Positions 1 to 63,920 of a stretch of 63,920 bases of DNA are shown one piece after another (positions within the stretch are counted from its first letter, which is position 1; each line of letters begins with the position of its first letter). The position numbers were made by a program, and so were the translations under genes. Source of the DNA: a virus; IMG/VR virus record IMGVR_UViG_3300010222_000003, positions 1 through 63,920 of that record, one strand, 5' to 3'. The notes under the pieces were generated by a model. It saw only the letters and a list, made by a program, of their open reading frames with translations, ran no database searches and was not told where the DNA came from.

Positions 1-181
1 GGGTCATTAGAAACCAGCAAAAGTTTCTGGTTCATAGACTCGGATTCTGGGAACCAGATTCTCCTTTCTTGTAGCAACCAAAATCGGTATGATAAGCCGG
101 AAGCCTTTGCCGGTACATAGAAGAAACCAGGCGCTCAGGGCCTGAGCGCCTAAAGTAGTAGTAATTAATCTGGTAGGTCGG
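1..181 (-). repeat. Structured intergenic element, copy A (five-member family; candidate ncRNA or 5' leader)
   Basis: Aligns by eye over ~180 nt with 60364-60543(+), 46729-46908(-) and 56418-56589(+). AT box 152-181, perfect 10-bp hairpin 129-151, inverted arms 97-114 / 13-33, invariant core 66-84. On the minus strand it points through the circular junction at the gene starting at 63798. Confidence 0.9.
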
Positions 182-227
182 GTAATCGGAGCGGCGGCCC
201 TGGATTCGACGGAACCAGCAACACCTC

Positions 228-251
228 TGCGCTGAATGTTTATTCAGCGCA
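228..251. repeat. T2 palindrome copy 1 (TGCGCTGAAT-GTTT-ATTCAGCGCA)
   Basis: 10-bp perfect arms. One of seven copies of the same palindrome. Confidence 0.85.
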
Positions 252-280
252 CGAAGCAACGGCTCAAAACCGAACTGTCC

Positions 281-317
281 AAAAAAGCAGCACCCAGGCG
301 CTACGAAGTAGCGCCTT
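281..317 (-). terminator. Hairpin plus T6 tract after CDS 317-589
   Basis: Minus strand reads GGCGCTAC-TTC-GTAGCGCC, abutting the stop codon, followed by TGGGTGCTGC and TTTTTT. Confidence 0.6.
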
Positions 318-589
318 TAGACTCCGAGCCGTCGGAGCCCGAAGTAGGCGAAGAGTGTGAAGAGGACTACGGCAAAGGCCATGACGCCGGGTTCAACGCC
401 CGCAGGCCGTGCGCCTGCTAACACGTTAACAAACGTCACGCCAATGGCTGTAGCCAAAACCGTGCGGATCAGCAAACGTACGACAAAGCGCGTCCTGCTG
501 AATCGTCGGCTTCCGCTGCTTTCGCTGCTGGTTTGTTCTGCTGTTTGTTCACCGGGTGTTTCGTCGCGTTGTGGCTGTTCTGTAGCCAT
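317..589 (-). CDS. Small membrane protein, hypothetical
   Basis: 90 aa with an acidic N-terminus and two hydrophobic helices. A terminator-like hairpin follows directly. Confidence 0.55.
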   Translation of the reverse strand: MATEQPQRDETPGEQTAEQTSSESSGSRRFSRTRFVVRLLIRTVLATAIGVTFVNVLAGARPAGVEPGVMAFAVVLFTLFAYFGLRRLGV

Positions 590-658
590 ACCTACCCCTT
601 CGGACCGGCACCTAATAACTCTTCCTGCCGGTAATAGTCTTTTACGGTAGTAAAAGAC

Positions 659-1039
659 CTAAAAGAGGCTGGTTTCCAGGTCCCACTGACAAGACATTGG
701 GCTTCCGATGTCTTCATAATCGATATTGTAGTGTAGTACCAGCGTCTCCGTGTGTCCGGGGCCGACTGTTTCCTCGGTTTCTGCGGCCTCGGTGCAATGG
801 CCGGATTCTACCCGAACGGACATTTCAAACGACACGTCCCGGCGGACAAAGCCCTGGTTGCGCACGTCTACCAGGACCATGATTCCGGCCCCGTTCCGTT
901 CGTAGTCGATTTCTTCGATTTGCACGGGTCCGTCGGACCATTTGCTTTCGGCTTCGCCGATTCCGACCATGTGACTGATCGCAGGGCCAGCGGCGGCACT
1001 GTAGGCGATTCCTTTCGATAGTTCGCGACGAGTAATCAT
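659..1039 (-). CDS. Hypothetical secreted protein (twin-arginine-like signal)
   Basis: 126 aa. The N-terminus MITRRELSKGIAYSAAAG resembles a Tat signal. No family recognised. Confidence 0.55.
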   Translation of the reverse strand: MITRRELSKGIAYSAAAGPAISHMVGIGEAESKWSDGPVQIEEIDYERNGAGIMVLVDVRNQGFVRRDVSFEMSVRVESGHCTEAAETEETVGPGHTETLVLHYNIDYEDIGSPMSCQWDLETSLF

Positions 1040-1076
1040 ATGATTTTGTTAATCGCGGCTGTAAATAAATCTGTGG

Positions 1077-2102
1077 CTAAGAGCCCGCGATTGAACCTGT
1101 AGGAACTACAACACAACGGCACTGGGGGTGTGTGCTAACAGGTGGCATGTAATCCCCGGGGTTGTTCCGAACCTGGGTAACCGTGTATGTAGAACCCGCC
1201 AAAGCCCGACATTCGGGACACACACGAAGATCCCCTGCGGTTACGTGTTCCAAAATCTTCTGCGATTGACCTGCCGGCCCGTCGGGGCTACTCCGGGTTC
1301 CTTCGGGCCTGATTCCCACTTCGGCTTCGGGTCCGAACCATTCGCCGTAGACTTCGGCCGCAGTGCGGTTGTGGGCATACAGAACCTCGGTTCGGGCTAT
1401 CAGTTCCGCGCGCCACCGCCCGATGCCTCGGATTCGCCCGTTGATTTCGGTGGCTATGTCCCGCGGGTTTTCCCCACGGAGTTTGCCCATTGTTAACTCG
1501 TTTCGTAACTCTTCGGCCATGTCCTCGGTAACGTCCTGTAGCTGCTGGTAGTTCCGGTCGTATAGTTCTGTTAGCAGGCGGGTTCGTGTGGCGCGGGGCA
1601 ACACGCCGTCGGTTTCTTCGGCGGCGGGGACATCGATGCCTTGGTTCTGTAGTTCGGCAACGGCAAAGTTTTCGCCTTTGTTCACCGCTGAGCGAATGTA
1701 TTTAGCCGTGTAGTGCTGTCCTAAGCGGATTTGTTCGTCGGACGTGGCTTCCAAAACGCCGGCTTCGGCTTGGTTTTCGAACCAGGTTATGAAGGCGTCG
1801 AATCGTTGCCCTGGCGAACCGGTGAAGTAGTCCCTCGGGTTGAAGTCTTCTTGTGCTAAGGCGGCCGAAGACGGATTAGATTGCCCTGGTAGCGGTTCCA
1901 GGTCTTCTATGCCGAGTGCATCGTTCGCGGCTACGGTTTCCCTAACAGCGCTGATTAGCGCGTCTATGCGGCGCGTCAAAGCCGGGCGGTACTTCCGTTC
2001 TCTGAGCGTAGTCGTGTTGCTCGGATCGCCATTGCTGAGCGCCGCGGTCAAAGACAAATCAGAAACGTTGTAATCGGCGGAACTGCCGGAAGCTACTGAC
2101 AT
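1077..2102 (-). CDS. Minor head / head morphogenesis protein (SPP1 gp7 / Mu F-like)
   Basis: 341 aa with an IARTEVLYAHN motif and a C-terminal CPEC...HPQCRC cluster typical of this family. Lies in the packaging module downstream of the portal gene. Confidence 0.75.
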   Translation of the reverse strand: MSVASGSSADYNVSDLSLTAALSNGDPSNTTTLRERKYRPALTRRIDALISAVRETVAANDALGIEDLEPLPGQSNPSSAALAQEDFNPRDYFTGSPGQRFDAFITWFENQAEAGVLEATSDEQIRLGQHYTAKYIRSAVNKGENFAVAELQNQGIDVPAAEETDGVLPRATRTRLLTELYDRNYQQLQDVTEDMAEELRNELTMGKLRGENPRDIATEINGRIRGIGRWRAELIARTEVLYAHNRTAAEVYGEWFGPEAEVGIRPEGTRSSPDGPAGQSQKILEHVTAGDLRVCPECRALAGSTYTVTQVRNNPGDYMPPVSTHPQCRCVVVPTGSIAGS

Positions 2103-2136
2103 AGATTTATATCAGATGCTGCTGTAGCTAAATATT

Positions 2137-2394
2137 ATGTTACCCGTGTTGTCCGTTGCACCATTGCACTTTTGGCACGCCTTGGGAACCGGTTTGTTTG
2201 TCATTGGCGCTGCTGGCATCGGTATGGCGACGCTGGCCTATGCCTTCTACTGGCTGTTTCGCTTTCTGGCGTTTGTCCGGGACCTGATTGCCGAGAAAAC
2301 GCGGTTGGGTCCGACGGATGCTGGTTTGGTGCTGTTTGTGATTTTGCTCGGGTTGCCCGTAGCGTATTTCGTCGGGCTCGAAATCGTACACTGA
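2137..2394 (+). CDS. Small membrane protein, hypothetical (plus strand)
   Basis: 85 aa with three clear hydrophobic segments. The overlapping minus-strand ORF 2140-2391 is basic and low-complexity, so it looks like a shadow ORF. Confidence 0.45.
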   Translation: MLPVLSVAPLHFWHALGTGLFVIGAAGIGMATLAYAFYWLFRFLAFVRDLIAEKTRLGPTDAGLVLFVILLGLPVAYFVGLEIVH

Positions 2395-2574
2395 CGGCTA
2401 CGGGTAATGCGGAGGAATGTTCCCTCCGACTATCCATTGTGGAATACCGTTCCGGCTACTGTCTTCGCGTTCGACTTCTTCTATTATTTCTACTGCCCGT
2501 TCCAGTTCGTGAAGCTGTAAGTTGCCATTGACATACCTGCGCTTAGCGCACCGTAGCGGCCATGAAGACATTGA

Positions 2575-3099
2575 CTATTCGCTGATTTCCGGGTCCAAAT
2601 CGGGGTCAATACTGGCGGCAACGTGGCGCGCGTTTTCGGCAATCGCGGAGCCCGCGCCGGTAGTCATGCCTGTTTCCGGTTCTTCGGCGTATGCTGATAA
2701 ACGTCGGAGCAACACCGCGGCTTCGTGTTTTTCGTCCCGGTCAACCGGATACTCTTGTTCCCACAGTTCGCCGAAGAGAATCGCGGCGGCTACATATCCG
2801 GTCATGTCGAAGGACCTGGTAAATAGGTTCCCGAGGATCGGAATTTTGCTCAGGATCGGGACGCTGATTGTGACGTTTAGCCGTTTGTCGTCTCCGAGGC
2901 CAAACAGCGTGACTTCCCCGTTTTCGCGCTCTTCGGTATGATCCAGCGCGTCGCGGAAGTAGGCACCGAGGGCGCGGCTTCCGGTGTTGCGGTCGTTTTC
3001 GTACATTTCTACAAAGTCATCGACCGTAGTAATGGCGCGGTCGTTGCCTTGTTCGGAGCGTTCGGTTTTTCCGTTTTCGTAGCCGTTTGTTTCAGTCAT
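2575..3099 (-). CDS. Hypothetical acidic protein
   Basis: Start moved to MTETNGYENG, which gives an ATGA start/stop overlap with the upstream gene (3096-3099). Confidence 0.6.
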   Translation of the reverse strand: MTETNGYENGKTERSEQGNDRAITTVDDFVEMYENDRNTGSRALGAYFRDALDHTEERENGEVTLFGLGDDKRLNVTISVPILSKIPILGNLFTRSFDMTGYVAAAILFGELWEQEYPVDRDEKHEAAVLLRRLSAYAEEPETGMTTGAGSAIAENARHVAASIDPDLDPEISE

Positions 3100-3371
3100 G
3101 GGTGTGCTTCCCGCAGGTCTTTCAGACGAACGAATCGGCCGCACTCGGGACATTCGCCGTCTGAGCCCTTGTATACATAATCGGTAGGGTCGTTATTAAG
3201 GGTTGGCATGAATAAACACGTTATGTCCGCCAGTTTCAGCGGAAAGGCGTTGTGACAGTAGGGGCATTCTTTGATTTTGCCCTTCATGTCCGCTTTGATT
3301 TGGCGACGCTGGCTGTTACCCATCGGGTCGCGTTCCTGCGGGTTGGGTTCGTAGTGCGGCGAATCAGGCAT
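3096..3371 (-). CDS. Zinc-ribbon protein, hypothetical
   Basis: 91 aa with CPYC ... CPEC pairs. An ATTAATA box lies about 24 nt upstream of the ATG. Confidence 0.6.
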   Translation of the reverse strand: MPDSPHYEPNPQERDPMGNSQRRQIKADMKGKIKECPYCHNAFPLKLADITCLFMPTLNNDPTDYVYKGSDGECPECGRFVRLKDLREAHP

Positions 3372-3407
3372 ACCGGGTAGTCGCGCCGGTTCGGGCTATT
3401 AATGCCC

Positions 3408-3428
3408 GGGCGCTGCGTAGCAGCGCCC
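3408..3428 (-). terminator. T1 hairpin copy (GGGCGCTGC-GTA-GCAGCGCCC)
   Basis: 9-bp GC stem abutting the stop of ORF 3429-3653. Confidence 0.6.
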
Positions 3429-3653
3429 TTACGCGCCACATTCCAAGATCGTGTTGCCACAGTCCGCACACACGGTTTTACAGCCGTGTTTTTGCGCAGT
3501 GCCGCCGTCTTTGCATACGAAACAGTCCGGTTCGTAGGTTTGTGCCGACATAGGGATTTTATCGTTGCTGTCTGTCGTACAATAAGCTTCCGGAACCGCC
3601 TTCCGGCAGGGCCGGAAGGCACCGAAGCCTTTATATTCGCCGCCAGTGTACAC
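3429..3653 (-). CDS. Cys-rich small protein, hypothetical (start uncertain; possibly 3551)
   Basis: C-terminal part CFVCKDGG...CKTVCADCGNTILEC. The stop abuts a T1 hairpin. Weak call. Confidence 0.35.
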   Translation of the reverse strand: MYTGGEYKGFGAFRPCRKAVPEAYCTTDSNDKIPMSAQTYEPDCFVCKDGGTAQKHGCKTVCADCGNTILECGA

Positions 3654-3802
3654 GGAATTGGCGCGGGGCGTCGTTGCGTGGAAATCCGGGCGCGTGACGT
3701 GCGCCCGAGGGTTGGAACCCGCAGGCGAAACTTAAACCATTCTCCGCGTCCTGGCACCAATTTGGTGCCAGCACCTCCTTGCAAACCTGAGCTACGCTCA
3801 GG

Positions 3803-5596
3803 TTAGCCGCCTTGGTCTACCCGATCAGACACGTCTCCTTCGGCCGGCGGCCCGGCTTCCCCGTTTTCGTTCGCCGCGTTTCGCATGTTTTGCAACGCTT
3901 CGCTATCCGCGGCTTCGATCGCCGCCGCCACGTCCTGTAGCGCTTCTTCGATTTCGTTAGCATCCAGGTTCAAGTCTTTTTCTAAGACGTGTTCCGGCGG
4001 TAGGAACGAATCGATGCCCGATTGAATGTAGACCTGCCACCCTTTCATGTAATTCAACCATTCCTGAGCGTCAAAGTCTTCGTCGGCTAACGGGCTTTGC
4101 GATTCGTCGGATTCGATCGCATACGTAACCGAGTTAAGCAGTTCGTTGTAGTCGGCACTTCCTTCTTCGGGGCCACTGACTACGCCGCGGCGGAGTAGAT
4201 ACTTCGCCTTTTTGCGGTAGACTTCGGTGTACGACGCCGAAAGGTGGTTCCTGATCCGCTTTACCTGGCGGTTGAATTGCTCGACTCGGGGCTCAGTCAC
4301 GTCCCGGTTTAGGTCGTCTCCGAAGCCAACATATGCTTTGGGAACGTTCATGCCCGTGAAGATCGTTTGAATGGATCGGTCGATCGTTTCGTCTATGTCG
4401 GGGACTTCGGGCGTTTTCGTTTCGGCTTCGACACCGGGGGGCATACCGAAAATCCCGCCGGGCGAATTGAATCCGGAGGAACCGGACCCGCCTTTGTTTG
4501 CCGAACTGTAGTCATTAGTGTAGTCTTCTGTCGCGGCGGTCCCAACACCTTGTGCATCGGCCTGGCGGCTGTATTTCCAGCCGTCGGACCCGGAGCGGCC
4601 GGCCCCCTTTTGCCGCAGCGATTTGATAAAGGCCTGGATTTGCCCGGTTTCCCATTCCAGAATGTCGCCACTCGGCAGTTCTACCTGCTTGAACGTGATA
4701 AACACGCGCGGGTAGGCTAAGTTCTGTAACGCCGCGTTGTAGTCGTCTTTCCGGTTCTGTAGCCTGATCGCTTCCGGAGCTACCGGTTCTACAATTGACA
4801 TGCCCCGGACATCACCGTCTACAGCGCTTTCGTTTCCAAAGTCATAGTTGCCCGTGTGATCGTTCGGAGTGCCATGCATCGGGTTTCGAACGATCTTGGT
4901 CACGTCCCGTTGTGACAGCGGCACATTGCCGCTGCTATCGGCTTGTTTGTTCGACCCGGTTGCATACGTCGAACCCGCAGGAAGCCCCAAGTTCTGTACG
5001 TACGCCGCTGCTTCCCCCCGTGCGGTCCTCGGGACACCACTCGGCAGGTTCTGCCCCGCTTCGTCGGGACGGATCAGGCGCGACGTGTTGGGATAGCATA
5101 AGAAGTCAACCGTAACCGGGTCGATGGACTGAAAGCCAGTGAAGGCATCGGGGTCCGCAGGGTCATCGTAAATGTGTTCTGCTAAGACGGTGCCGGTTAG
5201 GAGGAACGAACGCGCGTCTAACCAAAGCTGGCCGCTGAGCGGTTGATTATATTCCCCGGCGTAGATCGTACATTGCTCTTCCCAGGTCCGCAGCGCTTCG
5301 GTCAAATCATCATCGTCTGTAGTGATTCGACCGCCGGGCCTGGCGACTTCGCCGGCTGTTAAGTCGATTCCGGCGTTGATGTACGGGTCGTGGCGGTACA
5401 GCTTCCGGTATAGCTGTGTCTGATCCTTGTCCGGGGCTTTGCGTTCAACACGCGTGTTGCTTGAAAAAGCGCCGTACCCGTTGCCACTGCGGGTTTGCGG
5501 GTCCGGGATTCCGCCGATGACTTCTTCGGCTTGGTGCGCTAATTCTGCTGTCAGTTCACCCGAGCGCTGTCGAAGTTCATCAATAAGACGTGCCAT
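3803..5596 (-). CDS. Portal protein (putative)
   Basis: 597 aa, immediately downstream of terL on the same strand. Size and position fit a portal. Two hairpins follow the stop. Confidence 0.7.
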   Translation of the reverse strand: MARLIDELRQRSGELTAELAHQAEEVIGGIPDPQTRSGNGYGAFSSNTRVERKAPDKDQTQLYRKLYRHDPYINAGIDLTAGEVARPGGRITTDDDDLTEALRTWEEQCTIYAGEYNQPLSGQLWLDARSFLLTGTVLAEHIYDDPADPDAFTGFQSIDPVTVDFLCYPNTSRLIRPDEAGQNLPSGVPRTARGEAAAYVQNLGLPAGSTYATGSNKQADSSGNVPLSQRDVTKIVRNPMHGTPNDHTGNYDFGNESAVDGDVRGMSIVEPVAPEAIRLQNRKDDYNAALQNLAYPRVFITFKQVELPSGDILEWETGQIQAFIKSLRQKGAGRSGSDGWKYSRQADAQGVGTAATEDYTNDYSSANKGGSGSSGFNSPGGIFGMPPGVEAETKTPEVPDIDETIDRSIQTIFTGMNVPKAYVGFGDDLNRDVTEPRVEQFNRQVKRIRNHLSASYTEVYRKKAKYLLRRGVVSGPEEGSADYNELLNSVTYAIESDESQSPLADEDFDAQEWLNYMKGWQVYIQSGIDSFLPPEHVLEKDLNLDANEIEEALQDVAAAIEAADSEALQNMRNAANENGEAGPPAEGDVSDRVDQGG

Positions 5597-5643
5597 TTAA
5601 CTATAATACCGGGTCGTAGCTAATTAAAAGCCGGCGTTTCCGT

Positions 5644-7110
5644 TTAGCCAACCACTGGTTCGTAGCTGTTAGTCTTGTACGGTCGCGAAGTCGGCTCATA
5701 CCCACCCGCGGCATAGACGGCAATGGCTAAGGCGTCGGGAATGTCATCACCCGTGTTCTTGTCACGATGATACACCTTCGTATGCCCTGCGGGTGTGGTA
5801 GTGTAATCCAGGTCGGTAAGCTGGTTCATCAGCAGCTTGTGCTTCGGCAGGGTCAATGTTCCCTCTTCAAGCCGCTTTTTCAGAATCTGGTACATCTTCG
5901 ACTTGGTAGGCAGGGTCGTAGTGATTTCTCCGACATTCCAAATGTCGTATTCTTCGGCGAAGTCGATAGCCCCCCCGCCTACCCCGTTTCCTTCGACATA
6001 GATTTGATCAGGTCCGTGTTCCTGGTTCATCTGCTTCATAGTGCCTACGATTTCGGGGATCGGAGATTCCTTTTTCGTTTCAAAGACTTTTACAGTACCA
6101 TTTACATCTACAAGGACAGCGGCCATGACATCCGCGCCCCCGCGGGCCGGGTCTAATCCGCCCCAACACGGTTGTAGTAACTCCGGTTCGTCTTCGGCGG
6201 TGTGGACCTGCTGAGATTTTGCCAGGCTATGGTCAATATATACGTCGCCTTCGTCGGTAAATTCGGCCAAAATTTCTTTTTCGAAGGCCGTGCTGTCTAA
6301 TTCCTGCCGCTTCTCTTCGATCCACTCATCGGAAATCATGGGGTTAATCGAAGAGGGCCAGTCGAACCGGAACCACTTAGAATCTATATCCAGCGCGTCA
6401 ATCGACTTTTCGTAGAAGTAGCCCTGTTTCCCGTTTGTAGTACTAAACAGGTAAAACTCGGAAGTCGGAGCTTCGGCCTCTTCGCCGGTAAACGTGGCGA
6501 AATACGGCGTGATAACTTCCGTGTAGATTTTATTACTATTTAGAAACGCCGCTTCGTCTACCATTAGAACCCGCGGGCCGATGCCCCGGATTTGTTTGCC
6601 TTTCTTTCCAGTGGTTTTCGACTGTAGTCGCGACCCTGATTCAAATTCATATTCCCGTTCGTTATCGACTGTAATACCGAAGAAATCGCGATAATCCATA
6701 TCGAAGCGCTCAGGCCACGGGCTGTTTTCGTACCACGAAGTCGCTTCGTCAAACATGTCATCAGCAGTGCGCTGGTAAGGCGCGGCGATAACCGTATCAT
6801 CACCTGCCGCGGCGACTACAGCAGCATCGGCCGCTATCGCCGAACCGGTGTAGGTCTTTCCGCCCCTGCGGCCGATCGGGGACGCAACCCGGGTATGGTC
6901 CGACCATAGGTTGACATCCAGCATTTTGCGCTGGTAGTCGAAGGGTTCGGCGTCGAACAAGACTTGAACGCGCTCCGAACGCGGCAATTTGCGCACGTTC
7001 GCGAAAAACTCAGCTTGGGTTTGCGTATCCGGGTCTAAGACGATGGAATTGTTCGCAATTGCCCGCTCTACAACGGCATCAGAATTCGGTAAGTGGCGTT
7101 GTGTCGGCAT
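5644..7110 (-). CDS. terL: Terminase large subunit
   Basis: 488 aa. Walker A GRRGGKTY, Walker B VLMVDEAAF, and a C-terminal acidic nuclease-like half. Confidence 0.9.
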   Translation of the reverse strand: MPTQRHLPNSDAVVERAIANNSIVLDPDTQTQAEFFANVRKLPRSERVQVLFDAEPFDYQRKMLDVNLWSDHTRVASPIGRRGGKTYTGSAIAADAAVVAAAGDDTVIAAPYQRTADDMFDEATSWYENSPWPERFDMDYRDFFGITVDNEREYEFESGSRLQSKTTGKKGKQIRGIGPRVLMVDEAAFLNSNKIYTEVITPYFATFTGEEAEAPTSEFYLFSTTNGKQGYFYEKSIDALDIDSKWFRFDWPSSINPMISDEWIEEKRQELDSTAFEKEILAEFTDEGDVYIDHSLAKSQQVHTAEDEPELLQPCWGGLDPARGGADVMAAVLVDVNGTVKVFETKKESPIPEIVGTMKQMNQEHGPDQIYVEGNGVGGGAIDFAEEYDIWNVGEITTTLPTKSKMYQILKKRLEEGTLTLPKHKLLMNQLTDLDYTTTPAGHTKVYHRDKNTGDDIPDALAIAVYAAGGYEPTSRPYKTNSYEPVVG

Positions 7111-7784
7111 TACTCGGAGTCCTCAGCTTCTTCGGACTCCGACAGGTCTCTGAAATCCACGTCGATCAGGTCCGAATCCGAAACCTCTTCGTCCGCAAAC
7201 GCTTCGGCCAAAGAATCGCCGTTTAACGCTGATGCTTTCTTGGTTTCAGGGTCATTCAGCAACCCAAGGTCTTTCATCCGCTTAATCACGCTTTCGTTTT
7301 GCTGTCGAATATCATCCAGCAGGATGTTCGGAACATCATCGGAGAAAAGCGTACCTTCTTCGATCCGCTCTTCCTTTTGCACCCAGGTTTGCTTTTTGAC
7401 GTACTTGTACGCACTCGGTATTTGCTCTAAATCAATCGCTATATTCCGAGCGACTTCCCGATCGAACATGTCGGGTTCGCGCCCGTGAATCCGGCGAAAC
7501 CGATCGCACAGGTCTTGGTGCATTTGTTCGATAAATTCCACGTCCGCATTCGGAAAGTTTTGCACATAGTTTTCCCGGTCGCTATACAAACCGTGACGAG
7601 TGGCGTTCTGGTTGCCCTGCTTGGATTTCGCCATACTATCCAGTACGGCCTTTTTCTCTTCTTCGTCCGGGGGGTGGACCGCACAGTAGCCCCGTTCATC
7701 CTCAGAATCAGGCAATCGTTCGCAATATCCGCCGCTTTCTATTTCGAAGCCGCAGCGGCCTTCAATAGGGTGTTCGGAGACCAT
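7110..7784 (-). CDS. Terminase small subunit (putative, positional)
   Basis: 224 aa and acidic. Its stop overlaps the terL start at 7110. The GNQNATRHG motif recalls small-terminase-type proteins. Confidence 0.45.
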   Translation of the reverse strand: MVSEHPIEGRCGFEIESGGYCERLPDSEDERGYCAVHPPDEEEKKAVLDSMAKSKQGNQNATRHGLYSDRENYVQNFPNADVEFIEQMHQDLCDRFRRIHGREPDMFDREVARNIAIDLEQIPSAYKYVKKQTWVQKEERIEEGTLFSDDVPNILLDDIRQQNESVIKRMKDLGLLNDPETKKASALNGDSLAEAFADEEVSDSDLIDVDFRDLSESEEAEDSE

Positions 7785-7809
7785 AGTGTCAGTACCCTAT
7801 TGTTTGGTT

Positions 7810-8301
7810 TTAAGCGGAGTTAAAATTAGTGTTGATCCAATCGCGAAAATCCGCAACGGCGCGGCAATCGGGACACTGATAGCCAAGCGTCTTGTACGGT
7901 AGCGGTTCACCGACTGCCTGTACTTCTTCTTCTATCTTCGGCTCTAAAGAGCCCACACTGCTGATTTCGTAGTCACATTTCGGACAGCGGTCGTTTGTCT
8001 CTTCTAAGGTCTTGTGACACGAAGCGCAAACCGCCGCCAGGTTTTCGCGAAAATGGCTGTCTTCTTCGGCGTCGAAGTAACGCCGCGGAATCAGGTGATG
8101 AACGTGAAGCCGGCCGACTACAGCACTCGGTTCGTTGCAAAGCCGGCATTCCCAACCCGCAGCTTCTTTTTCAGCAGCGCGTAGCGATTCCCAAGATTCA
8201 GGTTCTGGATCAACCCCATGCTCCGAAAAGCAATGACCCCGCATTCTGGGTTTTGACGGGAAAGTCTTATTGCAAACACGGCATTCGTAACTACCAGGCA
8301 T
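7810..8301 (-). CDS. HNH endonuclease with N-terminal C2H2-like zinc finger
   Basis: YECRVCNKTF...HCFSEH finger, HVHHLIPRR...NLAAVCASCH HNH core, and extra CPKC / CPDC pairs. Adjacent to the terminase genes. Confidence 0.85.
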   Translation of the reverse strand: MPGSYECRVCNKTFPSKPRMRGHCFSEHGVDPEPESWESLRAAEKEAAGWECRLCNEPSAVVGRLHVHHLIPRRYFDAEEDSHFRENLAAVCASCHKTLEETNDRCPKCDYEISSVGSLEPKIEEEVQAVGEPLPYKTLGYQCPDCRAVADFRDWINTNFNSA

Positions 8302-8605
8302 GATTAGAATTACGACCCTAATCGAATTAACTCTTTTGACTTGTGTAGTGTTGTACGCAAACTTCCTGTTTGGTACGACGGTAGCGGCGGCTGTAACCGC
8401 CGGAATTATAATCGGACTGACGGTAGAAGCAATCGGAACGGTGTTGGTTTTGCTATGAAGTAGTTTAAAACGCTGGTACTTGGAACCTGCCTGCTGGTTT
8501 TGGCTACAACGTGCGCCATTCTGACAGTCGGCGAAGTGTTCACAATGGGCTTTTTAAGCGGAGTTATCTTCGGCGTGGGTTGTTTAACGCTGATGCTTTT
8601 TGTCG

Positions 8606-9943
8606 CTACTTGAAGCCGCTCGGAAACGGACGGAATTGAACCGGAGACCTGGCCTTCAACGCTGAGAATTCGCGGCTATCGACATCCAGGTCATCAGGAT
8701 AGACAAGCATCGGAACGCCATACCCCGATTCATTGTGTCCTGCATACATCAACGCCTGGCTTACACCTTCCTTCAATACGGCTTCGGCGTTGTTTTCACA
8801 TTCGATGAAAAAATCCGCCATAGCCGTAGAAGCGACTATATCAGGTTCACGCTCCGAGGAATCAAACCGCGGTTCTCGGGACACGCTATCAGCACCGAGT
8901 AAGCGGCGAAGGAAGGCAACGACACGTTCGATGAAACCAGCATCGGAATTGTCATCATTCCCGTCTTCGCCTTCGTTGCCTTCGCCCCCGCCTTCGCCCC
9001 CGGTTACGACTTCGATTCCAAGCAACCGCTGGATGTTCGCCGCCTTGTCTATCAGGCTAACTTTCTGAGAACCAGCGTAGACATGACCCACGAACTTCGG
9101 TCGCTTGGTGGTTCCATCACCCATGTACGTTACGACAGGCGAACCGGAATCGCCGCCTTTCGACATTGCCGTAGTCACATACTGATCGGTGCGTTCGATC
9201 TTTTCTCCGCCGCTATACCCCACCCTAACGGTCGCCGACGTGGCTTCAACGGTGCCGCGCGTATAGCCCGACGAACGCCCCGTTTTCTGTACGCCTTGGC
9301 CCTTGGAAACGTCCGTTTCAACACCGTTGATATTGCCGATCGTATGAATCGTGTTCTTTTCATCGTCTCCTACGGAACGCACCGAAGCGTCTACCGGAGT
9401 GCCGTCGGCTAAGGGAACCCCACCGAGATACTGTCCGACCTGATCCCCATTCCCAGGCGGGGTACTGGAAGCATCGATCGGGGAAGGTTGTACGACGGGT
9501 TCGCCGACTTCGGCGTTACCTTCCCGCCCGTAGACGTGCATGTTCGACACCCGGACCAATTGACCTTCTTCGGCCTGTAACCCTGCGGCGCTCGGGTCCA
9601 CAACACGAGCTAAGAGGCCGCCAGTGGCCGCAGTAAGCTCCGCGTTGATTTCCGAGACCCCAGAGACGACAGGGCGGTGCCGGGCCTTAGGGCTTCGCTC
9701 CGAGGCAGAGAAACGATCGGTGGGAACGTGTAAATGCTGCGTATGACACGCCGGGTCGCCGGCTTCGACTACCCGCGTGTTCGTATCTGGATGCACGCGA
9801 TTGCGAATCAGTTGCCGCTCGGGGATTTCATCTTCTGAGCGCCGGGTTTCTACGAAGACGGTTAGATCCCCCGCGTCGTTTCCATCGTCTACGCCCCTTA
9901 CTCCGGGGTCGTCTAACAAGTGGTGGTAGTGTTCTGTAGCCAT
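8606..9943 (-). CDS. Trypsin/chymotrypsin-like serine protease with unrelated C-terminal domain
   Basis: 445 aa with the GDSGSPV active-site motif. A Gly/Glu/Asp-rich linker (GGEGGGEGNEGEDGNDDN) precedes a ~100-aa domain containing the pattern EPDIVA...FIECENN. Confidence 0.7.
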   Translation of the reverse strand: MATEHYHHLLDDPGVRGVDDGNDAGDLTVFVETRRSEDEIPERQLIRNRVHPDTNTRVVEAGDPACHTQHLHVPTDRFSASERSPKARHRPVVSGVSEINAELTAATGGLLARVVDPSAAGLQAEEGQLVRVSNMHVYGREGNAEVGEPVVQPSPIDASSTPPGNGDQVGQYLGGVPLADGTPVDASVRSVGDDEKNTIHTIGNINGVETDVSKGQGVQKTGRSSGYTRGTVEATSATVRVGYSGGEKIERTDQYVTTAMSKGGDSGSPVVTYMGDGTTKRPKFVGHVYAGSQKVSLIDKAANIQRLLGIEVVTGGEGGGEGNEGEDGNDDNSDAGFIERVVAFLRRLLGADSVSREPRFDSSEREPDIVASTAMADFFIECENNAEAVLKEGVSQALMYAGHNESGYGVPMLVYPDDLDVDSREFSALKARSPVQFRPFPSGFK

Positions 9944-9963
9944 GGTTATGTTTTGCGTGTTGC

Positions 9964-10404
9964 TTATTTCCGCGCGGAAACCGCTGCTGCTACCGCCGGC
10001 CGAAACAGTTGCTCATCCGGCGGGGCTGGATTCCCGCTGTATGTGTTCTTTGCAACGTTGAAGACTAAAATCGCAGGTTCGTGTGAAACGCTAAGCTCCG
10101 ATAGCGTGCGGCTTAGATAGGTTGCAAAACGTTCCGCCGAACGCGCTGATAGCGGCCTGGTTTGTCCTGTAGCTTTGCGGCAGTGTAAACAGCGCGCTCC
10201 GGGTGCGTTTTCTCGGAAGTCGCGCCTATCGTATGGACCGTTACGGGATTCGAGCGGCCTTTTATTTCCCTCGTAGTCGTAGTAATAGCGTAACGTGAAG
10301 CAGTTATCACAAGTGCGGTCGTCGCGGCTAACAACGCTAAACACAGTCTCCGGTTCGGTTTCCCGAATGGCCTCATAGGCGTTTTTATTATCGCCGCAGG
10401 TCAT
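9964..10404 (-). CDS. Hypothetical protein with two Cys pairs
   Basis: 146 aa with CDNC ... CLHC. A GTTTTTAG box lies about 26 nt upstream. Confidence 0.55.
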   Translation of the reverse strand: MTCGDNKNAYEAIRETEPETVFSVVSRDDRTCDNCFTLRYYYDYEGNKRPLESRNGPYDRRDFRENAPGARCLHCRKATGQTRPLSARSAERFATYLSRTLSELSVSHEPAILVFNVAKNTYSGNPAPPDEQLFRPAVAAAVSARK

Positions 10405-10442
10405 AAGGTTTGGTACTGTCCGCCGAGGCTAAAAACTTTCCC

Positions 10443-10461
10443 GGCGCTGCGAAGCAGCGCC
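10443..10461 (-). terminator. T1 hairpin copy (GGCGCTGC-GAA-GCAGCGCC)
   Basis: Abuts the stop codon of CDS 10463-10765. Confidence 0.6.
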
Positions 10462-10462
10462 C

Positions 10463-10765
10463 TTAGCCAAACAGCCAGGACAGCGTTGTGTCCCCGAGGT
10501 GGTAGAAAAACCAAACCAAGGACAGCAGCGTTGCAATCATCACCGCTACCAGGATTACGAACCCGAGAAATCCCGCAACTGTCGCGAAGCCGCTGCGGAA
10601 TCCCGGCGGAAGTTTACGAGTAACCCACTTATCAACCGCCGGTTGTATCCGGGTTTCGACCAAAGGAGGGATGAATATCGCTACCAGCAGTGTAGCCGTC
10701 ATTAGAACCGCACTAAAACCGATTGCTACCAGCACTTGTGCCGCCGCTTCCAGGTCTACAGTCAT
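10463..10765 (-). CDS. Membrane protein, hypothetical
   Basis: 100 aa with three hydrophobic helices. ATGA overlap with the upstream gene. Confidence 0.6.
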   Translation of the reverse strand: MTVDLEAAAQVLVAIGFSAVLMTATLLVAIFIPPLVETRIQPAVDKWVTRKLPPGFRSGFATVAGFLGFVILVAVMIATLLSLVWFFYHLGDTTLSWLFG

Positions 10766-11127
10766 GGAGCGCCAAAGATCAGCACTTCGGGGTCATCGTC
10801 CGTTAGTTCGTACGGACAGTGTAGCGGGAAGTCCTGATCGCCTGCGGCCGCTTTGACCGCCGCGACGACCGCCGCACAACATATCTTCCCTTTGGCACCC
10901 ATCGGCGATAGCTTTCGCGTGTCCTCGGAATCGACCGGCTTGGTGTCTTCCGACACGGGTTCCAGTGCGAACACCCCCGCATTTGGATCGCCGGAAACGA
11001 TCAGACGCTCGGGTAGCCCCGACACGGTGCGCCAGGCATCCATAGCTTCGCGCGGCAACCAGATGTAAGTGCCGGCGCTACCCGCGGGAATGCGCACACA
11101 ACTATCGGAATCGTTAATTTCGGACAT
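10762..11127 (-). CDS. Hypothetical protein
   Basis: 121 aa, translationally coupled to the next gene (ATGA at 10762-10765). Confidence 0.55.
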   Translation of the reverse strand: MSEINDSDSCVRIPAGSAGTYIWLPREAMDAWRTVSGLPERLIVSGDPNAGVFALEPVSEDTKPVDSEDTRKLSPMGAKGKICCAAVVAAVKAAAGDQDFPLHCPYELTDDDPEVLIFGAP

Positions 11128-11147
11128 GGTAAAAGGTAACGCCGCGG

Positions 11148-12989
11148 CTACAGTTTAATGTTGCGCAATTCTTGTGCGATTTCTTCGGCGTCAGACGGGT
11201 TCACTTCGTCCCCGTCTACGAAGGCCTGTAGACATTCGGCCGCAGCGTCAACCGATTCCTGAGCCGAACGCCCCCCGTCCGCCGTTATCTCGGTTTGCTC
11301 CGCGTCGATTTCGCCGCCTTCGCCGTCGGGGCCGAAGACCCCATAGTAATCGTTCATGCACTTTTGCCTCTGGTAGTAGGCATCACGGAACGACATGCCG
11401 TTATCTTCGACATCAACGATCATGGCATCGTCCCCGCCACTCGGTCGGAGCGCGCGCCCGATCGTTTGCACGGTTTCGACATCCGACTTCCCGCCGTGCG
11501 CTAAGATAATCGCATTGACTTCCGGCAGGTCAACACCCTCCTTTAGCAGCGTCGAAGCCACAATGTCGATTTCCCCGTCGGCGAAGTCCTGTAGCCGCTC
11601 TTCACGGTTATCGGACTCGGAGGACACAGCTTCGGCAACCGCGTCGGACCCGCGCGCTTCCGCAATCTCGTTTGCAATGTCCGCAATCTGATTTGCGGGA
11701 CTGATCCAGCGCGTGTTGACGATGACCCGGCGGCCAGTCTCCGCTAAGTCAACCGCCTTTTCGGCTATGGCGCTGTTACGAATCTCGGACTCAGCGATAC
11801 AGCGCTTGTAAGCCGTTTGGTAGTGTTCGTGCTTCCCTTCGCGGGTAGGGCCGTCATGGGTGATGCTGTCGAACGCGGGTTTCGCCAGGTAGCCTTTGCG
11901 GATCAGATGCTCGGGTTCAACGCTGTAGACTTCACTACCAACCGCCCCTTCAATCCATAGCTCTTCGGCTTGAACGCGCCGCCAGGGCGTTGCCGAAAGC
12001 CCGATCCGGTAGTGACTCGGGAATAGTTGCCCAACCTTGTGGAACGTATCTGCGGCGCTGGTTCGGTGGCACTCATCGAAGATACTGACGCCGTAGTCCT
12101 CGGGGGCCAGTTCCTTGTCTTCGCCGCCTTCAAGCCCGCGGCTAACAACGCTTTGCATGATCGCCACAGTGACCGGGCCTTCGGACCATTGATCGTCTCC
12201 GATCATGCCGGGTTCAACACCCAAGCAATCGCGGATGTTTTCTGCCCACTGGTATAGCAGTTCCTTGGTGTGGACCCACACGACCGCGCGACGACTAAGG
12301 CGCTGGATCAGGCGCATTGCTACCACGGTTTTACCTCCGCCGGTCGGAATGGCGATAACGCCTTGTTCCTCTTCTTCTGCGGCGTCTACGGCTTCGCGCT
12401 GGTAGTCGCGAAGGTCATGGGAAAATTCCCACGAAAGGGCATGATCGACAGCGGTGCCGCGCGCGCCGCCTTCCGGCCCCAAAACCGTAACACCGAAGCC
12501 GTCAGATTCGAGGATTTCGACCGCACGGTCGATCAGCATGAGCGGCCCCGAACCCGAGCGCCGGAACACGTACTTAGTCCGGGGCGCGCCGGGGTCAAAT
12601 TCGGCTTCGGGGTTCTCGTAACTGAATGCTCGGATCAGCAGGTCGAAGGCATCCTTATAGGCCTCTTGTTCGGATTCCGCCTGATCCAAGTGGAATTGAT
12701 TGCGCTCGGGTTTGCGGACAAGCGTCACGGCACCGGAGCCCGAACTTTCGAACGGTTTGTACTCCGGAGGAATAACCGTATTCAGCGCGTCTTCGATTTG
12801 CTCGTAGGAACGCGGCGAAACGGCAATAGCCCAACTAAAATCATCCAGGTCGTAGTAGGGCTGGTAGCGCGTCACACCCCAGGCCGTTGATTTGACATCC
12901 GACTTCGGAGCGCCTACGATCGCCAGTTTTTCGTCTTTGCTGTACCCATCGTCTTCCGCTTCGACAAACGCAAAGTCGTATTCGGTCAT
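11148..12989 (-). CDS. SF2 DEAD/DEAH-box helicase (XPB/Rad25 or restriction res-subunit type)
   Basis: Motif I IPTGGGKT, motif II IFDECH, motif III GLSATP, motif VI QTIGRALR. Start taken at MTEYDF; an upstream ATG at 13004 is the alternative. Confidence 0.9.
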   Translation of the reverse strand: MTEYDFAFVEAEDDGYSKDEKLAIVGAPKSDVKSTAWGVTRYQPYYDLDDFSWAIAVSPRSYEQIEDALNTVIPPEYKPFESSGSGAVTLVRKPERNQFHLDQAESEQEAYKDAFDLLIRAFSYENPEAEFDPGAPRTKYVFRRSGSGPLMLIDRAVEILESDGFGVTVLGPEGGARGTAVDHALSWEFSHDLRDYQREAVDAAEEEEQGVIAIPTGGGKTVVAMRLIQRLSRRAVVWVHTKELLYQWAENIRDCLGVEPGMIGDDQWSEGPVTVAIMQSVVSRGLEGGEDKELAPEDYGVSIFDECHRTSAADTFHKVGQLFPSHYRIGLSATPWRRVQAEELWIEGAVGSEVYSVEPEHLIRKGYLAKPAFDSITHDGPTREGKHEHYQTAYKRCIAESEIRNSAIAEKAVDLAETGRRVIVNTRWISPANQIADIANEIAEARGSDAVAEAVSSESDNREERLQDFADGEIDIVASTLLKEGVDLPEVNAIILAHGGKSDVETVQTIGRALRPSGGDDAMIVDVEDNGMSFRDAYYQRQKCMNDYYGVFGPDGEGGEIDAEQTEITADGGRSAQESVDAAAECLQAFVDGDEVNPSDAEEIAQELRNIKL

Positions 12990-13040
12990 GGGTTTTCGAC
13001 CCATTTGGGTAGAATACGGGGTAACTAATAAATCTGTCGT
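12987..13040 (-). promoter_or_regulatory. Conserved promoter plus hairpin-leader cassette P1
   Basis: Minus strand reads TTTATTA-N22-TGGGTCGAAAACCC-ATGAC. About 55 nt match 58947-59000 with two mismatches. Confidence 0.65.
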
Positions 13041-13061
13041 TCCGGACTACAGGCCCCGGTG

Positions 13062-13442
13062 CTACGGCACCGCGTCACGGTGTCTCTGGCGCAACTTACA
13101 ACTACACGTCCGGATCGCATGGCGGCGAACCTGGTTTATACCAAGGCCGTAGTAATCAGCTATGGCACTCGGCGAATAGCCGCGGTCGTACAACGCCTGG
13201 ATGTACGCACAGTCGTAATTGTTCAACTTAGTTGTCGAACTAAACTCGTATTCCTCTTCCCGGACTTTCAGATTAGCCCGCTGGAAAGCGGGCCGGCCAA
13301 ACATCTGCTGATCAGCAGTAGCAATCTCCGTAGCCACGCGGAGAACTTCGACATCTTCTTCGGTCAAACCCGGCGGGCCGGAAGCTTCAACGGTCACAAT
13401 TACACTCCGAGTTTTCTTTGACGTGCTTCGAAACGCAGGCAT
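13062..13442 (-). CDS. HTH DNA-binding protein (start uncertain; GTG at 13397 possible)
   Basis: C-terminal GYSPSAIADYYGLGINQVRRH helix-turn-helix pattern. Paralogous in style to the upstream gene. Confidence 0.55.
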   Translation of the reverse strand: MPAFRSTSKKTRSVIVTVEASGPPGLTEEDVEVLRVATEIATADQQMFGRPAFQRANLKVREEEYEFSSTTKLNNYDCAYIQALYDRGYSPSAIADYYGLGINQVRRHAIRTCSCKLRQRHRDAVP

Positions 13443-13824
13443 CCGACACCCCGAACATTTCTGCTAATTCGTACTGGTACATCGATGGACTCAGGTCGTT
13501 CATCAACCGACATTGTTCCGGAGTCACACACCCATAACTGTGCGTGCATTCGCCGTTGTAGTGTACTCCGATGTTCGTGTGACTAACGCCAGTGTACTCC
13601 GCAATAGCGCGTTGTGGGAAGCCTTCGTCTACCAGGTCACGCACAAGTTCACAGTCCGAAACCGAAAGCCGGCCTGCCGGCAGGTCGAACTGCGGATTTC
13701 GTTTTGCAAGGCGAAGACGGTCGTTTGCCGCAGGGGTTTGTCGCCCGTCAACCAGTTGTGCCAGTTCGGCCGCTTCGGACTGACTAACCGACAATTCGGT
13801 GTCGTGGCGGGTCTTTTCCACCAT
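13387..13824 (-). CDS. HTH DNA-binding protein with two HTH-like repeats
   Basis: GFPQRAIAEYTGVSHTNIGVH and YQYELAEMFGVSDACVSKH segments, each followed by Cys-containing stretches. Confidence 0.6.
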   Translation of the reverse strand: MVEKTRHDTELSVSQSEAAELAQLVDGRQTPAANDRLRLAKRNPQFDLPAGRLSVSDCELVRDLVDEGFPQRAIAEYTGVSHTNIGVHYNGECTHSYGCVTPEQCRLMNDLSPSMYQYELAEMFGVSDACVSKHVKENSECNCDR

Positions 13825-13871
13825 ACCACTTCGTCAAAACCGGAAAGGCAAAAATCCGTCGGTTGCGCGAA

Positions 13872-14519
13872 TTAGGAGCTAAGCGCCGCGTCGATCTTTT
13901 CAGCAGTCTTTTCGCCGATGCCTTCGACCGAAGTCAGTTCGTCTTCCGACGCATTGAAAACGCGCCGTGGCGTGCCAAACTCCGAAAGCAACGCTTTCGC
14001 AGTAACGGGGCCAACACTCGGCAGGCCTTCAACCAAGAACCGGGGGCGTTTGTCTTCGGGGACGCTCGGAGCGTCACGAATAGCCGAGGCATCGGTGCCG
14101 CCGCTGCTTGTGCTTTCGGCCAATTTGCACACAAACGCCGCTGTGTCAACATCAGACGGCAGGTGTTGGGTCATGACCCCCATACGAATGATAGCCCCGA
14201 AAGCGCCACTGACGGCTTCCTCCGGAAGCGCGCGAAGGCTCCATGCTTCCCATTCTCCTTCAAGTAGGAGGACCGGCGTCAAGCTTTCTTCGTCCGCAGC
14301 GGCTTTCAACTGCCGAACTTGGGTCCAAATACTGTTTTCCGTTTGAGTCAACCGACCGATGAAATCCGAATACGTTTTTCGTTCAATCAGATACGCGCCG
14401 GCTAAATAATCGCCGGCACCAAGGGCTTCGTAACTAACATCTATGCCGCGCGACTTCCCGGCCGCTTTAACCATGCCGTACAAGTCCGTCGGTTCCCGGG
14501 TATCGACTACCAGGGTCAT
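13872..14519 (-). CDS. ERCC4-type (XPF/Mus81/Hef-like) nuclease with C-terminal HhH2
   Basis: VVDTREP, the GDY...IERKTYSDF signature, and C-terminal GLPSVGPVTAKALL...VEGIGEKTAEKI hairpin-helix-hairpin motifs. Confidence 0.9.
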   Translation of the reverse strand: MTLVVDTREPTDLYGMVKAAGKSRGIDVSYEALGAGDYLAGAYLIERKTYSDFIGRLTQTENSIWTQVRQLKAAADEESLTPVLLLEGEWEAWSLRALPEEAVSGAFGAIIRMGVMTQHLPSDVDTAAFVCKLAESTSSGGTDASAIRDAPSVPEDKRPRFLVEGLPSVGPVTAKALLSEFGTPRRVFNASEDELTSVEGIGEKTAEKIDAALSS

Positions 14520-14656
14520 CGTTCACCTTCGTTTTTGACCTTTGGAAACAGGTCTCCGTAGCCGACTTCATACGCCACCGGCTTTTGCAATTCTATTTCT
14601 AATTCGACTTCGGGCCGCCCGTGATACACCATATTCCAGGTCGGTTCTCGGGTCAT
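14516..14656 (-). CDS. 46-aa hypothetical protein
   Basis: MTREPTWNMVYHG...KNEGER, below the ORF-track cutoff. Its TGA overlaps the ATG of the ERCC4 gene (ATGA). Confidence 0.4.
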   Translation of the reverse strand: MTREPTWNMVYHGRPEVELEIELQKPVAYEVGYGDLFPKVKNEGER

Positions 14657-14687
14657 TTTCTACGCCCCGTCTTCGGACGCTAAGGTA

Positions 14688-15560
14688 TTAGCTCTTCGGG
14701 TCTTCGCCGGTCAACCCTTCCTCTTGGATTTGATACAGCACAGTTCGAAGCGTAACCGGATCGACACCACAAACGTCCGCAATTCGCTTCTGAGAAATAT
14801 CGTCCGTGACGAAGTACAGCGCCCCGGCAACGATACCACACGGGTTCCGCCCGTTCTTAAACGATTCATCCAGTTCCTTAGTAATCCGTGTTGCCCGAAG
14901 CCGGGTGTCCGTATCCAGGTCTAACTTCGTTCCGAACCGGCCAACATATTGTTCCGTTGACTGGATCGGTATCGACAAGTCCATTTTGCGGCGAATATAA
15001 TCGACGGACTGTTTAACCCCGCGCGTGTCCGTATTACAAGCTTCGGCTATTTCTTCGTAGGTTCGTGGCACTTCGTTGATCCGCAGCACAATATAGTACA
15101 AACCGGCTACGCTGGCTTCGATAGACCTGCCGCGGAACGTATGTTTATCGGCAACCTGATCGTACAAAGCAATAACCTGATTAACAAATTCGTCGGGGAC
15201 TTCAAGAATCCCGCCGCAGGTCCGCATTTTGTCATAGGCGACGTGGCGCGTGCGGCTAAATTCGTTGTGTTTGGCGCGCTTGTTCAACCGCTTCATACGC
15301 CGCATTTTAAATTCCTCGGTGCCGTCGTACTCGTCCGGATTAAACAGCGTAACGACACCCCGGTCCAAGTGTTGCCGGTTCCGCGGCGGACCGGTTCGCT
15401 TCTTCCGGTCGTTTTCATCAGGGGTAAACGCGCGCCACTCTTCGCCTTGGTCGATATTTACTTTCTCTTCAAGCACCAAACCGCACTCATTACAGTAGTT
15501 CTCATTATCATCAGCAATTACATCCTCAGAACCACATTCGCTACAAGTAAGCTCAGGCAT
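14688..15560 (-). CDS. tfb: Transcription initiation factor B (TFB/TFIIB) homologue
   Basis: N-terminal Zn ribbon CSECG-x15-CNECG, the DQGEEWRAF B-reader-like motif, and two cyclin-like repeats (RGRSIEASVAGLYYIVLR; GRNPCGIVAGALYFV). Confidence 0.9.
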   Translation of the reverse strand: MPELTCSECGSEDVIADDNENYCNECGLVLEEKVNIDQGEEWRAFTPDENDRKKRTGPPRNRQHLDRGVVTLFNPDEYDGTEEFKMRRMKRLNKRAKHNEFSRTRHVAYDKMRTCGGILEVPDEFVNQVIALYDQVADKHTFRGRSIEASVAGLYYIVLRINEVPRTYEEIAEACNTDTRGVKQSVDYIRRKMDLSIPIQSTEQYVGRFGTKLDLDTDTRLRATRITKELDESFKNGRNPCGIVAGALYFVTDDISQKRIADVCGVDPVTLRTVLYQIQEEGLTGEDPKS

Positions 15561-15626
15561 GTCTTATATATCAATAGCTACCGCGTAAATAAAAAGGCTC
15601 GGAAGAAATAACAGAAGGTAACGGGC

Positions 15627-18326
15627 TCAGGCGAACGCCGCCAGGCGTGATTGTTCGCCCTTAGTCGGATCTAAGTTCACTTGTTCGATAGCCTTGTGAC
15701 AGTAATTTTTCCACAAGAATTTGCGGCGCTCAGGCGTGAAGCAAAACGGTTCATCGTTCGCCTTGGGGTTCGGATCTTCCGGATCTAACTGTAAGTGCGG
15801 CAATTGGTTTTCTCGAATCGCCGGATGCACCGTCTTGGTCGTTCCGGACCCGTATTTGATGTAATCTACCTTGTCCCCGCGACCCAGTTTCGCACCCGTG
15901 ATTAGGTCCCGGTCAATAGCCAGGTTATACTGCTTCGCCGCCCTGGTATGGGCCGACTTCCCGGCATAGACATCACAATCACATGCTGAGGATTCCGAAT
16001 CCTCAGCATCACACGCACACGAAAGCCGCTTCCCAAGACCCTTGTGCCGAACCAGCTTGTCGTCTAAGCTTCCCGAGTACACCGCGTGCTTGAACGCTTC
16101 GATGATATGATCCGTGTCCCTGTCTTCAAGCAGCGCGTCAACCAAGGCGCGCTGTAAGTCGGAAGCAACATCCATCGTATCCGACTTTTTGCACTTTAGC
16201 CCCGTGACCTTCTTCTTATCCGACGGTTCCCCGTCTTCCCACACCCGATGATAGGCGTACGCTTTCTTCTTGTCGGTTTGAACGAACCTATCAGCGACGT
16301 AATCCACGTCTAAGTTCAACACCTCAGCGTTCGCGTTCAAGTCTTCGGCCGCTAAGGTCTTTATATGGTCGTTCAGCTTGTCTACGACAGTGTTTGCTAC
16401 TGCTGCTACGGCCTTCGGCTCAGCGTCGGGGTCATCTTCCGCCAGTTCGATAAATACACTGTCCGTGTCACCCCCTACCACACGCTTTACTTCCGGACAC
16501 TCGGCTTCAACGAAGCGTTCGCATTCCCTGATCAGGAACTGCCCGGTTTCAGTGATATGTTCGCTCATACCCGGCAGGTAGTAACGGTGCAATGGCGACG
16601 CCACAACACCGTAGCTGCTGTTATACAAGCTTTTGATGCCCATATACATAGCTTCAGCAACCGCTTCTTCCTCCGAATCGTTCGGAGCGCTGTTTTTTCG
16701 GTCCTTGTAGTCCTGTGCAACCGTATCCAGCTTTTCGGTCGCGGCGGCCAAGAGGCCTTGTTCGCTATCAGGGGTGTTGAACCCGCCGCGGCTTCGTTCC
16801 CCGGCCCCGAAAGCTTCGTTCACCCCTTTAACCGGAGAACTGCCGTCTTCTATCCAGGTGTTTTCCCCGATGTTCAACGCCCGAATGATGTTCGGGTACA
16901 TCGAAGAGAAATCGGCAGTGATGACCCACGAATGTTTGCCCGGAACCGGATCAAAGACATAACCGCCCGGAAACTTACCTGTATCAGCATAGCGCCCGCG
17001 GTCCCCGAAGACATAACCGACGCGCTGCGCTTCGCGAAGCACAACCGAATCAACGGCCTTCCCAACCGCCACCTGCGGGTAGCCGTCATTATCATAGGTA
17101 ATCGAAGACATGCGGGTGTAACCCTCAGCACAGACGCGCGCGGTCGCTTCGACTAAGCTGTATTCGTCGCTGATCTTCTTCGTTAGCCGCGCGTCCTGTA
17201 GGTTGTATTCACGAAGGCGCTCAGAACCGCTATCGAACCATTCCCGCAGGTTCTGATAGCTTTCCGATTCGGCCATGTCCTTAGAATCGCCGACTTCGGC
17301 CTCAGCAACCGCGTCTAAGCTGTACGAATCCAGTTGGTCGCGCTTGAATGACCGAAACAACCCCATGCCGTCAAAGTGTATAATCTCCGAAGACGGCCAA
17401 TAGTAGCCGCCGACTTTTTCCATCCTGTTTTTCAAATACGGCAGGTCGAACGATTCACTATTCCAACCGATCAGCACGAAGTAGTCGCCGAGTAAGCCCC
17501 GGTCGTTGATCCGCGGGTTCCCCCGGTTTGCCGGGTCCCCAACCAGCGCGTTGAAGATTTCGGTTTCCGATCCGCTGATAAAGTGTTCGTTGCCGTTGCC
17601 GTCAACTGCCGCAAACGACAAAATCTGAGCATCCGCGTCTTCGACTTCCGGAAAACCGTCTGACGGATCGACTTCAATGTCAAAGAATAGCACGTCAGAC
17701 GGGTCCGGAGCATCCAGGGCGATACCTTCGTCTATCATGACCCGGCGAACATACGGAACATCGGCCTGATAAGTAAGCGGCGGTTCCTCGGTGTCATGCA
17801 AAACCTCAGCAGCGTTACGCTTCACGTCGGCTTGTGACTTTTCCGAATAGACAGCGCCGGGCGGTAGGTCCGACGCTTCGGTTTCCTCGGTACGCACCGT
17901 GCTGTCATCGACTAACCGCTCATGCACGTATTCCTGCCCTTCTGCGGACCATTCTAATGCCTGCCGGGCGGCTTCCCGGTCGTCGCGAATCTCATCCAGC
18001 GCGCGCCGGATTTGCCCAATGTGCTTCGGCAACGAAGCACACAAACGGTCATACCCGTCCGGTGCCGCAGGTTCATCAATGAAGTCACGTCTTTGCGGTC
18101 CGAAGTCCGGATCATTCCAGGGTATTTGTTCAAAAGCGCCACTGTCGATGTAACAGTACGGCAGAAACGGGTATTCATCCGTCTTTTTCCGCCGCTTAAC
18201 ACCGTCTTCCTTTACCAGCAGTTCCAGGTGAAGCGCCGTTTGATCGCCAGTAGGGTCCTGGCGCACCCCGTAGTCAATGTCGTACAAGTCGAAGTCGGCG
18301 GGGTCGTCGGCAGGGTTTTGCGCCAT
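15627..18326 (-). CDS. polB: Family B DNA polymerase
   Basis: Exo I FFDIEVD, YNLQDARL, Pol A DFSSMYPNII, Pol B KSLYNSSYG, Pol C GGDTDSVF. Confidence 0.95.
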   Translation of the reverse strand: MAQNPADDPADFDLYDIDYGVRQDPTGDQTALHLELLVKEDGVKRRKKTDEYPFLPYCYIDSGAFEQIPWNDPDFGPQRRDFIDEPAAPDGYDRLCASLPKHIGQIRRALDEIRDDREAARQALEWSAEGQEYVHERLVDDSTVRTEETEASDLPPGAVYSEKSQADVKRNAAEVLHDTEEPPLTYQADVPYVRRVMIDEGIALDAPDPSDVLFFDIEVDPSDGFPEVEDADAQILSFAAVDGNGNEHFISGSETEIFNALVGDPANRGNPRINDRGLLGDYFVLIGWNSESFDLPYLKNRMEKVGGYYWPSSEIIHFDGMGLFRSFKRDQLDSYSLDAVAEAEVGDSKDMAESESYQNLREWFDSGSERLREYNLQDARLTKKISDEYSLVEATARVCAEGYTRMSSITYDNDGYPQVAVGKAVDSVVLREAQRVGYVFGDRGRYADTGKFPGGYVFDPVPGKHSWVITADFSSMYPNIIRALNIGENTWIEDGSSPVKGVNEAFGAGERSRGGFNTPDSEQGLLAAATEKLDTVAQDYKDRKNSAPNDSEEEAVAEAMYMGIKSLYNSSYGVVASPLHRYYLPGMSEHITETGQFLIRECERFVEAECPEVKRVVGGDTDSVFIELAEDDPDAEPKAVAAVANTVVDKLNDHIKTLAAEDLNANAEVLNLDVDYVADRFVQTDKKKAYAYHRVWEDGEPSDKKKVTGLKCKKSDTMDVASDLQRALVDALLEDRDTDHIIEAFKHAVYSGSLDDKLVRHKGLGKRLSCACDAEDSESSACDCDVYAGKSAHTRAAKQYNLAIDRDLITGAKLGRGDKVDYIKYGSGTTKTVHPAIRENQLPHLQLDPEDPNPKANDEPFCFTPERRKFLWKNYCHKAIEQVNLDPTKGEQSRLAAFA

Positions 18327-18358
18327 GCGCTACCGTAAACAACCCCGCAAACAAAAGC

Positions 18359-18808
18359 CTATTGGAACCCAGGCGTTCCAGGCGAATCCTCGGTGCCGAA
18401 CAAACCACCCAACACGCTGTTATCAGACGGCGTGCTGGTAGCCAGTTGTTCCTCCATTTCCTGGCGCGATTCGATAGCTTCGTTGTACGCCGCCTTCATT
18501 TCTTCGTCGGAAACGCTCAGTTCGGAAATCGCGTTCCAAGGAAACACGCGGTAGCCGTACTCGGTAAAGATTCCCAAAACGTCGCGCCGCTTCGCGAAAC
18601 ACGTCGAAGCCGACACGTATCCCCGGACAGTGTTTCGCTTGAACGCTTCGGGGTCGATTTCAACCGTGGCGAACAACATTCCATCCATGTCCGCCGCACG
18701 GCTATACAGGGTTTCATCTTCGCCGAGTGGTTCCATGTCTTCACCGCCACCGATTCCTCCGCCGCTGAGGTTAAACGACATAAAACAAACCAGCAGCGCC
18801 ACGAACAA
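18359..18808 (-). CDS. Hypothetical protein with N-terminal hydrophobic segment
   Basis: 149 aa with an acidic body. No family recognised. Confidence 0.5.
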   Translation of the reverse strand: MFVALLVCFMSFNLSGGGIGGGEDMEPLGEDETLYSRAADMDGMLFATVEIDPEAFKRNTVRGYVSASTCFAKRRDVLGIFTEYGYRVFPWNAISELSVSDEEMKAAYNEAIESRQEMEEQLATSTPSDNSVLGGLFGTEDSPGTPGFQ

Positions 18809-18822
18809 AAAGGTTTGCTATG

Positions 18823-19686
18823 CTACTCCGAATCCCACTGGCTACCGCCGACCTTCTTACACTTATCCACAAACGGACACATTTTTTCACACCCTGTCTG
18901 ATCGTTCAGAGTGTCCGTAACAGGGATCGTATCGCTCAGACGGTTCGACCATTGGGTCATGGCACGCGCCTTCACCTGGCCCCACACAGACGCGTCTAAC
19001 GGCACTGAATAACGCCGCTCTTCTAAGTCATTCCGTACGACATACGTCAGTTCCCCCGGCGCGTCAAACGCGTGTTGATACGTCGTAAGCTGCTGTAGAT
19101 GCACCGGATCGTACCCCCGGCGGTTGTAACGGTCCAAGTAATTCAACCGCGTAGTGGTTTTCGTTTCAACCACCCGGTCAATGCATCCATCATATTCGTC
19201 CCAACTTTCCGCTTGTTCAACCGTCGGGTAGCCCTCCTTTTCTTCGTCATACGAAGAACGCGCTACTCGGGACCCGTCGGGCAAAACAGCTACATGACCC
19301 CTGCCGGCAGCGTCTTGGTTAAACACAACCCAGTCCGATTCGCCGACTATCCGTATGCAACCTTCACGACCGGGTGCCGGCAGAAAAATCGTACACCCGA
19401 CATCCTGGCGAACCCGCTTGTCGCCAAAGCGTTCTCGGAGCGCCCGCCCGTAAAAGTCTTCAAGCATATTCCCAAGCGGGAAATAAGGAGACGATTCGGG
19501 GTTTTTGCCGATTTCGTGCAACCAGTACATCCGGCGCTGGCACTTTCCGATTTTAGACGCGTGTACATCGTCTTGAACCCGCTTGTGCCGGCCCGGATCA
19601 TAGCGGTCAATATGTTCGGCTTCTAAGTACTCCGGAACTAAAGGATCTAATTCGGTCAGCGTCGGGGGATTTTCAGTCAATTCCAT
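18823..19686 (-). CDS. PD-(D/E)XK nuclease, Cas4/RecB-like with Cys cluster
   Basis: ESDWVV ... VVETKT (D...ExK), QQLTTYQHAF, N-terminal Cys (GKCQRR) plus C-terminal CEKMCPFVDKC. Confidence 0.8.
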   Translation of the reverse strand: MELTENPPTLTELDPLVPEYLEAEHIDRYDPGRHKRVQDDVHASKIGKCQRRMYWLHEIGKNPESSPYFPLGNMLEDFYGRALRERFGDKRVRQDVGCTIFLPAPGREGCIRIVGESDWVVFNQDAAGRGHVAVLPDGSRVARSSYDEEKEGYPTVEQAESWDEYDGCIDRVVETKTTTRLNYLDRYNRRGYDPVHLQQLTTYQHAFDAPGELTYVVRNDLEERRYSVPLDASVWGQVKARAMTQWSNRLSDTIPVTDTLNDQTGCEKMCPFVDKCKKVGGSQWDSE

Positions 19687-19786
19687 ACGTCAACTAATAG
19701 TTCGGAGCCGTGTTAAACCCTTCGGGACAAGGCTTGTTAACTATAAACAGTAAGCTTAAAATACGATACAGCGCACAGAAATAAGC

Positions 19787-20140
19787 ATGAATGGCGCGAA
19801 TGCGGACGATACTATTTCAGTACGTCAGTTGACGAAGGCCTACAGAAAAGGCAAAATTTCCAGCGACGAATTTATGGACGCACTACACGGAAGCTACCCA
19901 TATCACGAACAAATAGAAGTCATCACTATGCCACAACCCGGCGAACTGATCATTTCCTACAACGGTGGGACAAATCCGACCTTACACAGTCAACTACGAA
20001 ACGCCGGATGGGACACTGACGGAATCGAAATCTACGAAGAGCAAACCCAACACGGCGTCGAACGAACCCAAACCACCGCTGTTGCCGAGTACGAACTAAA
20101 AACCGAGGAACGCCGCCAAATGGTTCAACTGTCCTACTGA
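19787..20140 (+). CDS. Hypothetical protein (plus strand)
   Basis: 117 aa of natural composition. A CTTAAAAT box lies about 25 nt upstream of the ATG. Confidence 0.6.
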   Translation: MNGANADDTISVRQLTKAYRKGKISSDEFMDALHGSYPYHEQIEVITMPQPGELIISYNGGTNPTLHSQLRNAGWDTDGIEIYEEQTQHGVERTQTTAVAEYELKTEERRQMVQLSY

Positions 20141-20826
20141 TCCGCAGAACCTGCGGTTTCTGCGGATGTATCGGGGGCGTCAGTTTTGCCCCAAGATTCT
20201 AAGATAACGTCTTCGGCAACGCCGCCTTTCAGTTCCGTCAAATCGATATAGACAGCAGCGCCGCCTTTTGGCGAATCGAACGGACCGCGCGGAACAATCG
20301 TTCCAGCGTCAATGTAGGTCACTAACGATTCAGTGTCTACAAGTACGAACCGTTGTACGGTATCCTCTTCGCCCTTCCTCGGAGCGCCCCGAACGCCGAA
20401 CCCATACAGCGGCACAACGCCACCAGGTTGGTCCCGAGCCGTACGATAGCGTTCGATTTCCGACGGCCTATCTCGGAAGCTGAAATCCGTATCTGCCGGC
20501 GTAAACGGATGTTTCCAGCGGTTCGTTCGACAGTTCCGAATCCGCTGCGCAATACACACAGTCCGCCCGTCGGGGGTCCGCACTACCTTGTCTACGCCCG
20601 CGTAATCCAGGGCGTGGCGTAGTTGCACTTCGCCTTCATAGACGCCTTCCTCGGGACGCTCAGCGTCGATGATTTGGCTTTCGGAGCCGAAGTAATCCCG
20701 GTAGTACGCTTCGGCCTGTACGTCGAACCGCGCCGCCGTCTTCGCGTTATCTACCGCTTCTTCGTTGAAGCGCTCCGTATTCACGTCTACCGGCGTGTCT
20801 TCTACACCCGCGTCGCCTGGCGTCAT
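20134..20826 (-). CDS. Hypothetical protein
   Basis: Start moved to MTPGDAGV, giving an ATGA overlap with the upstream gene (20823-20826). Confidence 0.6.
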   Translation of the reverse strand: MTPGDAGVEDTPVDVNTERFNEEAVDNAKTAARFDVQAEAYYRDYFGSESQIIDAERPEEGVYEGEVQLRHALDYAGVDKVVRTPDGRTVCIAQRIRNCRTNRWKHPFTPADTDFSFRDRPSEIERYRTARDQPGGVVPLYGFGVRGAPRKGEEDTVQRFVLVDTESLVTYIDAGTIVPRGPFDSPKGGAAVYIDLTELKGGVAEDVILESWGKTDAPDTSAETAGSADQ

Positions 20827-21053
20827 TGGTGTGGACCCAAAGCCGAACGGTCGAAACGCACAGGACAAGCCGGCGGCACAATATCAGGGAAATCAGGGTC
20901 CGAGTCTTCCCGATCATCGGGGTCGTCGGGGTCCGGACCTGGATCAGCGGCGGGTTTTCCGCAGTAGGGACACCTGTCTAAATCATCGTTATAGCGCCGT
21001 TTACAGCGCTTACAAATCGCGCTTCCCAAAAGTCGGAAGTCATCTATGCCCAT
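20823..21053 (-). CDS. Zinc-ribbon protein, hypothetical
   Basis: 76 aa with CKRC ... CPYC followed by a Pro/Asp-rich tail. Confidence 0.6.
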   Translation of the reverse strand: MGIDDFRLLGSAICKRCKRRYNDDLDRCPYCGKPAADPGPDPDDPDDREDSDPDFPDIVPPACPVRFDRSALGPHQ

Positions 21054-21127
21054 AGGGGCGAATTAGGGCGCGAAGTAATAAGGATTTCGGGGCCGAAGCG
21101 GCCGAATCGGCGGGGGTAGAAACCGGC

Positions 21128-21583
21128 TTAGCGGCAGAAGTTTTCAACCGCGTCACGCACCATTTCCGCGTCGCGTTCCTCTGATGCTTGTTCTGCCGCA
21201 GCATCGTACAACCGATCCGCGTCAACCCCGCCCCACCGGTCCCCGGACTCGGCTAAGGCGTCTTCTAACAACGCGCTTTCACCCAATTCAAGGTAAATCA
21301 GCGCGCGGAGCACGTCGTAATGATGGAAACCAGCAGTGCGGACGAAAACCCCATCTTCCGACCGGTCGATCATGTCCTTAACCAGGAAGTCGCCCGGCGG
21401 TTCGGCATACTCCGAATCTTCGGCCTTTTCAGGCAGAAACTCCGACGGACCAACCGGCGGAGCTTCCGATTCGGTTTCGTCACTATTCGCCTGGGTCGCC
21501 TGATGTGCGTGCTTGTCCCACGGGTGGGGCCTGGGTTCAACCATACCAAAAGCCACGGGCTCCGGCCTTATTAATGCACCCAC
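21128..21583 (-). CDS. Hypothetical acidic protein
   Basis: 151 aa. The start could be the internal MVEPRPH. Confidence 0.5.
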   Translation of the reverse strand: MGALIRPEPVAFGMVEPRPHPWDKHAHQATQANSDETESEAPPVGPSEFLPEKAEDSEYAEPPGDFLVKDMIDRSEDGVFVRTAGFHHYDVLRALIYLELGESALLEDALAESGDRWGGVDADRLYDAAAEQASEERDAEMVRDAVENFCR

Positions 21584-21628
21584 AAAAATTTATTTCGGAG
21601 CTACGGAGCCGAAACTACAAGCCTACGG

Positions 21629-22486
21629 TTACGCCGCGGCAACGATGTCTCCGCCTTCCCGGAACGAAAAGCCGACGTGTTCGACTACGGCTTCCACGTC
21701 CGGGGTTCCATCGATCATGTCATCCAGGAAGTTCGCCAGGTCCGCCCGGGCGGCTTCCCCATCGTTCACGTTCTTCACGTACATTCGCGTCGGATCGGCC
21801 AGCGAAGCGACTTCCTCCGGAACCTCCGAGGTAGACCCTTCGCCGCTACTCTGCGGCGAAGGCCGGGTGTCCGAAGGTGCCGGGCCGCTACCACCGCCGG
21901 CAGCAGCAACGCCGCCGTCAGTCGCCGCGTTATCGGCACTATCAGCAGCAGGCATGGAATTGCTACCTTCGCGACCGCGGCGATCATCACCTCGGGGACC
22001 CTGGTAGTTCGCCTTTGCCGCTTCGAAAAGGCCCGTGTGTTCGTAGTCCTCAGCACGCCATTGCTCAGGACCCATGACGGACACTTCGTAGACGTATTGC
22101 TCGTTTTGCGCACCTTCGGGCTTGTACTTCCCATCACAGTACACAACTACAGCGTCCCCGATTTCGGCCTCGGAAACAAGCTGCTGTAGGCGCGCGTGGG
22201 TGGGAACGTTAAGCGCCGTACCCGGAGTAACCGAAATCTCCTCTTCCCCATCACCGTAGCCACTAACAACCGTGTCGCTAAAGTCTTCGGCCAGGGCCAG
22301 GGTAATGGCCTCTTCGTCGGAGTCATCACCCTGTAGCTGATCGTAGCCGTAGCCGGGAAGCATGGCCCCCGACATAACCACACCGCCGATTTGGGACCCA
22401 TCGTTCTGATCGGGCTTCCAAAACGGCGCGGTGCGGCTACTACGGCGCGATTCGTCGGGCGTCGCGTCAATCGATAGTTCGGACAT
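21629..22486 (-). CDS. Hypothetical protein with low-complexity linker (possible ssDNA-binding role, positional guess)
   Basis: Start moved to MSELSIDATP, because the longer ORF N-terminus is a translation of repeat copy B. GGGTACAAACCC hairpin immediately 5' of the ATG. Confidence 0.6.
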   Translation of the reverse strand: MSELSIDATPDESRRSSRTAPFWKPDQNDGSQIGGVVMSGAMLPGYGYDQLQGDDSDEEAITLALAEDFSDTVVSGYGDGEEEISVTPGTALNVPTHARLQQLVSEAEIGDAVVVYCDGKYKPEGAQNEQYVYEVSVMGPEQWRAEDYEHTGLFEAAKANYQGPRGDDRRGREGSNSMPAADSADNAATDGGVAAAGGGSGPAPSDTRPSPQSSGEGSTSEVPEEVASLADPTRMYVKNVNDGEAARADLANFLDDMIDGTPDVEAVVEHVGFSFREGGDIVAAA

Positions 22487-22530
22487 GGGTTTGTACCCAC
22501 CCGTCTTTACCAGGGCGAAGTGCATAAATC
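22484..22530 (-). promoter_or_regulatory. Promoter plus hairpin-leader, P4 (related to P1-P3)
   Basis: Minus strand reads ATTTAT-N25-GGGTACAAACCC-ATG, the same architecture as the P1-P3 cassette. Confidence 0.45.
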
Positions 22531-22563
22531 CGTCGATCCAGCGTAAACCGCACGCTGGATGGG

Positions 22564-22585
22564 GCGTTGAATGCTTATTCAGCGC
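22564..22585. repeat. T2 palindrome copy 2 (degenerate: GCGTTGAAT-GCTT-ATTCAGCGC)
   Basis: One arm carries a mismatch. Lies between element B and the next gene. Confidence 0.7.
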
Positions 22586-22616
22586 GCGGGCTATGTTGAA
22601 AGAACGCGCGGCGTTA

Positions 22617-22720
22617 GGCCCTGAGTGCCTGCGCTCAGGACAAGGCGGCAAAGCTTTCTGGTTCGTTGCCTCGAAATCTGGGAACCAGATTCCCCTTTCT
22701 TGTAGCAACCAAAATCGACC
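22617..22720 (-). repeat. Structured intergenic element, copy B (5'-truncated)
   Basis: Keeps the core, core hairpin (22673-22693) and right arm. Lacks the AT box, hairpin 1 and left arm. Confidence 0.85.
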
Positions 22721-22853
22721 CAAGGCTACTTAGACTGACATATCAGTATAAGCAACCAAGCTAATTGACAAGTTGACCCGAAAACTACGAATTTAGCCCC
22801 AAAAGTTGCCGGAAAAAGAGGTTCGCGCTATAGATGTATCTATCCAGGTTGTT

Positions 22854-25800
22854 TCAGTCGTCGGACCGACGACCCCCCGTAACCGGATTCGCGCGCTTTC
22901 CAAGCAGTGAATCCGCCGAAACCGTGCTGTTATTGCCTGCTTCCTCGGAATCAGGCGCGCCGGAACCAGGCGCGCCGGAAGCCGCGTCTCCGGTTACCAA
23001 GTCAGTGGCCGAAGCCATGATTTCTTCCTTGGTACGTGGTTCCATAGCGTCCTTCATTTCCGCCAGGGCTTCGGCCTTCGTTTCGACCGGTTCGGTTACT
23101 TCGATTCCGAACGCTTCGAACATCTTGAAGATCGCCGAGTCAATGTGCTTGTCGGGGATCAGCGCCGGGACTTCGCCGGCAGGGTGTTCCTCGGAGATAT
23201 TGGTCCCTGTAGCGGAAGTCGGGTCGTTGGAATCCGGAACGTTCGACGCTCGGAGCGCGCTGTTTTGGGTTGCTCGGATCAGTTCGCTTCGCTGTAGGGT
23301 GTAGTCGCCCGTTTCCTGCCCGATGTAACTTTGCCGCGGTGTCGAGAACCGCGCGGAGTGTACTGCCGAGTAGTCAAACTCGGGAAGGTCCACACCTTCG
23401 GCGAAGGATGAATTACTCGGCAGGGCGACGCTGTTTCGCAGTTCGTGTTGCTCTTTGACGCCGCGGAGGTTGCTGATAGTTTTCGCTAAGGGGATCGAAC
23501 CGCCGTGCGCCCTGTCGGCAACGCGTGTTGCTAAGCGCGCGGCGCGTTTCCCGGAGCCTGCGAAGGCCAGCCCGCTGTAGCGCCCGGTGTTCTGTAGGGC
23601 TTCGATGACTTTGCGAATGTCAGCGCTTTGGGTATTAGCGTTTTCGCCCGTGACACGGACGATTTTCATACAGTCGGTTACGGGGGTGAAGTCGGAGGTG
23701 TAGCGCAGCGGTTCGGGCGCGTCTCCGTGTATTAGTTCGTGAACGTTTTGCATCATCGGCAGGTTGTTTCCGGCGAACCAGTAGGTGCATTCGTCGGGCA
23801 GGTTCGCAAAGACGCGCGTCACGTCTCCGACTACGAAGATTTCTTTCTGGTTGCCGTTATCGAAGGTAAAGACGCCTTGAAGGTCTCCCGTGTCATGGTA
23901 CAGCACGTTCATGAACTTCCGGGAATGGTTGGGTTGCTGGTTGCGCAGGCGGGTCAAAGTGTCGTGGAAGCCGGCTTCCGGTTCCACCCGAGCAATTCGT
24001 TCGCGGATCGCTTGGACCATTGCTTGGAAGCCGCCGTCTTCGTCTAAGTCGCCCCAAACGGAGACGTTTGATTTTTCGATGATTGCTTTGATGTCGAGCA
24101 CTGCCTGAGCGGCGGTTTTCATGTCTTGGTGTACCCGGTCGGTGCGTTCCAGGTCTTCGATGTCCGAAATTATCTTTTCTGCGCACCCGGTGAAGCTTTG
24201 ACCTAAGGCGGTGAAGGAAGACGAATCTTGTCCGTATTCGTCAGACGCGCGCCCTGCTTTGTACACGCTTACTGGCATAGCTAACAGCCGGTCGGTCGTC
24301 GCTTCCTCGGAGGTAATCAGCAGGTCGAAGGTTTCGGGTTCTACGGCTTCGAGCTTTTCGGGCGGCAGGACTACGAAGTCCGCAGTTTTGGCCCCCTGAA
24401 TGTTCGCGTGGTACTGGTTCCGGTCGTCGGGGATTTCTTCGGAAGCGTCCCACGGCGTTAACACGCTTTCACTCGGATAATCCTTACTGCTTGTGTTTAC
24501 GTCGTAGTTTTTCCGAGCGGTGTCCCTGCCGGTCACATACGCGGCGTTGATTTCGAAGTTCACCGCTTTCTCGTAGGTAGCCCTTCCTTCTTCGTGACTT
24601 GGTAGCAGGTATCCCACCCGCGCCCCCTGGTTCACGAAGTGTTTTGCCTTTTCGATGACCGTGTAGGATTTGCCTTGTCGGGCGCACCCTTGAATGGTGG
24701 CGTGTACAGGGGCTTCGCGCGTGGTTCCGTCTTCTTTTTGTACCAGTTCTATCAAATCGGCGCTTTCCTTTTCGGCCATAGCGTCTTCGATGTCGATTTG
24801 GCCTTCGCTTTTTTCGCGACCAAGGTTTAGGTTCGGGTAATCCGCAGCAATGGCGTCTAAAGCTGCGTTGTATTGGTGTGCGCTCAGGTGTTTATCGGGG
24901 TCTTCGGGGTCGTAGTCGTCTATGTCGAAGATTTCTTCTTCGGTAAGTTCGGTGGCTTCGATTGCCGCTTTCATCAGGCAGAGATACGGCACCGGGTCGT
25001 TCTCGGAGATTAGGTTTTTGCGTTTCGCCGTTTTCCAGGCTTGGAATCGCGCTGTCGGGTTCTGAATAAACTCCGAGGGTCCGACACCGGAGCCCGCCAT
25101 ACCGGTGCCGAGTGCTTCGCAGGCGGCGTCTTTGTCGGTTACATCGTCGGAAGCCAGTGCTAACCAGGTCAATGCGTTGTGTGTGACGCCGTGACGCCAG
25201 CATGTTATCAGGTCGGTTCCGGTTGCGGCGTATTCACAGTTTGATCCGGTGTCGCTTCCGTGAATGGGGTGGGGCTGTTTTTCTCCGTTCGGGTTGCCGC
25301 CGGTTGCTATGAAGGCCTGGCGCGCGCCGTTGCCGCTTTGCCCAAATTCGAAGAGTGCGCTTTGGCCGTCTACTTCGTCGGGGTCAACTTGTTCTGCTTG
25401 TGACGCGAACTTCGCGCGTTGCTCTTCGCGCCGCCTTCTGTTTTCGTATTCACAGCGCGCTTTAGCCCGTAGCCAGCTTTTCGGCAGTTCGCGAATGGTA
25501 CACGTCGCCAGTTCCTCCGGCGTCTCTGCTACGGTATATAGCCCGTACTCGGTGTGACCGTTTTTCGGGCTCGGATCGCCGGCCGCCAGGCCGTCTTTCT
25601 GCGGTCGCCAGGACCCCGGCGCGAACATGACTTTCGGCTTCGTAACCCTGCCGCGGAAGTCGGCAATGCGACCTTCGATGTTCCACGCGCCCGGAGCGTC
25701 TATGGCGTCGAAGTCGATTGCTTCTTCGGCGTCTTCGGGTTCGGCGTAGTAAACGTGGTTGCCGCCCGAACGCGACCGGACCCGCAGGCCGCCGGGTTTA

Positions 25801-26084
25801 AACGGTTCGTCGCGCGCGTCTTCTAAGTCTTCGTCTATCGCTACAAGCCGGTCGTCGGGTTCGATAGCAATAGCAACGCCGTACTGCCCTGAATCGTTCT
25901 TGTGGCGCTGTAGGTATTCATGCGCTTCGTGTGCGGTCAACCAGGTGTCTTCGTCCGACCATGCCTGATCGAAGCCGCCGCTTCCGGTTTGGGTAACGTA
26001 TTTCGGCGTAGTGGGGTCTATGCCGGCGCGGTCGGACAGGTATGCGTAAAACCGCTCGAACTGTGCTGGCTTAGTTCCGACCAT
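22854..26084 (-). CDS. Primase-polymerase (AEP) fused to P-loop NTPase/helicase
   Basis: 1076 aa. AEP motif I LVAIDEDL, motif II SRSGGNHVYY, and a central Walker A GCARQGKSYT. Confidence 0.8.
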   Translation of the reverse strand: MVGTKPAQFERFYAYLSDRAGIDPTTPKYVTQTGSGGFDQAWSDEDTWLTAHEAHEYLQRHKNDSGQYGVAIAIEPDDRLVAIDEDLEDARDEPFKPGGLRVRSRSGGNHVYYAEPEDAEEAIDFDAIDAPGAWNIEGRIADFRGRVTKPKVMFAPGSWRPQKDGLAAGDPSPKNGHTEYGLYTVAETPEELATCTIRELPKSWLRAKARCEYENRRRREEQRAKFASQAEQVDPDEVDGQSALFEFGQSGNGARQAFIATGGNPNGEKQPHPIHGSDTGSNCEYAATGTDLITCWRHGVTHNALTWLALASDDVTDKDAACEALGTGMAGSGVGPSEFIQNPTARFQAWKTAKRKNLISENDPVPYLCLMKAAIEATELTEEEIFDIDDYDPEDPDKHLSAHQYNAALDAIAADYPNLNLGREKSEGQIDIEDAMAEKESADLIELVQKEDGTTREAPVHATIQGCARQGKSYTVIEKAKHFVNQGARVGYLLPSHEEGRATYEKAVNFEINAAYVTGRDTARKNYDVNTSSKDYPSESVLTPWDASEEIPDDRNQYHANIQGAKTADFVVLPPEKLEAVEPETFDLLITSEEATTDRLLAMPVSVYKAGRASDEYGQDSSSFTALGQSFTGCAEKIISDIEDLERTDRVHQDMKTAAQAVLDIKAIIEKSNVSVWGDLDEDGGFQAMVQAIRERIARVEPEAGFHDTLTRLRNQQPNHSRKFMNVLYHDTGDLQGVFTFDNGNQKEIFVVGDVTRVFANLPDECTYWFAGNNLPMMQNVHELIHGDAPEPLRYTSDFTPVTDCMKIVRVTGENANTQSADIRKVIEALQNTGRYSGLAFAGSGKRAARLATRVADRAHGGSIPLAKTISNLRGVKEQHELRNSVALPSNSSFAEGVDLPEFDYSAVHSARFSTPRQSYIGQETGDYTLQRSELIRATQNSALRASNVPDSNDPTSATGTNISEEHPAGEVPALIPDKHIDSAIFKMFEAFGIEVTEPVETKAEALAEMKDAMEPRTKEEIMASATDLVTGDAASGAPGSGAPDSEEAGNNSTVSADSLLGKRANPVTGGRRSDD

Positions 26085-26160
26085 AGTTTCTATAGGAGGG
26101 GTTTTTGCTGATCATAACGGTTCTGTCGTACTACCCGAACTTAAACCTTAGCGTTCCTCG

Positions 26161-26181
26161 GTGCGCTGCGAAGCAGCGCAC
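26161..26181 (-). terminator. T1 hairpin copy (GTGCGCTGC-GAA-GCAGCGCAC)
   Basis: Perfect 9-bp stem just after the stop of CDS 26184-26771. Confidence 0.6.
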
Positions 26182-26183
26182 TT

Positions 26184-26771
26184 CTATTTTGCTAACGCGG
26201 TTGCCAATGCAATCAGGCACTTGTTTCGCCCGTTCCCTTCGTAGGTGGTAAGTAAGTGGTGGAACGGGGAAACGCCGTACTCTGGCGGGTTATCATGCCA
26301 TACGACTGTCGGTGTGTTCGGTTCGGGGCTGTCTCCGGTGTTCGGTTCGTATGCGTTCGGTTCTTCGGTGTCTAAGGCGGTTTCTAAGCGCGCTATGTAG
26401 CCGAACGCTGCGGCGACTTCGTAGCCGGTTCCTGGCGACGCTATGCCGTTGTTACGAACCAGCAGCGCGTCGGCTTTGCGCACCGAGGCTAACGACTGAC
26501 TGACAATTTTGTGTGCGTTGTTTCTGATTGCTTCCGGGTTGCCTTGGTCTACTTTTCCGGTGCCTAATTCCTCCGGGTCCGTTTCTACTGGGTCATCGAA
26601 TTGGAAGAGGTGTCCGACGGCTTCGCGAACTTCTAAGCGCCAGGTTTCCCCATCATCATGCGCTCCGAAGATGGGGCCGGCTAAGTACACCCGTCCTAAC
26701 GTTTGGTCCGGGTCCTCTGGGTCTACACCGGCTACCTCCGAAATCATTTCTATGGTGTCAATTGCGTTCAT
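26184..26771 (-). CDS. Nucleoside 2-deoxyribosyltransferase-like protein
   Basis: VYLAGPIFG motif near the N-terminus and SPGTGYEVAAAFGY later. Confidence 0.7.
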   Translation of the reverse strand: MNAIDTIEMISEVAGVDPEDPDQTLGRVYLAGPIFGAHDDGETWRLEVREAVGHLFQFDDPVETDPEELGTGKVDQGNPEAIRNNAHKIVSQSLASVRKADALLVRNNGIASPGTGYEVAAAFGYIARLETALDTEEPNAYEPNTGDSPEPNTPTVVWHDNPPEYGVSPFHHLLTTYEGNGRNKCLIALATALAK

Positions 26772-27337
26772 TGTGATGCTTCCTCCGAAGTTTTCTTTCT
26801 GTCTTCGTACGCTTTTTGTGCGGCGGCGATTCGGGTTTCCGGAGTGTCGAAGTTCGCGCTCAGGTTGTTAAGCCGTAACGATTCGGCGTAGCCTTTAACC
26901 CATCCGTTTTTGTAGATTTCTGCGGGGCTGTCTTCTGCCCCGTCTTCGTTTCTGTCCCCGCCGGGGGCCTGCGTGAACGAAACGGGACCGAAACCTTCTG
27001 CTGTCGCCCCTGCTGCGATTGCTGCATACCCCGCCGTGTCAATGAAATGGTCGCGAACTGGTTTGCCGATTTTTGCCCGGGACTGTTTCGCCTGGGTCAT
27101 CATCATGGCGACATCGGCGGCGGTAATGGTAGCTCCGAGGAATGCGGACCAAAGCCCTGCAACGTGTTCGTGGTTTGATAAAGCTTCGCCGTGCATTCCG
27201 GATTTCTGTAATGTGTCTTGTGCTTCGCTCAGAACTTCTACGGCTTCGCTTTCGGCGTCTGATAGTTCTTCGCGTGCGTGTTCCTCGGTATGGTCATCCG
27301 AGGCTTCGTATGGCGACGATGGGTGTGCCATACGCAC
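26768..27337 (-). CDS. Hypothetical protein (phage-type domain often found next to nucleotide-metabolism genes; from memory only)
   Basis: 189 aa. HVAGLWSAFLG..ITAADVAMMMTQAKQSRAK...DTAGYAAIAA pattern. ATGA coupling to the next gene. Confidence 0.55.
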   Translation of the reverse strand: MRMAHPSSPYEASDDHTEEHAREELSDAESEAVEVLSEAQDTLQKSGMHGEALSNHEHVAGLWSAFLGATITAADVAMMMTQAKQSRAKIGKPVRDHFIDTAGYAAIAAGATAEGFGPVSFTQAPGGDRNEDGAEDSPAEIYKNGWVKGYAESLRLNNLSANFDTPETRIAAAQKAYEDRKKTSEEASQ

Positions 27338-27372
27338 AGGACGCGCGCGCGGTGGAAAAGGCTTGTGTGTCG

Positions 27373-27876
27373 TTATTCGTCGCTTTTCTGTTTGTAGGCT
27401 TCGTTTCCGGCCCGTGACGCTTGTTTAACTGCGGATCGAATCGGCAGGGGAATGATCTTGTCCCGGATTCCCATTTTATTGCGGTCGATTGCTATACTGG
27501 TTACGAAGCCGAGTGCCGACGTGAAAATCAGTAGTAAAAGCGCGCCGGAGCTAATCAGAATAACGCTTAGCGCTCGGGACGGGACATAGGTAGCACCCCC
27601 GAGTAGCAGCGTTCCGAGCCCAACCAGCAGCAGGCTTCCGGAAGCAAAGAAAGTCGTTAGTGCTTCTTCTTCGCGGCGATCAGCTAAGAAGAGAATGTAT
27701 CCTACCCATGCGAAACTGTTTGCGGTGGTTGTGATTCCGGCGTCGGTAGGCGACGCGATTCCGAGCGCTACGGTACTGACTGCGGCGACTGTAAGGAAGA
27801 CGCTAAAGCCTGCTAATGCGTTTCCGTAGTCTTTCCCGGTTGCTTCGACCCGTTCGTACCGTATCATTTTACGCAT
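27373..27876 (-). CDS. Membrane protein, hypothetical
   Basis: 167 aa with about four hydrophobic helices. Confidence 0.6.
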   Translation of the reverse strand: MRKMIRYERVEATGKDYGNALAGFSVFLTVAAVSTVALGIASPTDAGITTTANSFAWVGYILFLADRREEEALTTFFASGSLLLVGLGTLLLGGATYVPSRALSVILISSGALLLLIFTSALGFVTSIAIDRNKMGIRDKIIPLPIRSAVKQASRAGNEAYKQKSDE

Positions 27877-27931
27877 AGTGTTCGTGTCCCGCTGTCTTTG
27901 GCTTTAGTTCAAACTGGATCGTTGTGGCTGT

Positions 27932-28213
27932 TTAGTTTTTATCACTTGACCCTGCTTGGTCCGTGCTTTCATTTGCGGTTTGATTTCCGGTGTTGCTGTT
28001 ACCCTCGGGGTTAAGGAGTGACCCGTCCCCTTTTGCGGTCCTGTAGCCGAGTCTGACGGTTTCGGAGGTAAGCAGGCCGCCGGCTAAGAGCAAAAATTCG
28101 CGCGCGACTTCGGCAGGATACACCCCGAATCCGAACGAAGAGGCCACGGCTAAAGACATGAATACAGCTACGATGGAAATCCCGATATGCCTATTCGTTA
28201 TAACGACCGCCAT
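27932..28213 (-). CDS. Membrane protein, hypothetical
   Basis: 93 aa with two hydrophobic helices. Confidence 0.55.
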   Translation of the reverse strand: MAVVITNRHIGISIVAVFMSLAVASSFGFGVYPAEVAREFLLLAGGLLTSETVRLGYRTAKGDGSLLNPEGNSNTGNQTANESTDQAGSSDKN

Positions 28214-28238
28214 TACTACAGCTACAGATTAGCAGGTC

Positions 28239-29072
28239 TTACTTGTCAATTTCAATGTAGTCAATTTCTACGACATCGTACTCTTCAACTGAAAACGACC
28301 AACCGAAGTAGTCGTCGGTAATGTCTTCGGGGGGTTGGTCATCGTTTCTCGTATCCAGGTTGACGCCGTTGCTGTCGTCAAAAGTCCAATGCCCATCGGC
28401 TCTTTGCCGCACATGTGCGTCTATCGTTTCTCCTTCCGTTATATTGGCGCTTGTGTCCCTGTCGTTCCGGTTGAATCCGGCGTTCGGTTCTTTTTGCCCG
28501 ATGAACACTTCGTCTTGGTCTAAGATGTATTCGAAGGTGTTTTTCCACCCGTCGTAGTCCCGATATTCGGCGTTCCAGTGGAACGAAAACTCGTCTTCGT
28601 TTCCATTATCGTAGATACGGAACCGGATGTAAATATCGAAGGGTGGGGACGGACAGTATTCGTCTAACCCATCACCGGGAATGGACCCGTGACTGTGGCG
28701 TGTTGGGCTTCCGCTTTGCGTTTCGCCGATTAGCCGGTAGACGCGCCCGTTCGAAGCCCAACTGCGTTCTTTGACCTGCCAGGGGTATGGTCCCCCTGTC
28801 ACGTCCCAAGGAGGTGGCGGTTCACTAACCGTGTACCCGCTGAAATCGTCTACAAGCCGCTGTAGGTCGTCTACGACGCCGTATTCAGCGCCGTTTGCCA
28901 GTTTTGCCCGTAGGTCCGTGTCCGCTGCTGAGGGGTCCGAATCCAGGGCTATGCCGCCTAAGGCCGTGTCGCCCGTGCGGTCAACTACCAGGTGTTCGCC
29001 GTCTAAGTCGTTCGGGTCGTAGACGTTTATTTCGCGACCGCCGGCTACGATTTCGTCTATTGGTTGTGGCAT
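28239..29072 (-). CDS. Hypothetical tail-module protein
   Basis: 277 aa, the last gene of the tail-module run. No motif recognised. Confidence 0.55.
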   Translation of the reverse strand: MPQPIDEIVAGGREINVYDPNDLDGEHLVVDRTGDTALGGIALDSDPSAADTDLRAKLANGAEYGVVDDLQRLVDDFSGYTVSEPPPPWDVTGGPYPWQVKERSWASNGRVYRLIGETQSGSPTRHSHGSIPGDGLDEYCPSPPFDIYIRFRIYDNGNEDEFSFHWNAEYRDYDGWKNTFEYILDQDEVFIGQKEPNAGFNRNDRDTSANITEGETIDAHVRQRADGHWTFDDSNGVNLDTRNDDQPPEDITDDYFGWSFSVEEYDVVEIDYIEIDK

Positions 29073-29084
29073 GGCGTACGCACC

Positions 29085-30152
29085 TTAGTTCTTGAAGTAA
29101 ATCGCGGCTTGGTCGTTCGGAATGTTGCTATCAGACGGATCGGTTGAACGAACGGGGATCGTTTGCATCCGTTCACCGTTGATGTATAGGTCTCCGTTAT
29201 CGTCTAATGTCCGGGTTTGCCAGGACAGTTCGGCGTCGGCGTTGCTCTTCGGTGATGCTACCGCCCGGACTACACCTCCGCCCGATACACCGGATGGGTT
29301 GCGGTTGCTCAGGCCTAACATCGTTGCTTCTTCGTTTGCTACGATACAGCGCCACACGCCGTTGCTGCCGTCATAGTACGCGTTCCACGTAAGCGCCACT
29401 CTGCCGTTGCCGCCCTGCTGAGTGTGTAGGAAGTCGCTGGTCCCACTGGCTACCCGGAGCTTTTCGCCGCTTCCTTCGCCTGGTACTCCGTTTGAACCGC
29501 CGCCGGGTGTAAAGAGATATACCCCGGTTAAGGTGTCGTCTTCGTCCGATCGGACGAACTGATCAGGCTGTAGGCCTCGGAGGAATTGGGCTTTGTTCGC
29601 TTCGTCTACGGGTTGGCTTTCGGGGCCTTCGTAGCGCGCGTTTCGTAAGTCGAGCGTCGGTTTCGTGTTTCGCTGATTCGTGACGTTTGTAATCGAAGAC
29701 GAATCTGTGTTAACATCGAATAAGGACACGCGTGGCGCGTGAACGGAGCTAAGATTAATTTTTTCATCAATGTCTATGATGATCCGGTCGGTCCGGGTTC
29801 GATCAACCGCCAGATACACCGTTTCGTTGCTCCGGTTTTCGGGGATTGTAGCGTCGTGAACGTTGTTACCAGTTACCGAGTCCGTAACTGTCGTGTCGTC
29901 CGATGCAACATAGTGACCGCCGAACGTTGCTTCCCCGGTATCGACTGTTAGTGTGCGCCCGTTCCGGTTGGCTTCGGCGAAGCCTTGTAGCGGATCGCCG
30001 CTTAGTTCGGCGTCGGCAGACACCAGCAGGTCCGTTCCGGCAGGCACAATGTAGGACGCTGCTGAATTGGCGATTGCTTCGGCTAAGCGCAGGCTGTCAA
30101 TATCTCGTCGCTGGTTCGGATCTCCGTGGGTTGGCTCAGTTCTTACAACCAT
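29085..30152 (-). CDS. Tail fibre protein (putative)
   Basis: 355 aa. The ANKAQFLRGLQPDQFVRSDEDDTLTG segment resembles a motif common in tail fibres. Gly/Ser/Asn-rich C-terminus. Confidence 0.55.
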   Translation of the reverse strand: MVVRTEPTHGDPNQRRDIDSLRLAEAIANSAASYIVPAGTDLLVSADAELSGDPLQGFAEANRNGRTLTVDTGEATFGGHYVASDDTTVTDSVTGNNVHDATIPENRSNETVYLAVDRTRTDRIIIDIDEKINLSSVHAPRVSLFDVNTDSSSITNVTNQRNTKPTLDLRNARYEGPESQPVDEANKAQFLRGLQPDQFVRSDEDDTLTGVYLFTPGGGSNGVPGEGSGEKLRVASGTSDFLHTQQGGNGRVALTWNAYYDGSNGVWRCIVANEEATMLGLSNRNPSGVSGGGVVRAVASPKSNADAELSWQTRTLDDNGDLYINGERMQTIPVRSTDPSDSNIPNDQAAIYFKN

Positions 30153-30264
30153 GGATTACCACTGGCAAAAACGCTCATATGATTTTTTGAGTGCTAACAG
30201 TTTATGAAAGTGACTAACCAATTTTAATCGCAATGTTTATCTTTGAGTGTGTGCAAATTGGGGC

Positions 30265-30942
30265 ATGAAAGACGAATACAAAGACGCGCGCGTGTTGCAC
30301 TACTTAATTGTTAAGAAAGGGTTTTCGCAGCAGAAGGCTTCTGATATAATTGGGTGTTCGCGTGGAAACGTTAGATATTGGAAAAACAAGTTAGGAATCG
30401 AAAAGCGGAAAGATTACGCTGATCCCCGCGTGCTTCAATATCTAATTCGCGATTGTGATATGAGCGCACAGAAAGCTTCTGAAATAATAGGGTGTGATCA
30501 GGCTACGGTTTGGAATTATGCGCAAGAATTTGGCATAGAACGCCGCGAAATGTGGCGCGACCCCCGCGTTTTACATCACCTGTATGTTCGCCGCGGGTTT
30601 TCTATGACAGAATGCGCTGATATTTTGGAAACCTCATACGGTAATGTGCAAAAAGGGATGTATGAATGCGATATTGAACCGAGAAAAAGGCCTCGGGACT
30701 TACTGCCAGTTTTGCACATGGATAATGGTTATGAGGTTTTTTACCAGGATTATAGTATAATCCAGCATCATCGTCTTCATTTCTATGCTGTTAACCAAGA
30801 TATTGATCTTGAAGAAATGAATGACAAAGAGGTTCATCACAAAAACGGAATAAGATACGACAATCGATCTGAAAACTATGAACTGTTAACTAAGGCAGAA
30901 CATAGTTCAAAACACACTCATTCTACTAAGGAAAAAGTTTAA
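30265..30942 (+). CDS. Free-standing HNH homing endonuclease with three tandem HTH repeats
   Basis: Three ~40-aa repeats (D[AP]RVL[HQ][YH]L... IIGC...) and a C-terminal EVHHKNGIRYDNRSENYELLTKAEHSSKH. Visibly AT-rich, opposite strand to its neighbours. A TTTATC box lies about 27 nt upstream. Confidence 0.85.
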   Translation: MKDEYKDARVLHYLIVKKGFSQQKASDIIGCSRGNVRYWKNKLGIEKRKDYADPRVLQYLIRDCDMSAQKASEIIGCDQATVWNYAQEFGIERREMWRDPRVLHHLYVRRGFSMTECADILETSYGNVQKGMYECDIEPRKRPRDLLPVLHMDNGYEVFYQDYSIIQHHRLHFYAVNQDIDLEEMNDKEVHHKNGIRYDNRSENYELLTKAEHSSKHTHSTKEKV

Positions 30943-31490
30943 TTCCCTATACTGAGGGAAACGTTAATTATTAAGACATAATCGGAAGTTTTGTTCTGGA
31001 TGGGTTCGGATAGCGTTGTGTAGTTGAACACTTCGTTGTTACTCGAATACGCTACCATTTCGGTTAAATCAGGAATGGTAGAATCCGGGTTCGGTTCGGG
31101 GTTTAGCTCGTATTCGTCCGCCAGTTCGGACATCCGAAAGACAGCGCCGTCGTTTTCGGGGTCCGTGATAGTGATTCGTCCGACCGGTTCACTACACCCG
31201 GTTTCGTCGGGCGCTGATCCGGTGCCAAATTCCAATTCACTGTAATCATCCAGTTTGGCCCGGGTGTTATTGAAGTTTAGAAGCGCAGCGACGTGTTCGT
31301 GAAGCGCGCTTCCGGTTGTGTTTGACTCATGCACCTCTTGGGTTGCCGGAAGCTGCTGGTAGTAACCCCGCTTGTATTGGTGCGGCAGGTTCCGAAGCCG
31401 GGTTTCAGCAGGTATCCGTTTGATTGCAATATTTTCGCCGATAGAAAGTTTCGGGGTGAAATGGGTTCCCATGTGTCCGGGTCCGGTCAT
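30939..31490 (-). CDS. Hypothetical tail/baseplate protein
   Basis: 183 aa, called by position in the tail module. Confidence 0.5.
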   Translation of the reverse strand: MTGPGHMGTHFTPKLSIGENIAIKRIPAETRLRNLPHQYKRGYYQQLPATQEVHESNTTGSALHEHVAALLNFNNTRAKLDDYSELEFGTGSAPDETGCSEPVGRITITDPENDGAVFRMSELADEYELNPEPNPDSTIPDLTEMVAYSSNNEVFNYTTLSEPIQNKTSDYVLIINVSLSIGN

Positions 31491-31552
31491 AAGAGTACTT
31501 TGTAGCGGCTTGTGATTAAACTTTTGCGGCGTTTGGTCTAATTTCTTCGAAA

Positions 31553-32377
31553 TTAGACTGTGACGAAGCGGTCGTAAAACCCGCCGCCTTCGTCATAGAC
31601 GTTTAGATCAGTGCCGCCTGTTACAGGGTTATTGTGTGTTCCGTGTAAATATGTAACGTGGGTCCGGTCGTTCGTTCGGGGCATGATGCGTTGTAGTGAC
31701 GCGATTAGTTCTTCTTCCAGGTGATGCATTTCTACAATGTACCACCCGTTTTCCAGGTCGCGGGTCGCTGAGTCCAAGGTCGTGTTTGCGTTTCCGACCT
31801 GGTAGCCAATTGCGAAGTTAGGGCTTAGCCGGAACCAGTAGTAGTTATCCCCATCTACAAAACCGGCCCCAAAGTATCGGTTGCGGTCGGACCCGTTGTA
31901 CCGAAACAGGTACGTGATTTTGCGTCCGAATCCGCCGAGTCCTCCGTTGCTGGTAGCGAAGTGACCTCCGGAGGTTTTTTCGACCGCGTTTCCGGTGCCG
32001 AACCCCTGGTTCTCGGCGATCGATGCCCCGGACGTGTCCCTGTAATCGAACCCTCCGGAATTTCCGAGCGCTGAGCGTTCGAACTGATCGACTCGGCTAC
32101 TGGCCGAACTGTAGCTACCGAAGTCATATCCGATAGCATAGTCTCCGTTCGAATCGCTCCTATGTAGGCCGTACTCGGCTATGCGGTCGTCTACACTTGT
32201 CGAGCTTGTGCTGTCCGAAAAGGTTAGTGTTGCTAACGATATGTTGGGGAACTTCTTTGAGCTTTTCGTTTCCTGCCGGTTCTGTTTTAGTTCGTCTATT
32301 TTGCGCCTATGATCGCTGATAGTCGAAAACAGGCGGCGGTAGAAGCGTTGTTCACTCCGTTCTTTGTCGATAGGCAT
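31553..32377 (-). CDS. Hypothetical tail/baseplate protein
   Basis: 274 aa. Its start overlaps the upstream stop (TAATG at 32375-32379). Confidence 0.55.
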   Translation of the reverse strand: MPIDKERSEQRFYRRLFSTISDHRRKIDELKQNRQETKSSKKFPNISLATLTFSDSTSSTSVDDRIAEYGLHRSDSNGDYAIGYDFGSYSSASSRVDQFERSALGNSGGFDYRDTSGASIAENQGFGTGNAVEKTSGGHFATSNGGLGGFGRKITYLFRYNGSDRNRYFGAGFVDGDNYYWFRLSPNFAIGYQVGNANTTLDSATRDLENGWYIVEMHHLEEELIASLQRIMPRTNDRTHVTYLHGTHNNPVTGGTDLNVYDEGGGFYDRFVTV

Positions 32378-33921
32378 TAGTGTAGGTCAACCCCTTCGAA
32401 CGTTGCTTCGGTTTTCATCTTGAAACCGTCGATCGTATAATTCAGGCCCGACACAACGTACTGCCCTTGGACCATTATGTCTTCGTAGCCTTTGATAGTG
32501 ACTTTATCTCCTATATCCAGGTCGTTTGCCCGTGCTGAATCCAGTAGTTCGGGTTCGAAGCGTTGTGTTGGGTACGCAGAACGGGACAGCTTTGCTTCGG
32601 CAACACTCCGCACGGCTTCGCCGGTTGCCAGTGCGTCGTTCTGTATCCGTCCGTCTATTTGCCCATACTTGTCTACGCTGTCGTCTATGTCCTTTTCGAC
32701 GCCTACGGGTTTTGGGAAATGGGCTTTGAACGCGGGGGCTATCACGTTTCCATCCGCGTCTGTTTGCACCCCCACGTCATACCCTGCCGGCCCGTCTTTG
32801 GAATCGATGATCATCCAGATTTCCCGGTCCGGAATGTTGTGTTGACCCATCAGGAAGCCGGTAAACCCGTCGGTTTCGTAGGCTACCTTTTGCTCTGCTG
32901 AGTTTATAATATCAGCATCATCGTCCGTGGGATCTTTTGGTGCTGAATCCTGCTTGTCGGCGATTTGAATGCGGACACGCACGCCGTTATCTACTTCGTC
33001 TCCGCTGCCGTCGGGCGCGTACGTGTAGATTTCGAACCTCGAAATCTCTGACTTCGTAGTTTCCAAAGGTGTTTCTAACCGGTTTGTCGGACTGACGGTT
33101 ACGTAATCATCAACCTGGGTTTGTTCGTCGGTGATGTTTTCCCGGTCGTCTATGCCGCCGACTACGCGGATGTTGTTAACCATGCCGCGTTCGGAAGTCT
33201 CTGATACTGGTTCCCCCGCGAAGTCGTCGGGGGTCATCGGTGTGTCGAAGCGATCTACCAGTTCATCCAGCACTACGAAGCGAAGCGCTGAGTTTTCGCC
33301 GTAGAAGATTATCGGTCCGTAATATTGGGCAGTAATATCGGCTATTTCTCCGACGACCTTGTTTAGCTTTTTGCCTTGTGCGAAGTAGTCGATTTCTTGG
33401 GGCAAATCCGGAAGCTTCGACCGGTCGATTTCCGGGGCATGGTCGCGAAGGACCTGGTTCAACACCCCGCCCGGAGACCCGCTAATCGGCCGCCTGGTTT
33501 CCGTGAAGTCTACGTCCCGATCAGACATGACGCCCGTAACATAGTCTACCAGCCGGATTTCTACCTCTTCGGGACTTCCCCCCTGGCGGTTCCGAGTGGC
33601 GGTTGTTACCATGTAGTCGGTCGTTTCGACTGTCCCGCCGAAGGTCTCCGTACCAAAGGGTCCGACGCCGAATTTGGTGTTGGCTTCCGAAGTTTGTAAC
33701 AGTAGCGTCACTTTGTCTTTAATGTGAATCGGTTTCGACCCGCTGGTAAAGCGCCCGTCTTGGTTATCCAAGGTCATACTGCCGGAACTGCGGGCGCTTC
33801 CGGCCTTTTCTTTCATTGACGCCGCTAAGATGTTCGTCCCGTCTACCTCGAAATCGATGCCGCTGTCTGTACGCTGCTTGTCTACCTGTAGCGTCGTAGC
33901 ATCGTCTTTCAGAAACCGCAT
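32377..33921 (-). CDS. Baseplate/tail hub-like protein (putative)
   Basis: 514 aa. The N-terminal pattern (...MTLDNQDGRFTSGSKPIHIKDKVTLLL) recalls gpD/Dit-like tail proteins. Low certainty. Confidence 0.5.
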   Translation of the reverse strand: MRFLKDDATTLQVDKQRTDSGIDFEVDGTNILAASMKEKAGSARSSGSMTLDNQDGRFTSGSKPIHIKDKVTLLLQTSEANTKFGVGPFGTETFGGTVETTDYMVTTATRNRQGGSPEEVEIRLVDYVTGVMSDRDVDFTETRRPISGSPGGVLNQVLRDHAPEIDRSKLPDLPQEIDYFAQGKKLNKVVGEIADITAQYYGPIIFYGENSALRFVVLDELVDRFDTPMTPDDFAGEPVSETSERGMVNNIRVVGGIDDRENITDEQTQVDDYVTVSPTNRLETPLETTKSEISRFEIYTYAPDGSGDEVDNGVRVRIQIADKQDSAPKDPTDDDADIINSAEQKVAYETDGFTGFLMGQHNIPDREIWMIIDSKDGPAGYDVGVQTDADGNVIAPAFKAHFPKPVGVEKDIDDSVDKYGQIDGRIQNDALATGEAVRSVAEAKLSRSAYPTQRFEPELLDSARANDLDIGDKVTIKGYEDIMVQGQYVVSGLNYTIDGFKMKTEATFEGVDLH

Positions 33922-33929
33922 AGGAAATC

Positions 33930-35534
33930 TTAGTTAAAGAAGTCGTCGTTTTCCAAGAAAGCAATTAGGTCGTCGCGGAACTGTAGCCGAATTTCCCGTT
34001 CTTCTTCTTCTGCGCTCCGTTCGGGGTCCGTCGGCTCAGGGGTTGGCTCCGGTTCCGGACTCGGCTCAGGTTCATCCGAACCGAAATCGGGCAGGTCGTT
34101 CGGATCAACTGCCTGGCTTCCGACTTTTAGATCCAGGCCTTCGCCAACTTCAACGCCGGCAATGCCCCCCTTAGCATAGAACGTGTCTGTGCTACTGGTT
34201 CCGCCTGAAACTTCGCCGTTTTCGGGCGATTCTCGGGACACTTCGCCGGAAGCCAGTTCTCCGTTCGCGGCTAACCAATACGTGTTATCAGCGTCTTTGT
34301 CGTTCCGAATGAACTGGATTCGAGCCCATACGTCAGTTGGATTTTGCGGCGCTCCGACGTGTTCCGGGCCAGCACCGCCGAACGCGTTATCACGGTTTAC
34401 CCAGTATACCTTGTCGAAACCTTTGATTCCGTCCGTGTTGTCCGGAATGTAGGTCGGTTCTCCGTTCGGCTTCGTGTCCGGTAGGTCCGAGTCCCGGTAT
34501 TCGGACTCGTTAATATCGCCGCGTTCGTTTTCTGCCCAGGTGTACCTATCTTCAAGCCCCTGATTGGTTTGTACAATCGTGACGCGTGGGTCGCTATCAG
34601 TCGTATCGTTCGACGTTTCGGGCGGTTCCGCGCCCGCGTAGTCGAACGCTACGGCGTAGACTTCATGCCTGTCTAAGGGCGTTCCGCGGAAATTGAAGTC
34701 TTCGTCCGCAGGGCGATCCCCATCCGGCAGGTTCCGCGGAACGGGGTTTCTCGGCGGTCCTTCGACTGTCAAATGGTGCCACACGGTTTTCTTCGCCCCT
34801 TCCCGATGCACGTCTAACCGATGCCCAAACGGAGCGTTCGGCCCGATCCGACTGTAGGCGATTTCCGTACAGGCGGTCCTACCGCCGTGTTCAATGTGGT
34901 GTCGGCAGTTATCGGTGTAGTTGCCGATTGCAATGCTCCGGTTTTCCCATGAGTCATCAGACGTGCTAAACGCGATTCCGTAGCCCAAATGGTCAAACGC
35001 CGCGTTCACAGTGCGGGAATTTAGGACCCTCTGGCGCGGCGCTCTTCCCATGAAGTTCCCATAGGTAAACCCGTCTACCATGCACTCGTAGAACGTGTTT
35101 CCTTCGCCGTGGCTCATGAAGCCGCCGAGAATCCAGCTTTCCCATTCCTCTTCGTTATCGTTGTTAGTCGTTCGGTCGTCGCCCCAAGTGCCGTCAGATA
35201 GCGGTCCAAGGGCGTTGATTCCGACGATGACCTGATTCCCACCGGTAAAATCGAATTGCCAGGTAGCCCATCCGTATTCGGCCTTGGTGGTTTGTTCTAC
35301 AGTGCCGCCGTTGCTAATGAAATCGCATGTGATTTCGTATTCGCGCGTTTTCAGTTGTACCCGGGCATCGGGGTGTAAATAGATCCGGTCGTCTTCGTCA
35401 TGGTTTTCTTCCGCGTAGGCCAGGTCGGACTCGTCTTCGACTACATAGTCGGCTTTCTGGCGGTCAAAATGGGGTTCTACGACTTCGTTGTTAGGAAAAA
35501 GGGGTTCAAGAGCGCTCGGAGCAACTTTCGTCAT
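33930..35534 (-). CDS. Tail protein with C-terminal Pro/Glu linker
   Basis: 534 aa with a PEPSPEPEPTPEPTDPE linker near the C-terminus. Confidence 0.55.
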   Translation of the reverse strand: MTKVAPSALEPLFPNNEVVEPHFDRQKADYVVEDESDLAYAEENHDEDDRIYLHPDARVQLKTREYEITCDFISNGGTVEQTTKAEYGWATWQFDFTGGNQVIVGINALGPLSDGTWGDDRTTNNDNEEEWESWILGGFMSHGEGNTFYECMVDGFTYGNFMGRAPRQRVLNSRTVNAAFDHLGYGIAFSTSDDSWENRSIAIGNYTDNCRHHIEHGGRTACTEIAYSRIGPNAPFGHRLDVHREGAKKTVWHHLTVEGPPRNPVPRNLPDGDRPADEDFNFRGTPLDRHEVYAVAFDYAGAEPPETSNDTTDSDPRVTIVQTNQGLEDRYTWAENERGDINESEYRDSDLPDTKPNGEPTYIPDNTDGIKGFDKVYWVNRDNAFGGAGPEHVGAPQNPTDVWARIQFIRNDKDADNTYWLAANGELASGEVSRESPENGEVSGGTSSTDTFYAKGGIAGVEVGEGLDLKVGSQAVDPNDLPDFGSDEPEPSPEPEPTPEPTDPERSAEEEEREIRLQFRDDLIAFLENDDFFN

Positions 35535-35598
35535 AGGACTTAGTGTGTAGGTTCACGCCTTTAATCTCGGTGCGCTCCGTGTGCTGCTTCGCCGCGCA

Positions 35599-35838
35599 CT
35601 ATACGCGTTCAATGCGGTCAAACGCCGCGTCAACCAGAATAGAAAAGGCGTAGTCAGTGCGGCCGACTTTGTTTTCCTGCGCTTGTGTATACATGACATC
35701 TAACACCGCGTCGGGATAATCGCCTTCCCAAGTCCATCCAGTGCCTTTGCGCACTGCTGTCGGTTCATCCGCACTCGGGTCTTGTGTCTGATCCCACAGT
35801 TGCAAACCGTCGGCAGTGATAGTCCAATACCAAGTCAT
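35599..35838 (-). CDS. Small hypothetical tail-module protein
   Basis: Start moved to MTWYWTITADG, just after the upstream stop at 35843. Confidence 0.5.
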   Translation of the reverse strand: MTWYWTITADGLQLWDQTQDPSADEPTAVRKGTGWTWEGDYPDAVLDVMYTQAQENKVGRTDYAFSILVDAAFDRIERV

Positions 35839-35842
35839 GTAA

Positions 35843-37774
35843 TCAGTCCTTTTGCGTGAACACTTCGAGCGCTCCGAGTCCCACAATGTCTACCTCGGTG
35901 GTTCCATCATCAGTTTTGGCTTGTATCTGCCCCCGCCAGATACCACCGGGGTCGTGTGGAACGATAGGCGTCATAATCGGGTCCTCATCACCGCCCGTGC
36001 TGGCTGTCGTCTCCGTTCCGGGGAAAGTCGTGTTGTTAAAATCATCCTTTAGCCGGTAGGTGCCGGTAGCGCTGGCTGTATCAACCAGCGTACTAAGTCG
36101 GATGTATCGACCGGAACAAGAAGACGGTATCGAAGGCTCCGGGACCGCAGGTTTGTTAGAATCGCTAAGCAGGTCGGTGAAACTCGTGTTTGTAGTCGAA
36201 GTACGATTACAATCGAACGTGGTAGTAACCAGGTTGATGTAATCGCCGCTTTGCCAGATTCCGCCGCTGCTTTGGCGCGATTCGGTCACAACCCGGTCCT
36301 GGCCTTCGTACAGTTGCCCCCCACGAATGGTTGACGTGGCGCTGTCGGCTGTCGTGTAGAACTGACTTTCGTTACCTGTCCCGGTTCCGTTTAATCCAGA
36401 TAACCCATCCGTGTAGGTGGGATTATCAAACATTTGGGTGTCATGGACTAAATAGGAATCACAGTAATCGTTTGCTTTGACGTACAAGTGATATTTGCTT
36501 GTCGAAGACCCGTCGTTTTCTTCCGAAATTATAATGTTGACTGGATCGGCTAAAGAACCCCCTTTCCGGGTGTGTTCTACATACGCGTTTCCGCTTCTAC
36601 AGTGTATCTCAAGTTCTATCCACCCTCCTATTCCACTATTCCAACTACCCTGATCATGTGCGCCGTATAGTCTGACGTTTGTTCGTCCGTTGTAGTTTTC
36701 ACCGTTATCGTTGATGCGTCCTAAATAGAAGTATTCAGTTCCGGAACTGGATTTGATTAGACGATCTTGTCTGTATGCCGCAGCACGGTTGACGCGGTTA
36801 TCGGTGTAGTTGTTTGCGCTGCTTTCAGCGCTGTTTGCTGCATTATCGACATAGGGTTCGGTAGCGGATGTTTCGCCTTGAATGGAAACAATGCCGTTTG
36901 GAATTTCAATTTTCCCGTCTGTATATGCTACCAGAACCCGTCCGATACCGCTGGAACCACCGGCCCACAGTCTGAAATCACGGTCATCATATCGAAAGGT
37001 GTACGGGTCGGTGTTTGACCCGTTTGACCCATCCATGTAGTGTTGTACGTCGTTATCTGCGGTGTTGATTGTAAGCGGTTGGGTAAACGTGCGGGTTCCG
37101 GTAATCGTTTCGTCCGTGCTAACAGTCGGAATTTTATTTCCACCCGCCGTAACACCGCTTTTCAAATCCGGCGGTGAACCCGCAGCAATGCTAAGCGCCG
37201 TAGCAGCGCCGCCGCTTGTGTAGTCTACGATTTCCAAAATCGAATTGGTGTCGTCCCAAGAGACCCCGAAGTCGTTATCGGCTCCGAAAAAGACTGATTC
37301 CCCGTCCGGAATCCGGGTATCGCCCCGCGGGACGATTTCGGACCCGCCGACATCGATTTCATTATCGCCGGCTCCGCTGATAGTATCCCCGGATAGGGTC
37401 ATTCCTCCGTTCGTCGCCCCGCCGGCTACAGTCCGCAGGGTGCCTACTGGATCAATCGCGAAGCGTTTGGTCCATCCACCGCCGCCGTCTTCGTGATTAA
37501 TTGACGTGGGGCTATCGCCCGTGTCAATGGCTACTTTGGGATAGTCGGCTCCGCTGGTAGTTCCTTTGTTATCGGTTATCCAAACGGCGTTATCGTCTAC
37601 CCATTGCCAAAGCGTCTGTAAGGCATCAGCATAGTTTAGTTCGGATAGGTCTACGCTACCCCCATCGACTTCGGAGTAATCGACAAGCGGCCCATCACGC
37701 CCGTCATATTTGGCTTCCTGGCCGTCAGCAGGGACGGGTAGCCCTGTGCGGTTTAGGCGGTATCCCTTAGGCAA
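35843..37774 (-). CDS. Large tail tip/baseplate protein (putative)
   Basis: 643 aa. It is the first structural gene after the tape measure (ignoring the inserted endonuclease). Gly/Thr/Ser/Asn-rich. Confidence 0.6.
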   Translation of the reverse strand: MPKGYRLNRTGLPVPADGQEAKYDGRDGPLVDYSEVDGGSVDLSELNYADALQTLWQWVDDNAVWITDNKGTTSGADYPKVAIDTGDSPTSINHEDGGGGWTKRFAIDPVGTLRTVAGGATNGGMTLSGDTISGAGDNEIDVGGSEIVPRGDTRIPDGESVFFGADNDFGVSWDDTNSILEIVDYTSGGAATALSIAAGSPPDLKSGVTAGGNKIPTVSTDETITGTRTFTQPLTINTADNDVQHYMDGSNGSNTDPYTFRYDDRDFRLWAGGSSGIGRVLVAYTDGKIEIPNGIVSIQGETSATEPYVDNAANSAESSANNYTDNRVNRAAAYRQDRLIKSSSGTEYFYLGRINDNGENYNGRTNVRLYGAHDQGSWNSGIGGWIELEIHCRSGNAYVEHTRKGGSLADPVNIIISEENDGSSTSKYHLYVKANDYCDSYLVHDTQMFDNPTYTDGLSGLNGTGTGNESQFYTTADSATSTIRGGQLYEGQDRVVTESRQSSGGIWQSGDYINLVTTTFDCNRTSTTNTSFTDLLSDSNKPAVPEPSIPSSCSGRYIRLSTLVDTASATGTYRLKDDFNNTTFPGTETTASTGGDEDPIMTPIVPHDPGGIWRGQIQAKTDDGTTEVDIVGLGALEVFTQKD

Positions 37775-37822
37775 AGCAAATCAGTCCGGTTGTTTCTATG
37801 TTGGTGCTTCGATCGTATAAAA

Positions 37823-38566
37823 TTAGCAGAAGGGTTTTTCGGCTTTCTCTTCGGGTGAAAGATCAGGGTGATCCCATTTATACCCGTAGCCCGGCGGTGG
37901 GTTGCCCATATACCGCAAGAACTTAGCGGTTTCTTTGGTGCTAAACCTAATTCTTAACCACTTTTCACCTTCATTGACACCTGTGTTATACACACCTTTA
38001 GTAAAACTGGGATTAAAAACACTTTGTTTAAAAATATTGCGTACCCTGCTGGAAACAGAGTACTGCCCACAAGCAGCAATTTTAGCACGCGGGGTCCGGG
38101 ACCGGCTATTAGTATAACACAAACTTCCGTCGCCAGAGTACCACGCTTTAAGAAAAACCGGCGAAGGTTTCAACCCCTTTGGAAACTTTTTTCCACCGCG
38201 TTTTTTGTACCACCGCTTTGCTATTTCGTCAAAAAACGGATGCGTTTTTGTTTGCCAACTATACAAAATTTTATCTCTATTTTTGTAACGCCGATTGTTT
38301 GTTTCGGTTGGTTTGCCTAACGAAAACTGACAAAAAGCGCGATCTAAGTCTTCAAGATAAGCTTTTCCGGATTTCCCTGCCATTCTAACTCTTAAATAGG
38401 GAAGCCTTTTTGTTTTCCATACTTTTTCTAACCCGCCGTCGCCTGCTAATTCTCCGACTACACGGTTTTTCAGACGGTTAGGCAGGTTGGGGTAACTACA
38501 TTCAGACAGGGCATAATGATGATTAACGCTTTTAAACTCTTTACCGCAGGCATGGCACTGATCCAT
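37823..38566 (-). CDS. Free-standing double-motif LAGLIDADG homing endonuclease
   Basis: VVGELAGDGGLEK and LKAWYSGDGSLCY motifs about 100 aa apart, plus an N-terminal CHACGK...H finger. Visibly AT-rich relative to the flanks. Confidence 0.8.
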   Translation of the reverse strand: MDQCHACGKEFKSVNHHYALSECSYPNLPNRLKNRVVGELAGDGGLEKVWKTKRLPYLRVRMAGKSGKAYLEDLDRAFCQFSLGKPTETNNRRYKNRDKILYSWQTKTHPFFDEIAKRWYKKRGGKKFPKGLKPSPVFLKAWYSGDGSLCYTNSRSRTPRAKIAACGQYSVSSRVRNIFKQSVFNPSFTKGVYNTGVNEGEKWLRIRFSTKETAKFLRYMGNPPPGYGYKWDHPDLSPEEKAEKPFC

Positions 38567-38597
38567 AGACTTTCTACACAGTAGAAAGCCTTAAAAC

Positions 38598-41500
38598 TTA
38601 GTACTCGGACAGGTAGCTGTCAAACTCGTCTTCCATACCTTTAGCGGCGTCGCGACCGCCCTGGTAGCTGTCCGCACTGACTTCGGCGTTGATATTCACG
38701 TCTACGATATTGACTGTCCCGCCGCCTGCGGCGGCGTTTGCGGCAATGCCGGGGACTTTCTCGGTTAATTTCGCCATGCGGTCCATTTCGTCCGCAGTGC
38801 CTTTCCGCGCGCTTTCCATGGCTTCGGCTACGCCGCTCCGAAGCGCGTCGGCTTCGTCGGTGGCCCCGGCAGCTAATTCACCCATCTTTCGCGCGCCTTG
38901 TTTTGCGAATTTATCCATTTCGGCCACGGAGTCTTTGCGCATGTCGGGGATTATCGACCCACCCACCACGTCTTTGTACATCGATTTGACTTTATCGACG
39001 CCTTTGTTTTTCAGTTCGTCAATTTTGCCGGTTATATCGGAGACCATACCCTTCACTGCTTTGAAGGCCTGTGTGGCCATATCTCCGATGATTCGCACCA
39101 CGTCCTTTTTCAGTGACAGGACTTTCTGTTTGCCTTTCCGGCGCATTTCTCCGGCTTTGTTTATTACGTCCGTGACCCACCCACCGACAGCGGTCATGAC
39201 TTCGGAAATCATCGTCTTGAACGCTGTCACTATATCCCCGCCCCACGTCCGGAACTGCCCCAAAATGTCGGACATGAAGCTTGTAAGGGTCGAAGTGGCG
39301 TCGCTGATCCACTGACTGACAGCCGACATAATATCCGTAATCATGGTTTGGATCGCAGTAACCATATCTCCGCCCCATGTGCGGAATTTGCGCAGAATGT
39401 CGGAGACGAAGCTGGTAATTGCGGAGGTAAAGTCGCTAATCCAGGTTTTTAGGGTGCTGATAATTTCGTTGAACATATCCGTAATCAGCGACCCGAAGAT
39501 TAGATCCTGAGCGAATTGCACGAATTTGTCGAAGGCGTCGCTGAGCGCGTTTCCGAGGAATTTGACGAATTTTCCGCCCCACTTTTTGACGAAATCGACT
39601 ATGCCGCCGAAGAGCCGTTTCGCCAGGTCTATCATGCGCTGTAGCCCGCTTTCCCAATCGCCATTCCAGATGTCAATAGCCGTGCGAATCAGGGTTGCAA
39701 TGGCGTCGAAGGCCCCTCCGAGTAAGCTGAATAGGGTATCGGAAACGAAGGTTGCCAGCGCACGAAGTTTGTCCTGATGCTTCTGTAGGAACTTGGTAGC
39801 CTTGTTAACAAACGCCAGTATTACATCGGCGATTTTGCGGAAGGTTGTGCTGAGCGCCGTGGCTAACGCTCCGACTACCAGCAGGATGTCCTTCTTGTTC
39901 TGTTTCCAGAACTTGGTCAACCGGGACAAGAACGGTTGCACAATTGAAATGACCGATTGTTTCAGTGTCTTGAAGACGTTTACGATCGTATCCAGGGCCA
40001 ATTTGACTGTGCTTTTCCATTTGCGCCCCTCTGCTTGCCAGAATTGGTTAACTTTGTCGGCGACTTTCTGGATGATTTGGGGAATTTTTTGCGCACCGTT
40101 CCGGACAGCATTCGCGACATTCCGGATAATGTTCTTGGTTTTGTTAATCAGCGGCCGCAGTTTGTTTTCCCAGAGGCCCACAATGGAACTAAGCACATTC
40201 CGGGCGATTCCTTCGATTTGGCTCAGGTCCCCGTTGAATGCAGCTTTGATAGCCGACAAGATCCGGTTTGTGGTGTCGCGAATCCCCATGAAATTGGTTT
40301 TCCATGCGGTATACAGTCCGATGACCGCCGCCACGACTATGCCAATGGGGTTTGTTAACAGGCTTAGTGCGGACCCGAGGCTTCCGAGCCGAGTAACCAG
40401 CGACAGCGCCTTCCCGCCGGCAGTGATGAACGAAGTCGCCAGTTTCGAGGCAATGAACGACCCGACGGTGCGCAGGGGGCCTAAGATTCGGCTCAGAATC
40501 GGGGCTAAGCGCGACGCGATCGGGGTCACAAGGCTCAGGACAGCGCCCTTTGCTGTAGCAAAGGCAGGGGCAAAGCGGCTTACGATCGTAGACACCACTG
40601 CGGCGTACTTCGTTTTCAGGTTTGCAACGACCAACCCAAGGGAATTAAGCCGGGTTCCGAGCGCCGCTGCTGCTTTCTTCACTACCGAAGTCTTCGAAGC
40701 CCAACTGCCGAGTGTCGTGGTTGCGGCCTTTACCGATCCGACAAGCCCCGCGGCACCGATTGCCGGAATCAGCGACCCGGTAATCGTAGTTCCAAGAGAC
40801 GACAGGGCCGATAGGACTACGCCACTGATCGTAGACGCTAAGCTGGTTAACGATCCTCCGACGACCGAAGTCTTTGCGGCCCACCCGCTAAGCGTCGGAA
40901 TGAACGAAGCGACCGCCGCCTGATAGGGCGTCAAAGCCGCTTGTACGCTTTGCACGGAGCTTTGCACCTTCGTCTTATGCTTCCGCCACAGTTTTGTAGC
41001 CGCGTTTAGAGTGCCGCGGATAACGGTTCTAAACGAAGTAAGCCGGCCTTTCACAAGCTTACTGGCGGCAGTATATGCCTTCGTGACAGCCGCCTTCACC
41101 TGAGCGCCGTGACGTTTCCAAGACCCCTGCACCCGCGACAAAGCAGCAGTCACGACAGCCGCTAATCCGCCGACTACAGTCCGAACCGTTTGACCGATAG
41201 CCTGGTATCCCGAGCGGATAGTCCGCTTTGCTTCGGTAGCATGATCAGCATACAGAACGTTGAACGTGTTGATTTTCTTGGTAAGGAATTTCAAGATGCC
41301 TGTTACCGTATCGTAAATGGTAGTCGATACGAAATTGTAGGCTTGAATCACGGGTTTGATCCCCGAGGTATGCCGATTCCAGGTTTGGGTTAACTGGGTC
41401 ACTGCGGAATTGACAGAACTTCGCAGTGCCGACGCTACAGTCGATATTTCGCGTTTGACGGTGTTGTAGGCAGGAACGACAGCGGCCATGAGCCCATCAC

Positions 41501-43208
41501 CGTGCTTTTGCCATGCCTTTTGTAGGACATCGACAGACACTTCTACCAGGTTGGAAATCCGCCCGACTTGTTTGCTGATTGCCGAGAAAATCCCTTGGTA
41601 ACTGGATTGCACTGCGGCGACTGTTTGCTGGCCGTTTTGTCGCCAGTACGTTACCAGGTCCATTAGTCGGGACTGGATCATACCGTTTACCCGGTTGATG
41701 CCACCAACTAACGTTTGGGTCAAAGTAGAGACGACCCCGCTTACGGTTTGGCTAACTTGGGACTGTAGCGGCGAAAACGCGCCTGCGATTTGTTTTATCG
41801 CCTGCGTTCCGAGGTTTTTCGCTTGAACTAACGTGTCCCCGAACTGCCGGATCGAACCCAGAACGTTGTTTGTAGCTGTTTTGATTCCAGCAAAATTTGA
41901 TTTCCAGGCGGCGTACAGTGCCGACAGCGCCACACCAACCGCGCCCGCGATAGGGACGATAGTACTGAGCGCCGCGCCAAAGGCACTGACAGCCGCGCCT
42001 GCCGCGGCGAACTGGCTTAGCCCTGCCGCCGCTCCGACAAGGCCAGCGATCAGGCCCGTAATCAGGGTAATCGCGCCAGGGATTCCTCCGAGCGCACTGT
42101 TAAAGTCGGCGAAGGCCTGAGCGGCGTTCTTAATTACACCCACGACTGACGCGAACGCGGGAAGGAACACACCGCCGGTTTGCTGTCCGATCGTAACGAT
42201 CGTATTTTTCAGCAGCTTAAGCTGATTCTTTGCCGTTTTCGACTGAATGGCAAACTCCTTTTGAAGCGAACTGCCTTTAGCGAAGGCCTTGTTAGAAACC
42301 TGCATGGCGCTGTTAACGCCTTCGATATTGTTACCCAAAGCGCTCAGAGTTTTGCGGCTGTAGGTGCTGAATTGCTTTTTGAGCGCTTTGCCTTTCTGGG
42401 TGTTGTTCGCCATGTTTTTAGCCATTTTCTTAAACAGCTTTATTGGCGAATTGTTCCGCATGTTTCTAAACTCCGAAGTAGTCATGCCCAAAGCCGCGGC
42501 GAAATCAGAGACCTTCTTGGGATTGCCGATTTCCTGAGCGACGCGGCGAAGTCCGGAACCGGCGCGCCGGGCGCTGCTGCTAACTTCGTTCATAGCGCCC
42601 GACAGCCCGATGATTTCCTGAGTAGTCAACCCGAGGTTCGTTAGGGTCCCCGCGGCGCGTTTCATCGTATCAACGATTTCCGAAGAAGACGCGGCGGCGT
42701 TGTTCGACAGGGCATTGATCGCCGAACCGAGGTTTTTCACCTTCGGGACGGGGGTTTCTGTCAATGTGGTAAGTTTTGCAAAGGCGGTGCCGGCTTCCTT
42801 CGCCGCCAGGTCGGTGGCGGTTGACATTTTACCAACCTGGGTTACGAAACTTTGAATGTTCTTTTCGGCAACACCAAAGCGGCCGGCTTGTTCGGTTAAG
42901 TTTGCCAGTTCCTTGGTAGACAAGGGAATGGTTTGGGCCATGTCCTGGATGTCACTCTTGAAGTTATTGGCAAACCCTTGGGACGTGACCTTAGCAACTT
43001 CCGCCATTTGGGATTCGAAATTAACAGCTGCTTGTGTTGCTTTTGCGATCCCACCAGCCGAAACTGCGGCTAAGGCCCCACCTGCCGCGGTGGTAGCAGC
43101 GGCGAATTGTTTAGACGAAGCTGCCGCTTGTGAAAACTCAGCGCTTACTTCGTCAGCGCCCGAAGCTGTCAGACGCGTTTCGATGACCTGTGAACCGCCG
43201 CCGAACAT
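38598..43208 (-). CDS. Tape measure protein
   Basis: 1536 aa, Ala/Thr/Ser/Val/Gly-rich with central hydrophobic segments. Directly downstream of the G/GT chaperone pair. Confidence 0.9.
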   Translation of the reverse strand: MFGGGSQVIETRLTASGADEVSAEFSQAAASSKQFAAATTAAGGALAAVSAGGIAKATQAAVNFESQMAEVAKVTSQGFANNFKSDIQDMAQTIPLSTKELANLTEQAGRFGVAEKNIQSFVTQVGKMSTATDLAAKEAGTAFAKLTTLTETPVPKVKNLGSAINALSNNAAASSSEIVDTMKRAAGTLTNLGLTTQEIIGLSGAMNEVSSSARRAGSGLRRVAQEIGNPKKVSDFAAALGMTTSEFRNMRNNSPIKLFKKMAKNMANNTQKGKALKKQFSTYSRKTLSALGNNIEGVNSAMQVSNKAFAKGSSLQKEFAIQSKTAKNQLKLLKNTIVTIGQQTGGVFLPAFASVVGVIKNAAQAFADFNSALGGIPGAITLITGLIAGLVGAAAGLSQFAAAGAAVSAFGAALSTIVPIAGAVGVALSALYAAWKSNFAGIKTATNNVLGSIRQFGDTLVQAKNLGTQAIKQIAGAFSPLQSQVSQTVSGVVSTLTQTLVGGINRVNGMIQSRLMDLVTYWRQNGQQTVAAVQSSYQGIFSAISKQVGRISNLVEVSVDVLQKAWQKHGDGLMAAVVPAYNTVKREISTVASALRSSVNSAVTQLTQTWNRHTSGIKPVIQAYNFVSTTIYDTVTGILKFLTKKINTFNVLYADHATEAKRTIRSGYQAIGQTVRTVVGGLAAVVTAALSRVQGSWKRHGAQVKAAVTKAYTAASKLVKGRLTSFRTVIRGTLNAATKLWRKHKTKVQSSVQSVQAALTPYQAAVASFIPTLSGWAAKTSVVGGSLTSLASTISGVVLSALSSLGTTITGSLIPAIGAAGLVGSVKAATTTLGSWASKTSVVKKAAAALGTRLNSLGLVVANLKTKYAAVVSTIVSRFAPAFATAKGAVLSLVTPIASRLAPILSRILGPLRTVGSFIASKLATSFITAGGKALSLVTRLGSLGSALSLLTNPIGIVVAAVIGLYTAWKTNFMGIRDTTNRILSAIKAAFNGDLSQIEGIARNVLSSIVGLWENKLRPLINKTKNIIRNVANAVRNGAQKIPQIIQKVADKVNQFWQAEGRKWKSTVKLALDTIVNVFKTLKQSVISIVQPFLSRLTKFWKQNKKDILLVVGALATALSTTFRKIADVILAFVNKATKFLQKHQDKLRALATFVSDTLFSLLGGAFDAIATLIRTAIDIWNGDWESGLQRMIDLAKRLFGGIVDFVKKWGGKFVKFLGNALSDAFDKFVQFAQDLIFGSLITDMFNEIISTLKTWISDFTSAITSFVSDILRKFRTWGGDMVTAIQTMITDIMSAVSQWISDATSTLTSFMSDILGQFRTWGGDIVTAFKTMISEVMTAVGGWVTDVINKAGEMRRKGKQKVLSLKKDVVRIIGDMATQAFKAVKGMVSDITGKIDELKNKGVDKVKSMYKDVVGGSIIPDMRKDSVAEMDKFAKQGARKMGELAAGATDEADALRSGVAEAMESARKGTADEMDRMAKLTEKVPGIAANAAAGGGTVNIVDVNINAEVSADSYQGGRDAAKGMEDEFDSYLSEY

Positions 43209-43253
43209 GATGAATCACTATTAACAGGGTGCCACAACGCGCCGCCAGGCGCG

Positions 43254-44293
43254 TTATCCGAGATTGCGCCGGGACCCAATGCGGTCCTGAGCGTTGCCGC
43301 GGGATACTGACGCCCCTGAATTGCTGTTATGGTTTTTTCGCTTTTCCTTTTCCGCGTTGTTATGCCCCTTGCGGATCGCATTTATTTCGCCGATCGTTAA
43401 CGAATAGACATCCAAGAGCGGCGTTCCATAGTTTCCGACGTACACATACAGAAAGTCCGCCAGGTCATCGTCTATCTCGTCGCGTGTCTGATTCGCCGAC
43501 TTGTGCGCCGCGAACTGCGAATCTTCCCGAACCACGTCCCCGTAGTCATCGTCCGAATCTTCAAGTCGGCCGCCTTTGCCTTCGTGCTTCGTCCGTTCAA
43601 GCAAACCCGAAGCTAACAACACGCCGTATTCTAAAACAGCCGGCATGGCCGGTTGCATACCTTTGACTTGTTCCTCGGAACACGGAGCAATGGCCGCAGT
43701 AAAGATCCGGGCCAGAGTAGCAGGCGTTCGCGGGCGGTTCTCGTATAACTCGACTATCGTACCATATTCCAAAGGCCGAATGGCGATATTTTTGAAGCCG
43801 GGGATTTCTACCGGTCGCGGGATTACATCACCCTCGGGTGTGTGTGCTGATTGCCCGTAGACTTCGATTTCTCCTAATTCTCGTTTCCCGATTCACTGAC
43901 GTTAACCGATCCATCAGCGTTCGCTTCGACTTCGACATCATCACCCATCAGCGCTTCGAGCATCCGGGACGGGGCCAGGGGCTTCATGTCCCGGACATCA
44001 TCACCGCTAAGTCCGGAGAAATCGGGACTGACATACTGGTTGGCAAAGATTTCGGCCATTTGCTCGGGGCTAAGCTCCGCTTCCCCGTCCTCGGTGTCTT
44101 CACCCCGGGTTTCGGCACTGTTTTGATTCCTCCGCCGGTAGTATTCGATAGTGCCGAAGTCGATCAGTTCGGCAGTGGCACTTCCCATGCCTTCGACCTG
44201 GATCGGTTGAACGCCTTGCGCCTGCTGCGTGTCTTCAAGATCCCAATCGGCTTCAAAGTTCTCGACTTCCTCAGGTATCTCTTCGTCGGACAT
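43254..44293 (-). CDS. Tail assembly chaperone GT fusion, made by -1 frameshift at 43883-43889
   Basis: The -1 frame is open from 43892 down to 43254 (my manual translation). ORF 43254-43772 has only a TTG start and no independent signal. Confidence 0.7.
43874..44293 (-). CDS. Tail assembly chaperone G
   Basis: 139 aa, very acidic, immediately upstream of the tape measure region. A TATTTATTATAC box lies about 27 nt upstream. Confidence 0.75.
   Translation of the reverse strand: MSDEEIPEEVENFEADWDLEDTQQAQGVQPIQVEGMGSATAELIDFGTIEYYRRRNQNSAETRGEDTEDGEAELSPEQMAEIFANQYVSPDFSGLSGDDVRDMKPLAPSRMLEALMGDDVEVEANADGSVNVSESGNEN
43883..43889 (-). promoter_or_regulatory. Programmed -1 ribosomal frameshift slippery heptamer G GGA AAC
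   Basis: The zero frame reads TCG GGA AAC GAG AAT TAG. The heptamer fits X XXY YYZ, three codons before the G stop. Confidence 0.75.
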
Positions 44294-44413
44294 ACATCGA
44301 ATGTGCTGCGGTTCCGTATAATAAATACCAGGACAGACACAATGGTATGGCCCGACACGTTTATTTGCCTGCCGCTGTTTTAGTCAAACGAAGCCACAAG
44401 GTGGCTTCGTACC

Positions 44414-44659
44414 ATGGATACACACAACACAGAAATCCCGCGGGCAAACTGGATTCCGGTTATCGAAGGTCCGGACATCAACCAGGGAATCGAAGACGGA
44501 ATACGGGACGGATGCACGTTCGTCGCCCCATCGGACCGCGGGCAAACGATAACGATCATCCGCTACCACGAATACGAACCGAACCAAACGATTACGCTGT
44601 TTCCGAGCGTCGCGGCGGAACTGACAAAGACGATGATTGACCTGATCGCCGAACAATGA
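44414..44659 (+). CDS. Hypothetical protein (plus-strand cassette gene 1)
   Basis: 81 aa. A perfect 9-bp hairpin CGAAGCCAC-AAG-GTGGCTTCG sits just 5' of the ATG. Confidence 0.6.
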   Translation: MDTHNTEIPRANWIPVIEGPDINQGIEDGIRDGCTFVAPSDRGQTITIIRYHEYEPNQTITLFPSVAAELTKTMIDLIAEQ

Positions 44660-44916
44660 CGGCACCACAAAAGCACTTTAGCGACGAAGAACGAACCGAC
44701 ACGGAATTAGCCCAAATCGCGGCGGCCGGCGGTGTCAAAGAACGCCGCACTCTGGCGTTCCGGTACGAACGCGCCCGGCGAAAACGGCGCGCCACGACCG
44801 GGGTCGAAGCGGACCGGGTAGATAACCGCGCGGAGAACTTAGCGAAGCTCTTAGATCGGGTGCATCGGATCTTCGCCGAAAAGAAGGCCCGGCGTCGCGA
44901 AGCAGAAGTGCGCTGA
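44656..44916 (+). CDS. Hypothetical highly charged protein (cassette gene 2)
   Basis: 86 aa, Arg/Glu/Lys-rich. ATGA overlap with gene 1. Its stop codon lies inside a T2 palindrome. Confidence 0.55.
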   Translation: MTAPQKHFSDEERTDTELAQIAAAGGVKERRTLAFRYERARRKRRATTGVEADRVDNRAENLAKLLDRVHRIFAEKKARRREAEVR

Positions 44917-44933
44917 ATAAACATTCAGCGCAC
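44908..44933. repeat. T2 palindrome copy 3 (GTGCGCTGAAT-AAAC-ATTCAGCGCAC, perfect)
   Basis: 11-bp perfect arms containing the stop codon of CDS 44656-44916. Confidence 0.9.
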
Positions 44934-44974
44934 GTATAGAAACACTTTTTACCAAGCGCCGGCAACGGGTAGCC

Positions 44975-45178
44975 GTGTCACGCAAAAACACACACCCGGA
45001 CGAAAGCGAACTGCGGCGTCAATTATTCGACGCAACCAAGAAAAGCCGCCAGGCCTTCGAAGTAGGAGACATCGAAAAACACGACAAATACCTGCGGACC
45101 GCCCTGGCAAAACTTAACGAACTGCGGCAAATTCCACGCGGTCCAACCGATCCCCACGTCTTAGACAAGCAGCGCTAA
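44975..45178 (+). CDS. Hypothetical protein (cassette gene 3)
   Basis: 67 aa, charged and helical-looking. Confidence 0.5.
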   Translation: MSRKNTHPDESELRRQLFDATKKSRQAFEVGDIEKHDKYLRTALAKLNELRQIPRGPTDPHVLDKQR

Positions 45179-45179
45179 A

Positions 45180-45200
45180 CTCCGTAGCTCCGCTACGGAG
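45180..45200. terminator. Bidirectional hairpin CTCCGTAGC-TCC-GCTACGGAG between convergent genes
   Basis: Lies between CDS 44975-45178(+) and 45193-46575(-), overlapping the latter's stop codon. Confidence 0.6.
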
Positions 45201-46575
45201 TAGAAGCGTCAATGCCGCCGAGTCCCGACATGATGACAAACTCTTGTTCCAGTGCGTTTTCGGCGGCGCTGCGCCCCCGTCCGCCTTCACCCATCGGAGC
45301 ATCAGGCAGTTCCAGGTTCAACGACCCGTCCCGAGCGAACTGAATCCGCGTATCCAGCTTTTCAAGCACCGCCGCCTGCTTCATAGCTCGGTGGGACACG
45401 GTTTCCCCATCACAAGCTAACGTCACTTCCGCGGACCGCATACCTGGGTGATAGGCGTTTTCTCGGCTCCGATTATCCGGCGAAGACTCCGAATCGTTTT
45501 CCAGTTCGATTTCGATCGTATTCACCGAACCAGCCTCTTCGAACGCACTTCCGTAGGGGCGCTCGACTAAGCTGTTACCGACAGCAAAGTAGTCGGTGCC
45601 GGTAATCGTTTGTCCGATTTCCGAAGCGTGGGACCCCGAGCCGAGTGTCGGAACACCGTAGTCTCCGTGGGTGTTCTTGTACGTCCGGTTGCCGTACAGG
45701 ACACCAAGCAACTGTGCGTTCTCGTAGCTATCGACATTCCCATCACCGTCAGTATCCGTGCCTTCGGTTTCCCAGATTAGAATGTCGCCCGCATGGTCGG
45801 TTTGCCCGTCAACTGTCTGAATCGCGTCGATCGAATCAAACGAAGACGTGGTAGTGACCGTGTTCGAAGCATCGTTCCCATCCAGGTTGATAGACTCGGT
45901 AGTCGTCGCGCCTTCGTCTTCGATTTCGACCGTCAACCCGGTATCAGCGTTGTTAACACCGCCGCCAGGTAGCCGCGATTCGAGATTAAGCGGGTTGCTA
46001 TTCGAAGGTTGGTCGAACTGGTAGCTCCGCCCGTTTTTAACCAGCAGCGACGCTTCGACAGCCCAATAGACTTCTTCGGGGTCGCCTTCAAGGGTTAGCT
46101 CATCGACTAAGCCGCCACGCGCCACGGTATACAGGTGGCTATGGCGCGGGCCGGCGGCCCCGTCCCCGATGTAATCAGCGTGAACGGTAGACGCTGCGGC
46201 GTTCGGGGACCCTTCCCCGTCTTCGTGGGTTGCCGCGCGTTCTACGATGGATACGGTGCCGGGAAGCCGGCCCGACGCACTGCGGAACATGCCGTAGGCG
46301 CTCAGGTCGTTCGCGTCGCCTGAGCCGTCGTAAAACCAGCGCTGTAGATCGTAGCTGATCGTTAGTTCGTTCTCTTCAAGACCTTCGGCGTATTCGTTAT
46401 CGTGTTGGCCGGTGCCGGCCTTGTCTACGGCTTCCGGGCCAAACTCGGGTTCGAAGTCAGTAACCCGGTCACTAATCATTTGCCATGAAGGATCAGACGG
46501 GGTAACTCCGACGGTTTCCTCCGCTATCATTTCGATACGCGAAGGTAGTAATCCGCCTTCTGTGTTGCGTGACAT
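45193..46575 (-). CDS. Major tail protein (putative)
   Basis: 460 aa. It is the only large structural gene between the connector genes and the G/GT chaperones, and no separate tube gene is seen. Preceded by element C. Confidence 0.6.
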   Translation of the reverse strand: MSRNTEGGLLPSRIEMIAEETVGVTPSDPSWQMISDRVTDFEPEFGPEAVDKAGTGQHDNEYAEGLEENELTISYDLQRWFYDGSGDANDLSAYGMFRSASGRLPGTVSIVERAATHEDGEGSPNAAASTVHADYIGDGAAGPRHSHLYTVARGGLVDELTLEGDPEEVYWAVEASLLVKNGRSYQFDQPSNSNPLNLESRLPGGGVNNADTGLTVEIEDEGATTTESINLDGNDASNTVTTTSSFDSIDAIQTVDGQTDHAGDILIWETEGTDTDGDGNVDSYENAQLLGVLYGNRTYKNTHGDYGVPTLGSGSHASEIGQTITGTDYFAVGNSLVERPYGSAFEEAGSVNTIEIELENDSESSPDNRSRENAYHPGMRSAEVTLACDGETVSHRAMKQAAVLEKLDTRIQFARDGSLNLELPDAPMGEGGRGRSAAENALEQEFVIMSGLGGIDASTP

Positions 46576-46618
46576 TATGGTCTATAGTGGATTCCTTAAA
46601 GGGTTTGAAAACTCGGCG

Positions 46619-46639
46619 GTGCGCTGCGTAGCAGCGCAC
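46619..46639 (-). terminator. T1 hairpin copy (GTGCGCTGC-GTA-GCAGCGCAC)
   Basis: Perfect stem, located between element C and the major tail gene start. Confidence 0.55.
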
Positions 46640-46667
46640 GGGACCGTAAAGCAAAAGCGTAAGCATA

Positions 46668-46691
46668 TGCGCTGAATAAACATTCAACCCA
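46668..46691. repeat. T2 palindrome copy 4 (degenerate: TGCGCTGAAT-AAAC-ATTCAACCCA)
   Basis: Two mismatches in one arm. Confidence 0.7.
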
Positions 46692-46728
46692 CGGAACAAA
46701 GCACCAAGGCTACGGGCCTGAGTACCGC

Positions 46729-46908
46729 GGTCATTAGAAACCGGCAATCTTTTCTGGTTCGTTACGCAGGATTTTGTTGCCCTGATTCCCTCTTCTTGTA
46801 GCAACAAAATCTGGCGTAATTACCCGGAAGCCTTTGCCGATAGATTAACGAAACCGGCTCGTTAGGTCCTGTGCCGCCAAAGTAGTAGTAATTAATCTGG
46901 TAGGTTGG
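46729..46908 (-). repeat. Structured intergenic element, copy C
   Basis: AT box 46880-46908. An 11-bp stem (46770-46780 / 46801-46811) encloses the core. Hairpin 1 is degenerate. Extra shared GGCCTTGCTT with copy D upstream. Confidence 0.9.
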
Positions 46909-46938
46909 CAAAAGCAAGGCCAGATGCCTGCGAACCCC

Positions 46939-46963
46939 GCGTAATTACCGAAGGTAATTACGC
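46939..46963 (-). terminator. Hairpin GCGTAATTACC-GAA-GGTAATTACGC overlapping stop of CDS 46958-47488
   Basis: 11-bp perfect stem. Confidence 0.55.
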
Positions 46964-47488
46964 CCTGATCCGATACCCGGTTTCGACAGTCGCGTAGTAA
47001 TAGGGCTCCGGACCCATATCAGGATCTTGAAGAATAAACGGGAATGACAGCGCCCGCAGGTCCGTAGTCAGAGTATCCCCGGTCGAAGAATCCGGGTCCG
47101 GGACACCCAGGTACTCCTCTTGTACTATGTCGCGAACCTGCGTACCGATTTTCGACCCGGCTTCTTGGGGATCATAGCGCTGTCCCGAGGCTTCAAAACT
47201 CGGCGGCAGAGTCTGATACGAACCAGCCCACACCTGAATGTCCGCACGCCCGTCGTACTGGTTTACAAAGCCCCGGCCGGTGCCTTTTAACCCGCGAACG
47301 CCGCCGCTTCCGCCGGCCCCACGGATCGTAATTTGCGGGTAGGGTAGCTCTTCGTCGGGCGATCCGCCTAAGCTAACCGCTATGTCGTCTTCGCCGCTGT
47401 CCGTTGCCGCTAAGCCGAGTCCTAAAGACTCGGCAGGGGTCCATTCATCCAGTATCAGCTTTCGTAATGCAACGCGGATTTCGTACAT
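46958..47488 (-). CDS. Tail completion/terminator-like protein (positional)
   Basis: 176 aa, the last connector-region gene before the major tail gene. Confidence 0.5.
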   Translation of the reverse strand: MYEIRVALRKLILDEWTPAESLGLGLAATDSGEDDIAVSLGGSPDEELPYPQITIRGAGGSGGVRGLKGTGRGFVNQYDGRADIQVWAGSYQTLPPSFEASGQRYDPQEAGSKIGTQVRDIVQEEYLGVPDPDSSTGDTLTTDLRALSFPFILQDPDMGPEPYYYATVETGYRIRA

Positions 47489-47500
47489 TGTTAACGCGCG

Positions 47501-47887
47501 TTAACGCTCCTTGTCGGTAATCTTTTCACAATCACATTCAACGACGCCCGTATTATAATTGTTAACGTCTATAATTTCGTATTCTTTGCCGCCCTTCGGC
47601 GGCGCGCGTGCGTCTTTGATTTCGTCGCCCTCTTCTGGGTAGGTTCCAAGCTCTTGTAGTTCGGCTTCGCTGAGCCTGATAGTCGCGTCGGCTAAGACAG
47701 CGTTGCCGCTCGGGTTCTGTCGTTGTGTCGGCTTGGTGTTCGATTCGATCCTGATTCCCACGTCATAGGCAGTTTCGTTGCTAATCGGCCTGCCGGTGTC
47801 GGGGTCCCTGCCGCCGTCTTCTGAGGTTACGAGTGTTCCGGGGAAGGCAAATTCTTCGTGTAATTCGGTTATCGCTCCGGTATCCAT
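47501..47887 (-). CDS. Head-tail joining protein (positional)
   Basis: 128 aa in the connector region. Confidence 0.5.
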   Translation of the reverse strand: MDTGAITELHEEFAFPGTLVTSEDGGRDPDTGRPISNETAYDVGIRIESNTKPTQRQNPSGNAVLADATIRLSEAELQELGTYPEEGDEIKDARAPPKGGKEYEIIDVNNYNTGVVECDCEKITDKER

Positions 47888-47959
47888 ACGTCTTTTTTAT
47901 GCCGTCTACGCAAAAGAGTTATGACCGCCTGGTTGTTTTAACCGTGTGGGTTCAAACCT

Positions 47960-48634
47960 ATGTACGAAAGCGAACGCGGCGAAGTCGGCGAAATCGGCAG
48001 GCCGGATAGTTACGAAATCGCGCCGGGCGATACCATTGTGTACCCGCGCGGAGACCCTGCGGACGAACGCGACAGGTCCGAAGGCGGCGCTGAAATGACG
48101 GTGAAAGAAATTTTCACCCCGAAGTACGAAGAGGACAGAAAGCACGTTTGGTTTGAAGAGCCTTGGTCCCATGTCGTACGCCCGCTTTCGAAAATCGTCA
48201 TGAACGTGAACCGCGGGCAGGCAACCATAGAACCGAAGGCAGGCGCGCGGGTTTGCCGCGGGTGTGGAACGCGAATGCCCGTAAGCCTGGCAATGGGGGT
48301 TCCGGAAATACATTCCGAGGACAGCCCTGCGTACTGTCCCGAATGTACGGATAGGCTTCTGGATACCGAGGGTAAAAAACCGGACCCGACGAAACCCCCT
48401 TCCCCTGGCGCTGTAGCCGAAGCCTATGCGGAATACATCAGCCATAACAACGGACTTGAAGCGGAAGCAAAGCCCGACGGCAGTGTCGAAGTCAGTTTCT
48501 CGGACCCGCATTATCATGTGTATATCCGCTCAGCGTTCCGAAAGGGCTGGTTGGTGGCGCGTGTAAACTTCGAAGACAAGGCTGTCCGGTTGGAATGCTA
48601 CGATCGGTCGCCCTATGATCAGGGCGAATACTAA
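47960..48634 (+). CDS. Hypothetical Zn-ribbon protein (plus strand, inside structural module)
   Basis: 224 aa of natural acidic composition with CRGCG ... CPEC. The overlapping minus-strand ORF 47906-48517 is Arg/Phe-rich and looks like a shadow ORF. Confidence 0.6.
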   Translation: MYESERGEVGEIGRPDSYEIAPGDTIVYPRGDPADERDRSEGGAEMTVKEIFTPKYEEDRKHVWFEEPWSHVVRPLSKIVMNVNRGQATIEPKAGARVCRGCGTRMPVSLAMGVPEIHSEDSPAYCPECTDRLLDTEGKKPDPTKPPSPGAVAEAYAEYISHNNGLEAEAKPDGSVEVSFSDPHYHVYIRSAFRKGWLVARVNFEDKAVRLECYDRSPYDQGEY

Positions 48635-48635
48635 C

Positions 48636-48661
48636 GTGCGCTGAATGTTTATTCAGCGCAC
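48636..48661. repeat. T2 palindrome copy 5 (GTGCGCTGAAT-GTTT-ATTCAGCGCAC, perfect)
   Basis: Sits exactly between the convergent genes 47960-48634(+) and 48662-49012(-). Confidence 0.9.
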
Positions 48662-49012
48662 CTACTCCGAGTACAACTTTTTCGCGTAGCGCTGGAACGC
48701 CCCGGTAGCCGTGTCGCTTTCTTCTGCTACCTCTTTGGCCCCGTCATACACCCGCTGGATTTTGCTAAATTCAAACCACGCCAAAACGCTGAGAACGCCC
48801 GCTAAGCGGATTCGCCACACAGGGGGCGGCGGGTCATCATTTTCTCGAAACCGGCCCCACGCGACCATTGACGCCCTGCTAAGCCCCCAACACCACAAGG
48901 CAGAGAAAGCGGCCAGCAGTACCGCGCCAAAGGCGAAAAGTCCAAGCACAATGCCGACAGCTACAACGACTTTTCCGATGGCTACATACGCTTCCGTGGG
49001 TAATGCTATCAT
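48662..49012 (-). CDS. Membrane protein, hypothetical
   Basis: 116 aa with two or three hydrophobic helices. Confidence 0.55.
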   Translation of the reverse strand: MIALPTEAYVAIGKVVVAVGIVLGLFAFGAVLLAAFSALWCWGLSRASMVAWGRFRENDDPPPPVWRIRLAGVLSVLAWFEFSKIQRVYDGAKEVAEESDTATGAFQRYAKKLYSE

Positions 49013-49019
49013 TTGTGGC

Positions 49020-49373
49020 TTAGATCAGGATTTTAATTGCGATCCACACAACGGTAAACCATACCAGGCCGGCAATTCCAAGGATCAGCGGACACGCTAT
49101 TAAGATCGAATGGCGCACCCGGTTCACGTTCCGTTTCACCGAAAACCAAAACCAGGCGACTTCGAAGGCCCTGGTTCCGCCGGTGTTATGGTACTCGTAT
49201 ACGTCCTGTTTCGCCTTTTCCTGCTTCCGGGTCATTTCGGCTAACCACTCGTATGCGGCGAAAATGAAGCCGACAAAGGCGTGTGTCACGAATACTACCC
49301 ACGCGATTCCGGCTTCACCGGCAGGGCCGGCAGGTCCGAGAATTGTCGGCACCGTTTCAATTGCCGAAATCAT
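49020..49373 (-). CDS. Membrane protein, hypothetical
   Basis: 117 aa with three hydrophobic helices. Confidence 0.55.
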   Translation of the reverse strand: MISAIETVPTILGPAGPAGEAGIAWVVFVTHAFVGFIFAAYEWLAEMTRKQEKAKQDVYEYHNTGGTRAFEVAWFWFSVKRNVNRVRHSILIACPLILGIAGLVWFTVVWIAIKILI

Positions 49374-49375
49374 GG

Positions 49376-49720
49376 TTATGGTAACTCTGTTTCGATTTCG
49401 CTTTCAGTTACCCAATGCCGCAGTTTAACCAGTTGCTCCGCGAACTGATACTCGTAACTCTGTGCGGCTTCTAATTCGGACATTTTTATCTCATCGGCAA
49501 CGTTCCAAAGGAAGTAATCAGCGACACCGGACCCTTCGATGATTACGGTATCGGTCGTTGCACCCCATTCGATGTTTGGCGGCGCTTCTTCGGCGGCGTC
49601 TTCAATTGCACGGAGTAGCACTTCCTTCGTGTTCCGGGGGTAATCCAGCACCGCAAAGGGTACTTTGTCGCCTTCGAACCCAGGGGTAGTCTCCGTGTAG
49701 TAGTCGTTCTCGTCGCTCAT
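49376..49720 (-). CDS. Hypothetical acidic protein
   Basis: 114 aa. Confidence 0.5.
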   Translation of the reverse strand: MSDENDYYTETTPGFEGDKVPFAVLDYPRNTKEVLLRAIEDAAEEAPPNIEWGATTDTVIIEGSGVADYFLWNVADEIKMSELEAAQSYEYQFAEQLVKLRHWVTESEIETELP

Positions 49721-49790
49721 TCTAAGTTAGCCTCGTTAATATTTTTACACTGGCCAGCGGTTTATACTTTGCTGGTAGCTACGGCAGTAG

Positions 49791-50147
49791 CTACCGGATT
49801 TTTACCGGCGGGGCGTACGAAGCCCTCAGAGTGCCGGTATCCACTGGCGCGCGGCGTTGTACGTCGCCTGCTAAGTCCGCCGCCGCGCGTTTCAACGCTT
49901 CGTCCGGATTCGACGCGCTGCGGAAGTACTTGTCTATGTTGCCCCGCATTGCATCAGTCGCCGGCCGCAAGTGGGGTTGGGCTGGCATTTTATAAGTGCC
50001 GTATTCCTGGTGTGCGGCATAGTAAACGTCGGAGCCTACGACGTACGTCGGCTGTCCCATTGCACCGAAGCGTTCTGCCGCGCCTGTAAACTCGGATAAC
50101 CATTCGGTGTACCCAATAAGATCAACGAATTTGGACCCAGAAGCCAT
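49791..50147 (-). CDS. HK97 gp10-like head-tail connector protein
   Basis: VGSDVYYAAHQEYGTYKMPAQPHLRPA matches the motif I recall for the gp10 family. Confidence 0.6.
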   Translation of the reverse strand: MASGSKFVDLIGYTEWLSEFTGAAERFGAMGQPTYVVGSDVYYAAHQEYGTYKMPAQPHLRPATDAMRGNIDKYFRSASNPDEALKRAAADLAGDVQRRAPVDTGTLRASYAPPVKIR

Positions 50148-50162
50148 AGGTGTTTTCTCCGA

Positions 50163-50579
50163 CTATCCTCCGACAAGGAACCCGCTGGTAGTCTTCGTAA
50201 ACAGCCGGTTCGACGTGTCGCGTAGTTCCGCGACTTCGGCGAACTTGTCATCCGTTTCGGCGTCTCCACTCTTGAAGTAGGTAATGGATTCGCCGCCGGA
50301 TTTCACGGTTTTCTTTTCGCCGCTACTGACTGTGGTTTTCGGTGCGTACAAGTAATCTGCGGCCAAATACGCAACTACTTCGTTGTAGACGCGCGGAGTT
50401 ACCCGGTCGTAAATCCGAGCGCCTGCGAATTGCTCCGCAAATTCGATAGCGTCTTCTGCTGCGGCGTTGCCTTTCGAATTCTCGGACGGGGCTTCGCTAC
50501 CTTCGTTTTCGCGTTCGAAAACGTCGCGAACATCATCGGGCGTCACGTCGCTGCTGTAGGAACCTGGCGAAACGGACAT
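50163..50579 (-). CDS. Head-tail adaptor (positional)
   Basis: 138 aa, immediately downstream of the capsid gene. Confidence 0.5.
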   Translation of the reverse strand: MSVSPGSYSSDVTPDDVRDVFERENEGSEAPSENSKGNAAAEDAIEFAEQFAGARIYDRVTPRVYNEVVAYLAADYLYAPKTTVSSGEKKTVKSGGESITYFKSGDAETDDKFAEVAELRDTSNRLFTKTTSGFLVGG

Positions 50580-50667
50580 GGTATAGTTGTAACTGGTTGC
50601 CGTTGTAAATAAAAAAGGAAGTCTTTGCTACTGATTCAGCGCCGGAACTACCTTCGAAGCAGCAACG

Positions 50668-51546
50668 TTAGTTTCCGATTCGGGTTGCTGCGTTCGGGTG
50701 GGTCTCTGTATACCCGATCAGGGTATACATCTGCATTTTGGTGTCAATCTGCTTGTCGAAGTTACTACCCTGCTCGGGACCTGCGGCGCGGGTCGTCGGG
50801 GGAAGCCACTCGGCACGCCGGCCGAACCATTCCCCGTCAACCACGTACGCTTCGCCGGAACCCATGTCGATCAGGGGCGAACCGGTGATATAGACGTTAC
50901 CGAGGCCGGCGATCGAACCAACCCGCCCGAAGCGGATCGTTTCGTCGCCTTCGGCGGTAGCGTGCGTAAACTCATCCATCTTACGCACGTCTCCGAGGCC
51001 CTGGAATCCGACGAACAAGGCACTCGGGGCGTATTCGCCTTCCTCCGAGTCACGGACCTGGGTATCCGCGTCTACGAAGTCTTCGTACGTCAGTTCACCG
51101 TTCGACCCGGACGGGGTAATGGCGCTATGGTCGTTTCCGGCAACGCCGGCTTCGACCTGGCGGAACGCCGCGGCATCCATCGTATTCGCCATACGATTGA
51201 TCTTCCGCTCCGCTTCGATAGCGACTTCGCCCGCGGCATCGTCCCGGGCGGCTTCCATGGTAATGTTGTACTCTTCGCCGTACTTGTACCGCTGCGCTCG
51301 GACCGTACGGTCATCACCCTGGCGCTCGGGAAACTCCGAACCCTCTTCGACAATTTCGATTTCCTCGGTGTCGTATTTGCCGTTATCGACATGGAATGAA
51401 ACTTCGTCATCCCCGACACTGGAAACGTCTTGTTCGCGAAATGCGTTCTGGAAGACCTGGCGGTGGCGAACACGGTCCAAGAGGAACGCGTTTACCATGT
51501 CCGGGTCTTTTAGCACGTCGGCACTGAGTGCAGGTTGATCAGGCAT
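50668..51546 (-). CDS. Major capsid protein (HK97-fold, putative)
   Basis: 292 aa. Follows the protease, scaffold and decoration genes in canonical order. Confidence 0.75.
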   Translation of the reverse strand: MPDQPALSADVLKDPDMVNAFLLDRVRHRQVFQNAFREQDVSSVGDDEVSFHVDNGKYDTEEIEIVEEGSEFPERQGDDRTVRAQRYKYGEEYNITMEAARDDAAGEVAIEAERKINRMANTMDAAAFRQVEAGVAGNDHSAITPSGSNGELTYEDFVDADTQVRDSEEGEYAPSALFVGFQGLGDVRKMDEFTHATAEGDETIRFGRVGSIAGLGNVYITGSPLIDMGSGEAYVVDGEWFGRRAEWLPPTTRAAGPEQGSNFDKQIDTKMQMYTLIGYTETHPNAATRIGN

Positions 51547-51601
51547 GTTAGTATACTTTTAGTGTTCGTGTTTTTGATGTTATTCTTTCGCGTTCTGTGT
51601 T

Positions 51602-52030
51602 TTAGCGGACCAAGACCTGTCCCATCCCATCACCGTCAGGGGCGGCCAAAAGCCGAAGCTCAGGCCCGTCCTGCGGGTCTTCGCCCGTGTGGATCGGCTT
51701 CAATTCGCCGGGGTTGCCACTCGGAGTTAAGAACGCGGGCGCTTCGACAGCCACGTCGGCAGTAGCGCCGTCGTTATCATCATCGTACTCGTCGGCAACG
51801 TTTGCGTTCTTCACCCCGCCGAGTGACACGGTAACGATGTCGTCCCGGCCCGCAGGCCCGGGGCTCGGGTCGCCCTGAGCAATGCCGAAGACAGCTTCGT
51901 CCTGGGTGTCAGTCGCCGCAACCTGCCGGTCGCCCGTCAGTTTCACGGCGTCATGCCGGCTAAGGTCCGTGCTGGCACTCGGGTCTACCGTACACGTTAA
52001 CGTATCAGTGTCGGAAAATTCAGCGTGCAT
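51602..52030 (-). CDS. Head decoration/cement-like protein (DUF2190-like, from memory)
   Basis: 142 aa. DAVKLTGDRQV...AVFGIAQGD...VTVSLGGV pattern directly upstream of the capsid gene. Confidence 0.5.
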   Translation of the reverse strand: MHAEFSDTDTLTCTVDPSASTDLSRHDAVKLTGDRQVAATDTQDEAVFGIAQGDPSPGPAGRDDIVTVSLGGVKNANVADEYDDDNDGATADVAVEAPAFLTPSGNPGELKPIHTGEDPQDGPELRLLAAPDGDGMGQVLVR

Positions 52031-52075
52031 TGTAATCCTTAGTATGTTTGTTTTGCGGTGTAGTTTCCGGCAATT

Positions 52076-52642
52076 TTACGCCGTAAGCTGGTCGATCGTT
52101 TCCTGCGCTTGCTCCGCGGCAGCGTCCCAACCCATCTGCTTTGCCTTGTCCCGCTTCGCGCTGAGCGCAGCGACCTTTTCCTCGGTTTCCGTATCCATGT
52201 CCGGGCGCTGTCCGTTTGCCGTCTGAGGGGTTCCCTCTTCGGGGCTTCCAACCGAAGACGTGCTACCCCCACCAGCGCTGTCTTCGACAGCGCTTTCAGG
52301 ATCAACGATGTACTCTTCGGGGTCATCGATAGCCGACAGCACTTCGTCCGCACTCATGTTCTCGACAAAATCATCGGCCAAACCGCCGCGGGCCTTCAAC
52401 GCCGCGCGGAGCATATCAGTAACGGGATTCAGGGCTTCGACCTGCGCAGTTGCCGCGTCCCGTTCGGCCTTCACGTCTTCAAGCGACGCCTGTAGCTCTT
52501 CCTTGTCAGACTCGGCTTCCTTAAGCGACGCCCGTAGCTCTTCGTTCTCGTCTTCGGCCTCAGAAAGCGACGCCTTGGTTTCATCAAAATGCTCTTCCGG
52601 GATTTCGACAAAGCGCCGGTCCTGATTATCCGTGTCGGTCAT
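52076..52642 (-). CDS. Scaffolding protein (putative)
   Basis: 188 aa, strongly acidic with coiled-coil-like repeats (ASLKEAESDKEELQASLEDVKAERD). Lies between the protease and capsid genes. Confidence 0.6.
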   Translation of the reverse strand: MTDTDNQDRRFVEIPEEHFDETKASLSEAEDENEELRASLKEAESDKEELQASLEDVKAERDAATAQVEALNPVTDMLRAALKARGGLADDFVENMSADEVLSAIDDPEEYIVDPESAVEDSAGGGSTSSVGSPEEGTPQTANGQRPDMDTETEEKVAALSAKRDKAKQMGWDAAAEQAQETIDQLTA

Positions 52643-52665
52643 AAGGCCTAATTCATAGCTATTCC

Positions 52666-53514
52666 TTAATAAATGCGGATAGGTTCGGGTTCCTCTTCGG
52701 CTTTGATTGTGATGTCTTCGGGCGATAGCTCAGAAGCCGCGTCTAACAGCGCGTTCCAACCAATGTCATTATCTTCGGCGATTGATACCAGCGTCTTCGA
52801 ATCGATCGGATACCCATTAATCGGCACTTCGATCGTTGCTTCAACCATTTCCTGGTTGCCGCCGGTACTATCAGGGGCAGGACTGTCCCCTGCCGCCAAA
52901 GCCGAAGCCAGGGCGCTATGAGTCCGTTCGGTTCCTCCGTGCGCCAAAGCGGCGATAGCAGGGTTATCCGCCGCTGAGCCCAAAGTCGAGTAATTCGCGT
53001 CAGACGCCCCATCACCGGCAACCGCAGCGATACGATTGTAGCTGTAATCAGTCATGTACGGCACTTCTTCGCCGCCGATTTCCTCGTATTCGATATGATC
53101 ATGGTTCGGGACAGAAGCTTCTAACGAAACGTCGAAAGTGCCGTTTCCAAGCGCCGCAGCTAATTCCCAGTCGTCTACTTCGGCTTCGTACACAGTACCG
53201 AGGCCAGGCTGGTAGGCCATGTCAGTGACGCGTCCTTTGCCTACTGCCTTGTCTTCGTGTAGAACGCTAAATTCTTTCCCGACGCCGGTCAAAGCGGCCT
53301 TCTTTTGCTCTTCGCCGGGCCAGTACTTCGAACCGTGTAGTCCGTGCGTCACTTCGCCGTCGGCTAAGAGAACGCCGTTTACTAACCAGGGTCCTTCGCC
53401 CTCGGGGGCGGGTTCGGAGCCCTCGGTTAGTGCCGCGCGGATGTTTCCGTCCGATTTCAGGCGAATATCGGCGGTCGTGTCGTTATCGTTGCCGTCAGTA
53501 CCGTCAGTAGACAT
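52666..53514 (-). CDS. Prohead protease (putative)
   Basis: 282 aa. Position is upstream of the scaffold gene. VLHEDKAVGKGRV...FDVSLEASV loosely resembles HK97-type protease motifs. Confidence 0.5.
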   Translation of the reverse strand: MSTDGTDGNDNDTTADIRLKSDGNIRAALTEGSEPAPEGEGPWLVNGVLLADGEVTHGLHGSKYWPGEEQKKAALTGVGKEFSVLHEDKAVGKGRVTDMAYQPGLGTVYEAEVDDWELAAALGNGTFDVSLEASVPNHDHIEYEEIGGEEVPYMTDYSYNRIAAVAGDGASDANYSTLGSAADNPAIAALAHGGTERTHSALASALAAGDSPAPDSTGGNQEMVEATIEVPINGYPIDSKTLVSIAEDNDIGWNALLDAASELSPEDITIKAEEEPEPIRIY

Positions 53515-53568
53515 AGAAGTAACTGGCCGGTTTATCGCTCTTTAAAAGCGCGCCACTCCGTAGCGCGT

Positions 53569-54168
53569 CTACCTGCGGGTTCCTGGATCGTAGTCGGCGG
53601 GTTTGTCTTCGTCCCACCGGCCTGATTCTGCCGAATCAGGCGAACCGCCCTCCGCCGAATCCGAGAAATCGAAGCCGACAGATTCGTCGGGGGTGCTGTC
53701 GTTCGCGTAACTCGACAGCAACGCACCCATAAACTCATTAACATCCGCCTGCGTAAACTCGGTTTCTTCACCGCGGGCCAGCCGGTTCACCTTTTCTTCG
53801 AAGCCGGCAGTAGAAGCAGCATTGGCGGACGTTTCCACGAACTTGAACCCGTTGTAAATGGTTTCAAGCCGATCTCCGGACACGTACTTCCGAAGCAGGT
53901 TCGAAAGAACGTTATCAACGATACCGATCAGCGGGACGTACGCCGCCATTTGCTGGCTAAACGTCGCCTGATCCAAGGGGTTGCCGGCCGCCGCCGACAT
54001 AACTCCGATCAGCGCCGCGACTACAACCGTAGAACCGAAGCGCGACCCATCGAACGGTTCGCCCGATTTCGCGCGGTTGTTCGCGTAGCGCCAAATGCCC
54101 CACGCAATACCGGCCCCTACGGTTTTCAGCATCGGAGCCAAAACCGTCATATCGATTGTTTCGTGCAT
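53569..54168 (-). CDS. Hypothetical protein with hydrophobic segments
   Basis: 199 aa. Confidence 0.5.
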   Translation of the reverse strand: MHETIDMTVLAPMLKTVGAGIAWGIWRYANNRAKSGEPFDGSRFGSTVVVAALIGVMSAAAGNPLDQATFSQQMAAYVPLIGIVDNVLSNLLRKYVSGDRLETIYNGFKFVETSANAASTAGFEEKVNRLARGEETEFTQADVNEFMGALLSSYANDSTPDESVGFDFSDSAEGGSPDSAESGRWDEDKPADYDPGTRR

Positions 54169-54174
54169 TCTATT

Positions 54175-56106
54175 CTAATCTGATCCTCCTACGGAATTGA
54201 ATAGGGCGTGCTGCGCTATAAAGGTAGTTAACCGCTCTTCAAACTCTTCGCGCTCAGCTTCGAAGTCCCGATCATTGCCGCTGTCTTCGTCCGCAGCGCC
54301 GTCATGAATTACCGAGCCCCCCCGTTCGATCCGCAGGCCCGACAAGTCGCCTTCGTAACTCAAATCAGCGCCCGGGTCAATACGGAAGAGCCCATCCGAG
54401 TTACCAACCCACACCATTCCACCGGCCTGCTGGCCGTCGGGTTTGACGTAATCCGTGTCCGAAGCCGACTGATCCCCGTCGTAGTACATTCGGCCGCCGG
54501 AACACGCAAATTGATACCCGCGGGCTGTCCCATCGATGTCCTCCGATTCAATGGCAAACGCTTCAAGCACTTCGGCGTCTTCGGGAATCGTCGATTCGCC
54601 GCCGATTTCATCAATATCTACTTCGTCCCCATCGATCCGGACCGTAACCGGGTTATCAGCGTTAAACTCGGTGATTTCGCCAGTGTACGCGAAGGGGTCC
54701 TGTCCGAAACCGCCGCGTACCAGGCCTTCGACGCCCTTCATGTCGGGCATAATGCTGTCCGTACTTCCGAGCGGTTCGCCGCCCTCCGACGGCGGAATAA
54801 TCTGCCCGGATACACGGAAGTCGTAATTAGCATCCTGATCCGAGTCTACAATAACTTCGATCAGGTGGGTTTCCTGCGGGTCCGGCTCCGGTTCGGGCTC
54901 AGGCTCCGGTTCGGGCTCCGGTTCGGGCTCCGGTTCGATAACCTCGGTTTCGACCGGTATCGGCTGTCCGTTCAACCGCACACTGACGTTTTCCAGGCCC
55001 GCTTCGGTGCCGCGAAGGCGCACGTTATTGATATGCGGGTCGTGTTCGCTGATGACAGTGTATACGTCAGTGCCGCCTTCGACTTTCCCGGTAGCACTGT
55101 GTTCATCCTCAGCGATTTCGTCCCCATCACCGATGTTCGTCCGTTCCGTAGCTTTGACCCACCCCGAAACGTCTACCCAGTAGCGTACGACCTCCGAGGA
55201 ACCGCCCTCATCGTCTACGACAAAGCGGTGTTCACCGTCATTCTGTGCCGAGCCATAGCCCTGGCCCTTCGCCGCTTGTTCGGCATTCATCGGCACCCCT
55301 TCCGGCGGCGTCGGGTCCGGGTTCGAATCATACGACCCGTTTACCGTGGGTTCTTCCCACGTATCCATGTCCTCCGGGTCGCCGCTACCGCGGTGTGGCG
55401 GCGTAAAGATGTCCTGGCCGGCGTCGATGCTAACGTTCGACCCCAAGGTCACGTCCGGAACCTTCGGCAGAAGCTTCGCGTTATCTTCGTCATGGTCTCC
55501 GACCTGGATACCCTTGCCCGAATCCACAATGTCGATATTTTCGAGGTAGGTTCCCTGGCCGTACAAGTTCGCAATTGCTTTGACCCCACCAACCACGGTA
55601 ACGTTCTTTAGTTCGCAGTTATCAGCACCGACACGAAGGCCATACCCATCACAGTCGCGAACATAGACGCTATCACACCGGAAGATCCCCTGGCCGCCGG
55701 GCGTCTTCGGCCAGGCCACGTCCGCATTGCCCGGCGGAGACCCGTATAAACCGTGTGCGTCATGAATCGGACCCGGATAGTTCGTCGGACCCAAACTAAC
55801 GTTCTCAAAGATCAGTTCACCCTTATGCCGGGCGTTTACGAAACCGCCATGCGAAGTCAGTCCATCACCGACGTAAACATTCCGAACCAGCGTGTAGGCG
55901 TCTTCGTTGAAACAGCCGAAGTAGAAGATCCGCCCGTTATCATCGGGTACGGGGCCTTCGATACCGACGTTTTCGATCGTAGCATTCGGAGCGCGCGCGT
56001 CGATTTTAACACGTTCACCTTCGGCATAGATTTCCTTGTGGCCCCACGTTTCGCCAGGGCTCAGAGTATACTCGTATTCACCGCGGATAACTTCGTGTTC
56101 GGGCAT
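54175..56106 (-). CDS. Right-handed beta-helix (pectate-lyase-fold-like) protein with (EP)n linker
   Basis: 643 aa. The N-terminal half has repeated ...NV.V.G / ...ENV... beta-helix-like rungs, followed by [22 protein letters not shown] and a C-terminal domain. Confidence 0.6.
   Translation of the reverse strand: [643 protein letters not shown]
54881..54937. repeat. Tandem 6-nt repeat (GGCTCC/GGTTCG units) encoding the (EP)n linker
   Basis: Read directly: ...tccggctccggttcgggctcaggctccggttcgggctccggttcgggctccggttcg... Confidence 0.85.
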
Positions 56107-56132
56107 AGTCTGACGTGCTGAGCGCTACGCCC

Positions 56133-56369
56133 TTAATATTCCGACTTCGGCTTGGGGAATGCCCCAAGCCATGAGCGAACGAAATTGAACGCGACCCCCT
56201 GCGCTTCCCGAACGTTATGATCAGCCCCGTATGCCTTCCGGACACGATAGCCCGTGAAGGCAGGCTTAGCAGGCCCGCGGCGGGGAACCGACCGACGCAC
56301 GTTAGGGAAGACGATGAACCTACGCCACGCCGGCAAATTACAGTACATCGGCGGCGTATATAAACCCAT
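56133..56369 (-). CDS. Basic 78-aa ORF, doubtful
   Basis: No family recognised. A strong TTTATATA box lies inside its first codons, so the region may instead be the promoter/5'UTR of the head operon. Confidence 0.3.
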   Translation of the reverse strand: MGLYTPPMYCNLPAWRRFIVFPNVRRSVPRRGPAKPAFTGYRVRKAYGADHNVREAQGVAFNFVRSWLGAFPKPKSEY

Positions 56370-56417
56370 TGGTCCGCTACGAAGTAGCGGACAGGGGCCT
56401 TGCTTAGTTGGTTATTG

Positions 56418-56589
56418 CCGACCTACCAGATTAATTACTACTACTTTGCGGACTCAGGGCCTGAGTCCGCATTTTAGTTAATCTACCGGCAAAAGCTTCT
56501 GGGTAATTACGCCAGTTTTTGTTGCTACAAGAAGAGGGAATCAGGGCAACGAAAACCAGTGTAACGAACCAGAAACCTTTGCCGGTTCC
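56418..56589 (+). repeat. Structured intergenic element, copy D
   Basis: AT box 56418-56446, hairpin 56448-56470, and core enclosed by stem 56515-56525 / 56546-56556 (one U-G). Confidence 0.9.
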
Positions 56590-56590
56590 T

Positions 56591-56610
56591 GTGCGCTGCT
56601 GCGCAGCGCA
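56591..56610 (+). terminator. T1 hairpin copy (TGCGCTGC-TGC-GCAGCGCA) followed by TTT
   Basis: Immediately 3' of element D. Confidence 0.55.
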
Positions 56611-56619
56611 TTTGGTCCC

Positions 56620-56645
56620 GTGCGCTGAATAAACGTTCAACGCAC
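56620..56645. repeat. T2 palindrome copy 6 (GTGCGCTGAAT-AAAC-GTTCAACGCAC, degenerate)
   Basis: Two mismatches in the right arm. Confidence 0.75.
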
Positions 56646-56701
56646 ATGCCTGCGCTTCGCCGCCGCTTTTTTACCTTCCCGTGCGCTATGTAATAGCGCA
56701 C

Positions 56702-57187
56702 ATGCACTACGAAGGACACGCCGGGGCAACGCTACTACTGTATTCGGCCGGGTGGATCGGAGCAACATTACTGGAATACAGGCCGTCGGGCTGGATGCTC
56801 GGGGCGCTACTCGGTTGGGCATTACTCTGCGGCGTTGCCCCCGATATAGACAGTTACGTCAAAAACCAGTACTTGGGACACCGGACCGCAGCGCACACAC
56901 TTCTAACACCCCTGCTACTCGGTGCTGTCGGGTTTTTACTATTCGACACGGCAGGGCAGGGCTTCGGGATCGCCGCGGCACTGACGGCCTACAGCGCCGT
57001 TGTGTTGCACCTGGCGGTCGATACGATCAACCCGGCCGGAATCCCCTGGCTCTTCCCGCTAAACTTCCGCCGCTACAGCGCCCCCGAGCGCTTACAAGTA
57101 GACGCCACCAACCGCACGGCCAACCTTGTACTGTTTACAAGCGGCCTGATCGGCTTCGCCTTTGCGCTTGGGTACTGGGTTGTTTGA
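56702..57187 (+). CDS. YdjM-like membrane-bound metal-dependent hydrolase
   Basis: MHYEGHAG..., GVAPDIDSY, HRTAAHT, and several TM helices. Start taken at the ATG about 30 nt after a TTTTTTA box; the ORF track starts at GTG 56681. Confidence 0.65.
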   Translation: MHYEGHAGATLLLYSAGWIGATLLEYRPSGWMLGALLGWALLCGVAPDIDSYVKNQYLGHRTAAHTLLTPLLLGAVGFLLFDTAGQGFGIAAALTAYSAVVLHLAVDTINPAGIPWLFPLNFRRYSAPERLQVDATNRTANLVLFTSGLIGFAFALGYWVV

Positions 57188-57205
57188 AAAATTAGCCGCG
57201 GAACC

Positions 57206-57226
57206 GTGCGCTGCTGCGCAGCGCGC
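57206..57226. terminator. T1 hairpin copy between convergent genes
   Basis: GTGCGCTGC-TGC-GCAGCGCGC, between 56702-57187(+) and 57227-57469(-). Confidence 0.6.
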
Positions 57227-57469
57227 TTAGTGCTTCGAAATTGCCGGCCGCTCTTCCTTTTTCGCCCGGTGGTAGACGACACAGAAGATCCCTGCGGCCT
57301 GTAGCGACATGGCTACGGCGCTAAGAAACAGCGCGCCAGGGAAGCCGATTCCGAGATACAAGAGCGCCAAGAAGACGCCTGCTGGAAGCACCAAGTACAG
57401 GACTGTCAGTGCGGCCATTGCCAACCACGTCCCTGCTATCATACGCAGGTCGTTCGGGGTTAAGCTCAT
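57227..57469 (-). CDS. Membrane protein, hypothetical
   Basis: Start moved to MSLTPNDLR, giving an ATGA overlap with the upstream gene. Two or three TM helices. Confidence 0.55.
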   Translation of the reverse strand: MSLTPNDLRMIAGTWLAMAALTVLYLVLPAGVFLALLYLGIGFPGALFLSAVAMSLQAAGIFCVVYHRAKKEERPAISKH

Positions 57470-57732
57470 TCGTTGCCCCCGTAGACTTTCGGGTCCGTGT
57501 TTTTCGAGAACCGCCGAGCTTCGCGTTCTGCCGCCCGGACTTCGTTGAGACCATTCGCGCGGCTGTGTTCCATGCCCCACATTCGGACCGCGTGACCAAG
57601 AATCTCTGCCTGCGCCGCCAGGACTCGGTTCTGGCGGTCAATCGCCGCAGTGTTTCGGTCCATGGCCTCAGCTAACATGATCATTCCGTCCGGTTCTTCT
57701 GCCGCAGCGCCGTATTCGTCGGCTTCGTTCAT
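57466..57732 (-). CDS. Hypothetical protein
   Basis: 88 aa, preceded by promoter/leader cassette P3. Confidence 0.55.
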   Translation of the reverse strand: MNEADEYGAAAEEPDGMIMLAEAMDRNTAAIDRQNRVLAAQAEILGHAVRMWGMEHSRANGLNEVRAAEREARRFSKNTDPKVYGGNE

Positions 57733-57778
57733 GGGTTTTCGACCCAGTTGCCTAAAACAACGGCAAAGTAATAAACGC
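57730..57778 (-). promoter_or_regulatory. Promoter plus hairpin-leader cassette P3
   Basis: Minus strand reads TTTATTA-N22-TGGGTCGAAAACCC-ATGA. The leader is identical to P1/P2 while the spacer differs. Confidence 0.55.
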
Positions 57779-57804
57779 TTCGACCTGAGCCGAAGACTCA
57801 GGTC

Positions 57805-58575
57805 CTACGGCTCGTCGGCAACGGTACGGGGAACCGGAGCCACTGACGGACCTGGACCGCCAGAAACCACACCGCCAAATCCGCCGTCATTCGGACCGAA
57901 ACACGCCAAAAGCTGCGGGCCTTCTTCAAGCCGGTTGATATACAAGTCCGACGAACCGCATTCACACCGGCTTCCCGAACCCGCTTCCGCGGCTTCGAAG
58001 AACCGAACGGTCCTGTTACGCTGTTTCGGGTAACAGACGTACGGACAGTCCCGGCAGCCACACTTGAAGTGGGGCAAATGCTTCCCTTCGTACCGGTCCA
58101 TGTCGCTACAGCCGTGCGCCTTCCCCAACCACACAAACCGGGGGGTGTGAACGTGCGGAAGCCCCTGAATATGCAGATGGGAATGTATCAGTTCGTGCCT
58201 GATCGTTTCGCATATCTCGGACCATGTGCTCCGTTCCCGATGGATGTACTGGCGCTTCAACTTAATGTGACTACAGCGCCGCCGGCCATTATCCGAGTCA
58301 TGGCGCGGGCAGGCTACCGCCTTCGACCGCTTCAAACGGCCAGTAACTTCAAACGACACCCGATCCAGCGGAACATCCAGCAACCGGGTCTCCGACAAGA
58401 ACCAGGTGGCGTAATCGGAAACAGCGCCGGAAACAACCCGGTCGGACACGTCATTCGCCCCGTCAACCCCAGGGTTTGACCCCCGAACACCGGGTTCGAA
58501 GCCCCTGTGTTCGGTGGCGTATTGCTCGGGTGGGGCGTTGCCGGCCGAAACCCGGGCCGCCAGGTTCCCGTTCAT
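57805..58575 (-). CDS. SprT-like zinc metalloprotease
   Basis: HELIHSHLH (HExxH) plus C-terminal Cys pairs (CGCRDCPYVC ... CECGSSD). Start moved to MNGNLAARV (ATGA coupling). Confidence 0.6.
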   Translation of the reverse strand: MNGNLAARVSAGNAPPEQYATEHRGFEPGVRGSNPGVDGANDVSDRVVSGAVSDYATWFLSETRLLDVPLDRVSFEVTGRLKRSKAVACPRHDSDNGRRRCSHIKLKRQYIHRERSTWSEICETIRHELIHSHLHIQGLPHVHTPRFVWLGKAHGCSDMDRYEGKHLPHFKCGCRDCPYVCYPKQRNRTVRFFEAAEAGSGSRCECGSSDLYINRLEEGPQLLACFGPNDGGFGGVVSGGPGPSVAPVPRTVADEP

Positions 58576-58949
58576 TGTTCTTCCTCTTCGTCTCCGCCGA
58601 CTTGGGTCCAAACGGTAGCTTTCCCGCCGACCAACCAGGGCGACGATTCCGTATCCATCCCGTCAGAAGCGCGAACGGTGCCGCAGTCGGTAAACACTTT
58701 GACTCGGTGGTATTCCTCGGGGAAGTTCGTGGGTTCTTCTTCGAGTGCAACCAACTTGTGACCCCACTCGGGGTTTACTGCGTGTTCTTTCGCCGGCAGG
58801 CAAACAACCAACTCTTCGGTCATTTCGCGGGTCCCGTCGGGTTTTTCGTAGCTAATCCGAACGGGGTCGCCGCCCTCAAATTCGCGTTTAAACGCTTCAC
58901 TATCCAATTCGACAGCACGCCATTCGGCCGCAGGGTTTTCTTCCGTCAT
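58572..58949 (-). CDS. Hypothetical acidic protein
   Basis: Start taken at MTEENPAAE, directly after the conserved GGGTCGAAAACCC leader. Confidence 0.55.
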   Translation of the reverse strand: MTEENPAAEWRAVELDSEAFKREFEGGDPVRISYEKPDGTREMTEELVVCLPAKEHAVNPEWGHKLVALEEEPTNFPEEYHRVKVFTDCGTVRASDGMDTESSPWLVGGKATVWTQVGGDEEEEQ

Positions 58950-59000
58950 GGGTTTTCGACCCACTTGGGTAGAATACGGGGTAACTAATAAGTCTGTCGC
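58947..59000 (-). promoter_or_regulatory. Promoter plus hairpin-leader cassette P2
   Basis: Near-identical to 12987-13040 (two mismatches in about 55 nt by eye). Confidence 0.65.
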
Positions 59001-59019
59001 TTTGGTCTAATCCGCTGGC

Positions 59020-60153
59020 TTAGATCGGCGGACTGATCGGCTCTTCGTGGCCAGGTTTCCACCTGATCGACTCGACAACACCCAACCGAATGAACGAACC
59101 GGAGAAATCCGACGCCGAAACAGGGCCGTCAGTCGTAACGTCCTGGCGAACCAGGTTATCGACCAACACCTTCGCTTCGGACTCGGACAGTTCGTTCGTG
59201 TACTGGTACACGGGCCACTCTTCGGGCTTGTCCTGGTACATCCGAGCCACGAACACCCGGCTTCGATCAGCGTCATAGCCCCGGATTCCCAACCGCCCGC
59301 CGATGTCCGCCCCTGGGTCATAGTCCCGGACCGTGTTCAACACAACCCCCGAGCGGTTCTGTAAGCTTTCGGAGCGCTCCGAGTCATACAGCACGTCAAC
59401 CCGCGCGCCCTTTACAGGGTTGAACCGAGAAAACTCGGACTGTGCCGCCAGTTCCTCCGCCGCAACCTGGTACGCGTTGCCCGCGTTTTTGCCGGTCGGA
59501 GTGTAGTAGAACGCGCGCGATTCATGCAACCCGTGTTGTTCGGTGTAATCCAGGTCGAAGCCCGCGGCGGCCAGAACATCGTTCACCGCGGTTTGTTCGG
59601 CGGGCGACAAGCGCTGGTTGAACGTGACTACTGATCGGTCGCGGGTGCCGAAGTCGGCAACGCTGTTTACCCGCACGCTGTCGATGACTTCGGGGTCCGG
59701 AGTATTCTCGGTGGATCGGAGAATAATACGCATTGCCTCGGTAAGATCAGCGGGGCGGGCGTCTTCTACACCGCCGTCGGTCCGGATTTCGCGCGCTTCG
59801 CGCTGAGCCCCCACCGCAGCGCTTTCGAAGACGTACACGGCTTCGCCGAAGATCCCCGTATCATCCATATCATTGTTTTTTGCGAAGCCGCCGCTGTCGT
59901 TCGTCGCGGGTTTGTAGTAGTTCCCACTGTGGCAATAGATAACACCTGCGGAATCTCCGGTGGCCCGCACGGTTTCTTTTCGGGCGCTCCGGACAGCCGT
60001 TTTGGTGTGCCAAAATTCGGCCCGGATTTCGTCGCCTTCGGAAACATCGGCCGCTTGGATCGGCGAAGCCAGGTCGGAGCCGAAGTAATCCAAGCACATG
60101 GGGGCTGTTTGCGTTGCTTCTTCGTGTCGTTCTTTTTGTTCGGGTTCGGTCAT
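59020..60153 (-). CDS. Hypothetical protein
   Basis: 377 aa, the first gene of the leftward operon leaving the 60154-60605 control region. Confidence 0.6.
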   Translation of the reverse strand: MTEPEQKERHEEATQTAPMCLDYFGSDLASPIQAADVSEGDEIRAEFWHTKTAVRSARKETVRATGDSAGVIYCHSGNYYKPATNDSGGFAKNNDMDDTGIFGEAVYVFESAAVGAQREAREIRTDGGVEDARPADLTEAMRIILRSTENTPDPEVIDSVRVNSVADFGTRDRSVVTFNQRLSPAEQTAVNDVLAAAGFDLDYTEQHGLHESRAFYYTPTGKNAGNAYQVAAEELAAQSEFSRFNPVKGARVDVLYDSERSESLQNRSGVVLNTVRDYDPGADIGGRLGIRGYDADRSRVFVARMYQDKPEEWPVYQYTNELSESEAKVLVDNLVRQDVTTDGPVSASDFSGSFIRLGVVESIRWKPGHEEPISPPI

Positions 60154-60234
60154 CGTTTTACCTCGTATAAACTGGCGGGCCGGAAGCGTTTAAGCCTGCC
60201 GCCTTAAACGCGGAACCACAGCAGCGAAGAACGT

Positions 60235-60317
60235 GTCAACCAAGATCAGCTAACGTTAGACATAGCTGGTTGACGTATCAGCTAACTTTACGAAACGGTT
60301 TCGTTTAGCTGTTTGAC
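60235..60317. promoter_or_regulatory. Cluster of short repeats (GTCAAC / CAGCTAAC units) and a 15-nt palindrome in the divergent control region
   Basis: GTCAACCAAGATCAGCTAAC ... AGCTGGTTGAC GTATCAGCTAAC ... ACGAAACGGTTTCGT ... TTAGCTGTTTGAC, read directly. Confidence 0.5.
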
Positions 60318-60363
60318 ATGCGCCTTATAAACTGCCGGCAGAGGCCCGACGACATTGCTATTG

Positions 60364-60543
60364 CCGACCTACCAGATTAATTACTACTACTTTGGGGCCT
60401 TAGGCACTAAGGCCCCGGTTTCGTTAATCTACCGGCAAAGGTTTCTGGCTTATCAGGCCCATTTTGGTTGCTACAAGAAGAGGGATTCTGGTTCCCAGAA
60501 TCCGAGTCTATGAACCAGAAACTTTTGCTGGTTTCTAATGACC
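60364..60543 (+). repeat. Structured intergenic element, copy E (reference copy)
   Basis: AT box 60364-60393, hairpin 60394-60416, left arm 60431-60448, core 60461-60479, core hairpin 60483-60503, right arm 60514-60532. Confidence 0.9.
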
Positions 60544-60605
60544 CCGGTACTAAGCCGGCGGCGAAGAAGTTATAATCCGCGCGCTTCCAAAGGTAGTGTA
60601 GAACT

Positions 60606-61172
60606 ATGATGGAACCGATCGAAATACCCGACGACCCCAAACGCGCTGCGGAGGAACTGGCATTGCCGCGCCCGTACAAACAAATACAATACCGCCAGGT
60701 TGCGCCGTTTGAAGGCGAAAGGCTCCGCAAAAAGGCGGCATTGGCGCGTGCTATCATGTCAGAAACGGCAGCGCCGCGCGGTTTAACCACCGTCAGAACC
60801 GCCGTCGAAGGCGATCCGACCAACACACTGACGAAAGACTCGGCACACTACCTATTACAAGAAGACTTCCGTGGGTTGGAACCTGTAGAATCCGGACCAC
60901 ATTCACAGGCAGGGGCGGATGTATACGCTGTTTACGACCCCGCCGGCCCCGAAGTCTTAGCGCTCTTGTGCCGTTTATACAAAACGCTGCGGCGTTACGA
61001 AGTTAGTGAAATCACCGTCAAAGAAACTATCATCCAGAACTACGGCGTCGATCCAGCGCACGGCTCTAAAATCTTCGACACTGCGATCCGCGTCCCGCGG
61101 TATGGCGACTTTCTCCTTTTCGACCGGAAACCGCAGATACAACCGTTTGACAGCGGAAAATTCGGTCCGTAG
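60606..61172 (+). CDS. Hypothetical protein
   Basis: 188 aa. A TTATAA box lies about 30 nt upstream. The stop codon overlaps a T1 hairpin. Confidence 0.6.
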   Translation: MMEPIEIPDDPKRAAEELALPRPYKQIQYRQVAPFEGERLRKKAALARAIMSETAAPRGLTTVRTAVEGDPTNTLTKDSAHYLLQEDFRGLEPVESGPHSQAGADVYAVYDPAGPEVLALLCRLYKTLRRYEVSEITVKETIIQNYGVDPAHGSKIFDTAIRVPRYGDFLLFDRKPQIQPFDSGKFGP

Positions 61173-61192
61173 TGCGCTGCGAAGCAGCGCAC
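61172..61192 (+). terminator. T1 hairpin copy (GTGCGCTGC-GAA-GCAGCGCAC)
   Basis: Perfect stem overlapping the stop of CDS 60606-61172. Confidence 0.6.
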
Positions 61193-61227
61193 GGAACCTT
61201 TTTATGACGCCGGCAGGTTATAATAGT

Positions 61228-61779
61228 ATGGCCCTGAGCAACGAAAACCAGCGTAAGACGTACGCCCCGATGATTACCGAACCTGTCGGCAGGGGCGTCG
61301 CTATGGCGGACGAAGAAAGCCCCCCTGGCGAAGGCAACTGGATCGACTTGGTGCGCCGGCTTCAAATTTTTCAGGGCGGCATGTCTCCGCTATCCTGGAA
61401 ATGGTACGCCGAAGACGTACCGCCGCGTACCGGGTCTATCGACATTAACACCGTACACCGTCATAGCAACCGCATGGCTACCGAGGACATTGTAACAGTC
61501 GATAGTCTCGGAAGTCATGCCCGCACGCCTGATTACGAGTTAACGCGGGTTGGGAAGGGCTATGCAACGGCGCTGCTGTACCGCTATAGCAAAACGTTGA
61601 AAACTAACCCGTACGCCGGCCTGCTGTCGGACTCGGAAGTAAACAAGTTATACGCGGAACACATGGGGATCGACCTGCCGCGACTGTCCGAGCGCCTTAC
61701 CGATCCAACCGTGAAAAAGCACTACCCACTGCGGAAACTGCGGCTTCCCGACGCCGCGTTTGATCAGTACGGAATCTAA
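61228..61779 (+). CDS. Hypothetical protein (start 61228 or 61204)
   Basis: The longer ORF from 61006 overlaps the previous gene. MALSNENQ follows a CTTTTTATGA box by about 26 nt. Confidence 0.55.
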   Translation: MALSNENQRKTYAPMITEPVGRGVAMADEESPPGEGNWIDLVRRLQIFQGGMSPLSWKWYAEDVPPRTGSIDINTVHRHSNRMATEDIVTVDSLGSHARTPDYELTRVGKGYATALLYRYSKTLKTNPYAGLLSDSEVNKLYAEHMGIDLPRLSERLTDPTVKKHYPLRKLRLPDAAFDQYGI

Positions 61780-61796
61780 GCGCACAGTCGGAGACT

Positions 61797-61822
61797 GTGC
61801 GCTGAATAAACATTCAGCGCAC
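61797..61822. repeat. T2 palindrome copy 7 (GTGCGCTGAAT-AAAC-ATTCAGCGCAC, perfect)
   Basis: Shares its GTGCGC 5' arm with a second hairpin, GCGCACAGTC-GGA-GACTGTGCGC (61780-61802). Confidence 0.9.
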
Positions 61823-61865
61823 ATGCCAAACGCCTAAGTGCGGCGGGTTCATCAATAAAGCTGTA

Positions 61866-62348
61866 ATGTCCGACGACCCCGACAAACCCGACGACCCCGC
61901 CACGTTCTACGAAGGGACAGCGCAGCGCTTTTGCGAAGACGTGCTAAACGCTGATTACACAATCGGCGAAATCGACGCACAGGAAAGCGTCGTTCGCGAA
62001 GAAATCCAAGAGCTACACGAAGCAATCGGACAGTTGACCTTTGCCGCAAAGAAGGACTTGTCCGGAGATCCACAATCAGACACGCACCTGCTATCCGAAG
62101 CGCTACACGAGAAAGCGCAAACCATGTCCCTGGATGAAATCGAACGCCAAAGCGATAGTGAAGGCGAAATCACGGCTAAACGCCCGGCGGTTGCGGAAGA
62201 AGCCGCCGACGCGCTGATTACGGTTCACGTCTTGTGCGAACTGATCGGCATAGACGTGGCTCAGGCGTACCAGGACAAGATGCAATACAACCTAACGAAA
62301 TCCGGCCGCACTGACGAGAACGGAAAGGTCATAGACGATGGGGGCTAA
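61866..62348 (+). CDS. MazG-like nucleoside triphosphate pyrophosphohydrolase
   Basis: 160 aa. EEIQELHEAIGQ and EEAADALITVHVL...YQDKMQYNLTK acidic-helix motifs. Confidence 0.7.
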   Translation: MSDDPDKPDDPATFYEGTAQRFCEDVLNADYTIGEIDAQESVVREEIQELHEAIGQLTFAAKKDLSGDPQSDTHLLSEALHEKAQTMSLDEIERQSDSEGEITAKRPAVAEEAADALITVHVLCELIGIDVAQAYQDKMQYNLTKSGRTDENGKVIDDGG

Positions 62349-62369
62349 GCCCGCAGCGAAGCTGCGGGC
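62349..62369 (+). terminator. Hairpin GCCCGCAGC-GAA-GCTGCGGGC abutting the MazG stop
   Basis: 9-bp perfect stem. Confidence 0.55.
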
Positions 62370-62476
62370 AATAAGGTGTTCACATACGTACCCACCACGT
62401 TCATTTGGTTCAACCTTGTAGGCGAAAGCGTAGCGTAAGACGCTACAGGATAGCAAACCCGGTGCTAACAGAACCC

Positions 62477-62953
62477 ATGCGCATAAGTACCAAAGACGTG
62501 TACGCCTTAACCAGGAACCAGAAGTTCAACGGGCGTACATTTCGCGAAGGCGAAGAGATACCCGTTACCCACAAACAAATAGCTGAGCGGCTACAGGAAC
62601 ACGGGTTCATCGGAGACGTGACCCGTGTCGAGAACCGCGGGCGCGGCAACGACTATTACGCGCCACTGACTCGACTCGGGGCGGAGCTAATCAACCAGTG
62701 GGAACCCGAACACTTCCGGTTTATCGGCCGGCGCGCTGGCAATTACGTTGCATACGTCCGGAAGAACATCGACCATGAACACACGTTTGCGAACGTTGAA
62801 GCGCTACAGTTCGCGGAAGACGGCAGCGGCCTGATCGTTCGCGGAGCGTGTGAAATCTGCGGCGAAGACGCCGAACGCCGCATTACGGACCCGGAGGAAG
62901 CGGCCGATGTTCTGGCGTCGGAGCCTGCGGGATCAGAAGCAATCACCGCGTAG
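62477..62953 (+). CDS. Hypothetical protein
   Basis: Start taken at MRISTKDVYAL. The longer ORF N-terminus is Arg-rich and unlikely to be real. Confidence 0.55.
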   Translation: MRISTKDVYALTRNQKFNGRTFREGEEIPVTHKQIAERLQEHGFIGDVTRVENRGRGNDYYAPLTRLGAELINQWEPEHFRFIGRRAGNYVAYVRKNIDHEHTFANVEALQFAEDGSGLIVRGACEICGEDAERRITDPEEAADVLASEPAGSEAITA

Positions 62954-62986
62954 CGCCTAAAGACTTATACCCGCGCCGCGGTTTTT

Positions 62987-63316
62987 ATGAAGTGTAGTAT
63001 GAGCGAAGCATTGAACGACCCGTTGCAAAATTTGCCAGGCGAAAGCGGCGTGTACGAATGCGTCAAAGCCGAATACGAAATCACACTATCGACCGACTGT
63101 AGTAGCCGGCTTCATATACACACCCCCGACGGGCAACTGACGGTGCCGGTCGAAGAGCTACAGTTAGAAGAACTGGATCGGACTGTCACTGTTAGTCATA
63201 GTGATGCTACCATGTTCCAAGTTATCGAATCCGACGGGCGGATGTTCGTGCAAATCCATCGGAACGGAGACACGGGCAAAAGCGGCGGGGCAGAAGCGAC
63301 GCTGGTTAGCCGTTAG
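62987..63316 (+). CDS. Hypothetical protein
   Basis: 109 aa. Its end overlaps a convergent gene by 11 nt. Confidence 0.55.
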   Translation: MKCSMSEALNDPLQNLPGESGVYECVKAEYEITLSTDCSSRLHIHTPDGQLTVPVEELQLEELDRTVTVSHSDATMFQVIESDGRMFVQIHRNGDTGKSGGAEATLVSR

Positions 63317-63584
63317 TGTCCGCTGGTTCGGCACTGGCTGTAGCTTCCTGAATCCGCGTGTGCCATTCCTGCGGGCCTTGCGGCGCGTTTTGGGCTACCA
63401 GGACAACGTATAGGTCGTCGGTTTCTTCGTGGTTGATTTCGTCGGCATACGACATAGCGGCCGCTCCGAAGTACTCGTCTGAATCGTAGATGCTGAGCGC
63501 TTCTTGTTTCGCCTGTTTTTCGGTGTCGGCTTCTACGAACACGAACGGGTTTGCGATCATTTCGACGCTGGCTACTTCGGCCAT
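63306..63584 (-). CDS. Hypothetical acidic protein
   Basis: Start moved to MAEVASVEM, preceded by GGAGGAAGATT (Shine-Dalgarno-like). Confidence 0.55.
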   Translation of the reverse strand: MAEVASVEMIANPFVFVEADTEKQAKQEALSIYDSDEYFGAAAMSYADEINHEETDDLYVVLVAQNAPQGPQEWHTRIQEATASAEPADTNG

Positions 63585-63615
63585 AATCTTCCTCCGTTCG
63601 CGGTTTGGAAAAAAG

Positions 63616-63798
63616 TTACGGGTCGCTGCGAAGCTGCTTCCGAAGGCGTTGTATCTTACGGCGCACTTCTGCCGTTTGTTCCCCCGCTTTCGTTGCATCT
63701 GTCCCTGAATTTACGCCCGAATTTAACGCATCGGCGGCGTCGATGTACTGTAGCCTCGGAAACGCCGGCCTGTCGTAATCGGTTATCCTCGTATTCAT
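63616..63798 (-). CDS. Hypothetical 60-aa protein
   Basis: Start moved to MNTRITDYD, because the longer ORF N-terminus translates element A. Upstream TTTTTATCCGCGCGCTTC matches the segment upstream of 60606. Confidence 0.5.
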   Translation of the reverse strand: MNTRITDYDRPAFPRLQYIDAADALNSGVNSGTDATKAGEQTAEVRRKIQRLRKQLRSDP

Positions 63799-63862
63799 AG
63801 TGTTAGTCTTCGCTCCAGTTGCCTCAAAGAAGCGCGCGGATAAAAAGACAGCGCTCAGGTGC

Positions 63863-63920
63863 GGGTCATTAGAAACCAGCAAAAGTTTCTGGTTCATAGA
63901 CTCGGATTCTGGGAACCAGA
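63863..63920. repeat. 58-nt terminal overlap identical to positions 1-58 (circular closure)
   Basis: Compared base by base and found identical. Confidence 0.95.

Follow-up and report, generated by a model that had tools for sequence, protein, structure and literature searches.

The TFB gene and its surroundings

On the minus strand of an uncultured tailed-virus genome, positions 14688 to 15560 hold a gene for a homologue of the initiation factor TFB/TFIIB. The window, meaning the whole stretch of DNA analyzed here, is 63,920 bp long and is the complete record IMGVR_UViG_3300010222_000003; it has direct terminal repeats of 58 nt and carries nearly all of its genes on the minus strand. The TFB gene is composed of the following parts.

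14688 to 15560, minus strand: TFB/TFIIB homologue gene, 290 aa, ATG start (two Pfam TFIIB repeats plus Zn_Ribbon_TF; PDB matches; AlphaFold2 model with Foldseek)
15426 to 15548, minus strand: Zn ribbon, residues 5 to 45, running into the EWRAF motif (PF08271; C6, C9, C23, and C26)
15261 to 15440, minus strand: B-reader and B-linker, residues ~41 to 100 (E41, W42, R43, R55-x-G57, G68, and T71; conserved columns in the alignment with human TFIIB)
15009 to 15239, minus strand: first cyclin-like TFIIB repeat (PF00382, 30.2 bits)
14727 to 14969, minus strand: second cyclin-like TFIIB repeat with the BRE-recognition helix-turn-helix (PF00382, 33 bits; V269 and R272 kept, by alignment with human V283 and R286)
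14688 to 14708, minus strand: C-terminal tail G..E[D/N]P, specific to the TFBs of this virus lineage

The family assignment and the complete architecture are secure. Pfam detected two TFIIB repeats (58.4 bits; cut-off, 23.6) and the TFIIB zinc ribbon PF08271 (37.7 bits; cut-off, 29). When the protein was compared with the PDB by phmmer, human TFIIB was matched over residues 2 to 273 (E = 1.4e-25) and the P. woesei TFB core at an E value of 1.3e-18. An AlphaFold2 model based on a 103-sequence alignment (mean pLDDT, 90.5; pTM, 0.77) contains three short N-terminal strands, a helix at residues 47 to 53, and 10 core helices, with a pLDDT of only 64 to 85 in the B-reader/linker region. Foldseek placed the whole model on TFIIB of the human and yeast pre-initiation complexes (~300 aligned columns; E, ~4e-12) and its core on P. 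woesei TFBc (1D3U chain B; 188 columns, 1.8 Å, target-normalized TM of 0.83). A preliminary description of this DNA had read the ORF as a TFB homologue with the full architecture of Zn ribbon, EWRAF B-reader, and two cyclin folds, and had proposed profile and structure searches. Both kinds of search confirm the family, and every part was found by Pfam and alignment.

The EWRAF motif occupies residues 41 to 45, and the four zinc cysteines are invariant in the TFB alignments made here. The B-reader/linker region aligns to human TFIIB residues 47 to 127 with no deletion, and the spacing from EWRAF to the LxxP of the first cyclin fold is 74 residues versus ~72 in human TFIIB, a normal ribbon-core distance. 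A PHROG of unknown function, phrog_20431, matches the viral TFB at an E value of 6e-35. No second, decayed TFB was found in the window at the positions used by related viruses.

Along the minus strand, the gene order is a PD-(D/E)XK/Cas4-like 287-aa protein, a family B DNA polymerase (PolB), TFB, a 46-aa ORF, an ERCC4-HhH nuclease, two small paralogues, a promoter cassette, and an SF2 helicase. The neighbors of TFB are as follows.

15627 to 18326, minus strand: PolB, directly upstream of TFB (Pfam DNA_pol_B and exonuclease domain; 57% identical to that of related contig L003)
13872 to 14519, minus strand: ERCC4/XPF-type nuclease with HhH domains, downstream neighbor of TFB (Pfam ERCC4 and HHH_5)
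13387 to 13824, minus strand: small protein with two HTH-like segments, on weak evidence (HTH_38, E = 4e-4; HTH_23, E = 3e-3; both below the Pfam cut-off)
13062 to 13442, minus strand: paralogue of the preceding protein (BLASTP E = 3e-7 between the two)

The TFB gene had been described as lying next to two HTH regulators. Two small ORFs do lie 0.9 kb downstream, but they stand behind the 46-aa ORF and the nuclease, and the HTH evidence is below threshold for one and absent for the other. The protein at 13387 to 13824 has weak PHROG matches to regulators and Atlas leads to HTH_23/28 at a score of only 0.8; the protein at 13062 to 13442 has no Pfam or PHROG match. Neither has a detectable homologue in L003.

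The virus and its relatives

PHROG profiles identified a major head protein, a portal, a large terminase, and a tape measure protein of 1,536 aa. The proteome is acidic (median pI of 4.77 over 69 ORFs of at least 100 aa), which fits a salt-in halophile host. The nearest cultured viruses are haloarchaeal tailed viruses and are distant, with identities of 25 to 27% for PolB (Halorubrum and Haloarcula viruses) and of 27% for the capsid protein (HGTV-1). By these sequence comparisons, the window is the genome of a tailed virus of haloarchaea that is distant from the cultured haloarchaeal viruses. Neither tRNA genes nor a viral TBP gene were found in the 63.9-kb window. A BLAST search of window positions 1 to 20000 against 201 Halobacteria genomes for a host returned weak coding-motif matches only, and the three spacer-like short matches to these first 20 kb were all without flanking repeats.

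Three IMG/VR contigs, L003, L009, and L010, are true relatives, with 5 to 14 other proteins in common with the window at 29 to 64% identity. The identities to L003 are 61% for the helicase, 57% for PolB, 54% for the nuclease, and 59% for the 287-aa protein; in L009, the 287-aa protein is 64% identical. A fifth related fragment, L140, stops short of the expected TFB position. TFBs of the L010-type cluster lie on contigs of 65 to 67 kb, and the L003 type lies on a 61-kb contig. A search for wider relatives with PolB gave polymerases at 21 to 30% identity only.

Three further genes deserve mention. The 287-aa protein (18823 to 19686, minus strand) is more conserved among the related viruses than any other gene product (59 to 64%) and is a useful marker for the group; its C-terminus is cysteine rich, and it has weak PHROG matches to Cas4-domain exonucleases. 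An isolated plus-strand gene at 56681 to 57187 encodes a YdjM-like membrane-bound hydrolase (Pfam E = 8e-15), whose only relative in the protein databases is its own cluster, with nothing informative on the host. At 7810 to 8301 (minus strand), an HNH endonuclease with matches to C2H2-type zinc fingers lies just upstream of the terminase region with one gene between (7110 to 7784), an order of HNH and then terminase that is usual for HNH-assisted packaging in tailed phages.

Residues kept and changed in the viral TFB

The viral TFB was compared, residue by residue, with ~100 TFBs that do not belong to the virus lineage. It keeps 20/20 columns conserved at a level of at least 90%, 33/38 at a level of at least 80%, and 47/59 at a level of at least 70%. 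At the 60% level, 60 of 88 columns are kept, compared with a median of 69 and a 5th percentile of 56 for the other TFBs. The residues retained in the ribbon, reader, and linker are the four zinc cysteines, E41-W42-R43, R55-x-G57, G68, and T71; those in the first repeat are G144-R145, Y156, and R160; and those in the second repeat are P240, Y249, Q257, V269, T270, and R272. We take E41 and R55 to be the TFIIB start-site pair E51/R66. V269 and R272, which are invariant in the alignments made here, align with human V283 and R286, presumably the BRE-contact residues.

Other well-conserved positions are changed (R134D, R114T, Y186V, and T267D), and the N-R-Y that usually follows R272, in the second half of the BRE-recognition helix, is T-V-L in the viral TFB. 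Compared with cellular TFBs, the protein has a short N-terminus and a deletion of 4 to 6 residues before the last helices. Strain variants (94 to 99.7% identity) differ mostly by conservative changes that lie outside the columns conserved at a level of at least 90%.

With its near-invariant residues kept and its ribbon-core spacing normal, the viral TFB appears from its sequence to be a complete initiation factor and not a truncated mimic, and it stands at the divergent margin of the family. Since every near-invariant TFB residue is kept, it probably recruits host TBP and RNA polymerase (RNAP). The several changed positions, together with the long branch described below, make altered or lost partner binding possible. 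A decoy, or dominant-negative TFB, would occupy host TBP-promoter complexes or the RNAP dock without initiation, shutting down host transcription or selected genes such as those for defense. The substitutions in conserved core positions and in the second half of the BRE-recognition helix, along with the very long branch, would suit such a protein, and global RNAP inhibitors are known from archaeal viruses, e.g., ATV RIP (PMC5123050, PMC7289017). However, the ribbon, B-reader, and B-linker are intact and the start-site residues are kept, and a simple blocker would not need them. These elements are, moreover, conserved across the virus lineage despite an overall identity of 30 to 35%, and we regard a decoy as unlikely.

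Relatives and origin of the viral TFB

An HMMER pass over representatives of ~15 billion proteins yielded 3,747 TFB-family hits, none of which was >37% identical to the viral TFB except within its own 90% cluster, where five variants lie on contigs of up to 64.4 kb. For cellular TFBs, with all archaeal phyla represented, the identity is 29 to 34%, and this includes 32 matches in three haloarchaeal genomes that carry 10 or 11 TFB copies each. Among the cellular TFBs compared, there was no close donor, and a best identity of 29 to 34% excludes recent capture from a host. The preliminary description had recommended a placement against host TFB paralogues; against the 32 haloarchaeal paralogues, the viral TFB is 29 to 34% identical and, on the trees described below, falls in a separate viral clade.

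An alignment-based scan of IMG/VR found 24 viral contigs with TFBs. Single-protein scans of IMG/VR with the TFB or with its 287-aa neighbor found nothing, and alignment-based scans were needed. One metagenome scan found no member of the lineage; the matches listed in a second were loci with essentially only TFB in common with the window and added no lineage member. All three informative related contigs (L003, L009, and L010) encode a TFB, 30 to 35% identical to that of the window, whereas replication enzymes of the related viruses are 53 to 61% identical. The gene is not syntenic and occupies three different positions among the related viruses: after PolB in the window, before PolB in L003, and between homologues of ORFs 22854 to 26084 and 21629 to 22723 in L009 and L010.

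These positions bear on the idea that the TFB serves replication, bringing RNAP near the origin for a primer or for DNA opening and not for gene expression. In every case the gene belongs to the replication module: it adjoins PolB in the window and L003 and, in the haloarchaeal virus HRTV-DL1, comes two genes after PCNA and before the primase; a related cellular TFB copy also stands beside a PCNA-like gene. An early-expressed regulator is equally expected among early and replication genes, however, and the position of TFB varies among relatives. We consider a replication role very improbable.

Phylogenies were computed as a quick tree of 104 rows and a careful tree of 55 rows (LG+C20 PMSF). 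Both join the window TFB with that of L003 and then join this pair with the L009/L010/P0246 group. In the careful tree, the pair has a support of 92/52 and the viral clade as a whole one of 86/93, and SH-aLRT values for the clade in quick trees are 87 to 93. The terminal branch of the window TFB is ~3.2 substitutions per site versus a median of 0.36, and the very long branches throughout the viral clade make long-branch attraction a concern; the clade is still recovered when L003 is left out (support, 76) or when the L009 group is (support, 98). Independent support for common descent comes from the G..E[D/N]P tail, a motif noticed post hoc that is present in 21/21 lineage TFBs and in 0/348 of the other TFBs collected.

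Deeper in the careful tree, a split supported at 95/81 separates all other TFBs from a set made up of the viral clade, two unplaced database proteins, and six haloarchaeal paralogues that are divergent and basic. When ORF43 of HRTV-DL1 was added to the tree, it joined the divergent haloarchaeal paralogues with weak support, outside the viral clade. Two of these paralogues lie in mobilome-like surroundings (L312, G001:C2:56000-72000; L313, G003:C24:30000-46000). The TFB of one has an AbiEii toxin, DUF6166, and a PCNA-like gene for neighbors, an arrangement reminiscent of PCNA-x-TFIIB in HRTV-DL1; that of the other is surrounded by IS240 and IS605 elements and a TBP paralogue. The most economical reading of these phylogenies and gene orders would be that the gene was acquired once, long ago, from a pool of haloarchaeal TFBs that may have been carried on elements, and that it was then kept, changed its place within the replication module, and diverged quickly.

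The presence of TFB in all three informative relatives, the viral clade, and the common tail suggest an old, retained, and rapidly diverging viral gene. A decaying passenger gene from the host with no viral function would also have a long branch and no close cellular donor. Against this, the ORF is intact with every near-invariant residue kept, the fold is predicted with high confidence, strain differences are conservative, and the gene is kept in four diverged virus types with a common derived tail, so that we find a passenger scarcely credible.

Two other groups of TFBs came up in these searches. P0237 and P0084 (35 to 37% identity, one of them on a 64.4-kb contig) were considered as lineage members and rejected, as they branch with TFBs of Bathyarchaeota and Aenigmatarchaeota and are without the tail. 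A further 15 TFBs from viral contigs (L004-L022 in IMG/VR; ~6.8 to 166 kb), some of them near a distant PolB, form their own clade (support, 99 to 100) nested among Thermoplasmatota-like TFBs. Judged by this placement, they are a second, unrelated virus or element lineage with TFB.

Promoters and repeated promoter cores

The upstream regions of 41 ATG-started genes with a spacer of at least 25 nt were subjected to a Gibbs search. The resulting motif is CCGAA, 3 to 4 nt, and TTWW (7.9 bits versus 6.6 to 6.8 in shuffles) and starts mostly 36 to 43 nt before the ATG. Most of the 41 regions, that of TFB included, have a BRE-like CCGAA and a TTWW box 27 to 35 nt before the ATG. This layout is presumably the ordinary archaeal BRE/TATA arrangement for leaderless transcripts. 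The virus thus appears to use host-like promoters, and its TFB gene should be readable by host factors. The promoter features are as follows.

15561 to 15626, minus strand: promoter region of the TFB gene itself, in the 66-nt gap between PolB and TFB
15596 to 15603 and then 15586 to 15595, minus strand: BRE-like TCCGAGCC followed by TATA-like TTTTTATTTA, 26 to 35 nt before the TFB ATG and picked by the Gibbs motif at -43
12969 to 13049, minus strand: promoter-plus-leader cassette before the helicase gene, repeat family D5, with copies at 57712 to 57792 and 58929 to 59009 (minus strand)
13026 to 13036, minus strand: core CAGAYTWATTW, with others at 162 to 172, 1063 to 1073, 46889 to 46899, and 58986 to 58996 (minus strand) and at 56427 to 56437 and 60373 to 60383 (plus strand)

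Two conspicuous candidate promoter classes had been described for this genome, one headed by the AT box of five structured elements and the other by a TTTATTA cassette at three sites. The cassette was indeed found in three copies. The AT box, CCGACCTACCAGATTAATTACTACTACTTTG, occurs in four of the five structured elements and is missing from copy B. Both classes are real, but they have one common 11-nt core, CAGAYTWATTW, so there is effectively one class. This core occurs at 7 sites versus 0.11 expected for a pattern derived post hoc from these same sequences. Neither 21 kb of L003 nor 12 kb of L009 contains it, even when one mismatch is allowed, and no repeated promoter cassettes were evident in the sampled parts of these two relatives.

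In each cassette the hairpin GGGTCGAAAACCC is preceded by a different codon, ATG at 12969 to 13049, CTG at 57712 to 57792, and GTG at 58929 to 59009, and the ATG after the hairpin is constant. Since the first codon varies and the second does not, the second ATG is probably the true start; a short 5' leader would then contain the hairpin, with ~25 nt separating it from the TTTATTA upstream.

These promoters bear on two alternatives. The TFB could be a replacement part without promoter preference, an extra copy for when host TFBs are limiting or switched off, that acts at the same BRE/TATA promoters as the host factors. The generic CCGAA and TTWW layout of the viral promoters, including that of TFB itself, agrees with this idea, as do the unchanged V269 and R272 of the BRE-contact helix. 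Yet the TFBs of the related viruses are 30 to 35% identical while their replication enzymes are at 53 to 61%, a greater divergence than expected of a generic spare, and the core CAGAYTWATTW is specific to the window virus among the sampled sequences. A mere replacement part is, in our estimation, distinctly unlikely.

At the other extreme, each virus of the group might have a rapidly co-evolving pair of private TFB and private promoter core, here the CAGAYTWATTW found at the head of the structured repeat elements and of three gene blocks. Such a pair would act like a phage sigma factor and switch the host polymerase to a defined set of viral promoters, with the acidic, proline-containing tail contacting a viral or host partner. 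The absence of the core from L003 and L009 is compatible with virus-specific promoter-factor pairs and is not proof of them, and a private promoter code is not obviously needed where most viral promoters are generic. We hold this version possible and rather doubtful.

Proposed role

No archaeal virus is known to encode an RNA polymerase of its own, and little is known of how these viruses bring host transcription under their control. In haloarchaea, many TFB and TBP paralogues act as alternative factors for promoter selection. A TFB brought in by a virus would therefore be the most direct conceivable way to reprogram initiation in such hosts, by analogy with phage sigma factors.

We propose, with a probability of roughly 60%, that the gene product works as a virus-specific paralogue of TFB, the general initiation factor of archaea, and adds a virus-controlled factor that biases or sustains viral transcription. 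Family, architecture, key residues, and conservation in relatives are the observations on which the proposal is based. The host machinery would express the viral TFB from its own ordinary BRE/TATA promoter inside the replication module. The two cyclin folds of the product would bind host TBP on TATA/BRE DNA, its zinc ribbon would dock host RNAP, and its B-reader and linker would position the start site. The factor would thereby join the many TFB paralogues of the host, which are used much as bacterial sigma factors are, and would bias or sustain the transcription of viral genes. For these later steps, we infer the binding of host TBP and RNAP, the promoter preference, and the timing.

Several points favor a working TFB: the protein is full length by sequence and structure, its key residues are kept, it is conserved in the lineage, its gene has its own BRE/TATA box, and the haloarchaeal genomes sampled have 10 or 11 paralogues each. 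The authors of the HRTV-DL1 study propose the same role for ORF43 (PMC10544981). The points against it are the branch of ~3.2 versus 0.36, the changed conserved positions, the generic viral promoters, and the absence of a viral TBP from the window. The preliminary description had suggested a private factor that would redirect host RNAP to viral promoters. As far as they could be checked, the residues that contact RNAP, the start site, and the BRE are all retained, and such a redirecting factor is plausible from the sequence.

Comparison with known systems

Phage sigma factors such as T4 gp55 and SPO1 gp28 are virus-supplied initiation factors that redirect the host polymerase. The viral TFB resembles them by functional analogy only, as a virus-supplied version of the host factor for promoter recognition. 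They belong to an unrelated protein family, and polymerase redirection has been shown for the phages, whereas for the viral TFB we infer it.

Compared with cellular TFB (P. woesei core, PDB 1AIS/1D3U) and eukaryotic TFIIB, the viral protein has the same domain order, keeps the near-invariant residues, and superposes at 1.8 Å over 188 columns of the core. It differs from cellular TFBs in being only 29 to 34% identical to them and in its deletion, the changed half of its BRE helix, and its lineage-specific tail.

The viral TFB had been presented as something unusual, but such genes have already been published, including one in a haloarchaeal tailed virus (PMC10544981). TFB homologues have been annotated in Italian rudiviruses (10.1101/2020.01.16.907410), in Asgard viruses and elements (10.1101/2021.07.29.453957; PMC13700489), and in thaumarchaeal integrative-conjugative elements (PMC6563490); a large survey of archaeal tailed viruses makes no mention of TFB (PMC8651126). 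Full-length TFBs are likewise encoded by the rudiviruses ARV3, SSRV1, and MRV1, the Sulfolobales viruses YNP1/YNP2, the Asgard viruses WyrdV1 and JinchiV1, and archaeal integrative elements (PMC13700489). These belong to other virus realms and hosts and are 21 to 25% identical to the window TFB, with the rudiviral ones branching far away. The publications on the rudivirus, Asgard, thaumarchaeal-element, and HRTV-DL1 TFBs report no functional test of a viral TFB.

The closest parallel is ORF43 of HRTV-DL1, a tailed virus of Halorubrum lacusprofundi (OP630574), which was described as a predicted TFIIB that is present in virions and was proposed to recruit host RNAP (PMC10544981). We confirmed that ORF43 is a full-length TFB with a Zn ribbon and two TFIIB repeats, 29% identical to the window TFB (BLASTP E = 4e-37). 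A tblastn search of a phage collection did not report it despite this pairwise match, so absence from that search is not evidence of absence. ORF43 resembles the window TFB in that a haloarchaeal tailed virus encodes it, at full length, within its replication module, and in that it has a long branch near the same divergent haloarchaeal paralogues. HRTV-DL1 is nevertheless an unrelated virus, whose 37.7-kb genome encodes a primase and PCNA in place of PolB, and ORF43 lies outside the clade of the window lineage.

Viral TFBs as such, including one in a cultured haloarchaeal virus, were therefore already known. To these, the present analysis adds a small group of 61- to 67-kb haloviruses that keep a complete TFB through deep divergence, a TFB gene that evolves much faster than the replication enzymes, and a defined set of repeated promoter cores as candidate TFB targets. 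What is new relative to the known systems is the virus lineage, the strong divergence with the functional residues fully retained, the lineage tail, and the candidate promoter set.

Follow-up and report, generated by a model that had tools for sequence, protein, structure and literature searches.

Between positions 56,370 and 56,701 of a 63,920-nt viral DNA (IMG/VR record IMGVR_UViG_3300010222_000003; this whole stretch is hereafter called the window), one copy of a structured intergenic repeat, element D, is followed by several hairpins and then by the start codon of an isolated plus-strand gene. This arrangement raises the question of whether the repeat, the hairpins, and the gene form a single conditional switch, of the attenuation or antitermination kind suggested by the initial annotation, or are separate parts that adjoin each other. 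We propose, with about even confidence and on the basis of sequence analysis, that region D consists of three independent kinds of modules placed side by side and not of one switch.

We looked into the nature of the genome that carries this region. Since bases 1 to 58 recur exactly at positions 63863 to 63920 (repeat search over the whole window), the contig closes as a 63,862-bp circle or represents a terminally redundant genome. Among the proteins encoded in the window are a tape-measure protein, a family B DNA polymerase, a helicase, and a large terminase with 31% identity to its counterpart in Halogranum tailed virus 1, and deposited phage records contain no DNA similarity to the window. 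Judging by gene content, by the terminase relation, and by the lack of a DNA match to phage records, the window is an uncultured tailed virus of the haloarchaeal type. The contig stems from a JGI metagenome, and the same genome is present in the Logan assemblies of run SRR2630167, where it is fragmented at the repeat copies. Its non-coding share is 11.7%. The virus also encodes its own TFB, which is a candidate for the recognition of virus-specific promoters, and contains a second, shorter repeat class (12969-13049, 57712-57792, and 58929-59009) that lies directly upstream of three ATGs and appears to be a promoter repeat class.

We then examined the architecture of region D and of the other copies of the element (Table 1). 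The features that had been pointed out in region D (T1, T2, the T6 tract, P3, and the ATG at 56702) were all found in place, and in the direction of transcription their order is element, T1, T2, T6, P3, ATG. P3 differs from the T1 type by two compensated stem changes. T1 in this region is followed by TTT only, and T2 and P3 have no U tract, so that none of the three resembles a bacterial-type intrinsic terminator. When the plus strand was scanned from 56100 to 57300, outside the YdjM coding sequence, the only terminator-like site was hairpin 1 of the element.

Table 1. Coordinates of the features in region D and of related features elsewhere in the window
Feature	Position	Strand	Basis or remark
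TATA-like box TATATAAAC, upstream of element D	56358-56366	n/a	Read from sequence; putative function
T1-type palindrome GTCCGCTAC-GAA-GTAGCGGAC, upstream of element D	56372-56392		
Element D, copy of the ~180-nt intergenic repeat	~56398/56413-56590	+	Repeat search, alignment, nhmmer
Invariant core ACCTACCAGATTAATTACTACTACTTT, 27 nt, with TATA-like ATTAATTA	56421-56447	+	Alignment of full copies
Hairpin 1, GCGGACTCAGG-GCC-TGAGTCCGC, then TTTT	56448-56475	+	RNAalifold
Hairpin 2, long and imperfect, 100 nt	56486-56585	+	Folding
T1, TGCGCTGC-TGC-GCAGCGCA	56592-56610, then TTT at 56611-13		Sequence
T2, GTGCGCTGAAT-AAAC-GTTCAACGCAC	56620-56645		Imperfect: one C.A mismatch, one G.U pair
CTTTTTTA, probable TATA box of the YdjM gene	56666-56673	+	T6 tract at 56667-56672
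P3, GTGCGCTAT-GTA-ATAGCGCAC, T1-type, 9-bp stem, 3-nt loop	56681-56701		Abuts the ATG at 56702
YdjM-family gene (PF04307, membrane protein)	56702-57187	+	E=7e-15
T1 palindrome at the junction of the YdjM gene and 57227-57469(-), between their convergent stops	57206-57226		
Copy A of the element	1-181	-	Full
Copy B of the element	22632-22720	-	3' part only
Copy C of the element	46718-46917	-	Full
Copy E of the element	60355-60554	+	Full
T2 (228-252) and T1 (296-316) on either side of a T6 run, upstream of copy A	228-316		
Degenerate T2 (22564-22585) and unrelated hairpin (22534-22562), after partial copy B	22534-22585		
T1 (46619-46639) and degenerate T2 (46668-46693), between element C and the tail-sheath gene	46619-46693		
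Virus-encoded TFB (TFIIB repeat and zinc ribbon)	14688-15560	-	Domain scan

We next considered how the gene downstream of the hairpins is likely to be transcribed. The YdjM gene is the sole plus-strand gene between two minus-strand blocks. The N terminus of its protein (MHYEGH) appears similar to that of E. coli YdjM, and 56702 is therefore probably the true start of the gene. In the genes of this genome that follow an intergenic gap, the most AT-rich upstream 8-mer starts most often at -39 to -30. CTTTTTTA lies at -36 from the ATG, inside this commonest bin; the initial annotation had also noted TATA-like boxes close to each ATG. Because the T6 tract occupies the usual TATA position of the genome, it is most simply explained as the probable TATA box of the YdjM gene, which would place the promoter between the hairpins and the ATG. 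With the spacing of ~26 to 30 nt measured for the promoters of halovirus HF2 (PMC8707807), transcription would then start ~5 to 9 nt before the ATG, within the 3' arm of P3, and the mRNA would be near-leaderless; with such a start inside its 3' arm, P3 would be present in the mRNA only in part and would not fold there as a full hairpin. For transcripts arriving from upstream, the T6 tract would in addition be the strongest stop of the archaeal type. The stretch between the TATA box and the ATG is the classical position of archaeal repressor operators, and P3 would occupy that position.

Lambdoid phages have morons, gene cassettes made autonomous by a promoter and a terminator of their own. As a lone plus-strand gene bracketed by the same T1 subtype, the YdjM gene looks like a cassette of this kind: T1 (56592-56613) and the palindrome that follows the YdjM stop codon share the same unusual loop, TGC. 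Like a moron, this accessory gene is isolated, runs opposite to its neighbors, and has a TATA-like box of its own as well as same-subtype hairpins on both sides; unlike in a moron, the context is archaeal, and both the promoter and the terminator are predicted.

Control by attenuation would call for alternative pairing between the element and the hairpins. A search for complementarity of at least 7 nt between element D (56398-56590) and the downstream segment (56591-56701) gave none, and the same search at copy C gave a single chance 7-mer. Since element D has no such complementarity to T1, T2, or P3, no antiterminator is apparent. The comparison of the five copies led in the same direction. 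The initial annotation had seen the same logic after copies C and B, and the hairpins that it cited there are indeed present in the sequence, but their arrangement is not the same. At C, the order is element, degenerate T2, T1, TATA-like box, and sheath gene, with T1 and T2 reversed relative to D, and at B, the 3' fragment is followed by a degenerate T2, a second hairpin that is unrelated, and the gene. At A, T1, the T6 run, and T2 precede the element, which is followed by a promoter-like block and the gene, and E consists of element, promoter-like block, and gene, without T1 or T2. The layout of element and hairpins is thus not conserved across the five copies. Attenuators and riboswitch leaders of bacteria are alike in that stem-loops, and after them a gene, come downstream of a conserved sequence with structure; they differ in that region D has no antiterminator pairing, no geometry (order or spacing) conserved over the five copies, no Rfam match, and a promoter-like box before the gene. 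The proposal of attenuation or antitermination control is not supported in view of these differences.

To place the hairpins in a genome-wide context, we catalogued palindromes of the same types and found 21 of them: 13 of the T1 type (consensus GTGCGCTGC-GAA-GCAGCGCAC, with a GC-rich 9-bp stem and a 3-nt loop), 7 of the T2 type, and P3. All 21 fall in the non-coding fraction of the genome, and about 10 start 0 to 18 nt past a stop codon; palindromes right after stop codons are found, for example, at 10443, 26161, 35570, 46939, 48636, 57206, 61172, 61797, and 62349. Their abundance is far above chance, as perfect hairpins of at least 8 bp number 41 in the genome, 29 of them in the non-coding 11.7%, versus 1 to 4 in shuffled sequence. 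In the T1 family, all nine stem pairs have changed on both sides while the 9-bp stem and the 3-nt loop were kept; as the members were selected as hairpins, the high degree of pairing is partly there by construction, and the informative part is the shared geometry with varying sequence. Most palindromes have no T run of their own, and on this ground most of them are not classical terminators. The T1 in region D begins only 2 nt past the end of the element, as other T1 palindromes begin 0 to 2 nt after stop codons, a position that would fit the element as a transcribed unit.

Judged from their sequences and positions, T1, T2, and P3 are REP-like extragenic palindromes that mark gene boundaries independently of the element. 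Like bacterial REP sequences, they are short (19 to 26 nt), multicopy, strictly extragenic, and often located right after stops, and they vary between close strains and have compensatory stem changes. The differences are that they number ~20 copies and not hundreds, that they reside in a 64-kb archaeal virus genome, and that no RAYT or IS200-type transposase was found by a Pfam scan of ~60 proteins, in which small open reading frames were covered in part. Related strains illustrate the variability. A 97%-identical strain has a 34-nt indel with an extra T1 hairpin immediately past the YdjM stop codon, together with substitutions in the loop and the stem of the 57206 hairpin. A more distant relative (61% sheath identity) has its own family of GC-rich palindromes, of another sequence, directly after stop codons, and such palindromes are absent from the other relatives examined.

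Two ideas about individual palindromes were abandoned. A strand bias of the CGAAG loop disappeared upon objective counting (7 versus 2, or 9 versus 3 when CGTAG is included), which is not significant. A promoter role for T2, which carries AATAAAC in its loop, is not favored, given that one T2 copy lies between probably convergent stop codons and that T-rich boxes lie nearer to the ATGs.

The genome-wide distribution also bears on the conditional read-through that the initial annotation had put first. Spelled out, a transcript would start at or before the element and meet T1, T2, and P3 as a series of leaky terminators, and access of RNA polymerase to YdjM would be gated by a factor of viral or host origin or by the fold of the element. 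Reporter measurements in Haloferax volcanii put termination at 59% for a hairpin and at 95% for a T-stretch (PMC7237163). Serial leaky stops could thus work mechanistically, element and hairpins do precede genes at B, C, and D, and the virus encodes transcription machinery in the form of its own TFB. However, this mechanism lacks a pair of mutually exclusive structures, the order and identity of the hairpins vary, and the layout is missing at A and E. Moreover, the T2 copies adjoining B, C, and D are degenerate, as if decaying, whereas four T2 copies elsewhere are perfect (228-252, 44908-44933, 48636-48661, and 61797-61822). A TATA-like box stands at the commonest distance between the hairpins and the ATG, where the T6 tract would itself terminate (PMC7237163), and the same hairpins follow about 10 ordinary stop codons. 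We therefore consider gated read-through very unlikely, and our preferred reading of region D remains one of separate modules. Compared with haloarchaeal terminators in general, the T6 tract resembles the efficient T-stretch motif and the hairpins could stop transcription partially (PMC7237163); the difference is that T runs after palindromes in this genome coincide with the TATA box of the next gene.

The palindromes might alternatively be read as double-stranded DNA. The arms GTGCGC...GCGCAC, common to T1, T2, P3, and the palindrome at 35570-35599, could mean protein recognition instead of a hairpin in RNA. A viral regulator that binds GTGCGC/GCGCAC half-sites would, under this hypothesis, activate or roadblock transcription upstream of TATA boxes and, at P3, repress YdjM. 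The pattern GTGCGC-N3-25-GCGCAC has 8 exact occurrences in the whole genome versus 0.26 expected, and four palindromes clearly have a T-rich TATA-like box 5 to 7 nt past their end and ~30 to 36 nt before the next ATG; the operator position of P3 would also agree with such a role. Yet the spacing between the half-sites ranges from 9 to 18 nt, and in many members the arms are replaced (GGGCGC, AGGCGC, GTCCGC, or GCCCGC) while pairing is kept, which argues for selection on structure and not on sequence. We give this possibility little chance. On the preferred reading, T1 and T2 are boundary hairpins, with P3 at a putative operator.

We then turned to the ~180-nt element itself. An nhmmer search of the genome returned exactly four full copies and one partial copy. 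All five are intergenic and co-oriented with the next gene and stand where a co-directional run of genes begins, and the element is thus found at the start of a likely transcription unit. The 27-nt core is identical in all four full copies, the remainder being 74 to 88% identical. A conserved Y-AGG, located at the top of hairpin 1, lies ~26 nt downstream of ATTAATTA; if ATTAATTA is a TATA box, as the analogy with the HF2 intergenic repeats suggests (PMC8707807), then Y-AGG is at the expected start position. The stem sequence of hairpin 1 differs in every full copy with pairing kept, five pairs being changed on both sides (RNAalifold, four copies), and the hairpin is followed by TTT or TTTT in the full copies. 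Hairpin 2 is exactly 100 nt long in 4/4 full copies, its apical part is of two types (D/C versus A/E/B), and one clear compensatory swap distinguishes D from C. The main weakness of the core as a promoter is that transcription would start inside hairpin 1, leaving the covariation of its stem unexplained; the case for an RNA with a start further upstream rests mainly on this point.

Such an upstream start is the basis of the fallback offered by the initial annotation, namely that the element is a separate small-RNA gene and the hairpins are its terminators. In its fuller form, the element would be a small non-coding RNA gene with four to five paralogues, driven by a TATA-like box ~26 to 30 nt upstream, and YdjM would be expressed independently. 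The invariant 27 nt would then serve as a single-stranded seed, and hairpin 1 with its U run would act as a terminator, either internal or the first of several, with T1 and T2 as the last hairpins at the 3' end. This proposal fits the data better than attenuation does, and the probable TATA box of the gene itself agrees with it. TATA-like boxes are found 26 to 30 nt before the 5' boundary (TTGCT) in C and E, although the distance is 42 nt in D and the only upstream candidate in A is the T2 loop. Covariation of hairpin 1 in all four full copies ahead of the T run, the attachment of T1 just past element D as past stop codons, and a fold stability far above that of shuffled sequence (z = -8.1 for D and -5.8 for E) likewise speak for an RNA. 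However, the strand preference is inconsistent, D and C being more stable in antisense and E in sense, and strand assignment from G-U pairs was dropped since the copies disagree. Neither T1 nor T2 follows copies A and E, and the hairpins are not specific to the element, since the same palindromes occur genome-wide at gene boundaries. No target with complementarity of at least 10 nt to the seed exists in the viral genome, Rfam gave nothing for the element at the gathering threshold, and its only match at the E-value threshold was a spurious plant miRNA precursor, due to the long hairpin. The collections searched also contained no homologue that could provide independent covariation. Overall, we regard a small-RNA gene as possible but rather unlikely. 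Continuing with the modular reading, we found that the gene ATGs lie 50 to 290 nt from the element, with a further TATA-like box beside the ATG, and that in A and E the repeat runs on through a common promoter-like block, TWTAWTCCGCGCGCTTC, ahead of unrelated proteins. A protein-coding reading of the element was rejected, as the frames differ between copies and the changes in hairpin 1 are compensatory and not codon-preserving.

We then searched for relatives of the element outside this genome. Exact searches with a 20-nt core in viral, metagenome, and genome collections found no match, nor did a second conserved motif, used as a plain 22-mer in viral contigs and with a fixed 32-nt gap in genome contigs; none of 185,579 genomes contained the element motifs. 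A profile applied with nhmmer to 15 fetched loci hit contigs of the same virus only. As for the hairpins, T2 had no match in viral contigs, and the T1 17-mer had eight single matches that are probably due to chance. Loci equivalent to region D were not recovered by a related-locus search with the 643-aa protein that neighbors it, and a homologue search with this protein missed even the query itself, probably as low-complexity repeats flooded the candidate list. An approach through the capsid found no equivalent of the region in metagenome contigs, and the loci in viral contigs end before it. The YdjM protein search yielded one near-identical variant only.

This distribution is relevant to the view of the element and the palindromes as selfish mobile DNA, of the MITE, PATE, or REP-like kind, that contributes nothing to the expression of neighboring genes. 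In three related viruses with 60 to 63% sheath identity, the corresponding intergenic region measures 55 to 70 nt versus 380 nt here, where copy C and its hairpins form an insertion. The truncation of copy B, the gain or loss of a T1 hairpin between close strains, and the breaks of assemblies at the copies point the same way. On the other hand, alignment of the copies with their flanks revealed no terminal inverted repeats, no target duplications, and fuzzy element ends; no transposase or RAYT-like protein is among the ~60 proteins scanned, and the motifs are missing from the genome collection. The invariance of the core, set against the lower identity elsewhere in the element, indicates selection, and the co-orientation of 5/5 copies with the downstream gene also speaks against purely selfish DNA, which we hold to be most improbable.

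Positions of the parts, their copy numbers, covariation, and variability were observed directly, and the model that we build on them, of modules side by side, adds predicted promoter and terminator activities. Element D would most likely be a promoter or regulatory cassette, or else a short structured transcript, its 27-nt core resembling a BRE/TATA block that the viral TFB may recognize. As transcript hairpins, T1 and T2 would be leaky terminators or 3'-end caps, and because palindromes act in both directions, they may insulate the YdjM gene from upstream transcription as well as from antisense read-through. The YdjM gene would have its own promoter, the T6 tract serving both as TATA box and as T-stretch terminator for upstream transcripts, and P3 would be a further T1-type palindrome laid over the transcription start in an operator position.

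To our knowledge, how archaeal tailed viruses control transcription has hardly been explored, and the one well-studied case is halovirus HF2, with its repeated intergenic promoter cassettes. We propose the promoter-carrying intergenic repeats of HF2 as the closest known analogue of the element, by functional and positional likeness only. The intergenic repeats of HF2 have been shown experimentally to be promoters, with a TATA box that starts ~26 to 30 nt before the start site (PMC8707807). Like the element, the repeats of HF2 and other haloferacalesviruses are exclusively intergenic and multicopy, belong to a haloarchaeal myovirus-type genome, and face the downstream genes at the 5' ends of transcription units (PMC8707807). 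Their most conserved block likewise contains an AT-rich TATA-like motif, and they fall into two classes, as this genome also has its second, shorter class. The element differs in its length, ~180 nt and thus three times longer, versus 58 and 29 nt in HF2, and in its sequence, of which nothing is common to the two (the HF2 beta motif CTTTAAGT is absent here). It also differs in having a covarying hairpin and a 100-nt hairpin, and its promoter role is putative.

The hairpin cascade in region D is best read as ordinary gene-boundary punctuation beside the gene's own promoter and not as a riboswitch-like device. The virus appears to combine a repeat that is unusually large, structured, and built around an invariant TATA-like core with another, shorter promoter repeat class, with REP-like boundary hairpins throughout the genome, and with its own TFB. 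Should the viral TFB read the repeat, this would be a simple system for promoter-class switching in an archaeal virus. A more far-reaching scenario, which we rate as distinctly unlikely, is that the element is a virus-specific cassette (a viral-TFB promoter with a structured leader or small RNA) heading five units, in which the hairpins, including P3, would be leaky stops or factor-binding sites that make expression of the genes depend on the stage of infection. If such stage-dependent reading of the cassettes is true, the virus would offer an archaeal equivalent of what phages achieve by antitermination and promoter-class timing.

We compared the gene boundaries of the window with those of related viruses. 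In the 97%-identical strain L004, a 34-nt insertion (L004 457-490, compared with window position 57188) lies directly 3' of the stop codon of the YdjM-family gene, and it holds a hairpin of the GC-rich T1 type that is the exact reverse complement of the T1 hairpin at window positions 3408-3428. In L014, a related virus (ENA contig k119_143141), a separate set of GC-rich palindromes, GCGTTCGCGC...GCGCGAACGC, is located immediately 3' of stop codons (see the table for examples), and the relatives L015, L001, and L002 were found to be without GC-rich post-stop hairpins of this kind. Evaluation of all 3-nt-loop hairpins in the window revealed the loop CGAAG on the plus strand in seven cases and CTTCG in two, independent of gene direction, a strand bias that is statistically unconvincing. 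The center GCGAAGC matches a DNA mini-hairpin of unusual stability.

Copies A (positions 1 to 181) and E (60364 to 60544) of the ∼180-nt intergenic element are inverted repeats with 88% identity across 181 nt, 58 nt being identical, and they flank a 3.3-kb segment of convergent genes (60545-63862). With such an arrangement, the segment could become inverted, or the assembly could be confused; the terminal overlap of the contig falls within copy A. The noncoding stretch 5' of copy E contains iteron-like repeats, namely, ATCAGCTAAC twice at a 32-nt spacing, GTCAACCA/TGGTTGAC, and TATAAACTGSCGG at both 60166 and 60326; it may serve in regulation or as an origin. Across the ∼250 nt located 5' of element copy D (56107-56357), we did not find a convincing gene: a 78-aa ORF on the minus strand (56133-56369) is arginine rich, which is unusual in a haloarchaeal protein, and shares bases with a TATA-like box. 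For the 643-aa protein adjoining region D, a homologous-protein search gave no match, its own sequence included.

Three genes of the homing-endonuclease type (two HNH and one LAGLIDADG) are dispersed amid structural and replication genes, and in a relative, an HNH-like ORF is inserted immediately 5' of its tail-sheath gene.

Features of the window and of the related virus L014, with their coordinates
Feature	Coordinates	Strand	Remarks
L014 palindromes (examples)	4393-4415, 6417-6437, 9930-9952, 12746-12769		
Homing-endonuclease-type gene	30265-30942	+	
Homing-endonuclease-type gene	7810-8301	-	
Homing-endonuclease-type gene	37823-38566	-	
643-aa protein	54175-56106	-	Acidic low-complexity repeats; weak PARP-like match
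TFB gene	14688-15560	-	TFIIB repeat (E=7e-16) and N-terminal zinc ribbon
Second intergenic repeat class (∼80 nt)	12969-13049, 57712-57792, 58929-59009		
Noncoding stretch with iteron-like repeats	60166-60338		

A second class of intergenic repeats is positioned immediately 5' of three ATGs, those of the helicase gene (11148-13004) and of the genes at 57466-57732 and 58572-58949. Its members keep a TTTATTAG box ∼44 to 52 nt 5' of the ATG and a leader that ends in GGGTCGAAAACCC-ATG. The virus also encodes a transcription factor of the TFIIB type (TFB), which could define a virus-specific promoter class.

What the first reader, a model, noticed from the sequence alone, without database searches (positions are those of the whole stretch)
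60364..60543. Five-copy ~180-nt structured element family, always upstream of and co-oriented with a gene (reference copy E)
There are five copies: A 1-181(-), B 22617-22720(-, 5'-truncated), C 46729-46908(-), D 56418-56589(+) and E 60364-60543(+). Each lies in an intergenic gap and points the same way as the next gene (A to 63798 through the circular junction, B to 22486, C to 46575, D to 56702, E to 60606). Read in that direction, a full copy has seven parts. (1) An almost invariant 29-nt AT-rich box, CC[G/A]ACCTACCAGATTAATTACTACTACTTT. (2) A 10-bp hairpin whose sequence differs but whose pairing stays perfect: A AGGCGCTCAG/CTGAGCGCCT, D GCGGACTCAG/CTGAGTCCGC, E GGGGCCTTAG/CTAAGGCCCC; it is degenerate in C. 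(3) A left arm, ACCGGCAAAGGYTTCYGG. (4) An invariant core, TTTTGGTTGCTACAAGAA. (5) A second helix with a compensatory swap (E GGATTCTGG/CCAGAATCC versus B GGAATCTGG/CCAGATTTC; A is intermediate with one mismatch). In C and D it is replaced by an 11-bp stem enclosing the core (C GATTTTGTTGC/GCAACAAAATC; D GTTTTTGTTGC/GCAACGAAAAC with one U-G). (6) A right arm, GAACCAGAAANNTTTGCYGGT, which is the inverted complement of arm 3 (18 positions pair in E if two G-U are allowed). (7) GGTTTCTAATGACC. No reading frame is shared between copies. Compensatory changes in three helices argue for selection on a folded RNA or ssDNA. The sequence-invariant box and arms argue for protein recognition. I do not recognise this as any RNA family I know. 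Candidate roles are paralogous viral sRNAs, a shared structured 5' leader or antitermination (put-like) or processing module, a platform for the virus-encoded TFB or HTH proteins, or mobile regulatory cassettes like the T4 PeSL elements.
Basis: partly seen in the sequence, partly recalled or inferred. Interest (0 to 1): 0.86.

Follow-up and report, generated by a model that had tools for sequence, protein, structure and literature searches.

The report
Shuffling non-coding repeat cassettes, archaeal virus
A tailed virus of salt-loving archaea carries five copies of a roughly 200-base non-coding cassette in front of gene blocks: a promoter-like box, a hairpin whose sequence varies but always pairs, and a conserved inverted-repeat body. 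Parts of the cassette have been swapped between sites in near-identical strains, so it looks like a larger new variant of the promoter/terminator repeats known from other viruses, but its function is untested.

Summary
The five copies are real and far beyond chance. A covariance model finds exactly these five in the window. No homologue turned up in Rfam, GenBank phages, or pattern scans of IMG/VR, JGI metagenomes and GTDB genomes. Viruses whose portal is 55-60% identical lack the element in the roughly 20 kb fetched around their portal and tail-sheath genes.

The anatomy is mosaic:
- A 30-nt box is 93-100% identical in all nine full copies, including two sister strains found here.
- A 10-bp hairpin exists in four well-paired sequence versions, so its covariation is real.
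- The 18-nt "arms" and the core are conserved in sequence. The arms show no compensatory change, and helix 3 shows one. "Compensation in three helices" is overstated.

In a strain that is 96% identical, orthologous sites carry non-orthologous hairpins and bodies, so modules are exchanged between copies. Relatives have only 58-70 nt where copy C sits.

The box resembles this genome's own BRE/TATA boxes. The hairpin plus its T-rich tail straddles the start site this predicts and is the strongest terminator-like site locally.

Best reading (about 0.4): a PeSL-like or HF2-IR-like composite promoter/terminator cassette with a structured transcribed body.

Rivals: sibling small RNAs, a DNA-binding or recombination platform, a selfish repeat, or a small ORF. 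There are no transcript data.

The parts
60355..60558 (+). Copy E, full length (reference copy), including the 5' TTGCTATTG lead-in and the 3' CCGGTACTAAGCCGG hairpin.
   Evidence: I2: 60355-60554 versus 46718-46917; 220 bits.
60364..60393 (+). Box 1, CCGACCTACCAGATTAATTACTACTACTTT. It is a candidate BRE/TATA core (TATA-like ATTAATTA at 60376-60383).
   Evidence: It is 93-100% identical in nine copies. CAGATTAATTAC resembles the gene-proximal promoters CAGATTTATTAG and CAGATTTATTTAC of this genome.
60394..60430 (+). Hairpin 1 (10 bp, 3-nt loop, 60394-60416) plus its T-rich tail GGTTTCGTTAATCT. A start site predicted from box 1 falls near 60406, in the loop.
   Evidence: Covariation. It is the top terminator-like hit. 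Orthologous sites carry different versions.
60431..60532 (+). 3' module: left arm 60431-60448, invariant core about 60461-60481, helix 3 GGATTCTGG/CCAGAATCC about 60484-60504, right arm 60515-60532.
   Evidence: The arms are conserved in sequence with no compensatory change.
60533..60543 (+). Tail, TTCTAATGACC.
   Evidence: Identical in A, C and E, but not kept in D or B.
60570..60575 (+). Separate proximal TATA-like box (GAAGTTATAATCC) of the downstream gene 60606-61172. The homologous box follows copy A (CTTTTTATCCGCGCGCTTC).
60325..60332 (+). Non-homologous TATA-like box (TTATAAAC) exactly 30 nt upstream of where the homology of copy E begins. Copy C has TAATTAC at the same distance (46947-46941, minus strand).
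   Evidence: Kept in the sister strain at +30 to +32.
56400..56590 (+). Copy D. C/D-type body. Its 3' tail is replaced by a GTGCGCTGC...GCAGCGCA hairpin.
   Evidence: 210 bits.
46718..46917 (-). Copy C. Hairpin 1 is degenerate. It is inserted between the tail-completion and tail-sheath genes.
   Evidence: The gap is 382 nt here against 58-70 nt in relatives.
22625..22727 (-). Copy B. It lacks box 1, hairpin 1 and the left arm, but keeps the core, helix 3, the right arm and the 3' extension. A CTTATAC box lies about 30 nt upstream of where its homology starts.
   Evidence: 42 bits.
1..190 (-). Copy A. It continues across the contig junction, and bases 63863-63920 duplicate 1-58.
   Evidence: The junction is confirmed by L056.
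14688..15560 (-). Virus-encoded TFB. It is possibly the factor that reads box 1 (inference only).
   Evidence: Pfam TFIIB and Zn_Ribbon_TF. No homologue lies between PolB and ERCC4 in four relatives that lack the element.

Best explanation
The copies are paralogous, interchangeable non-coding regulatory cassettes of a haloarchaeal tailed virus. Each full copy has two modules.

5' MODULE: a composite promoter/terminator.
- A 30-bp invariant box holds a BRE/TATA-like core. It would be read by TBP and a TFB, possibly the virus's own TFB.
- Ten bp further on lies a GC-rich hairpin with a T-rich tail. It sits over the start site that the box predicts.
- Transcripts arriving from upstream contain both arms, fold the hairpin and stop or pause.
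- Transcripts that start at the box lack the 5' arm and read on.

3' MODULE: imperfect 18-nt inverted arms around an invariant core.
- It forms the structured first roughly 130 nt of that transcript, as a leader or a small RNA.
- It may also be a protein-binding site.

The cassettes sit ahead of gene blocks. Recombination between copies keeps them alike and reshuffles them.

SHOWN: the anatomy, the mosaic conservation, the hairpin covariation, the likeness to a TATA box and to a terminator, the module swapping, and the restriction to one lineage.
INFERRED: promoter activity, the start site, termination, the involvement of the viral TFB, and that the body acts as RNA.
For: - Box 1 is 93-100% identical in nine copies from three strains, while the adjoining hairpin is only 51-81% identical between different versions. 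Selection therefore acts on the box sequence but only on the hairpin's pairing.
- Box 1's centre, CAGATTAATTAC, resembles real gene-proximal promoters here: CAGATTTATTAG at 12990 and 58949, CAGATTTATTTAC at 1039, and CTTTTAATTAGC at the portal gene. Those TATA boxes begin about 30 nt before leaderless ATGs. The same spacing from box 1 lands in the loop of hairpin 1.
- From my own knowledge of archaeal footprinting, not tested here, the 30 invariant bases would span about -42 to -13, roughly the reach of TBP and TFB.
- Hairpin 1 occurs in four well-paired versions, with changes on both sides in 6 of 10 pairs. With its T-rich tail it is the strongest terminator-like site in the sense direction near A, D, E and the sister strain's E copy.
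- Copies are interchangeable. In a strain 95.7% identical, orthologous sites hold different hairpin versions (59-76% identity). The sister strain's A copy equals window E (100%). Its D and E copies have identical 3' modules, while window D and the sister strain's D share only 75%.
- Copy C is a lineage-specific insertion into an otherwise conserved late operon. A, B, D and E head blocks of genes with few or no homologues in the fetched parts of relatives.
- Published analogues exist. HF2 intergenic repeats are proven promoters (PMC8707807). HGTV-1 ORFs are preceded by a TATA-like box plus an inverted repeat (PMC3950731). T4-type PeSLs combine a promoter with an overlapping stem-loop terminator and recombine with one another (PMC2839356).
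- The TFB gene lies between PolB and ERCC4 only in this lineage.
Against: - There are no transcript data of any kind.
- Every downstream gene already has its own TATA-like box at leaderless distance, so a second, distal promoter is not required.
- To my knowledge archaeal RNA polymerase terminates at oligo-T without needing a hairpin, and the tails have only 3-4 consecutive T.
- Copy B lacks the whole 5' module yet keeps a well-conserved core.
- In C, E and B a non-homologous TATA-like box lies 30 nt upstream of the point where homology begins. This fits a model in which box 1 is itself transcribed.
- The role of the 3' module is unexplained. Its arms show no compensation, and folding energies do not pick a strand.
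- The link between the TFB gene and the element rests on one lineage, and only part of each relative's genome was fetched.
Confidence: 0.4

Rival explanations
1. The copies are sibling small-RNA genes. Each is transcribed from its own non-homologous promoter just upstream. Box 1 is a single-stranded seed or protein-binding region of the RNA. Hairpin 1 plus its U-rich tail is the RNA's terminator or stabilising stem. The 3' module is either a second domain of the RNA or read-through.
For: - TATA-like boxes lie exactly 30 nt before the first homologous base in C and E, in both strains, and about 30 nt before B's truncated start.
- The pattern of an invariant single-stranded stretch followed by a stem with variable sequence, conserved pairing and a T-rich tail is that of many bacterial small RNAs (my own knowledge).
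- T-runs or hairpins lie between the element and the proximal promoter in A, C and D.
- Interchangeability of copies fits redundant siblings.
Against: - A has no TATA-like box at the right distance, and in D it is 11-13 nt off.
- No complementarity longer than 10 nt to box 1 or the core exists elsewhere in the virus genome, which is the chance level.
- The host is unknown, so host targets could not be tested.
- The tails are weak archaeal terminators.
- No Rfam family matches.
Confidence: 0.2
2. The element works as double-stranded DNA and need not be transcribed. It would be a platform for viral DNA-binding proteins (HTH proteins or TFB), or a preferred recombination site that mediates module exchange or inversion. 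In this view the hairpins are palindromic sites or cruciforms.
For: - The arms and core are conserved in sequence with no compensatory change, and with tolerated mismatches at fixed positions.
- The half-sites TTCTGG and CCAGAA recur in the arms and in helix 3.
- B keeps the core and right arm without any possible long stem.
- Folding energies show no strand preference.
- There is direct evidence of recombination between copies.
- A and E form a 181-nt inverted pair (88% complementary, 58 nt exact) around a 3.3-kb segment.
Against: - Hairpin 1 changes sequence freely while keeping its pairing, which a protein-recognised palindrome would not do.
- The distance from the element to the proximal promoter varies from about 20 to 130 nt, unlike archaeal upstream activating sites.
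- No recombinase, integrase or transposase was found among the proteins scanned.
- No inverted isomer was seen in the three strains.
Confidence: 0.15
3. The element is a selfish or neutral dispersed repeat (MITE-like, or spread by illegitimate recombination) with no role in the virus.
For: - It is restricted to one virus lineage.
- It is absent from the orthologous site in relatives.
- It has sub-families and a truncated copy.
- Assemblies break at it.
Against: - It has no terminal inverted repeats, no target-site duplication is visible at the boundaries read, and no transposase was found.
- A two-motif pattern from the element had no true match in GTDB genomes.
- Conservation is strongly uneven (box 98% against hairpin 59% mean identity) and the hairpin shows compensatory change, which indicates purifying selection.
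- The copy positions A, C, D and E are kept in the sister strain.
Confidence: 0.07
4. The element encodes a small basic, tyrosine-rich protein of about 50-60 residues (...LLPTYQINYYYF...YRQR...CYKKR-SG-QNP).
For: - Sense frame 0 is open to the same stop position in 8 of 9 copies, across five hairpin versions.
- pN/pS is lowest in this frame, at 0.4-0.9.
- Two of the three substitutions in box 1 are synonymous.
- The JGI gene caller called ORFs over two copies.
Against: - There is no shared start codon. The A copies have none, and C, D and E have only TTG.
- Window copy D has an in-frame stop.
- Variable sites by codon position are 16, 12 and 19, which is not significant.
- Box 1 is far more conserved than synonymous sites elsewhere in the element would predict.
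- The only homologues among 5.8 billion proteins are the two ORF calls in the sister strain.
Confidence: 0.06

Closest known systems
Intergenic repeats (IRs) of halovirus HF2 and the Haloferacalesvirus genus (PMC8707807).
   Same: Both are multi-copy intergenic repeats in a haloarchaeal tailed virus. Both have blocks of invariant bases around an AT-rich TATA-like motif, lie at the heads of transcription units, and keep their positions in close relatives.
   Different: - HF2 repeats are 58 or 29 bp and are simply promoters, with the conserved sequence running through the start site.
- This element is about 200 nt. The predicted start-site region is a hairpin of variable sequence, and there is an extra 115-nt inverted-repeat/core module.
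- There is no sequence homology: HF2 motifs are absent and blastn finds no match.
- Promoter activity is untested here.
PeSL cassettes (promoter-early stem-loop) of T4-type phages (PMC2839356, PMC4122927), and the PeSL-like TATA box plus inverted repeat before HGTV-1 ORFs (PMC3950731).
   Same: All are composites of a promoter-like box and a stem-loop that overlaps or abuts it. The stem-loop looks like a terminator for upstream transcription. Copies recombine with each other, and they are associated with variable gene blocks.
   Different: - PeSLs are about 100 bp or less, number in the dozens, and directly abut the Shine-Dalgarno sequence and start codon.
- They use sigma-70 promoters in bacteria.
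- This element has 5 copies, lies 60-170 nt upstream of the ATG with a second proximal promoter-like box in between, and carries a large extra conserved module.
- Gene gain or loss exactly between two copies was not demonstrated.
Sibling small RNAs such as Vibrio Qrr1-5 (my own knowledge).
   Same: Several paralogous copies have an invariant stretch of about 30 nt and stems that keep their structure.
   Different: There is no evidence of transcription or of targets. The copies are in a virus. The body is an imperfect inverted repeat without covariation.
Phage antitermination or processing sites that recur at operon heads: lambda nut, HK022 put, T7 RNase III sites (my own knowledge).
   Same: They are repeated, co-oriented structured elements ahead of gene blocks.
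   Different: Those lie downstream of a single known promoter and inside the mRNA. Here each gene has its own proximal promoter-like box. No archaeal equivalent is known, and no bulge-helix-bulge motif is present in the arms (read).
MITEs (miniature inverted-repeat transposable elements).
   Same: Small, non-coding, multi-copy, intergenic, with internal inverted repeats and a truncated copy.
   Different: The inverted repeats are internal rather than terminal. No target-site duplications and no partner transposase were seen. Conservation is uneven in a way that indicates function.

Membership tests
HF2-type promoter-carrying intergenic repeats | Multi-copy conserved repeat confined to intergenic regions of a halovirus. 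| tested here: met
   Five copies, all intergenic. The virus is haloarchaeal by its acidic proteome, its TFB gene and portal similarity to ChaoS9 and HGTV-1.
HF2-type promoter-carrying intergenic repeats | Sequence homology to the class I (TCTTTAAGTC, CGTCTNNTAGAG) or class II (CCCTTTAC) motifs. | tested here: not met
   The motifs are absent from the element. blastn against 50,697 phage records finds no match.
HF2-type promoter-carrying intergenic repeats | Contains a functional BRE/TATA, with a start site about 26 nt downstream (reporter assay and primer extension). | not testable with these tools
   Only a likeness was shown: CAGATTAATTAC against this genome's proximal promoters.
PeSL-type composite promoter/terminator cassettes | A promoter motif and a stable stem-loop within one conserved unit, with the stem-loop overlapping or abutting the promoter. 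| tested here: met
   The TATA-like box is followed 10 nt later by a 10-12-bp GC-rich hairpin with a T-rich tail. It is the top terminator-like hit in A, D, E and the sister strain's E copy.
PeSL-type composite promoter/terminator cassettes | Recombination between copies. | tested here: met
   Modules are exchanged between sites in strains that are 95.7% identical.
PeSL-type composite promoter/terminator cassettes | The unit directly precedes the ribosome-binding site and start codon of the downstream ORF, and many copies flank ORFans. | tested here: not met
   There are only 5 copies, 60-170 nt from the ATG, with a separate proximal TATA-like box in between.
PeSL-type composite promoter/terminator cassettes | Demonstrated promoter and terminator activity. 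| not testable with these tools
   Needs reporter fusions or transcript-end mapping.
MITE | Terminal inverted repeats at the element ends. | tested here: not met
   The 5' end (CCTTGCTATTGCCGACC) and the 3' end (TTCTAATGACC/GGTACTNAG) are not complementary. The 18-nt arms are internal.
MITE | Target-site duplication, and a related autonomous transposon or copies in the host. | tested here: not met
   No direct repeats are visible at the boundaries. No transposase was found by Pfam. A two-motif pattern had no true hit in GTDB genomes or JGI metagenomes.
Any Rfam RNA family | Score at or above the family's gathering threshold. | tested here: not met
   No hits at gathering threshold over the whole window. 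Only chance-level hits (E about 0.5) on copy E. No tRNA or tmRNA.
Structured RNA (generic) | Compensatory base changes support the proposed helices. | tested here: inconclusive
   Hairpin 1: yes, 6 of 10 pairs. Arms: none of 18. Helix 3: 1 of 9. Box-to-link helix: none. The hairpin covariation would equally fit single-stranded DNA.
Trans-acting small RNA | A discrete transcript, and target complementarity. | tested here: inconclusive
   Transcripts cannot be tested. Within the virus the longest complementary match is 10 nt, the chance level. The host genome is unknown.
Protein-coding small ORF | A conserved start codon, an open frame in all copies, and an excess of synonymous change. | tested here: not met
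   There is no shared start codon, window copy D has a stop, codon-position counts are 16/12/19, and pN/pS is 0.4-0.9.

The most novel reading that the evidence does not exclude
The invariant 30-bp box is a dedicated promoter read by the virus's own TFB, working like a phage sigma-factor switch in an archaeon. It is coupled to a hairpin that straddles the start site. That hairpin stops transcripts coming from upstream but is not formed by transcripts that start at the box. Each cassette would therefore insulate a gene block and re-programme it at once. Because the cassettes are interchangeable, the virus population shuffles them freely. The conserved arm/core module would be the common leader or small RNA made from all five sites.
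Probability: 0.15. Interest if true: 0.8.

Novelty: new variant of a known kind. Interest (0 to 1): 0.5.

Why it matters
- Regulation of archaeal virus genomes is poorly known. Proven cis-elements are essentially limited to short promoter repeats, as in HF2.
- This family is larger and modular. It pairs a promoter-like box with a hairpin that is clearly under structural selection.
- It occurs in a virus with its own TFB, and comparison of two strains catches it in the act of module exchange.
- If the box is a TFB-specific promoter, it would give a directly testable case of virus-directed promoter switching in archaea.
- If the body is an RNA, it would be a new viral non-coding RNA family.
- In practical terms, the repeat breaks short-read assemblies of this virus and coincides with the contig's apparent circular overlap.

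Tried and rejected
SEARCHES THAT FOUND NOTHING
- Rfam at gathering threshold and at a permissive E-value: nothing. tRNA and tmRNA scan: none.
- megablast and blastn against GenBank phages: no match.
- Exact or degenerate pattern scans of IMG/VR, JGI metagenomes and GTDB genomes: only chance hits in coding sequence, checked by reading and with the covariance model.
- These scans did not return the window's own contig or the sister strain's contig, so those collections do not hold them. A negative result there is therefore weaker than it looks.
- nhmmer and the covariance model on the loci of viruses whose portal is 55-60% identical: no copy.
- A translated search with the frame-0 peptide: only two ORF calls, both in the sister strain.

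IDEAS CONSIDERED AND DROPPED
- Homology between the element and 'family R', a different repeat family in the relatives. They share short motifs (CTACAA...GGGA, TTTCTAAT), but nhmmer gives no hit on any of the five copies.
- A bulge-helix-bulge processing stem: the arms have no such bulges.
- C/D-box or H/ACA small RNAs: no boxes in register and no Rfam hit.
- A replication-origin reading: GC skew is uninformative, and five copies in both orientations do not fit.
- An invertible-core switch: the core has the same orientation in all ten copies.
- CRISPR-repeat mimicry: there is only a vague likeness, and no repeat database was available to test it.

FAILURES AND GAPS
- An RNAduplex target scan timed out and was replaced by exact complementary k-mers.
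- The Sencilo 2013 paper on HGTV-1 is not held in the library, so I read HGTV-1 upstream regions directly. They show ordinary CGAAA/TTAAGTA promoters.
Full report
WHAT THE WINDOW IS

The window is a 63,920-base contig whose first and last 58 bases are identical; GC content is 55%. It encodes a portal protein, a large terminase, a Mu-F-like head protein, an HK97-type capsid protein, a tail sheath, a tape measure, a family-B DNA polymerase, an ERCC4 nuclease, a helicase and a TFB.

Three things mark it as a tailed virus of a haloarchaeon:
- The portal is distantly similar to those of Halobacterium phage ChaoS9 and Halogranum virus HGTV-1.
- The large proteins are acidic, with D+E about 15% against K+R about 10%.
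- It carries an archaeal TFB gene.

The same genome is in NCBI under the prefix LMAX01 (63,961 nt) and appears in Logan assemblies of SRR2630167, where contigs break exactly at the repeat.

THE OBSERVATION

The five copies are real.
- The core pattern matches five times against 0.07 expected.
- A covariance model built from the four full copies finds A, C, D and E at 195-220 bits and B at 42 bits. It finds nothing else in the window.
- Homology runs a little beyond the stated limits: E is about 60355-60554 and C about 46718-46917.
- B lacks box 1, hairpin 1 and the left arm, but it shares the 3' extension with C and E.

Conservation along the element is strongly uneven. Mean pairwise identities are:
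- box 1: 98%
- hairpin 1: 59%
- arms: 86-88%
- core: 87%
- linkers: 58-75%

Hairpin 1 covaries: six of its ten pairs show changes on both sides. The arms do not. Ten or eleven of the 18 pairs never vary, two or three change on one side only, none is compensatory, and three positions are unpaired in most copies. Helix 3 has one compensatory pair. The claim of compensation in three helices therefore holds only for hairpin 1.

Folding energies do not consistently favour the sense strand: E and B favour sense, while A, C and D favour antisense.

The orientation argument is weaker than stated. D and E lie in divergent gaps, so either orientation would point at a gene.

Every downstream gene also has its own TATA-like box at the usual leaderless distance, between the element and the ATG.

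HOW WIDESPREAD IT IS

No homologue turned up in the collections searched:
- Rfam
- GenBank phages
- IMG/VR
- JGI metagenome contigs
- GTDB genomes

The hits were chance matches in coding sequence. These collections evidently do not hold the window's own contig or its sister strain, so a negative result there has limited weight.

The closest viruses by portal and sheath (55-63% protein identity) lack the element in the roughly 20 kb fetched around each of those genes.

At the site of copy C, between the tail-completion and sheath genes, the relatives have only 58-70 nt, holding a hairpin and a TATA box. The window has 382 nt there. C is therefore a lineage-specific insertion into a conserved late operon.

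The other four copies head blocks of genes with few or no homologues in the fetched parts of the relatives.

SISTER STRAINS AND MODULE SWAPPING

Exact-protein look-ups recovered two close relatives:
- Ga0496844_00043 (64,387 nt), which is 95.7% identical in DNA.
- Ga0224631_1081427, a 2-kb contig.

The second contig runs from the Mu-F gene through copy A into the 63802 region. This confirms the circular junction, which otherwise rested on a terminal overlap that coincides exactly with the 58-nt exact repeat shared by A and inverted E.

The covariance model finds copies at the orthologous A, C, D and E sites. Aligning all ten sequences and scoring the modules separately gave the following:
- Box 1 is 93-100% identical throughout.
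- Hairpin 1 plus its tail is only 59-76% identical between orthologous sites.
- The sister strain's A copy has exactly the hairpin of window E.
- The sister strain's C and E copies have the hairpin of window D (92-97% identical).
- The sister strain's D and E copies have 100% identical 3' modules, while window D and the sister's D share only 75%.

Modules are therefore exchanged between copies, independently for the 5' and 3' halves, faster than point substitutions accumulate. Four well-paired hairpin versions now exist, plus one degenerate version:
- GGGGCCTTAG
- GCGGACTCAG
- AGGCGCTCAG
- GGCGCGTTAG (one mismatch)

Pairing is kept in 93% of cells. The copies thus appear functionally interchangeable.

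WHAT THE PARTS LOOK LIKE

Upstream regions of about 60 genes show the promoter style of this genome. A purine-rich stretch is followed by TTTAWW-like boxes that start about 30 nt before leaderless ATGs.

The centre of box 1, CAGATTAATTAC, closely resembles several of these: CAGATTTATTAG (twice), CAGATTTATTTAC, and CTTTTAATTAGC at the portal gene. With the same spacing, the predicted start site falls in the loop of hairpin 1.

The 30 invariant bases would then span about -42 to -13. From memory of published archaeal footprints, that is roughly what TBP and TFB cover.

Hairpin 1 with its T-rich tail is the strongest terminator-like site, in the sense direction, around A, D, E and the sister strain's E copy.

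A promoter-like box with a stem-loop over it is the design of T4-type PeSL cassettes. There the stem-loop terminates upstream transcription, and the copies recombine with one another (PMC2839356). The haloarchaeal virus HGTV-1 is reported to have a TATA-like box plus an inverted repeat before many ORFs (PMC3950731). The 58- and 29-bp intergenic repeats of HF2 are experimentally proven promoters (PMC8707807). The HF2 motifs themselves are absent here.

The TFB gene lies between the polymerase and ERCC4 genes in this virus only. Four relatives that lack the element have no TFB at that locus.

BEST EXPLANATION AND ITS WEAK POINTS

I read the element as a composite regulatory cassette with three parts:
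- Box 1 is a TBP/TFB site, possibly for the viral TFB.
- Hairpin 1 is an insulating terminator. Only transcripts coming from upstream can form it.
- The arm/core module is the structured start of the new transcript, or a protein-binding site.

My confidence is about 0.4. The weak points are these:
- There are no transcript data.
- A second, proximal promoter-like box precedes every gene.
- Archaeal termination is not known to need hairpins.
- B lacks the 5' module yet keeps the core.
- In C and E (both strains), and in B, a non-homologous TATA-like box lies 30 nt before the first homologous base.

The last point fits a rival reading in which the element, box included, is a small RNA with an invariant single-stranded region and a terminator-like stem. 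That rival has no support from target complementarity within the virus, and the A copies lack such a box.

A DNA-only role as a binding or recombination platform fits the arms and core but not the freely varying hairpin.

A selfish-repeat reading fails on the uneven conservation and on the lack of terminal repeats, duplications and a transposase.

A small ORF in sense frame 0 is open in 8 of 9 copies to the same stop. Against it:
- It has no shared start codon.
- It is broken in window D.
- It shows only a weak synonymous excess.
- Its only homologues are two ORF calls in the sister strain.

VERDICT

This is a real, selected, lineage-restricted family of non-coding cassettes. It is best filed as a new, larger variant of the promoter/terminator repeat cassettes known from haloviruses and T4-type phages. 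Its 115-nt conserved module is unexplained, and module exchange between copies is documented here. The function is inferred, not shown.

Noticed in passing
L009 9681-9936 and 19773-20025; L005 8897-9137; L016 13168-13420; L013 1239-1493; L011 3591-3805; weak hit in window 8356-8433(+): The 55-60% relatives carry a different conserved intergenic repeat of about 250 nt ('family R'), with at least 2 copies per genome. It has invariant blocks (GTGTCA-GAAA, AATCGGGCGGTAGA, TCCCTTCTACAATAGGG) separated by hairpins of variable sequence, and usually lies upstream of the portal or another co-oriented gene. It is not detectably homologous to the five-copy element. The window hit (E = 8e-4) overlaps a possible 52-residue hydrophobic ORF (8300-8458) and may be chance.
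   Followed up: partly
window 228-252, 44909-44933, 46668-46692, 48637-48661, 56621-56645, 61798-61822; also about 22560-22585: A family of palindromic hairpins, GTGCGCTGAAT-AAAC-ATTCAGCGCAC, lies within about 100 nt of copies A, B, C and D. In the sister strain the central AATAAACATT of the copy next to A is inverted to AATGTTTGTT, a loop flip.
   Followed up: partly
window 294-319, 3406-3431, 10440-10465, 26159-26184, 46617-46642, 57204-57229, 61170-61195: A second hairpin family, GGCGCTGC-GAA-GCAGCGCC, has seven copies. Several follow stop codons, and the one near copy A is followed by a T-run, so they are likely terminators.
   Followed up: no
window 12969-13049, 57712-57792, 58929-59009 (minus strand): An 81-nt repeat in three copies holds a TATA box (ATTTATTAG), a short leader with the hairpin GGGTCGAAAACCC directly abutting the ATG, and the first codons of three different genes. 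It is a duplicated promoter and 5' end cassette. A similar GGGT...ACCC-ATG hairpin precedes the gene at 22486.
   Followed up: no
window 1-58 and 63863-63920, versus 60487-60544: The contig's 58-nt terminal overlap is exactly the 58-nt exact repeat shared by copy A and inverted copy E, so the overlap alone does not prove circularity. Contig L056 confirms the junction independently. A and E form a 181-nt inverted pair around the 3.3-kb segment 60545-63862, which could invert. No inverted isomer was seen in three strains.
   Followed up: partly
window 14688-15560 (-): A virus-encoded TFB (zinc ribbon plus two cyclin repeats) lies between the PolB and ERCC4 genes. Four relatives have no TFB at that locus.
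   Followed up: partly
L054 4595-4996, versus window 63862-63800: The sister strain has an extra 117-residue gene inserted between the promoter that follows copy A and the homologue of the 63798 gene. Its SprT-like gene is 109 residues instead of 256.
   Followed up: no
window 37823-38566 (-): A LAGLIDADG homing-endonuclease gene lies just downstream of the tape-measure gene (38598-43208). The 55-60% relative Ga0224631_1000053 (loci L006 and L007) has one instead between its terminase and portal genes.
   Followed up: no
window 60355-60513 and the equivalent stretch in the other copies: Sense frame 0 of the element (…LLPTYQINYYYF…CYKKR-SG-QNP*) is open to the same stop in 8 of 9 copies. The JGI gene caller called it twice in the sister strain, using unrelated start codons.
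   Followed up: yes
window 54175-56106 (-): A 643-residue protein has an acidic proline/glutamate-rich repeat region, encoded by tandem CTCCGGTTCGGG units at 54874-54933. It has no homologue in the fetched parts of the 55-60% relatives, though the 96%-identical sister strain encodes a 647-residue protein at the same position.
   Followed up: no
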